A stretch of 59,081 bases of DNA, the filler included, from Sphaerodactylus townsendi (Eukaryota), in NCBI RefSeq assembly GCF_021028975.2. It is 4 parts of 3 records of this genome, joined end to end, with 100 filler letters (N's around TTAATTAATTAA, not from the genome) between each part and the next. Parts side by side here need not be neighbours in the genome. Positions count along the whole stretch, not along the records: positions 22,471 to 49,797 come from NC_059426.1; 3 more parts are not named here. One strand, 5' to 3'. Under the pieces are notes generated by a model, which worked only from the letters and a program-made list of their open reading frames with translations, was not told the DNA's origin and did no database searches. A program made the translations under genes and the position numbers. Shown here one piece after another: positions 1-59,081 of the stretch. The number at the start of each line of letters is the position of its first letter. The stretch's first letter is position 1.

Positions 1-23156: not shown

Positions 23157-24331
23157 CTGAAAAAGAAAGTTTGCTCTTGAGCTGGTCTGAATGGAGGGGG
23201 GCTCTTGTGGCTTCTGCCCCCACAAACGCAGGCTCAAGGCTGGGCAAACAGGAAAGAAAGGCCGGGGGGGCACACCCTGATTTTTTTTGGGGGGGGGGTC
23301 TGGTGGTGGTAGTTTTAATTGTGCTTTTTTTGAAAGAAATGTTTTTTCTTACTGAAAATTTGGCCTCTCTTGGAACACACTGAAAAGCCCCTCTTTTTTA
23401 TTTTGTAGAGGAGGAAACTGCTTTGTAAGACGAGGTTTTGCTTACTGAACAAGCTGAGTGTGAAGACTTGGTTAGGCCCACCTCATTGCTGAAGCCGAAG
23501 GCAACTGGGCTGAGTGGGTTCTGAAGGGTACAATGTCAACTGGGAATGTACTCTGAGCAGCCTCTGCTGGAAGGACCTGAACTCGTGCCACGGGGGATGC
23601 AGAGCCTTGCTCAATCCCCATTAGCCTCACGACAGCCTTCTCTGGTGCCATGAGTCTGGTCTCAAGGCTGCTCAAGCATTTAACGTTTCCTTTGATTTGA
23701 AAGATCAGCCAACCGAAGAGTATTATCGTATTTGGCAGCCTTGGATAAATCGTGTATCTTCAATGTCTAAAATCTCTTATACTTTCTCTTCCTCCAAAGA
23801 TGGATGTTTTTTTCTTTTCTTATCGCATAGGGATCAATCCGTGCTTATCCTATTATTACGTTGTTGCTGCTTTATTGGGGGACATCTCTGCTTACTATTA
23901 TTTTTACTGCTGTTTTTAAAGGTTTTAGAAATGATATTTATAATTGTATCGAGATTTTATGTTGTACACCGCCCAGAGCCCCTTGGGGATGGGGCAGTAT
24001 AAAAATCTAACTAATAAATAAATGAAATAAATAAATTGTAGAGGGAAAGTCGGGGGGGGGATAGAGGAGGGGGAGGGGTGGGTGGGTAGGTTGTAAGGGA
24101 GACTCGATTGATACAGAATGAGTAGCAAAGCTTATGTAACAGATATTATGATTTTAATTTGTAATTTTTTTTCTGGACAGACAAACTTGCTCTCATTTGT
24201 ATACTACTATATTGTTGTACTAACAGACTCCCATTTTTGGAAAAGCAATAAAAACATTATTTTTAAAAAAGCATTTAACGTTCCCGCGCCCTCATTCCCA
24301 GCAACATGTGAGGCAGGCTCCAAACACTCAC

Positions 24332-24467
24332 CTGTCTGAATATTTGTGTCGAAGACTGTTCCATCTTCTAGCTTCCCCGTGTACCAGCAGTGAACGACAT
24401 CACCCTTCTTGGGAAAGTTGACTTTATCGCCCTTTTTCAGAACAGACTTTGTATACTTGGGGGGCCC
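24332..24467 (-). CDS. FKBP3: FKBP3 exon 4
   Basis: attcag| ... |gtgagt, 136 nt; GPPKYTKSVLKKGDKVNFPKKGDVVHCWYTGKLEDGTVFDTNIQT (PPIase domain). Confidence 0.96.
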
Positions 24468-27400
24468 CTGAATTCGAAAGAGAGAAGAAGCACAACAGTC
24501 ACCCCCCTCCTCTCACAGTCCTCAGCTATGCTGGCGTCACAGGAGCAAATGTCAAAATCTCTCTCGTGCCTCTGCAGCCTGCAATGCCCTCCGTCCCCCC
24601 GCAGTTCTGACACCAGGAGTCAGCTCAGGGGCGGGTGGGCGCAGTGGGATGTAGGAAATGCCCCAAATTTGCCTCCCGCACAACTGAGTAAGCCAGCAAC
24701 CCCAGCACTCTCTGCTCCATCACTGGCAATGTGGAGTCCGAGTCAGAACAGACCTAGCAGATGTTATCCGCAAAGGCTGAGCAAGCTTATCATAGCAGCC
24801 TGCCTTAGAGAGCCAGCGGGGTATGGTGCTTAAGAGCAGGTGCACTCTAATCTGGAGGAACCGGGTTTGATTCCCCGCTTTTGCCACTTGAGCTGTGGAG
24901 GCTTATCTGGTGAACCAGATTGGCTTGTGCACTCCAAACACATGCCAGATGGGTGACCTTAAGCATGTCACAGTTCTTCGGAGCTCTCTCAGCCCCACCC
25001 ATTTCACAGGGTGTTTGTTGGGGGGGGGAGGGAAAGGAGATTATAAGCCCCTTTGAGTCTCCTTACAGGAGGGAAAGGCGGGATATAAATCCAAAACTCT
25101 TCTTCTTCTTCCTGCAGGCCTCTGACCAACCAGAAATGCCATCCCAGCAGAAAAGTGCTGTTTCTTTGTGGCGACAGAGTAAACTTTAAAACAAGCTCTC
25201 GTCTGTTTCTTGGGGGACCGGTCATGAGTCTTGCTCCAGCCACCTCCTCGTCTTCCTCTCATAGGCTGCAGCTCCTCAGTATGCCAACCAGCTGCCTGGG
25301 CTGTGAGCCAGGGGGCCCAGGAGGAAACTCACGTTTGGACTGAACGTAAAGATACCCAATGAGCCACGCTAACAGAGATTGTCGGCCGCAACTGAAGACG
25401 CTTCCAAAATGACTCCCTGAAGCAACCAGGAAGCGCGGAGCGTTTGAAATTCGTCAGACAAATATTTTACAGTGAGACAGAATTACAACAGAAAACACCA
25501 GTTAATCAGCCTAGTAACCAGCAGCTACTTGTCATTTAATAGCCCCCGAGTGAACCATTGTGTTGATCAGAACACGAGCATTTCTAGACTAGTTGCCTAT
25601 TTTCCTGGAGTTACACCCATTTTTCCCCCATTTAAAAAGTAATTTGAGTCACTTCTTTTTATCTACTTTTTCCCACAATATCTTAAACATCTGGAATTAC
25701 ACAACTTAAAGGAAAGAAACACAATTATGCAAACAAAGCTGCCTATGGTGTTGTGGATTTTCCAGGTTGTATGGCCATACAACCCAGAAAACCCACAACA
25801 CCCTAGTGATTCCGGCCATGAAAGCCTTCGACAGTACAAAGCTGACTATATTATGTAGATTTCCAAAACTGTATAAAAGGTTCCCGAAATGCAGCCAGCA
25901 CCAGTTCAGACCATCTTCCATCCATTAAACACACACATCCATTAAACAATTTCTCAGAAGCTTTTTAATCCGCTCCTTGTTTGACTGACTTTTGCTAATT
26001 TGCCAGGTTTTAGCTACGATACTTTTTGCAACAGTTAACCTTACAGCAATCAAAGAAGAAGAAGAAGAGTTTGGTATATCCCCCCTTTCTCTCCTGCAGG
26101 AGACTCAAAGGGGCTGATAATCTCCTTGCCCTCCCCCCCACATGCAACAAACACCCTGTGAGGTGGGTGGGGCTGAGAGAGCTCCGAGAAGCTGTGACTA
26201 GCCCAAAGTCACCCAGCTGGCGTGTATGGGAGTGCACAGGATAATCTGAATTCCCCAGATAAGCCTCCACAGCTCAAGCGGCAGAGTGGGGAATCAAGCT
26301 CGGTTCCTCCAGATTAGAATGCACCTGCTCTTAACCACTACACCACCGCTGCAAGGAGGAGGAGGAGGAGTTTGGATTTATATTCCCCCCCTTTCTCTCC
26401 TGCAGGAGACTCAAAGGGGCTGACAATCTCCTTGCCCTTCCCCCCTCACAACAAACACCCTGTGAGGTGGGTGGGGCTGAGAGAGCTTCGAAGAACTGTG
26501 ACTAGCCCAAGGTCACCCAGCTGGCGTGTGTGGGAGTGCGCAGGCTAATCTGAATTCCCCAGAGAAGCCTCCACAGCTCAGGCGGCAGAGCGGGGAATCA
26601 AACCCGGTTCCTCCAGATTAGATACACGAGCTCTTAACCTCCTACGCCACTGCTGGAGGAGTTCATTTTCATTTAACGGTAAGCATTCTCAAGAACCTAT
26701 TGTCAAAGGCTTCCACGGCTGGAATTCACTGACGTGGAGGTTTTTTTGCCCGTGTGGCCGTAGTCTGGTAGTTTTTGCTTGTAACATTCTGCCTGCATCT
26801 TGCCAGCCATAGATGCAGGTAAAATGTTAGGAGCAAAAACTTCCAGTCCATGGCTGCACAGCCTGGACTACCCACAACTGCCAGCTTCTCGAGAACCTTT
26901 CCAGAGAGGCAGCACAAGACATTTTATAAATGAACAATAAAGCTAGACTAAGTTCAGACGTTCAAAGCTTTTTCCACAGAGAGCCAGCGTGGTGTAGTGG
27001 CAGGTGGATTCTAATCTGGAGAACTGGGTTTGATTCCCCACTCCTCCACCTGAGTGGCAGAGGCTTATCTGGTGAACCAGACGTGTTTCCGCACTCCTAC
27101 ATTCCTGCTGGGTGGGCTAGTTGTAGTTCTCTCTGAACTCTCTCAACCCCACTGACCTCAGAAGGTGTCTATTGTGGGGAGAGGAAGGGAAAGGAGCTTG
27201 TAAGCCACCTTGAGTCTCCTTACAGAAGAGTACGGCGGGATATAAATCCAAACTTTTCTTCTTCTTCTCCTAATCCAGAGTCCCCACTTCTCCACATGAG
27301 TGGCAAACTCTACTCTGGTGAACTGGAATCCCCCCCCCCCTTCTCCTACACACAAAACCTGCTGGGCGACCTTGGACTAGCCACAGTTCTCTCCCAACTC

Positions 27401-27779
27401 TCTCAGCTCCACCGACCTCATAAGGTATCTGTTGTGGGGAGAGGAAGGGAAAAGGAGTTTGTAAATCACTTTGTGACTCCTTACAGGAGAGAAAGGTGGG
27501 CAACAATTCCAGACTACTACTACTACTACTACTTCTTCTCCTTCTTCTTCTCCTCCTTCTTTTTCTCCTCCTTCTTCTCCTTCTCCTTCTCCTCCTTCTC
27601 CCCCCCGCCCCCCCGGAATGCACTAGTGTAGAGAATGCCTAGTAGAACTGGATCTTCCATGAACATTTTTCCCTGGGGGAAGTGTATAACGTAGCCCCAT
27701 CTGTGGGCCCCTCTGACCCCAGCAGAGCTTCCAGCCTCCCACTGCCCAGACTGCAAAGCTCGACCAGAGACCGACCCAC

Positions 27780-27887
27780 CTCACAAACAGCTTCCTCGGG
27801 CTTTGCTTCTTTGGGCTTGTCTTCGTGGATTGTGACATTCTTCACCTGCTCCGACACTTGGTCTGCGCTCTCGGTGCCCTTAAAGCT
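27780..27887 (-). CDS. FKBP3: FKBP3 exon 3
   Basis: ctttgcag| ... |gtgggt, 108 nt; SFKGTESADQVSEQVKNVTIHEDKPKEAKPEEAVCE. Confidence 0.93.
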
Positions 27888-28591
27888 CTGCAAAGAAAAC
27901 AGGGATCGGTACGACAGTCAGCTCAGAAACTCCAGATAAGCATACGCATTTATTGTCATCGTGCACGCACAACGAAAATTTACAGCAGCATTCCTCGATG
28001 CACACAATTCCAGACTCATACCCCACCCTCACTTTCCCCTTCCTCCGCCCATCCCTCCACAGCCCCAAACACATCAACACGAAGCCGCGGAGTTCAGCAT
28101 CGCCACCGCTCTGGAGTAGAAGCTGCCTCTAAGCCTCTTTGTCCTAGTTTGGATAGACCTGTATCGTCTGCCGGATGGTCACAGTTCAAAAAGAGAGTGT
28201 GCTGGATTGTGGTAGTAGACAGCAGCAGCTCCAGGAAGTGCCTTCATCCACTTGCTGGAGCTGCTGTCTACTACCACAATTCGTTTTAATATTCTTTACT
28301 CATTGAATATTGGTGACACTGACTCTTTCAATTGATTGGAACGCAATAGGAGTGTTGCAGGTTTCGTGCCTCATGGACAATGTTTGTGACACCTTACGCA
28401 ATGCTTTTGAGAATTTGTTACTAAGTACAGTCCCATTACGTTTCTTAGGTGGCCGAAGTGCCCTCGTTGTATGTTTTGTTGTTACCTTTATATCCAGTTG
28501 AATATTACTTATAATATAGTCACAATCTATCTTTATGAATAATCTTTATGAACGGTGTATGAATTATCTATTGACTTTATACTCAAACTAA

Positions 28592-28732
28592 GGCTCATTC
28601 CGCACATGCAAAATAATGCACTTTCAAACTGCTTTCGGTGCTCTTTGAAGCTGTGCGGAATAGCAAAATTCACTTGCAAACAGTTGTGAAAGTGGTTTGA
28701 AAACGCATTATTTTGCATGTGCGGAATGAGCC
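28592..28732. mobile_element. PIF/Harbinger-type MITE
   Basis: TIR GGCTCATTCCGCACATGCAAAATAATGC; 3-bp TSD TAA on both sides. Confidence 0.82.
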
Positions 28733-29403
28733 TAATTGCATATACCAATTAGTTCATTGCCTTGTGTCACTATATATACAGTCCATGTTTCCTAGGCTGG
28801 GCTGGCCTCAGATTTTTTAGTATCTGTTGGTGGAAGGCCAGGTGGGACGTTGCTGGGTGAGCGGGCCAGGTGTCCAGGGGCCGTGGTGGACTGGCTGAAA
28901 TAGAGCCGACTGAAATTTAATCCATCAAAGACAGAGGTCCAAAGGCTGGGCAGGGATCCCAGCTGCCGAATTTAGATTGGGTGAAATTGACACCTACAGC
29001 AACTGTCAGAAGCCTGGGTGTGGTTCTGGGTGCCTCCCTCTCTATGCAGGCCCAAATCATGAATGCAGCTAGAGTGTTTTGCTAACTCAGTCAGGCTGAG
29101 CAGCTGGTACGTACTTGTCTTGTATGAGCCTAACTGCTGTGCTTGATGAGATTGTCAGGGAATAAAAAAAATATGTGGTGTGCATCTTGTGAGCAGACCG
29201 ATCATTGTGATCTAGGTGACAGCACTAGTCAGACAGAAACACCTGTCAGAACCTGCTGTAACTGTACAGAACCAGTTTAATCCTGATCACTGACCTTTAC
29301 TGTGATTGGCTAACAGGTAGAGCATGTTCCACTGTTCTGTGTCTAGGGATTTCTGAGTTGCTGCGGAGCATGCTGCCCGATTGTTTCCTGATACTGTCTA
29401 CAC

Positions 29404-29835
29404 CAGGGGTAGGGAACCTGTGGCTCAAGAGCCACATGCGGCTCTTCTGCCCTTGCACTGCGGCTCCACGAGCCGAGCCGCTGGCCCCATCCTTGCCCGC
29501 CCTGCAGGCAGCAGGGCGGGCACACCAACTGCCCGCTGTCGGCTGGACCACACCGCGGGCTTCCCCTCTCGCCTGCCCCATTGGAGTGGGGCGGGTGCTT
29601 TCCTGGCAGCCGGCAAGGCCGAGCCGCTGGCCCCATCCTTGCCCGCCCTGCAGGCAGCAGGGCGGACGCATTCATGCACTTCTCAGAATGTGGAGTAAAA
29701 GGTGAAAAAAACCCAATTTATACAGTGTTACCTTTATTTTAAATGTCAAAAATTATTTGCGGCTCCAAGTGTTTTCTTTTCCCATGGAAAACGGGTCCAA
29801 ATGGCTCTTTGAGTGTTAAAGGTTCCTTACCCCTG
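29404..29835. mobile_element. Non-autonomous hAT (Charlie-like) element
   Basis: TIR CAGGGGTA(G/A)GGAACCT; 8-bp TSD GTCTACAC (29396-29403, 29836-29843); internal direct repeat of about 48 bp. Confidence 0.88.
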
Positions 29836-31431
29836 GTCTACACTGTAAATAACCTGCACCCAAAGATAAAGTCTTCTTTTGAAGTGAAACTGCTTTATGG
29901 TGTTGTGTTGTTTCTTCTGCCGTGCCAAGCCTGTTGCAGCCGCACTTATTCTCGGTAACACAGCTTCCGCTTGTTAAAAGGTCTACTCTGTTAGAGATGG
30001 TCACCTCCAGGATAGACTACAGTAACGCCCTCTACGCGGGGCTACCCTTGAGGTTGCTCCGGGAACTTCAGCTGGTGCAGAACGCGAGGGTGAGGGTTAA
30101 GAACATAAGAACATAAGAACAAGCCAGCTGGATCAGACCAGAGTCTATCTAGTCCAGCTCTCTGCTACTCGCAGTGGCCCACCAGGTGCCTTGGGGAGCT
30201 CACATGCAGGAGGTGAAAGCAAGGGCCTTCTGCGGCTGTTGCTCCCGATCACCTGGTCTGTTGAGGCATTTGCAATCTCAGATCAAGGAGGATCAAGATT
30301 GGTAGCCATAAATCTACCAATCTTTCGGGAATGTCTTTGAGATCACCTATCCGACCTATACTTTGTCAGCTGCAAGTCAGGCAGGAGCCTGGCATCTGGG
30401 AAGTCAGTTTGCATCTGGGAGGGGGAGTGAGGAGTTGAAGTGGGCAGTTACTTTCTCTTTGCATAGCTAACCAAGTAGGGGGTGCCCGGGCCAGATGGCT
30501 GCTTTATCTTCTCTCCTGGCCTTGAAGAACTGCCTCACCATTTCACTGTCTCTGCTTTGTAGTTGGGAAGCGCGGGAAGTTGGGAGGGGGCATGAACAGG
30601 GTGGGGTTGATATAGCGGTGCTTGGGAAAAGACCATTTAGAATTGGCTTTTCATCTGCTAGCTGCTGATGTCTTCCAATAAAGAAGAAGAAGAGTTTGGA
30701 TTGATATCCCCCCTTTCTCTCCTGCAGGAGACTCAACGGGGCTGACAATCTCCTTGCCCTTCCCCCCTCACAACAAACACCCTGTGAGGTGGGTGGGGCT
30801 GAGAGAGCTCCAAGAAGCTGTGACTAGCCCAAGGTCACCCAGCTGGCGTGTGTGGGAGTGCACAGGCTAATCTGAATTCCCCAGATAAGCCTCCACAGCT
30901 CAGGCGGCAGAACTGACGGTTTCAGAGTTTTATTTGTCCTCAGATCCAGAGCTTGACAATGCACAGGTTGCCAGCTAAATAACGGGCCAAGTCCAAGGTT
31001 TGGGTGTTAACCTTCAGAGTCCTAAACGATCTGGGACTATCGTATCTGTGGGACCATCCCCCTTAATGTAACCCCCTGCAGGGCATTGCGCTCCGTTGGA
31101 AATCGTCTTCTGGCTGTCCCTGGCCCTGGAAGAATCTGGCTGTTCTCAGCCAGAGCTTTTCCAGTTGTGTCCCTGGCCTAGTGGAACCCTCCAGCAACTG
31201 AGATCTGGGCCCTGTGTGATTTAGTTCAATTCTGTAGCGTTTGTAAGATGGAAAAGTTCAATGGTTGAGGCAGCAAGAGTTGTACCGAACTGGCCACCCC
31301 GCCTTTCCTTACCCCCTTATTTGTCAACTACTCTCTAAGGCTACTACGTGCTTTCTTTGGGTTGGGTGGGCTTGATGCTGTTAGGCTGCCAGACTCAGTA
31401 GTAGGTTACGATTACAAGGCAATTGGTGTGC

Positions 31432-32230
31432 GGATTTGGGCGTCTTAGTGGATAGTTCCATGGCAATGTCAACTCCATGCATGGCAGCTGTGAAAAAGGC
31501 AAACTCGATGCTGGGGATAATTAGGAAAGGAGTTGATAATAAAACTGCAAGGATTGTCATGCCCTTATATAAAGCAGTCGTGCGACCGCACTTGGAGTAC
31601 TGTGTCCAGTTCTGGTCGCCACATCTCAAAAAGGATATCGAAGAGATAGAAAAAGTGCAGAGAAGGGCAACGAGGATGATTGAGGGACTGGAGCACCTTC
31701 CCTATGAGGAGAGGCTGCAGCGTTTGGGGCTCTTTAGTTTGGAGAGGAGACGTCTGAGGGGGGATATGATTGAAGTCTATAAAATTATGCATGGGGTAGA
31801 AAATGTGGACAGAGAGAAATTTTTCTCTCTTTCTCACAATACTAGAACCAGGGGGCATCCATTGAAAATGCTGGGGGGAAGAATTAGGACTAATAAAAGG
31901 AAACACTTCTTCACGCAACGTGTGATTGGTGTTTGGAATATGCTGCCACAGGAGGTGGTGATGGCCACTCACCTGGATAGCTTTAAAAAGGGCTTGGACA
32001 GATTTATGGAGGAGAAGTCGATCTCTGGCTCCCAATCTTGATCCTCCTTGGTCTCAGATTGCAAATGCCTTAGCAGACCAGGTGCTCAGGAGCAGCAGCA
32101 GCAGAAGGCCATTGCTTTCACATCCTGCACGTGAGCTGCCAAAGGCACCTGGTGGGCCACTGCGAGTAGCAGAGAGCTGGACTAGATGGACTCTGGTCTG
32201 ATCCAGCAGGCTAGTTCTTATGTTCTTATG
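31432..32230 (+). mobile_element. CR1 LINE, 5'-truncated, ORF2 end still open
   Basis: [35 protein letters not shown]; 3' UTR ending in (TTCTTATG)n. Confidence 0.93.
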
Positions 32231-32886
32231 TGTGTGCGTTAAATTAAATTGATGGGATTGTACTGTTATATGACCAGAAGTATATTTTCAATGTATTTTA
32301 TATTGTGAGTCGAACTGAGCCCATATGTGGACTGGACAGGGTGGGGGTATGAATACAATTAAATAAATCAAAACAAATAAATAAAAAGGGGACCCTGAGT
32401 TTTTGGAATCTGCAGCCACCTTTAAAGTTCTGACGCACAGTGGTGGCCACAGCTGCAAAACAGCTGTTTCAGAATTCAGAGCCAGCCACAACTTTCCATC
32501 AGTCGCACAATGAAGATCCTTGTGCTGTGGTGGCAGCTGCTGTCAAAGCAATATATTTTTTTTAAAATCTGCACACCCAGCCAAATCTCCAACGGCCAAT
32601 CAAAAGCCTTGCTGGGCAACACCCCCCACCCCACTTACATACATACATAAGCCTTTATTGGCATAGTCTGAGAGAGTTACATAAATCGGGAACAATTGCA
32701 TGGATACATGATAGATAAAAGGCCCCAGGGGGAGCACAACAAATACGTTCTACTGGGAACTCTCAACTATCTCCACAATGAAATTGGCGATCTCTTTCAC
32801 AAAGACCGGGGTCCGAGTTGTTTAACAATAGAGATAACCTCGTCAGATCAGGCAGCCCAGATTGGAAGAAAAAATGTAGGTTGGTA

Positions 32887-33120
32887 CCCTGTTTCCCCGA
32901 ATATAAGACATCCCCGAAAAATAAGACATAGTAGAGGTTTTGCTGAAGTGCGAAATATAAGGCATCCCCCAAAAGTAAGACATAGCAAAGTTTTTGTTTG
33001 AAAGCATGCCTGATGAACAGAACACAGGAAAAATAAGACATCCCCTGAAAATAAGACATAGCATATCTTTGGGAGCAAAAATTAATATAAGACACTGTCT
33101 TATATTCGGGGAAACACGGG
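32887..33120. mobile_element. Non-autonomous Tc1/mariner-superfamily (pogo/Tc2-like) element
   Basis: TIR CC(C/G)TGTTTCCCCGAATATAAGACA; TA on both flanks; internal AAATAAGACAT repeats. Confidence 0.82.
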
Positions 33121-33220
33121 TATATTTAGATCTGACGTTATCAAATCTGGTGAAGTGCAAGATTTGGCGAGTCAGGGTTTCAACCACATGAAGTTTGCAA
33201 CTGCATAACCTTGTGGATTT

Positions 33221-33860
33221 ATCTGCATTGGCTTCCAGTAGAGTTCCGGATCATCTTCAAGGTGTTGGTGTTGACCTTTAAGGCCATTCACGGCCTGGGG
33301 CCATCGTATCTTCGAGACCGCATCACCCCATACGTCCCTAGGCGGCCTCTCCGATCTGCGGAGGCCAATTTACTGGTGGTCCCTGGCCCCTCGGCAATGC
33401 GGCTGGCCTCCACGCGGGCCAGGACCTTTACAGCCCTGGCCCCGGCCTGGTGGAACGCTCTTCCTCCAGCTGTCCGGGCCCTGCGGGACCTTGGGGAGTT
33501 CCGCGGGGCCTGCAAGACGGAGCTGTTCCGCCGGGCCTTCGGAGGATCCAGCCGCTAATAGTGCCCCGCCTTTAGCCCTTAACATCTGGGCCACAATTAC
33601 ATCACTGAGACTCGCCATGCCCCCCTTCATCGTGGGGAGGGAGGGTTTTTATATTATTGGACCGCTGGACGCCACTCTATATCTTGAATTTTAATCTAAA
33701 TCTAACTTTGGGCTTTAATTTGTGAATGCATTGGGAGTTTTTATCGCTGCTTTTAAATGTTATTTAATTATACTGTTTTAAATGCTGTACACCGCCCAGA
33801 GCCCCTCGGGGATGGGGCGGTATAAAAATCGAATAAAATAAATAAATAAAATAAATAAAT
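33221..33860 (+). mobile_element. L2 LINE 3' end (related fragments at about 28775-29115, 30965-31270, 41985-42345, 54215-54575)
   Basis: LHWLPVEFRIIFKVLVLTFKAIHGLGPSYLRDRI...APAWWNALP...FRGACKTELF; (TAAA)n tail. Confidence 0.88.
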
Positions 33861-34663
33861 TGCTAGACCTACCCTTTAATAGGGCAGAGGGCATAACGTT
33901 AAGATCCGCAATGGTAAGGGCTCTCCTTGCACGTGGGTTCGTTAAGGTATGGAGGTAATAGGCCACACGTCTCTGCTCGAATGGAATTAGGAGTTGTGTT
34001 GGAGAGCAGGTTCATTTGGCTGCTAGATGCAAATTTGCACCCCCCCCCCACTTTCTGAAAGGAAGCATCTAGATTTACGCCCCACTTTCCTCTTTTGTAA
34101 GGAGTCTCAAAGCAGCTCACAAACTCTTTCCCTTTCCCTTCTCCAGTGGGACTGAGAGTGTTCGGAGAGGACTGTGACCGGCCCACGGTCACCCAGCAGG
34201 CTTCATGTGGAGGAGCAGGGAAACAAACCCAGTTCACCCAATAAGAGCCCGTCGTTCACGTGGAGGAGTGGGAAACCAAACTGGGTCCTCCGGGTTAGAG
34301 TCCACCCTTGGCAGGTACCAAGAAGGCAGCCACCCTGTTGGGGACCCCTGCAGTACAAGACAGCAAGCATGTATTTAAAAGGGGCTTGGACAGACTGATG
34401 GAGGAGAAGTCGATTTATGGCTACCAATCTTGATCCTCCTTGATCTGAGATTGCAAAGGCCTTAGCACACCAGGTGCTCAGGAGCAGCAGCAGCAGCAGA
34501 AGGCCACTGCTTTCACATCCTGCACGTGAGCTCCCAAAGGCACCTGGTGGACCACTGCGAGTAGCAGAGAGCTGGACTAGATGGACTCTGGTCTGATCCA
34601 GCAGGCTAGTTCTTATGTTCTTATGTTCTTAAGCATGCAAGTTGTGTAGCAAAGCCGACTGAC

Positions 34664-34765
34664 CTTTGTTTCAAAGAGCTGGTTGTAGGCGGTGATCAGC
34701 TGATCCTTACTGGCCGTCTTGGCCACATTTTTTATCTGCCCGAGTAGCTTGTGCTCTGCAAGGAA
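34664..34765 (-). CDS. FKBP3: FKBP3 exon 2
   Basis: ttgttcag| ... |gtcagt, 102 nt; [34 protein letters not shown] (N-terminal helix bundle). Confidence 0.95.
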
Positions 34766-35712
34766 CTGAACAAGAAACCCGGAGAGTTAGGCCAGCCCCC
34801 TTCTCAGAAGTAAGAAAACAACCATTCCCTCCTTCTGCAAAGCCGTCTGGGGATGCAGGGCTGCGGCTTAACCCACAAACCGCGGCTTGCCTGACAGGAC
34901 CACAAAAGTGGTGGCCCCTTGCGCACGATGCACGCGCCTCTCCCTGCCCCCAACCCATGCTCAACCCCAGTCCTGCAAGCATGTCTGCAGGCACCGGGTT
35001 TGTTTCCTCAGCACTAATCCAGGGTGCACAAGCAAGGTTTGTTTTTTCTGCAGGTGCATACAAATGGGAACTGAGTTTGAATCTCCCCCCAATATGGAAG
35101 CTTCGGCCTTCCTTCCCCATGTCAGGGGGAGGGAGGGCGAAGAAGGGGAGAGCACCAGGAGAAGAAATGCCTGCAGAGGGAGTCCCCAAAGGGGTTGCCA
35201 ACTCTGGTCTGGGGAATTCCTGGAGATTTGGGGGAGGCACTTGTGGAGGGGGAGGAGCAAATCCGGGGAGGGATTTCATCTGGGATCTATTATCTATGGC
35301 AGTGGTGGCAAACCTATGGCACTCCAGATGTTCATGGANNNNNNNNNNNNNNNNNNNNNNNNNNNNNNNNNNNNNNNNNNNNNNNNNNNNNNNNNNNNNN
35401 NNNNNNNNNNNNNNNNNNNNNNNNNNNNNNNNNNNNNNNNNNNNNNNNNNNNNNNNNNNNNNNNNNNNNNNNNNNNNNNNNNNNNNNNNNNNNNNNNNNN
35501 NNNNNNNNNNNNNNNNNNNNNNNNNNNNNNNNNNNNNNNNNNNNNNNNNNNNNNNNNNNNNNNNNNNNNNNNNNNNNNNNNNNNNNNNNNNNNNNNNNNN
35601 NNNNNNNNNNNNNNNNNNNNNNNNNNNNNNNNNNNNNNNNNNNNNNNNNNNNNNNNNNNNNNNNNNNNNNNNNNNNNNNNNNGTGTGGTGGGTGGGGGGG
35701 GGGGGGGGGGGT

Positions 35713-35744
<32 letters not shown>

Positions 35745-35754
35745 GGGGGGGGGG

Positions 35755-35865
35755 CCGCAAGTAATGATCAATGATCTCTCCCGTGGACTGTGTCCTGCCA
35801 TGGACATCAAGTGTCTGGTTATTGATGAGGCCCACAGAGCGCTGGGAAATCATGCCTATTGTCAG
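35755..35865 (+). CDS. FANCM: FANCM exon 2, 3' part (5' part lost in gap/poly-G)
   Basis: PQVMINDLSRGLCPAMDIKCLVIDEAHRALGNHAYCQ|gtacta; DEAH helicase motif II in FANCM context. Confidence 0.93.
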
Positions 35866-36221
35866 GTACTAGAAGCTGTGCAGAATTTATGCTCTGTCTC
35901 TGTGTTGTTGAAGAGATCTTTTTACTCTTGGGTTCTTGATTCCTTTATGTTTTTTTCCAGGCCAAAATCAATGTGTGTTTAAATCCCCTATAACATCAGT
36001 GGATCCTGCCCCCCCCCCCTTTCCTTTCTGGTTTTAAGGGGATTTGATAATAGGTGCCATCTATTATGTTGATTTCAGTATGCTGCGTTTTAATGGGGCC
36101 GGGTTTATTTTATTTTATATAGAGCCAATTTAATTAATATTTAATGGATTTTAGTCTGTGGTTTATGTGCTCTATTTTTGTTTTGTTGTTCACCGCCCTG
36201 AGCCCTTTGGGGGAGGGTGGT

Positions 36222-36353
36222 GTATGTATGTATGTATGTATGTATGTATGTATGTATGTATGTATGTATGTATGTATGTATGTATGTATTATTTATATAT
36301 ATTTATGCTGATCCTATGAGTAATATATATATATTACTCATAGGATCAGCATA

Positions 36354-36428
<75 letters not shown>
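36222..36428. repeat. Microsatellites (TATG)n and (AAAG)n
   Basis: Directly visible. Confidence 0.95.
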
Positions 36429-36583
36429 CAAACTGACCCGGAAGCATTTTGGGCCTATGTTGAGGTTTGTTGGTTTCAGCCTGGCCCATTACTTCAGTGT
36501 ATGATTGTTTTGAAGTGTGTTCCCACCCCCCACCCTCCTGGACACATGGAACACATGGGGACCACTGAAAGGCCTTGCAAGTG

Positions 36584-36787
36584 GGGTGTTGTGGGTTTCC
36601 GGGCTGTCTGGCCGTGTTCCAGTTGCATTTTCTGCTGACGTTCCACCTGCATCTGTGGCTGGCAGATCCTCTGAAGATGCCAGCCACAGATGCAGGTGAA
36701 ACATCAGGACAAATGCTACTGGAACATGGCCATACAGCCCGGGAGCCCCACAACACCCCAGTGATTCTGACCACGAAAGCCTTCGAC
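36584..36787. mobile_element. PLE fold-back insertion (FANCM intron 2)
   Basis: Inverted arms; imperfect 15-bp TSD AAGGCCT(TG/CT)CAAGTG. Confidence 0.7.
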
Positions 36788-38194
36788 AAGGCCTCTCAAG
36801 TGTTTATATGAAAGGTCTCTGTGTGTGGTGGCTGTTATAAGCAACGAAGCATGACAGATTCTGTGCTGTCTGGGATGTAGGAAGTGGGCCAGTTTCCACT
36901 ACTCCCAACAATGCAGTAGATTTGCTTGTTGAAACCCGTCTGTGGTTCATGTGACTTCAGCCCAATTATCCCTTTTCTAGAATAAGAAAAAACAGCAAGA
37001 GAAACATGCTAGGTATCTGTCACGTACCACCAGATGGCTTGTGAGTCTTATGAACGGAAGGTGGAAAACGGATACTGATCTTAAAAGTAGCATGTGAAGT
37101 TGACCGTGTGTTTGCAAGACTGTAAGACTGCATTGGGGAAACTTCCACGAATGGCTTACCTGTTCCGGATCAACCTACTTGCCTGTTGCCTCCTTCAAGG
37201 ACCTTGGAGAGCGCCCCAGTTCAGCAGTGAGGTGCACAGTTATTCAATGTATCCTGTGCTCTGTTCTGTCCTCACAGCATCTCTGTAATGTCGGGTAGGC
37301 TGACAGTTGGTGGCTGGTCATAGAATCATAGAGCTGGGAGAGACCCCAAAGGCCATCAAGTCCAACCCCCTGCCATGCAGGAACACACGATCAAAGCGCT
37401 GGCCATCCAGCCTCTCTTTAAAAACCTCCCAAGAAGGAGACTCCGCCACCATCCGAGGGAGTGCATTCCATTGTCAAACAGCCCTGATGGTCAGGAAATA
37501 TTTATTGATGTTTAGGTGGAATTTCTTTTCCTTCCCCTTGAACCCATCACTCCTGGTCCCAGTCTCTACAGCAGCAGAAAACAAGCTTTCTCCCTCACCA
37601 ACAGGACATCCCTACACATGGCTATCATGTCACCCCTTAACCTTCTCTTCACCAAACTAAACATCCCCAGCTCCCTCAGTCTCTCCTCGTAGGGAATCGA
37701 TTCCAGACCTTTGACCATTTTAGTTGCCCTCCTCTGGACATGTTCCAGCTCATCAATATCCTTCTTAAACTGCAGTGCCCAAAACAGAACACAGTACTCT
37801 AAGTGAGGTCTAACCAACGCAGCGTAGATTGGTACAATCCCTCGATCCATAAACAATACTCCTATTGACACACAATCAAAGCACTCCCAACATATGTTCA
37901 TCCAGCCACTGTTTAAAAACCTCCACACTCCACCACTCTCCGAGGCAGTGAATTTGACTGTCAAACAGCCCTGACTGTTGGTGATCCCTTAAGAAACTCT
38001 ATGGCCCCGACTCTCCCCAGGTTAAGTCCAGCATTTAAATCTCTTTTCCCGAAAAAAGTGCCAGCTTCAAACCTTGGCATCTTTGGCTGAAAGGACTTTG
38101 GGTAGCAGGGCTGGAGGAAAGCGTTCTATGTGGGAGCTGATAATACTGGGCTACGTGACTGAATGTAGAAGGCAGCTTCAACTTTTCCCAGGAG

Positions 38195-38461
38195 TATTGT
38201 CGAAGGCTTTCACGGCCGGAATCACTGGGGTGCTGTGTGGTTTCCGGGCTGTATGGCCGTGTTCTAGCAGCATTCTCTCCTGACGTTTCGCCTGCATCTG
38301 TGGCTGGCATCTTCAGAGGATCAGATAGATCTGAGAGATCTATTTGTTGCTGATAGATCTGAGAGATCTGAGAGATCTATCAGATCCTCTGAAGATGCCA
38401 GCCACAGATGCAGGCGAAACGTCAGGAGAGAATGCTGCTAGAACACGGCCATACAGCCCGG
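38195..38461. mobile_element. PLE fold-back insertion with two intact hammerhead cores (FANCM intron 2)
   Basis: TSD TTTTCCCA(G/A)GAG (38183-38194, 38462-38473); TCCTCTGAAGATGCCAGCCACAGATGCAGGCGAAACGTCAGGA present on both strands. Confidence 0.78.
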
Positions 38462-38752
38462 TTTTCCCAAGAGCTTTTAATTTAAAAGAAGAGGAGAAGG
38501 AGTTTGGATTTATACCCTGCCTTTCTGTCCTGTAAGGAGACTCAAGGTGGCTTACAAGCTCCTTTCCCTTCCTCTCCCTACAACAGACTCCTTGTGGGGC
38601 TGAATCCAGAGTGAACTGTGAGGGGCCCACGGTCACCAACAGGCTTCACGTGGAGGAGCAGGGAAACAAATCCCGTTCTCTTGATTAGAATCTCTTGTGT
38701 GGAGGAGTGGGGAATCAAACTTGGTTCTCCAGATTACAGTCTACCTGCTCTT

Positions 38753-38850
38753 AGAAGAAGAAGAAGAAGAAGAAGAAGAAGAAGAAGAAGAAGAAGAAGA
38801 AGAAGAAGAAGAAGAAGAAGAAGAAGAGGAGTAGGAGGAGTAGGAGGAGT
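38753..38850. repeat. (GAA)n expansion of a SINE tail
   Basis: Directly visible, contiguous with the SINE 3' end. Confidence 0.92.
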
Positions 38851-39389
38851 TTGGATTTATATCCCCCCTTTCTCTCCTGCAGGAGACTCAAAGGGGCTGA
38901 CAATCTCCTTGCCCTTCCCCCCTCACAACAAACACCCTGTGAGGTAGGTGGGGCTGAGAGAGGTTCGAGAAGCTGTGACTAGCCCAAGGTCACCCAGCTG
39001 GCGTGTGTGGGAGTGCACAGGCTGATCTGAATTCCCCACATAAGCCTCCACAGCTCAGGCGGCAGATCTGGGAATCAAACCCGGTTCCTCCAGATTAGAT
39101 ACACGAGCTCTTAACCTCCTACGCCACTGCTGCTCTTAACCACCTGGCGCTATTTACTTAATCACGGGCGCCTATCATTAATGCATAGTTTGGCATCCCG
39201 TTTGGGATTCTTATCCATTTTTCTCCTAGCTTTTGTTGGGGTTCTGAACGATCTGTTAAATGGAGACCCGTGCTGTTTGTATATCGGCGTAGTAAATGCC
39301 TTGCTGATTTATGCTGCATGACAGAACTTTGGAGGGAAAGAAATACAACTACCTTTGATGATGCAAGACTGATTTCCGCCCCCCTTTAG

Positions 39390-39467
39390 GTTGTGACGGA
39401 ATTATGCAAATATACCCGACAGTTCCGCATTCTGGCTTTAAGTGCCACTCCGGGAAGTGACAAGCAG
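39390..39467 (+). CDS. FANCM: FANCM exon 3
   Basis: cctttag| ... |gtaagc, 78 nt; VVTELCKYTRQFRILALSATPGSDKQ (motif III SAT). Confidence 0.95.
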
Positions 39468-40540
39468 GTAAGCACATCGCCCCCTTAGACGGAGAACCCT
39501 TTGCCGAAGGGGCTTCTCTTTGTCTGACTCCTGTAGCTGCTGTTTCCCCATATTGTTTGTTTCCTTTGGTTTTCATCTATGAGCTCATCATAGCCCACAG
39601 GGGATATTTCAGGAGGTTCTGCTTCAGCCTCCCCTTCATTCGTGCTGCCCGGAGACAGCCGTTTTCTGGGCGCCCCCCCCTATGCCTGGGGGCGGGGCTC
39701 AGGGGGCCCTCCCGCCACCCAAGCTCTGCCCCCAGGCCTCACCCCCATGCTTATAGAAGAAGAAGAAGAGTTTGGATTTATATCCCCCCTTTCTCTCCTG
39801 CAGGAGACTCAAAGGGGCTGACAATCTCCTTGCCCTTCCCCCCTTCACAACAAACACCCTGTGAGGTAGGTGGGGCTGAGAGAGCTCCCAGAAGCTGTGA
39901 CTAGCCCAAGGTCACCCAGCTGGTGTGTGTGGGAGTGCACAGGCTAATCTGAGTTCCCCAGAGAAGCCTCCACAGCTCAGGCGGCAGAGTTGGGAATCAA
40001 ACCCGGTTCCTCCAGATTAGATACACGAGCTCTTAACCTCCTACGCCACTGCTGCTCCTTATAAAACCAAAGGAGTTGAGGACGAAGCCTTGCAGTTGCT
40101 TCTGCTCTCTCTAGAGAGGAGGGCAGAAGGGACTGCCAGCTGGGAGGGGGCGAGGCTTGAGGGGGCAGTCTCCTTGGGCTTCCTTGGCCCCGCCCACGTT
40201 GATGACACGGGCAGGGCCGAGGGTGCCTGAAAACATTGCCGTCTTCTTGGTCACGTCGGTGGTCAAATTTGCACCCCCCACTGTGACCAGATTAGTGGTG
40301 CCTTGGGACAGAGAGTACCCCCCCCCCCCGGTACCTGGGCAGATACGCCACTGATCCTGCACCAGGCAACTATGAGTGGAATGGACTTGTGGAATCCAGC
40401 AGAAAATGCAGTGATGCGCTCGAAATGCTATACAAATGCTGAGCGTTATTGTGGTTTCAAAAGCGTCTTGATTTCAGTGTACTCGGATGACCTTTTAAAA
40501 AATGCAAGTGACCGATAACATCCTCGTTGCCTCTTCAAAG

Positions 40541-40699
40541 GCCGTGCAGCAAGTGATTTCCAACCTGTTGATTTCACACATTGAACACTGGTCGGAGGAT
40601 TCCCCGGAGATCCAGCCCTATTCCCACCAACGGCTGGTCGAAAAGTGTGTCGTCCCACTGGGGGAGGAACTGTCTGAAATGCGGGCTGCTTATTTGAGG
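40541..40699 (+). CDS. FANCM: FANCM exon 4
   Basis: cttcaaag| ... |gtaagt, 159 nt; AVQQVISNLLISHIEHWSEDSPEIQPYSHQRLVEKCVVPLGEELSEMRAAYLR. Confidence 0.93.
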
Positions 40700-41240
40700 G
40701 TAAGTCGACCAGACGGCTGCCAGGGAGGGGAAACGGTGGCGGGTGGGAGCAGTTGAACAGAAAAATAAAAGAGGGATGGGCCTCTGTGGTTATCTTCTTG
40801 ATGGAGAATCTGTTTAAATAAATCATAATAAAATGGCTCTATACACGTTGAATCATTAAAACCCCATTAAAAGCCGCGTATTAGTTTTGTACTTTGCAAA
40901 AAACGTATACTTGGAGTGAAGCAAAAGGAGAAAAATCCCTCACAAAAATGAGTTCCTTGAAGAACTAGCAGATTGATTGACACATGAAACTGGGCTGGAC
41001 TGCAGCCCACACGGTATATTAAAGGGGTGCTCACTCCTCGTGTTATTGCTGGCTGAGAATCCACATCCACGGAAGGTTGTGCTTGAAGAAAATTGACTTT
41101 TTTGTTGTGTGCTGAGCGTTCTGCTTTGGAGATCTACGGGTGGGAAGAGGGTCAAATGTCATCGCAGCTGCGATAGTTGCACAAAGAGTTTTGAGCCTTC
41201 TGACTCTGGGTGGAGCTCAGCTGCCGTCTAACGCCTGGAA

Positions 41241-41721
41241 TATTGTGTACAGTTCTGGACACCGCAATTCAAGAAGGACATTGACAAGCTGAAACATGTC
41301 CAGAGGAGGGCAACAAAAATGGTCAAAGGTCTTGAGTCCATGCCCTACGAGGAGAGACTTAGGGAGCTGAATATGTTTAGTTAGGTGAAGAGAAGGTTAA
41401 GAGGTGACATGATAGCCTTGTTTAGATATTTGAAGGGATGTCATGTTGGTGAGGGAGCAAGCTTGTTTTCTGCTGCTCCAGAGACTAGGACCAGGAGAAA
41501 TGGGTTCAAGGGGAAGGAAAAGAGATTCCACTTAAACATCAGAATAAACTTCCTGACCATCAGGGCTGTTTGACAGTGGAATGCATTTCCTCAAAGTGTG
41601 GTGGAGTCTCCTTCTCTGGAGGTTTTTAAAGAGAGGCTGGATGGCCATCTGTCGGGAGTACTTCAGTTGTGTGTGCCTGCATTGCAGGGGGTTGGACTTG
41701 ATAGCCCTTGGCACTCTATGA
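41241..41721 (+). mobile_element. CR1 LINE, second subfamily (also 19765-19983 +, 37320-37980 -)
   Basis: [19 protein letters not shown]; ORF 37566-37964 contains [18 protein letters not shown]. Confidence 0.82.
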
Positions 41722-42636
41722 TAACACATTGGGCTTTTAGGTAACGAGTGGCTAATAGTTGGTTATTGCAAGCCCCAGTGGGAGGCTGCTCTTTGCAGCT
41801 AGAGGTGGCCGTGGGCACCCTTTGTTGTGTGGGCCAAGCCCCTTAGCACTTCTCCTGCACCCGGCAACTCCTGCGGGATCCTTGAACATGTAAATTGCCA
41901 GGTGAGGTTATAATTCTCATTCTCTATGTTGGTTGCAGAATCTATTTTATACTGTGCTTTTCTCATTCTTTTCTCATTCCTCAATCCCTGGCCCCAAGGC
42001 GATCCGGCTGGCCTCTACAAGGGCCAGGGCTTTTACGGTCCTGGCCCCTACCTGGTGGAACAGGCTTCCGAGTGAGATCAGGGCCCTGCGGGACTTACAG
42101 AGTTTCCGCAGGGCCTGTAAAACGGACCTGTTCCGCCAGGCATTTGGCCAGCCGGGATGATTTCAACTTCGCCATAAGAACATCTGGCCTCCGTGGGTAC
42201 ACAAAGGGGGGAGGGAGGGGTTGAAGCCATCTGCAAGTTTTAGTATTTTATGTATTATTATATGTTTTAAATTGTTTTTATGACTGATGGACACCGCCCT
42301 GAGCCTTTGGGGGAGGGTGGTATGTAAATATGATAAATAAATAAAATAACTAAATTCTCATCGTGAACAGCCCCTTCAAAATAATTTCACTGCTTGCTCA
42401 TGTGCAGTCCTGCACACTAACACAGGGTCTTGCTAGGAAGAGGAAGAGACAGCAGCAGGAGACTCGTACTTGAAGGACCAAAGCCTCTCTTGTGCCTCTG
42501 CCTGGCACACCCAAGAGCCTCAGAACGGGGGCCCTGGCAAGATTGTTTACGCACTGGCTTGTGAGGGATGTGCGCATGAAGGGGTGGTGTTCTTCTCCTT
42601 GGTTTGCTCTCAGAATTTTGGAGGCATTTTTGCTTT

Positions 42637-42831
42637 AGGGTGTTGTGGGTTTTCCGGGTTGCATGGCCGTGTTCCAGTAGCATTTTCTCCTGATGTTTCG
42701 CTTGCATCTGTGGCCGGCATCTTCAGAGGATCAGCCGAAAAGCTGGGAGAAAATGCTACTGAAACACCGCTATGCAACCCGGAAAACCCACAACGCCCCA
42801 GTGATTCCAATCATGAAAGCCTTCAACAATA
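42637..42831. mobile_element. PLE fold-back insertion (degenerate)
   Basis: TSD CATTT(T/C)TGCTTT (42625-42636, 42832-42843); same arm sequence as the other copies. Confidence 0.68.
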
Positions 42832-43058
42832 CATTTCTGCTTTCTTTCCGTAAGAGTCTGCTCCTTGGGATGATGCAGGCATTTATGCCCCACCGCGCAT
42901 CATAGTGAGCTCCTGAGGTACAACCTCTCCCCACCCTTGCATTTTTCTTGTGGCTTCACTAGGGAAGAGGAACGGCCAATTGAAATCTCTTGCTGTCTTT
43001 TCCATATCTTCCCCAGAACCTGTGCCTTGCTAGAGTTACTGATGTCTAGATTGTGGCG

Positions 43059-43150
43059 AGGAAGGAAGGAAGGAAGGAAGGAAGGAAGGAAGGAAGGAAG
43101 GAAGGAAGGAAGGAAGGAAGGAAGGAAGGAAGGAAGGAAGGAAGGAAGGA
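43059..43150. repeat. (GGAA)n microsatellite
   Basis: Directly visible. Confidence 0.95.
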
Positions 43151-43314
43151 ATTGGGACCCCACACCCCAGCAGGGTAGTCCCATCAGATTTCTGGAGCAG
43201 GGATCCTCACTGGACTGGAGACCCATGTAAAACTTCACGGCCTCTTCAGAAACAGGAACACTTGGCAAATATATTTGTGGTTCTTAAAGTGTTATGATTA
43301 TGAATGGTAAATGG

Positions 43315-43726
43315 AGCAGCAGTGGCGTAGGAGGTTAAGAGCTCGTGTATCTAATCTGGAGGAACCGGGTTTGATTCCCAGCTCTGCCGCCTGAGCTGTG
43401 GAGGCTTATCTGGGGAATTCAGATTAGCCTGTACACTCCCACACATGCCAGCTGGGTGACCTTGGGCTAGTCACAGCTTTCTGGAGCTCTCTCAGCCCCA
43501 CCCACCTCACAGGGTGTTAGTTGTGAGGGGGGAAGGGCAAGGAGATTGTAAGCCCCTTTGAGTCTCCTGCAGGAGAGAAAGAGGGGATATAAATCCAAAC
43601 TCTTCTTCTTCTTCTACCTCACAGGGTGTTAGTTGTGAGGGGGGGGAAGGGCAAGGAGATTGTAAGCCCCTTTGAGTCTCCTACAGGAGAGAAAGGGGGG
43701 ATATAAATCCAAACTCTTCTTCTTCT
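43315..43726 (+). mobile_element. Full-length Squam3-like SINE with a tandemly duplicated 3' end; more than 20 copies in the window (e.g. 15637-15938, 21305-21590, 24808-25110, 26052-26655, 26978-27270, 30680-30912, 38753-39135, 39755-40058, 45875-46178, 53016-53280)
   Basis: tRNA-like head GCAGCAGTGGCGTAGGAGGTTAAGAGC...GGGTTTGATTCCC and (CTT)n tail; family name from recalled consensus. Confidence 0.82.
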
Positions 43727-44128
43727 GAAACCCAGTGTTGTAGGCTAAATACATTAGTTCATTACAGATAAAACAAAATGAGAGTCTTGTGGCTTTTTAG
43801 AGGCGATTAAGTGGCCTTCGGTCCATGCGAGCTTCAGTATCTTTGAAGGGCCAAGACTCCCTTTAGTTTCAAAGTCGCCGCATGTCGTGCCCCTGGTCTG
43901 ACGCTGCGTGACACCGGATGCTCATATTTAACTCGCTGTCCACCCACACCCCAAGATCTTATTCACACACACGGCCACTCAGTAGTGTGTCCCCCATCCA
44001 GAGAGAAAGGGGGAGAAGAGGGAGGGTCAGCCAGGGGGGTTGCCCACATCTTCCCCCACAGCAACACCCACCACCACTGCAAAAAAAAAAAAGCCACTAG
44101 TTTAAAATTAAGGTAAATTGACTTTCAC

Positions 44129-44858
44129 GCAAACTCTATGCTGGGGATCATTAGAAAAGGAATTGATAATAAAACTGCAAGGATTGTCATGCCCTTATAT
44201 AAAGCAGTGGTGCGACCGCACTTGGAGTACTGTGTTCAGTTCTGGTCGCCACATCTCAAAAAGGATATCAAAGAGATAGAAAAAGTGCAGAGAAGGGCAA
44301 TGAGGATGATTGAGGGACTGGAGCACCTTCCTTATGAGGAGAGGCTGCAGCATTTGGGACTCTTTAGTTTGGAGAGGAGACGTTTGAGGGGGTATAGGAT
44401 TGAAGTCTATAAAATTATGCATGGGGTAGAAAATGTTGACAGAGAGAATTTTTTCTCTCTTTCTCACAATACTAGAACCAGGGGGCATCCATTGAAAATG
44501 CTGGGGGGAAGAATTAGGACTAATAAAAGGAAACACTTCTTCACGCAACGTGTGACTGGTGTTTGGAACATGCTGCCACAGGAGGTGGTGATGGCCACTA
44601 ACATGGATAGCTTTAAAAAGGGCTTGGACAGATTTATGGAGGAGAAGTCGATCTCTGGCTCCCAATCTTGATCCTCCTTGATCTCAGATTGCAAATGCCT
44701 TAACAGTCCAGGTGCTCGGGAGCAGCAGCAGCAGCAGAAGGCCATTGCTTTCACATCCTGCATGTGAGCTCCCAAAGGTACCTGGTGGGCCACTACGAGT
44801 AGCAGAGTGCTGGACTAGATGGACTCTGGTCTGATCCAGCTGGCTCATTCTTATGTTC
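44129..44858 (+). mobile_element. CR1 LINE 3' fragment, same young family
   Basis: Near-identical to 31432-32230. Confidence 0.92.
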
Positions 44859-46335
44859 ACAGTCTAGAAGTAAGCCAATCTTAATTTTAAAACAACCACA
44901 ACCTTTTTTTTCCTGGCCAGGGAGGGAGTGGGGAAATGTAAACTTACACGTCAGTAAAGACTTTTCCTGTGCACCCCGCAGTGTTCTGCTGCATACCCCT
45001 GGGAGTTTGCTCACCTCAGGTTGGGAGCCAGCGTTCTAGGGCATAGTTAAATTGAGGAAATGGCAGGAGTTCACGCATCATCACCTCAAGGTTGTTTCAG
45101 GAGTGATCCTGGAACCAGGCTCTGCCCTTGGATTTTATGGGATCAGAGGGGATCTGGAAGGTGAAGCATGGCTGTGTGTGTGTTCGCTGTGGGATGCATG
45201 ATCAGGAACTGCACAGAATTTGGAGCATTAGAACCATGTAACATAGAACAGTCATTTGGAAAACTATTTTATTTTAAAGGTTTACATTTTGCCATCATTC
45301 AGAAAACTAGTTCTCTGGGTGGTTTGTACTAAACTGTTCAACCTCAAAACGCAGTGCAATTATGAACATACTAAAATAGAAATATAACCACACCGCAGGA
45401 ACACACAACATTAAACAGTTGAAAAATTAATATAAAAAGCAGTAAAAGGTGACCAAGGGTAAAATAAACAGGTAGAAACAGATAAAGCCGCTGTGACACT
45501 ATTAACGTTGTATTAGAAGTAAAGAAAGGAACACTGCCTAAAGCAAGGGTCCCAATCCTTTTTGAATTCTGAGGACACCTTTAAAATCCTGGCGCAGGGT
45601 GGTGGGCGCAGCCACAATATGGCTGCCTCCTTCTGGGGTCTCCTGTCTTTGCTTTGTCATAGAGTGCGGAAGAATGCACTTGAAAGACACCGGGAATAAG
45701 TGATTTAACCAACGTGGTTTTAGATCGAGCCCAAACCAATGTAAATGTCATAGAACCCTTTGATTAATACATTCATGACCAGCCTTACAGAACTTTGGCA
45801 GCAACTTGAAGAATTTTTGTGTGTGTTAACTGGTGGTAAATATCTCAAGGTTATCTTCTTATGGCTGAGGAATGGAAGAAGAAGAAGAAGAGTTGCATTT
45901 ATATCGCCTCTTTCTCTCCTGTAAGGAGACTCGAAGGGGCTTACAAACTCCTTTCCCTTCCCCACCCCCCACAACAAACACCCTGTGAGGTGGGTGAGGC
46001 TGAGAGAGCTCTGAAGAACTGTGACTAGCCCAAGGTCGCCCAGCTGGCATGTGTTGGAGTGTACAAGCTAATATGGTTCCCCAAATAAGCCTCTACAGCT
46101 CAAGCGGCAGAGTGGGGAATCAAACCCAGTTCCCCAGATTAGAGTGCACCTGCTCTTAACCACTACACCACGCTGGAGCAGTCTGGGCAATATATAAAGT
46201 TGTAGAACAGGTTACTCCTGCATTCTCCTGAGTGTCATATTTGAGTGTAACACTCAATCCTTTCAGCTGACCTGTCACGATTCTGTTGCTCATCTTCAGT
46301 GTGCTGATGGTCGACTCAGCTACTTCACAGTTCAT

Positions 46336-46685
46336 ATTAGGACTAATAAAAGGAAACACTTCTTCACACAATGTGTGATTGGTGTTTGGAATATGCTGCC
46401 CCAGGAGGTGGTGATGGCCACTCACCTGGATAGCTTTAAAAGGGGCTTGGACAGATTGATGGAGGAGAAGTCGATCTATGGCTACCCATCTTGATCCTCC
46501 TTGATCTGAGATTGCAAATGCCTTAGCAGACCAGGTGCTCAGGAGCAGCAGCAGCTGCAGAAGGCTATTGCTTTCACCTCCTGCCTGTGAGCTTCCAAAG
46601 GCACCTGGTGGGCCACTGCGAGTAGCAGAGTGCTGGACTAGATGGACTCTGGTCTGATCCAGCAGGCTAGTTCTTATGTTCTTAT
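46336..46685 (+). mobile_element. CR1 3' end (more copies at 30098-30312 -, 34374-34631 +, 49898-50228 -, 53644-54000 +, 58719-59081 +)
   Basis: Shared ORF2 end, 3' UTR and TTCTTATG tail. Confidence 0.88.
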
Positions 46686-46695
46686 ATGAAGCCGG

Positions 46696-46867
46696 CTACA
46701 GTCTCTCAAGAAACCATATTTCATTCAGTCGAGTAGCAGCAGCTGGGTTGGTGTATCCTGCAACGATAAAAGTGTCTCTCAAGCACAGCTCGGGGTTTCC
46801 CAGAAGTTCCGCCAGCAGATTTATTTCTCTTGCAATTGAGCCTTCGTTTGTGACTCCTCCGAAGCCC
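46696..46867 (-). CDS. soul3: SOUL/HEBP-family heme-binding protein (soul3-like), last coding exon
   Basis: ttggcag| phase 2; (R)GFGGVTNEGSIAREINLLAELLGNPELCLRDTFIVAGYTNPAAATRLNEIWFLERL-TAG; SOUL signatures FGG, AGY..P, R.NEIW. Paralogue assignment from recalled fish soul3 (FIVAGYTNPAAANRQNEIWFLER). Confidence 0.85.
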
Positions 46868-48220
46868 CTGCCAACAGACCTTGCTTTAGACTTACTGCGT
46901 CCCAAGAGTTCATGTTACAACAAATATAATTATTTCAGTCATAGTAATAATAGTGCAGTCTTGAGAACAGCTCCACCCTTCTATTGATTTCAGTGGGCTT
47001 AACATGCCACAGCTCTGCTTGGGTCTACGTTGTAACTAAGACTTCCCCATTTTATAGATGAACTGCTGGAGTCAGGGGGAGAAATTAATCTTGCCAGATC
47101 CCTCCAGCGCCAAGCTGGATCTAGCTGATGGCAAAAATTAGGTAGCTTGTCAGAAACTGTGGCAGTAGTTGGCTAACTCACTTAAGGGGCAGTAAAACAT
47201 ATACAGACTTTTTAACAGGGTACACAGAGAGCTTTCTTGCTAGGAACTTTACATCCAGGAAACGGAAATGGTTTGGGATCTCTGCAGCGACAACTGAGAT
47301 TTCACTAGACATCGGCCACATTTCAAGTCTTGTCTCTGAAGAGACGGGAACATAGAGTTTTAAAAAATCATCTTTAATTCTTCATTGTTAGGTGTTTGGA
47401 CGCCCAACAAAAACGAACATTGAAACTGAGATACTAAATGAGAGGTTATCTTTTGATTTCCCCAATAAGCATATGTCAGAGGGGAGCAGTATTTACAGTT
47501 TGGGTCCACCTCTTTTGAGCCCTTTTGGGCTCTTCTTACTTCTGATAGTGTGTGTGTGTGGGTGGGGGTGGGGAGTCACAAAATGGCTGCCCCGGCTTAT
47601 CTTGAGTCACACAGTGAAGATCGTCATGCTGAGGTGGCAGCCACTGGCCAAGTAGTGTTTTCAAAAATCTTCCAAGCATAAGCATAGGCATTTTATTGTC
47701 ATTGTGCACGCACAGCGAAATTTACAGCAGCATTCCTCAATGCACACAATTTCAGACTCATACCCCATCCTCACTTTCCCCTTCCTCCACCCATCCCTAC
47801 ACAGCCCCAAACATATCAACACAAAGCCCCGGAGTTCAGCCTAGCCACAGCTCTAGAGTAGAAGCTGTCTCTAAGCCTCTTTGTCCTAGTTTTGATAGAC
47901 CTGTATCGTCTGCCGGATGGTAACAGTTCAAAAAAGGAGTGTGCTGGACGAGACGGGTCTCTCGGAATATGTTGGGCTTTCTTTAGGCTTCGGGAATTAT
48001 AGAGTTCTTCCCAGGAGGGGGGGGGGACGGCTACGATAATCCTCTCTGTGGGAGCGGTGCCTTTGGAGCGCGCTATATCTGCCACTGTGCAACTGGAACC
48101 TCACCTGGCTGGCACCGAGTTGGAGACCCCCGAGTTAAAGGCCTGCAATGGTGCCGCTTCCGAGTAACTCGCCCGAGCGTCCAGGCTTGTTGGACACCCC
48201 TGGCCTGGGCCACTTCTTAC

Positions 48221-48404
48221 CTGGCATAAACCACGGCTGGAGGCCACTCTTCAATGATGATATCAGGGTCGTGGGGATCTGGAGGCTGATCCTGCAACCC
48301 CCCAGGGAGGTAGTAGGCTACTGTCACAAATCTTGTGATGTCCGATGTGGATTCGCCAGTATGAATTACGGTCACGATAGGAACCGTCATCCCCAAGTAT
48401 AGCC
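48221..48404 (-). CDS. soul3: soul3-like, penultimate exon
   Basis: atccacag| ... |gtaaga, 184 nt, phase 1-2; GLYLGMTVPIVTVIHT...VTVAYYLPGGLQDQPPDPHDPDIIIEEWPPAVVYA (SOUL GMTVP and Q..PP.P.D motifs). Not in the supplied ORF track in this frame. Confidence 0.87.
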
Positions 48405-48791
48405 CTGTGGATAACGTGCCGTCGTTAGTGATTCCCTGATGTTGGGGAGTAGCTCGCTGTGGTTTTAATAACCTACTTTTAAAAGAATTTTGTAGGCTTG
48501 CTAAACTGGTTTGTAATATCTTCAGGAATCAGTTAGTGCCAAGCGGGGACTGATCACCAAGTCAAAATCTAGCACTTTGGAACCCTTTTCCGGCAGCCTG
48601 GGGAACAGAATCTGCGCCTGGCTCCTCCAAGGTCTGGAAAGCAGGGCACCAAACTAAAGCGGATTTACTGGGGCTTAGGGCCACTCTCGTTATTTTAGGG
48701 CAGGATACCTCTAGAACTAATGAGTATGTATCTCTTTTACCCGCTGTAATGAATGGGCAGTAATGGATGACTTTAAAAAAAGACTTGTACC

Positions 48792-49400
48792 CAGTGGTGG
48801 GATCCAAAAATTTTAGTAACAGGTTCCCATGGTGGTGGGATTCAAACGGTGGCGTGTTAGCACCAATGCTGGGGCTGGTGAGGAACGCGACCGGGGCGTG
48901 GCGGAGGGCATTCCAGAAGCGGGGCATTAATAATTTCTCTGTTACTGTAAAACCCTCTTACTGTAAAAAAAACGGTCCCTAATTTCCGGCTGCGAAAGGT
49001 ATCTTTCTGTCTGTAATTTATGACTCATTATAGCAGGTACTGTAGTATTTCCTGACAGCAGAAACAACTTCCTTCTCCTCTAATCGACTGCCATCAAATG
49101 CGCTTAATACTTTTAATACTTAATTTTGTATCTAGAAATCAAAAGAAGGAGACTTTCCTGAAACAAGGAACTTTACCATATTTCTAACACATGTTTTTAA
49201 AACAGCCCAACAGGGAGAATTATCCCGTTTTCTACCTTCGCTAACCAGCCACATAGGAAACAACAGGACTTTATGATTTTTGGACCTAATGGAGTTTCTA
49301 ACGGAAAAGCGGACCCAATTAGTAACCCCCTCTCAGCACACATAAATCATTAGTAACCCCCTCTCGGGAACTGGTGAGAACCTGCTGGATCCCACCTCTG
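48792..49400. mobile_element. Non-autonomous hAT element at a soul3-like 5' splice site (partial relative at about 55383-55779)
   Basis: TIR CAG(T/A)GGTGGGATCC; 8-bp TSD CTTGTACC (48784-48791, 49401-49408). Confidence 0.9.
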
Positions 49401-49407
49401 CTTGTAC

Positions 49408-49549
49408 CTGAAGAATTCTGCTCACAAATGTATTTCATGATCTTCATGAATCCGAGGCACACGCTCTGTTCGTACTGGTCTTCTTGCACTTTGACGCAAG
49501 CCCACCTGCCCTTTGCGTAATGGCGTTTCTCATAGAGCACTTTGCCAAA
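49408..49549 (-). CDS. soul3: soul3-like, internal exon (upstream exons lie beyond the contig end)
   Basis: ttgcag| ... |gtacaa, 142 nt, phase 0-1; FGKVLYEKRHYAKGRWACVKVQEDQYEQSVCLGFMKIMKYICEQNSS (SOUL YE.R.Y...W and F.KL..YI...N motifs). Confidence 0.87.
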
Positions 49550-49797
49550 CTGCAATTTTTTTTTAAAAAAAACCTTAAAATTAGTGTAACTATGCTGCGT
49601 TCGGATAACAGCCTCATTCCTGGCTGAATCAGAGGATACCGCAAGGCTCGAAAGGCTGCTCTCGGTCTGTTTGCAAGAGGAATCCCACGTACTGTTTTGC
49701 AACCTTCCCTTTTGGCCTCAAAGAAGCGCAATGATAATGAAGTCAACTCTTAAAATAACTTTCTCCTTCACACTGAATACAACTTCAAATGGTTAAG

Positions 49798-49897
49798 NNN
49801 NNNNNNNNNNNNNNNNNNNNNNNNNNNNNNNNNNNNNNNNNTTAATTAATTAANNNNNNNNNNNNNNNNNNNNNNNNNNNNNNNNNNNNNNNNNNNN
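49798..49897. other. Artificial contig spacer
   Basis: Same spacer. Confidence 0.95.
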
Positions 49898-50449
49898 ATA
49901 AGGAAGGTGCTCCAGTCCCTCGATCGTCCTCGTTGCCCTTCTCTGCACTTTTTCTATCTCTTCGATATCCTTTTGGGTGACCAGAACTGGACACAGGACT
50001 CCAAGTGCGGTCGCACCACCGCTTTATATAAGGGCATGACAATCCTTGCAGTTTTATTATCAATTCCTTTCCTAATTATCCCCAGCATAGAGTTTGCCTT
50101 TTTCACAGCTGCCGTGCATTGAGTTGACATTCCCATGGAACTATCAACTAAGACGCCCAAATCCCTTTCCTGGTCTGTGACTGATAGCACTGACCCCTGT
50201 AGCGTGTATGTGAAGTTTGGATTTTTTCACAGTCAACCTGGCAACCCCACAGGGTTTTTTTCAGAGAAAGACACTCAAATTCTCTTTCCTGCCTCTAAGT
50301 AGTAATCCTGGACTTCTTTGGTGGTCTCCCACCCAAAGTACTAAGCAGGGTCAACCCTGCTTGGCAGGTGAGAGCTGAGGAGAGCAAGCTAGTCTGGGCT
50401 AGCCAGGTCAGAGGGTCAGTAACAGATGGGTCATATCCTTCCTCTAAAC

Positions 50450-51483
50450 CAGGGGTCTGCAACCTGCGGCTCTCCAGATGTTCATGAACTACAAATCCCA
50501 TCAGTCCCTGCCAGCAATTGCGGACCTTGATAAATTAGGTGAGTGGGCTCAGAAATGGCAAATGCAGTTCAATGTAGCAAAATGCAAAGTGATGCACATA
50601 GGGGCAAAAAATCCAAACTTCACACACATGCTACAGGGGTTGGTGCTATCAGTCACAGACCAGGAAAGGGATTTGGGCGTCTTAGTCGATAGTTCCATGG
50701 GAATGTCAACTCAATGCATGGCAGCTGTGAAAAAGGCAAACTCTATGCTGGGGATAATTAGGAAAGGAGTTGATAATAAAACTGCAAGGATTGTCATGCC
50801 CTTATATAAAGCAGTGGTGCGACCACACTTGGAGTCCTGTGTTCAGTTCTGGTCGCCACATCTCAAAAAGGATATCGAAGAGATAGAAAAAGTGCAGAGA
50901 AGGGCAACGAGGATGATTGAGGGACTGGAGCACCTTCCTTATGAGGAGAGGCTGCAGGGTTTGGGGCTCTTTAGTTTGGAGAGGAGACGTCTGAGGGGGG
51001 ATAGGATTGAAGTCTATAAAATTATGCATGGGGTAGAAAATGTGGACAGAGAGATATTTATCTCTCTTTCCCACAATACTAGAACCAGGGGGCATTCATT
51101 GAAAATGCTAGGGGGAAGAATTAGGACTAATCAAAGGAAACACTTCTTCACGCAAGGTGTGATTGGTGTTTGGAATATGCTGCCACAGGAGGTGGTGATG
51201 GATAGCTTTAAAAAGGACTTGGACAGATTGATGGAGGAGAAGTCGATCTATGGCTACCAATCTTGATCCTCCTTGATCTCAGATTGCAAATGCCTTAGCA
51301 GACCAGGTGTTCGGGAGCAGCAGCAGCAGCAGAAGGCCATTGGTTTCACCTCCTGCAGTTGAGCTCCCAAAGGCACCTGGTGGACCACTGCGAGTAGCAG
51401 AGAGCTGGACTAGATGGACTCTGGTCTGATCCAGCAGGCTAGTTCTTATGTTCTTATGGAGAGCTGCAGGTTGCAGACCCCTG
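50450..51483. mobile_element. hAT MITE interrupted by a CR1 3' fragment (50521-51458, +)
   Basis: TIR CAGGGGTCTGCAACCTGC; TSD CTCTAAAC (50442-50449, 51484-51491); ORF 50478-51266 encodes the CR1 ORF2 C-terminus (WQMQFNVAKCKVMHIG, ERDLGVLVD). Confidence 0.9.
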
Positions 51484-52053
51484 CTCTAAACTGTTACAAG
51501 TATATGTCACTCCAGTCCTGAAGGAGTTAAATGTTGCTTGTATGTAAACAACTTGCTGATGTCACTTGGTGAGGAGTTGAGCTGTTGATGAGCTATTGGT
51601 CAGTTAAATCTCCATTGCTTTCGTGCAACAGGTCACGTGTCCCGAGTGGTTAAAAAGTACATCAACGTTCTCTTTTTCTGGTCTGTTGCTACTAAGAAAA
51701 GCATAAAGAAATATGTAGTGTTAAGTGTGCAGCTACGTACCAATGTTTGTAACGGGGTACATTAGTATTTTCTCCAATGTTCTGTCTGCATGTCAACTTA
51801 CTTAGTTGGATAGTACACTTAATATAACTGTGCAACTCATGCATCGCGGTTCATTATTCCCCTAACTCTGGTAACTAAGTATATCTCTTTGCAAAGGAAA
51901 ATCCCCCAACATAAACATGATTAACCGTAAGCAAGCAGGGCTATGAAGCTCCAGCCACAAAGGCCAACATCTTTATCCCCCCCTCCCAATCTGAAGGAAT
52001 TTGTGCTGTTGCAGAACCAGAAAACCGGGATTCAAAGAGGTGGTACCTTTTAC

Positions 52054-52250
52054 CTGGCTCTCTCTCTCTCTCCACTGGAGACCAGGGATATTTGTGGCTC
52101 TGTGGTCCCCTTCGCTCTTCCGAAAGCCTTTCCTCCGCTGTGGGACACTGTTGGATTGGCAGGTGAAAAGCCGTGGGTCTGCTTTTTATAGAGCCCCCTT
52201 CCCCCCTCCCCCGGCTCACTCACGAGCTATTTATACTTGACACATCTGCA
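52054..52250 (-). promoter_or_regulatory. Candidate TATA promoter plus non-coding first exon of an unidentified gene
   Basis: Minus-strand GGGGCTCTATAAAAAGCAG (TATA at 52190-52183), GC-box-like G-run upstream, and donor CCAG|GTAAAA about 105 nt after the expected TSS. Confidence 0.4.
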
Positions 52251-54575
52251 CAAAATGTTTGGGATGAGATCGTGTTTCAAAACAGGAGGAGAGGATACAG
52301 ATAGATTTCCCCCTTTAAGACAGAGATGGTGTTCTTGCTGCAGCTGGGAAAATACCCCCCACCCCACCCCCGTAGTGACACATCAGCTTTGGACCAAGGT
52401 GCGGAACTGACTCCCGTGGGGCAGCGGAGTTCATCAGTTGCAGCAAAGATTTGTCTCGCATTTTGAGGACATTGATTATTGTTGTCAATTTAGTACCTTA
52501 CGAAGGAAACGTTGATGGGTTCCGCACAGCTTTGCCACCTCTGGGATTCTGTCATCCTGGCATGGGGTTGGGGGGGGGGGGGTTGGGGAATCGGACATAT
52601 TGGTGCAGCTCAAAGTCATGCCTGATGATCCCAGCCATAGACGAAATGTTAGGAGCAAAAACCACCAGACCACAGCCACACAGTGCAGAAAACCCACAAC
52701 AACCAGAAAAGAACCCCCCCTTCCCCAAATTATACAACTAACTGGGCATATTACCCATGTTGGGGGCCAGTGCATTGCCCCGGACTGTTCAAATAACAAG
52801 ATTCTGTGTTCAGGTGATTTCATTCTTAAGTAACAGCACCAGGAATAAGCATTGGGGCTTCNNNNNNNNNNNNNNNNNNNNNNNNNNNNNNNNNNNNNNN
52901 NNNNNNNNNNNNNNNNNNNNNNNNNNNNNNNNNNNNNNNNNNNNNNNNNNNNNNNNNNNNNNNNNNNNNNNNNNNNNNNNNNNNNNNNNNNNNNNNNNNN
53001 NNNNNNNNNNNNNNNCCCTTTCTCTCCTGTAGGAGGGGCTCAAAGGGGCTGACAATCTCCTTGCCCTTCCCCCCTCACAACAAACACCCTGTGAGGTGGG
53101 TGGGGCTGAGAGAGCTCCGAGAAGCTGTGACTAGCCCAAGGTCACCCAGCTGGCGTGTGTGGGAGTGCCCAGGCTAATCTGAATTCCCCAGATAAGCCTC
53201 CACAACTCAAGCGGCAGAGCTGGGAATCAAACCCGGTTCCTCCAGATTAGAGTGCACCTGCTCTCAGCCACTACGCCATTGCAAAGCGCCCTCCGTTACA
53301 CCCCACATTGTCCCCCATGTCACGTCACTCCACCCCTGCCTACCAGTTTCCAGGGAGGAATGGCAATCCACTGGTTCCACAGTACAGAGAAGGTGCAGCC
53401 TCCGTTGGGGTCAAAACCACCGCCACACGACTGCAGGAACTACAACACCAGGTGCCCAAATGAGCTGATAAGGCCTTGCCTGAGAAACGAAAGCACCGAG
53501 CGTGAGAAAGTATAACCACAGTCATTCAAAGGGAGGGGGAAGAGAAGAGAAAGGGGACCCCACATCCTGGCCAGGAGACATGGCCGGGTCCAAACACAAA
53601 CGGGCTGATAGAGGCAATAAGTTCCAGTTGCAATGTTTCCTTTAACACTTCTTCACGCAAGGAAACACTTCTTCACACAACGTGTGATTGGTGTTTGGAA
53701 TATGCTGCCACAGGAGGTGGTGATGGCCACTAACCTGGATAGCTTTAAAAAGGGCTTGGACAGATTTATGGAGGAGAAGTCGATCTATGGCTACCAATCT
53801 TGATCCTCTTTGATCTGAGATTGCAAATGTCTTAACAGTCCAGGTGCTCGGGAGCAACAGCTGCAGAAGGCCATTGCTTTCACCTCCTGCAGGTGAGCTC
53901 CCAAAGGCACCTGGTGGGCCACTGCGAGTAGCAGAGAGCTGGACTAGATGGACTCTGGTCTGATCCAGCTGGCTTGTTCTTATGTTCTTATGTTCTTATG
54001 CATATTTAAGCACAGACATGGTGGCTTACCAGCTCCTTTCCCTTCCTCTCCCCACAACAGAGACGGGTGGGGCTGAGAGAGTCTTGAGAGAACTGTGACT
54101 GACCCAAGATTACCTGGCAGGAATGTAGGAGTGCAGAAACACATCTGGTTCACCAGATAAGCCTCTGCCACTCAGGTGGAGGAGTGGGGAATCAAACCCG
54201 GTTCTCCAGATTAGCTTTTACTGCCCTGGCCCCTGCCCGGTGGAACACTCTCCCTCCAGTCATCCGGGCCCGGCAGGACTTGGACAGTTCCACAGGGCCT
54301 GTAAAATGGGATTGTTCCACAGGGCTTTTGGGGAGGTTGGCCGCTGATTTGCCATCCCCTGTATGCCATCTTCACTGGTTGCCATTATTGGTACACCTAG
54401 TCCCCTCCCAGGAGGGTAAGAGGTCTTGTTCTCTCTTGCCACCTGTGGTTTGGCTCTGATTGTTATGATGTTATGTTAGCTATTCTGGTTTTAATTATTG
54501 TATTAATGTTTCAATGGTTTTAATCTTTGAGCACTGCCCAGAGCCCTTTGGGAATGGGCAGTATGTTAAATGTAC

Positions 54576-54634
54576 AAACAATCAAACAATCAAACAATCA
54601 AACAATCAAACAATCAATCAATCAATCAATCAAT

Positions 54635-54681
<47 letters not shown>

Positions 54682-54690
54682 TCAAACAAT
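54576..54690. repeat. Compound (CAAACAAT)n/(CAAT)n/(CAAG)n microsatellite at an L2 tail
   Basis: Directly visible, running into a gap. Confidence 0.9.
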
Positions 54691-56356
54691 NNNNNNNNNN
54701 NNNNNNNNNNNNNNNNNNNNNNNNNNNNNNNNNNNNNNNNNNNNNNNNNNNNNNNNNNNNNNNNNNNNNNNNNNNNNNNNNNNNNNNNNNNNNNNNNNNN
54801 NNNNNNNNNNNNNNNNNNNNNNNNNNNNNNNNNNNNNNNNNNNNNNNNNNNNNNNNNNNNNNNNNNNNNNNNNNNNNNNNNNNNNNNNNNNNNNNNNNNN
54901 NNNNNNNNNNNNNNNNNNNNNNNNNNNNNNNNNNNNNNNNNNNNNNNNNNNNNNNNNNNNNNNNNNNNNNNNNNNNNNNNNNNNNNNNNNNNNNNNNNNN
55001 NNNNNNNNNNNNNNNNNNNNNNNNNNNNNNNCTTCCAGGACCCTGGCAAGTGATATCGTGTGGGAAAGCACACGCGCTCACCCCATTCCCACTCCCTCTT
55101 GCAAAGTGCCCCTCGCTACCTGTGCCAAAACGACATTCCAGGGATGGCAGCATGATGTTGGTCCGCTGGTGCACGTCACGTCTCAGGTGATATCGTGCCA
55201 GCCTTTTGGAGGAGAAGGGGAGGGTCGTGCTTTGAGCCACACTCGTCTGGCCACGCCCACTGTCTTGGTGGGGGCAGCCAGGCGTGGCACTGGGAGTCTT
55301 GCCCATTTTACAAGTGTTTCTGTTTTTCACACCAGAGGGTGGGGAGGTCGCTTGTGGGCTTTGGGCTCCCCTGGAGCACATCAGGGCTGTTTTAAAGACA
55401 TGTTTTAGCAATATGGTCAAGCTCCTTGTTGAAGGAAAGTCTCCTTCTGTTGATTTCTAGAAACAAAATTAAGTATTTGAAAGTATTAAGTACTTGACAG
55501 GCAGTCAATTAGAGGAGAAGTCGTTGTTTCTGTTGGCAGCAGACGATAGGACTTGCTAGAATGAGTTTAAATGATGGACAGAAAGATACCAGCTGGAAAT
55601 TAGGAACTTTTTTTTACAGTAAGAGTTTTTTACAGTAACAGAGAAATTATTAATGCCCCGCCCCCGGAATGCCTGGCCACGCCCCTGTCGTGCCCCGCCC
55701 AGCCCCATTGGCGCTACGCCACTGTTTGAATCCCACCACCATGGGAACCTGTTACTAAAAATTTTGGATCCCACCACTGGGTGTATTGTTTAAGAGCGCT
55801 GGACTCTAACCTTGAAAACTGGGTTTGTGCCTGATAGAAGAACTGAAACTACCCAGTTCCTTAGCAGAGAAAAAAATGCAGCAGAATTATTTTTAAAAAG
55901 GAGTTATCCTTTAATAAAGTTCTAAATATAAAAAGTTAGGCTACAAAACATGTTTACAAAAAGAGGAAGACAAAATAGTCATGTGCTAAAAAGCTCTGGC
56001 AAGCAGACAAGCTTACACAATAAGTAAATAAGAGAAAAAATACAGGACAGCAGCATACGACAATGCAGCATAAGGACAAGGAGGAGAGTAAAAGGGTAAA
56101 AGGAGGAAGGGTATGGTTAAGGAGCGTGGAGCATAGAAAGCTACACCATAATATGCAGACAATGAAGGTGATCCTCAGTCAACCAATTAATTGCCCAGCT
56201 GCCCTGCATGAACATACAGCAACCAAATAGTGCAACTATCTTGCTCCTGCAATCACTTACAGAAGAGATGCCGAATATTCTAACAGTGAATACAGCTATT
56301 TAAAAGAATCAAAAATGTGGAAGTCTAAAAGATGTATTATGTTTTAGTGGTGGAAA

Positions 56357-56762
56357 TAAGCATAAGCATTTTATTGTCATTGTGCACGCACAACGAAATT
56401 TACAGCAGCATTCCTCGATGCACACAATTCCAGACTCATACCCCATCCTCACTTTCCCCTTCCTCCACCCATCACTACACAGCCCCAAACACATCAACAC
56501 GAAGCTGCGGAGTTCGGCATAGCCACAGCTCTAGAGTAGAAGCTGTCTCTAAGCCTCTTTGTCCTAGTTTTGGTAGACCTGTATCGTCTGCCAGATGGTA
56601 ACAGTTCAAAAAGAGAGTGTGCTGGACGAGACGGGTCTCTCAGAATATTTTGGGCTTTTTTTAGGCTTTGGGAATTATAGAGTTCTTCCAAGGAGGGGAG
56701 AGGGCAGCCGATAATCCTCTGTGCAGTAGTGATCACCCTTTGGAGCGCCTTCCTATCTGCCA
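56357..56762 (-). mobile_element. Rex1/Babar-type LINE 3' end (also 27936-28206 and 47676-48090, both -)
   Basis: ALQRVITTAQRIIGCPLPSLEELY...DPSRPAHSLFELLPSGRRYRS.KTRT.RLRDSFY. Confidence 0.8.
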
Positions 56763-56870
56763 AGGTTTGAGTGCAGGGAAAGGCGACATTCTGAAGAGAG
56801 AAGTGCCGTATGGGCTGGAGCACAACAGGTGAGAAATAAATGCACACTGGGGGCCATATCCTGATCGCCT

Positions 56871-57836
56871 TCACTTTCTCATTTTGGTGCTACTAGGAGA
56901 GGACAACCTGAAGACTCTGAGGACAGCTTCTCGGATCGTTTTCGTCCTCACCCCGTAGATAACGGGGTTCATCATGGGTGGAACGAGCACATAGATGTTG
57001 GCCACAATGATGTGAGCTGCAGGAGAAATCCCGTGACCAAATCGGTGGGTCAGGAAAGAGAAGAATGCTGGGGTGTACGTGACCAGGATCACGCAAACGT
57101 GGGAGCCGCAGGTGCCCAGGGATTTGAGCCGGGCTTCCTTGGAGGGAAGCTGGAAGACTGTGCGGAGGATCAGAACATAGGACAGAATGATAAGCATGAA
57201 ATCCACCCCTCCTGTCAGAAAGGCAACGGTCAAGCTGTAGGCTTTGGGCACCCGGGTGTCCACACAGGTCAATTTCACCAAGGCCATGAACTCACAGTAG
57301 GTGTGGGAGATGACGTTCCCCCTGCAGTACGGGAGCCCCTTCAGAAGAAAGGGGTGGGGGCAGAGCAGCACGACCCCGCGGATCATGACTACCAGGCCTA
57401 TCTTGGCAATGACGGAGTTGGTCAAGATGCTAGAGTGTCTGAGCGGGTTGCATATCGCCACGTAGCGGTCAAAGGCCATGGCGGCAAAGAACCCGGATTC
57501 CATGGTGGAAAAGGAGTGGATCAGGAAGACCTGGGCCAGGCAGGAATTGGCGTGGATGCCTCTGTGCCGGAACCAGAAGATGCTCAAGATTTTGGGCAAG
57601 GTGGTGGTTGAGACCACTAAGTCAGCCACCGCCAGCATGGACAGGAAGAGGAACATGGGCTTGTGGAGGCTCGGCTCAGCCTTGACAACCACCAGGAGGA
57701 CGCAGTTCCCGAGAAGGGAGACGATGTAGATGGAGCAGAAGGGGATGGAGATCCAGACGTGGAAAGCTTCCAGTCCTGGGATCCCTACGAGGATGAAGCT
57801 GGAGGGGTGGAGAAAGGTCCAGTTAGCAGGCGACAT
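56871..57836 (-). CDS. Olfactory receptor, class I (family 52-like), intact single-exon ORF of 321 aa
   Basis: FILVGIPGLE, LHKPMFLFLSMLA, MAFDRYVAICNPLRH, SHTYCEFMALVKL, KSLGTCGSH, PPMMNPVIYGVRTK; N-glycosylation sequon N5-W-T; acceptor ttttttttcag about 57 nt upstream of the ATG. Confidence 0.96.
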   Translation of the reverse strand: MSPANWTFLHPSSFILVGIPGLEAFHVWISIPFCSIYIVSLLGNCVLLVVVKAEPSLHKPMFLFLSMLAVADLVVSTTTLPKILSIFWFRHRGIHANSCLAQVFLIHSFSTMESGFFAAMAFDRYVAICNPLRHSSILTNSVIAKIGLVVMIRGVVLLCPHPFLLKGLPYCRGNVISHTYCEFMALVKLTCVDTRVPKAYSLTVAFLTGGVDFMLIILSYVLILRTVFQLPSKEARLKSLGTCGSHVCVILVTYTPAFFSFLTHRFGHGISPAAHIIVANIYVLVPPMMNPVIYGVRTKTIREAVLRVFRLSSPSSTKMRK

Positions 57837-57941
57837 GATTGGCTTGGTGGCCTGGTCCTGTCAGTTCTGAATCATGGTAGTTCTCTTCGACCCTGAAAAA
57901 AAAGGCTGTAGGTAAAAGAGTTACAGATCAGCTGAGGGAGT

Positions 57942-57979
57942 CTAGCCCTAGCCCTAGCCCTAACCCTAACCCTAACCCC
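57942..57979. repeat. Short telomere-like tract of CCCTAG and CCCTAA units
   Basis: ctag ccctag ccctag ccctaa ccctaa ccctaa cccc. Confidence 0.85.
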
Positions 57980-59081
57980 TTCCCTCCTGCAATGGCAGCC
58001 ACGAGTCAGGCACGGCTGCTCTTTATCCTCTATCCATCTATCCTCAAGCAGTGCCAAGGAGATAGACGGTACATGCATAAGTCATGTGATACATGATGCT
58101 GCCTTCTACCATTGGTTCATCAAGGTCAGTCTTGCCTACTCAGGCTGGCAGCTGCTCTCAGGCAGAGGTCTTTCCTGTCTCTACTGCTTGGTCCTTTTCA
58201 ACTGGAGATTGAAGCTGGGCCCTTCTGTGTGCTTCTCCCTCTGATTTCTTGCCTCTGTTTATATCTGCATCCTGGTATTTCATTGCTCCTTCTCTTTCTC
58301 TGAACAGCATGAATTCAGTGGAAAGCAGGAACGGGTGTGATGGAGCAGAACAGAAGTACGTTTGCAAAGAAGCTTGGGCATGTGACATGATTTTGGGATG
58401 GCCATAGTGGCTAGATTTAAAAACCCACCCAATCTGTTTCTGTGATGGATTTGGAAAGAGACTCATATTGAGTGGCCAGTCCTTGTAAAGATACAACTTC
58501 CTTAAGAGTTACCTCTGCCCTTCCTCAGGGACCCTTCAGGTGCTGCGAAGCAGTAGATTTGGAATCATTTGGGATTCTAAAGTACCCTTTCCCCCGCTAT
58601 TGTAGAAATAATAAAGCAAGAAGGGACCTCAAGGACCATCCAGTCCAACTCCTGCAAAACACAGGAATATCACAACTGCCCCTCACTACCCCAGTGACTC
58701 CTGCTTTGTGTCCAGAGGAAATTATGCCTGGGGTAGAAAATGTTGACAGAGAGACATTTTTCTCTCTTTCTCACAATACTAGAACCAGGGGGCATTCATT
58801 GAAAATGCTGGGGGGAAGAATTAGGACTAATAAAAGGAAACACTTATTCACGCAACGTGGGATTGGTGTTTGGAATATGCTGCCACAGGAGGTGGTGATG
58901 GCCACTAACCTGGATAGCTTTAAAAGGGGCTTGGACAGATTGATGGAGGAGAAGTCGATCTCTGGCTACCAATCTTGAATCTCCTTGATCTGAGGTTGCA
59001 AATGCCTTAGCAGACCAGGTTCTCAGGAGCAGCAGCAGCAGCAGAAGGCCATTGCTTTCACATCCTGCCTGTGAGCTCCCA

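What the first reader, a model, noticed from the sequence alone, without database searches (positions are those of the whole stretch)
46696..49549. A soul3-like heme-binding gene apparently nested antisense in FANCM intron 4
Seen: three minus-strand exons (49549-49408, 48404-48221, 46867-46696) with canonical splice sites and matching phases (0-1, 1-2, 2-stop) splice into an uninterrupted SOUL domain of about 165 aa. They lie on the same contig downstream of FANCM exon 4, and I found no FANCM exon 5 (recalled human ILESFARSLIQ...) between 40700 and 49797. Established: SOUL/HEBP proteins bind heme or porphyrins; mammals have HEBP1 and HEBP2, while fish have extra paralogues. The sequence resembles my recollection of fish soul3 more than HEBP1/2. 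Inference: a little-studied non-mammalian paralogue survives inside a DNA-repair gene, with convergent transcription through a gene whose product resolves R-loops and stalled forks. Human FSCB-type or other nested genes are not what is seen here.
Basis: partly seen in the sequence, partly recalled or inferred. Interest (0 to 1): 0.7.

Follow-up and report, generated by a model that had tools for sequence, protein, structure and literature searches.

The report
soul3 gene nested in FANCM intron
Three intact exons of soul3, a gene of a heme-binding protein family, lie backwards just behind exon 4 of the DNA-repair gene FANCM in this gecko and very likely inside its fourth intron, a likely ancient layout that also shows in bird and fish gene records but not in human or mouse; the gene is already annotated and nested genes are common.

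Summary
Observation confirmed. The three minus-strand exons have canonical splice sites and give 165 aa identical to residues 108-272 of a Sphaerodactylus townsendi RefSeq protein named 'HEBP1-like'. The name is wrong: the protein groups with teleost soul3 (61-65% identity), apart from HEBP1/HEBP2 (28-31%). Its first 107 residues and FANCM exon 5 are not in the window; the scaffold ends at 49797 at an artificial spacer, so the window alone cannot prove nesting. Outside records support it: the same-species FANCM model splices exon 4 to exon 5 on the same chromosome; in a pigeon three consecutive accessions run FANCM up to exon 4, soul3, FANCM from exon 5; a hake FANCM model runs from exon 4 into the exact antisense of soul3's last exon. 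FANCM is no host in human or mouse nested-gene catalogues. Best reading: an independent gene locked in FANCM intron 4 since early jawed vertebrates and lost in placental mammals. Heme binding and any cross-regulation with FANCM are untested. No paper found, but the gene is annotated, nested genes are common, and this scan reported the same layout before in shark and ray genomes.

The parts
49408..49549 (-). soul3 coding exon, residues 108-155 of the 272-aa protein (third exon, numbering inferred)
48221..48404 (-). soul3 coding exon, residues 155-216
   Evidence: (100% identity to XP_048342599)
46696..46867 (-). soul3 last coding exon, residues 216-272 and TAG; an alternative acceptor (exon start 46757) gives the shorter RefSeq isoform X3
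45268..45273 (-). only minus-strand AATAAA/ATTAAA between the soul3 stop and FANCM exon 4: predicted poly(A) signal (3' UTR about 1.4 kb, ending about 4.5 kb short of exon 4)
   Evidence: prediction only
40700..49797 (+). 5' part of FANCM intron 4 (at least 9.1 kb, no N, repeat-rich), host of soul3; runs off the scaffold end
40541..40699 (+). FANCM exon 4 (159 nt; numbering follows human, recalled)
39390..39467 (+). FANCM exon 3 (78 nt)
35755..35865 (+). 3' part of FANCM exon 2 (5' part lost in the gap and G run at 35339-35755)
24327..24470 (-). FKBP3 exon, head-to-head neighbour on the same scaffold; marks this as the normal FANCM locus (human FKBP3-FANCM adjacency is recalled)
49798..49897 (.). 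100-base spacer (N44, TTAATTAATTAA, N44) ending the scaffold; same spacer at 11720-11819 and 22371-22470

Best explanation
The three exons are the intact 3' half of the gecko soul3 gene, lying antisense behind FANCM exon 4 and very likely wholly inside FANCM intron 4, where it likely works as an independent gene that FANCM splices out with the intron. It would be transcribed from its own promoter near FANCM exon 5 towards exon 4 and end at a predicted poly(A) signal 4.5 kb short of exon 4, so the mature RNAs share no sequence. The product is predicted to be a soluble SOUL-fold protein with a hydrophobic cleft for a porphyrin or similar flat ligand, plus a conserved N-terminal helical arm that HEBP1/2 lack. 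The layout is likely as old as bony vertebrates or older and persists because moving the gene would break FANCM; the only easy exit is deletion, which placental mammals likely took. Shown: exons, reading frame, family, orthology, strand and order up to the scaffold end. Inferred: exon 5 beyond the gene, promoter, 3' end, age, ligand, reason for persistence.
For: Identity with annotated S. townsendi protein. Tree of 41 rows: window inside a 16-row clade with three named teleost soul3 proteins (94/98), that clade plus lamprey and a sister paralogue 100/100 apart from HEBP1 and HEBP2 (labels checked). Same-species FANCM model XP_048340658 matches window exons 2-4 and continues into exons 5-7; it and soul3 are on a 183,231,754-base record, yet exon 5 is not between exon 4 and soul3. 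Pigeon: OPJ90116 (FANCM, ends at the exon 4/5 junction), OPJ90117 (soul3), OPJ90118 (FANCM, starts at exon 5). Swallow: RMB98472 and RMB98474 are the same two halves with one unseen protein between. Gekko kuhli KAL8168583 (FANCM to exon 4) then KAL8168584 (soul3); swift and killdeer FANCM then soul3 at +1. Hake model KAK0153378 leaves FANCM after exon 4 and its residues 396-451 are the antisense reading of the whole last soul3 exon: 93.9 bits, next best 27.5 of 654 protein-frames, 500 shuffles at most 22.5. 14 of 120 exon-4-bearing entries end at this junction (10 gene models, 4 unnamed assembly ORFs) against 10 over the next 600 residues. 17 of 19 species with both proteins and a record length share that length. 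FANCM is absent from 13,089 human and 7,561 mouse host/nested rows, controls found. Model pLDDT 81, best match heme-bound HEBP1 7oon, TM 0.88 by target.
Against: No continuous DNA from exon 4 through soul3 to exon 5 was seen in any species; accession order is a proxy for gene order. The same-species FANCM model is itself only 265 aa and no long S. townsendi FANCM was among the best 120 of 937 hits, so that assembly is broken or the gene is short. The swallow's middle protein was not seen. In the roller the accessions are two apart in the other order (NXS54246, NXS54248). 2 of 19 species differ in record length (pelican, short scaffolds; green turtle, two assemblies). Heme binding is not general in the family, and two of three basic residues recalled as heme contacts in HEBP1 are replaced (C138, A259). 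Absence from mammals beyond human and mouse annotation was not tested: one search had only 31 candidates and also missed snakes and crocodilians.
Confidence: 0.8

Rival explanations
1. The pair is kept because it is functionally coupled: soul3 transcription collides with FANCM transcription in intron 4, or promotes termination there, and so tunes full-length FANCM in tissues where soul3 is high.
For: Long conservation is rare: only 17 overlaps shared by human and zebrafish in PMC2151771 Table 2. The layout holds in gecko, birds and hake. Host/nested co-expression can alter host isoforms (abstract of PMC11694760).
Against: Most mammalian pairs show no relation in expression, whatever the orientation. 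Human and mouse FANCM do without a nested gene. Conservation follows equally from the gene being trapped. No expression data here.
Confidence: 0.12
2. Not nested in this gecko: the FANCM piece is a truncated copy or the scaffold is mis-joined at a repeat between 40700 and 46696, and soul3 is merely a neighbour.
For: Window lacks FANCM exon 1 and exons 5 onward; repeats lie between; the same-species RefSeq model is short; continuity across that stretch was not checked with reads.
Against: Same-species model splices exon 4 to 5 on the same chromosome record as soul3; FKBP3 is the upstream neighbour; the same order and strand appear in Gekko kuhli, pigeon and hake; other geckos have full-length FANCM on the same record as soul3, Gekko japonicus on a 325-kb scaffold.
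Confidence: 0.05
3. The protein is a true HEBP1 or HEBP2 orthologue, as its database names say.
For: RefSeq names 'HEBP1-like' or 'HEBP2(-like)'; best fold match is HEBP1.
Against: Equal, low scores to both (73 bits each); 28-31% identity against 61-65% to teleost soul3; 100/100 branch separates it.
Confidence: 0.01

Closest known systems
soul3 (heme-binding protein soul3 of NCBI/UniProt, named after the zebrafish gene)
   Same: 61-65% identity over the SOUL domain, same N-terminal arm, same clade; same convergent position behind FANCM exon 4 in hake.
   Different: Tetrapod orthologues are misnamed HEBP1-like or HEBP2-like; no paper on its position was found.
HEBP1 (p22HBP) and HEBP2 (SOUL), Pfam PF04832
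   Same: Same fold (TM 0.79-0.88 by target) and Pfam family (141 bits, cut-off 27).
   Different: 28-31% identity; about 75 extra N-terminal residues with predicted helices; three cysteines (125, 138, 149) in 26 of 26 soul3 rows and 0 of 4 HEBP1/2-type rows; ligand untested.
Opposite-strand intronic nested genes (e.g. ANGPT2 in MCPH1, named as a conserved pair in PMC11694760)
   Same: Spliced protein-coding gene in a long intron of a host, on the other strand; 17% of human genes host a nested gene (section heading).
   Different: Conserved from fish to reptiles and birds, which few overlaps are, and apparently ended in mammals by loss of the inner gene.

Membership tests
SOUL heme-binding protein family (PF04832) | Pfam SOUL match above the curated cut-off | tested here: met
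   each exon; whole protein 141.4 bits
SOUL heme-binding protein family (PF04832) | SOUL/HBP fold | tested here: met
   AlphaFold model, top ten PDB matches all HEBP1/HEBP2; a predicted model
SOUL heme-binding protein family (PF04832) | binds heme or porphyrin | not testable with these tools
   not general in the family (PMC3174058 passages); recalled HEBP1 basic contacts partly replaced
soul3 orthologues | clade with named teleost soul3, apart from HEBP1, HEBP2 and the sister paralogue | tested here: met
   94/98 for the soul3 clade (just under the starred bar), 100/100 against HEBP1/2; sister paralogue 100/98 on its own branch; zebrafish itself not in the tree
soul3 orthologues | shared genomic position with teleost soul3 | tested here: met
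   hake antisense capture after FANCM exon 4; one fish only
HEBP1 or HEBP2 orthologues | groups with mammalian HEBP1 or HEBP2 | tested here: not met
intronic nested gene, opposite strand | host exons on both sides of the inner gene in one continuous sequence | tested here: inconclusive
   5' side shown in the window; 3' side only by proxy; no genome held
intronic nested gene, opposite strand | host exons flanking the gene are spliced together | tested here: met
   same-species and other gecko FANCM models join exon 4 to exon 5; gene models, not reads
intronic nested gene, opposite strand | inner gene is transcribed and spliced | tested here: inconclusive
   three RefSeq isoforms; run X5, kind not on record, has pieces that break within 3 bases of 5 exon borders where run X1 runs through; no splice joint among the rows shown

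The most novel reading that the evidence does not exclude
soul3 and FANCM have been a coupled unit since early jawed vertebrates: soul3 is a cysteine-lined heme or porphyrin sensor whose antisense transcription through intron 4 sets how much full-length FANCM a tissue makes, and mammals uncoupled the two by deleting the inner gene.
Probability: 0.1. Interest if true: 0.7.

Novelty: new member of a known kind. Interest (0 to 1): 0.35.

Why it matters
Practical: the nested gene breaks FANCM gene models at intron 4 in geckos, birds and a fish, and the soul3 orthologues of tetrapods are misnamed HEBP1/HEBP2, which corrupts orthology and expression tables; fancm deletions that span intron 4 in zebrafish, frog or chicken would also hit soul3. 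Evolutionary: a rare overlap kept across bony vertebrates and apparently ended by loss of the inner gene in mammals, a natural test of whether nested layouts persist by function or by entrapment. It is not a new kind of system.

Tried and rejected
No whole genome is held for this window. Run search: no RNA holder listed, no evidence either way. The antisense scan of 218 FANCM entries found only the hake case; no model's extra N-terminus matched soul3's first exons. No long S. townsendi FANCM among the 120 listed of 937 hits. ESM Atlas gave only family-level SOUL clusters with phylum-level taxa, no answer on mammals. Paper searches: fancm+soul3 0; fancm+nested gene+intron 0; fancm+heme-binding protein+chicken 0; soul3+heme-binding gave 7 plant/algal papers; soul3+zebrafish one passing mention in bass; FANCM+FKBP3+MIS18BP1+HEBP only mammalian gene lists (listing only). 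The 2016 SOUL evolution paper is not held and the 2011 zebrafish soul paper was seen only as a reference; either may mention synteny. Supplements of two fish papers held no coordinates; three supplements of PMC11694760 were too large to read. The olfactory receptor and NOP9 were rejected as neighbours because spacers separate them. A heme-ligating histidine was rejected as a conserved feature: H117 is Q in birds, turtles and most frogs.

Full report
Observation. The three minus-strand exons are at the stated coordinates with AG acceptors, GT donors and matching phases, and splice to 165 codons ending in TAG. Each exon alone passes the Pfam SOUL cut-off and they tile the profile in order. The peptide is an exact substring (residues 108-272) of Sphaerodactylus townsendi XP_048342598, 'heme-binding protein 1-like', so the window is from that gecko or a very close relative and the gene is already annotated, with three isoforms; the shorter isoform X3 uses an acceptor visible at 46757. 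Residues 1-107 are not in the window.

The window is a patchwork. Identical 100-base spacers with stops in all frames stand at 11720, 22371 and 49798. The piece 22471-49797 carries FKBP3 exons on the minus strand, FANCM exons 2 (part), 3 and 4 on the plus strand, and the soul3 exons. Exon numbers follow human FANCM and are recalled. There is no N from 35683 to 49797 and same-species exons 5, 6 and 7 have no match in the window, while exon 3 is found at E 2e-14. No genome is held, so nesting had to be tested on outside records.

Identity. In a 41-row tree of the domain the window sits with other lizards inside a clade of turtle, bird, frog, elephant shark and three named teleost soul3 proteins (94/98); with lamprey and an unnamed sister paralogue it is separated from HEBP1 and HEBP2 by a long 100/100 branch (HEBP1 and HEBP2 rows labelled). 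Identity is 61-65% to teleost soul3, 39-52% to the sister paralogue (soul4 by recall), 28-31% to HEBP1/2; PDB HEBP1 and HEBP2 score the same 73 bits.

Nesting. (a) The same-species FANCM model XP_048340658 matches window exons 2-4 and continues into exons 5-7, on a record of the same length as soul3's; since exon 5 is not between exon 4 and soul3, it must lie beyond, if the two assemblies agree. That model is only 265 aa, and no long one for this species was among 120 listed of 937 hits, which I read as assembly breaks but did not prove. (b) In the band-tailed pigeon, OPJ90116 ends at the exon 4/5 junction, OPJ90117 is full-length soul3, and OPJ90118 starts at exon 5; both FANCM halves are on one 387,336-base scaffold. 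(c) Swallow has the same two halves two numbers apart, the middle protein unseen; Gekko kuhli has the first half followed by soul3; swift and killdeer have FANCM then soul3; the roller has them two apart in the other order on one scaffold. (d) A hake FANCM model runs from exon 4 into 56 codons that are the antisense reading of the entire last soul3 exon: 93.9 bits against 27.5 for the next best of 654 protein-frames from 218 entries and at most 22.5 in 500 shuffles. This shows the same strand and order in a teleost, though not its exon 5. (e) 14 of 120 exon-4-bearing entries stop at this junction, 10 of them gene models, against 10 over the next 600 residues. (f) 17 of 19 species with both proteins and a record length share it; the exceptions are a fragmented pelican assembly and two different green turtle assemblies. 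Accession order is a proxy; no continuous sequence across exon 4, soul3 and exon 5 was seen.

Mammals. FANCM occurs in none of 13,089 human and 7,561 mouse host/nested rows of PMC11694760 (supplementary tables S1, S2 searched; controls MCPH1, FANCC, Hebp1 found). No mammal was among 24 hits, but that search was shallow. Loss in placentals is likely; monotremes, marsupials and remnants are untested.

Expression. RefSeq lists three isoforms. In run X5, whose kind is not on record, contig pieces break within 3 bases of five exon borders, whereas pieces of run X1 run through them: a weak hint of spliced RNA. Nothing here bears on tissue or on co-expression with FANCM.

How it likely works. soul3 would be read from a promoter near FANCM exon 5 towards exon 4; the only minus-strand poly(A) hexamer downstream is at 45268-45273, so the predicted transcript stays inside the intron and shares no mature sequence with FANCM. 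The model (pLDDT 81, 34 sequences) has the SOUL fold, closest to heme-bound HEBP1 (TM 0.88 by target), with a disordered acidic N-terminus and confident helices at 49-68 and 76-88. Three cysteines are present in 26 of 26 soul3 rows and 0 of 4 HEBP1/2-type rows; C138 replaces an arginine and A259 a lysine that I recall as heme contacts of HEBP1 (alignment). A porphyrin-like ligand is the best guess, not a result: human HEBP2 did not bind haemin in PMC3174058 (passages seen). Persistence is most simply entrapment: the gene cannot move without breaking FANCM. Functional coupling is the rival; most mammalian host/nested pairs show no expression relation (passages of PMC11694760), but overlaps conserved to fish are few, 17 between human and zebrafish (section 5 of PMC2151771).

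Novelty. Searches joining FANCM with soul3, nested gene or heme-binding protein gave no paper; two key soul papers are not in the library. The gene is annotated, nested antisense genes are common, and three earlier notes of this scan report the same layout in shark and ray genomes (unchecked AI notes, seen after my own tests). Verdict: real, an ancient but ordinary kind of arrangement, interest 0.35.

Noticed in passing
window 11720-11819, 22371-22470, 49798-49897: Three identical 100-base spacers with stop codons in all six frames join unrelated scaffolds; gene order across them means nothing.
   Followed up: partly
window 56871-57860 (-): Intact single-exon olfactory receptor, 329 aa, Pfam 7tm_4 E 2e-107; on another scaffold.
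   Followed up: partly
window 7200-11570 (+): NOP9 exons (PUF_NOP9 hits at 8691-9206 and 11281-11565); on another scaffold.
   Followed up: partly
window 11820-22370: 10.5-kb scaffold with no Pfam hit in 94 of 105 open frames of 55 aa or more that were scanned (two more); content unidentified.
   Followed up: partly
window 27917-35755: FANCM exon 1 and the start of exon 2 are absent; the shared FKBP3/FANCM promoter is probably lost in the gap and G run at 35339-35755. The same-species RefSeq model also starts inside exon 2.
   Followed up: no
window 31385-32230, 44117-44860, 46340-46690, 50448-51460: Near-identical copies of a LINE-type 3' end (CR1 label recalled); one begins about 15 bases after the soul3 stop codon and so would lie in its 3' UTR.
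   Followed up: no
window 43014-43046 (+): A false last exon used by the truncated GenBank/UniProt FANCM model A0ACB8G6K6 of this species.
   Followed up: no
proteins P0272, P0276-P0279, P0282, P0286: A sister paralogue of soul3 in fish, turtles and other vertebrates with the same N-terminal arm; a single lamprey gene is unresolved between the two. Which of the two is the original chicken ckSoul is open.
   Followed up: partly
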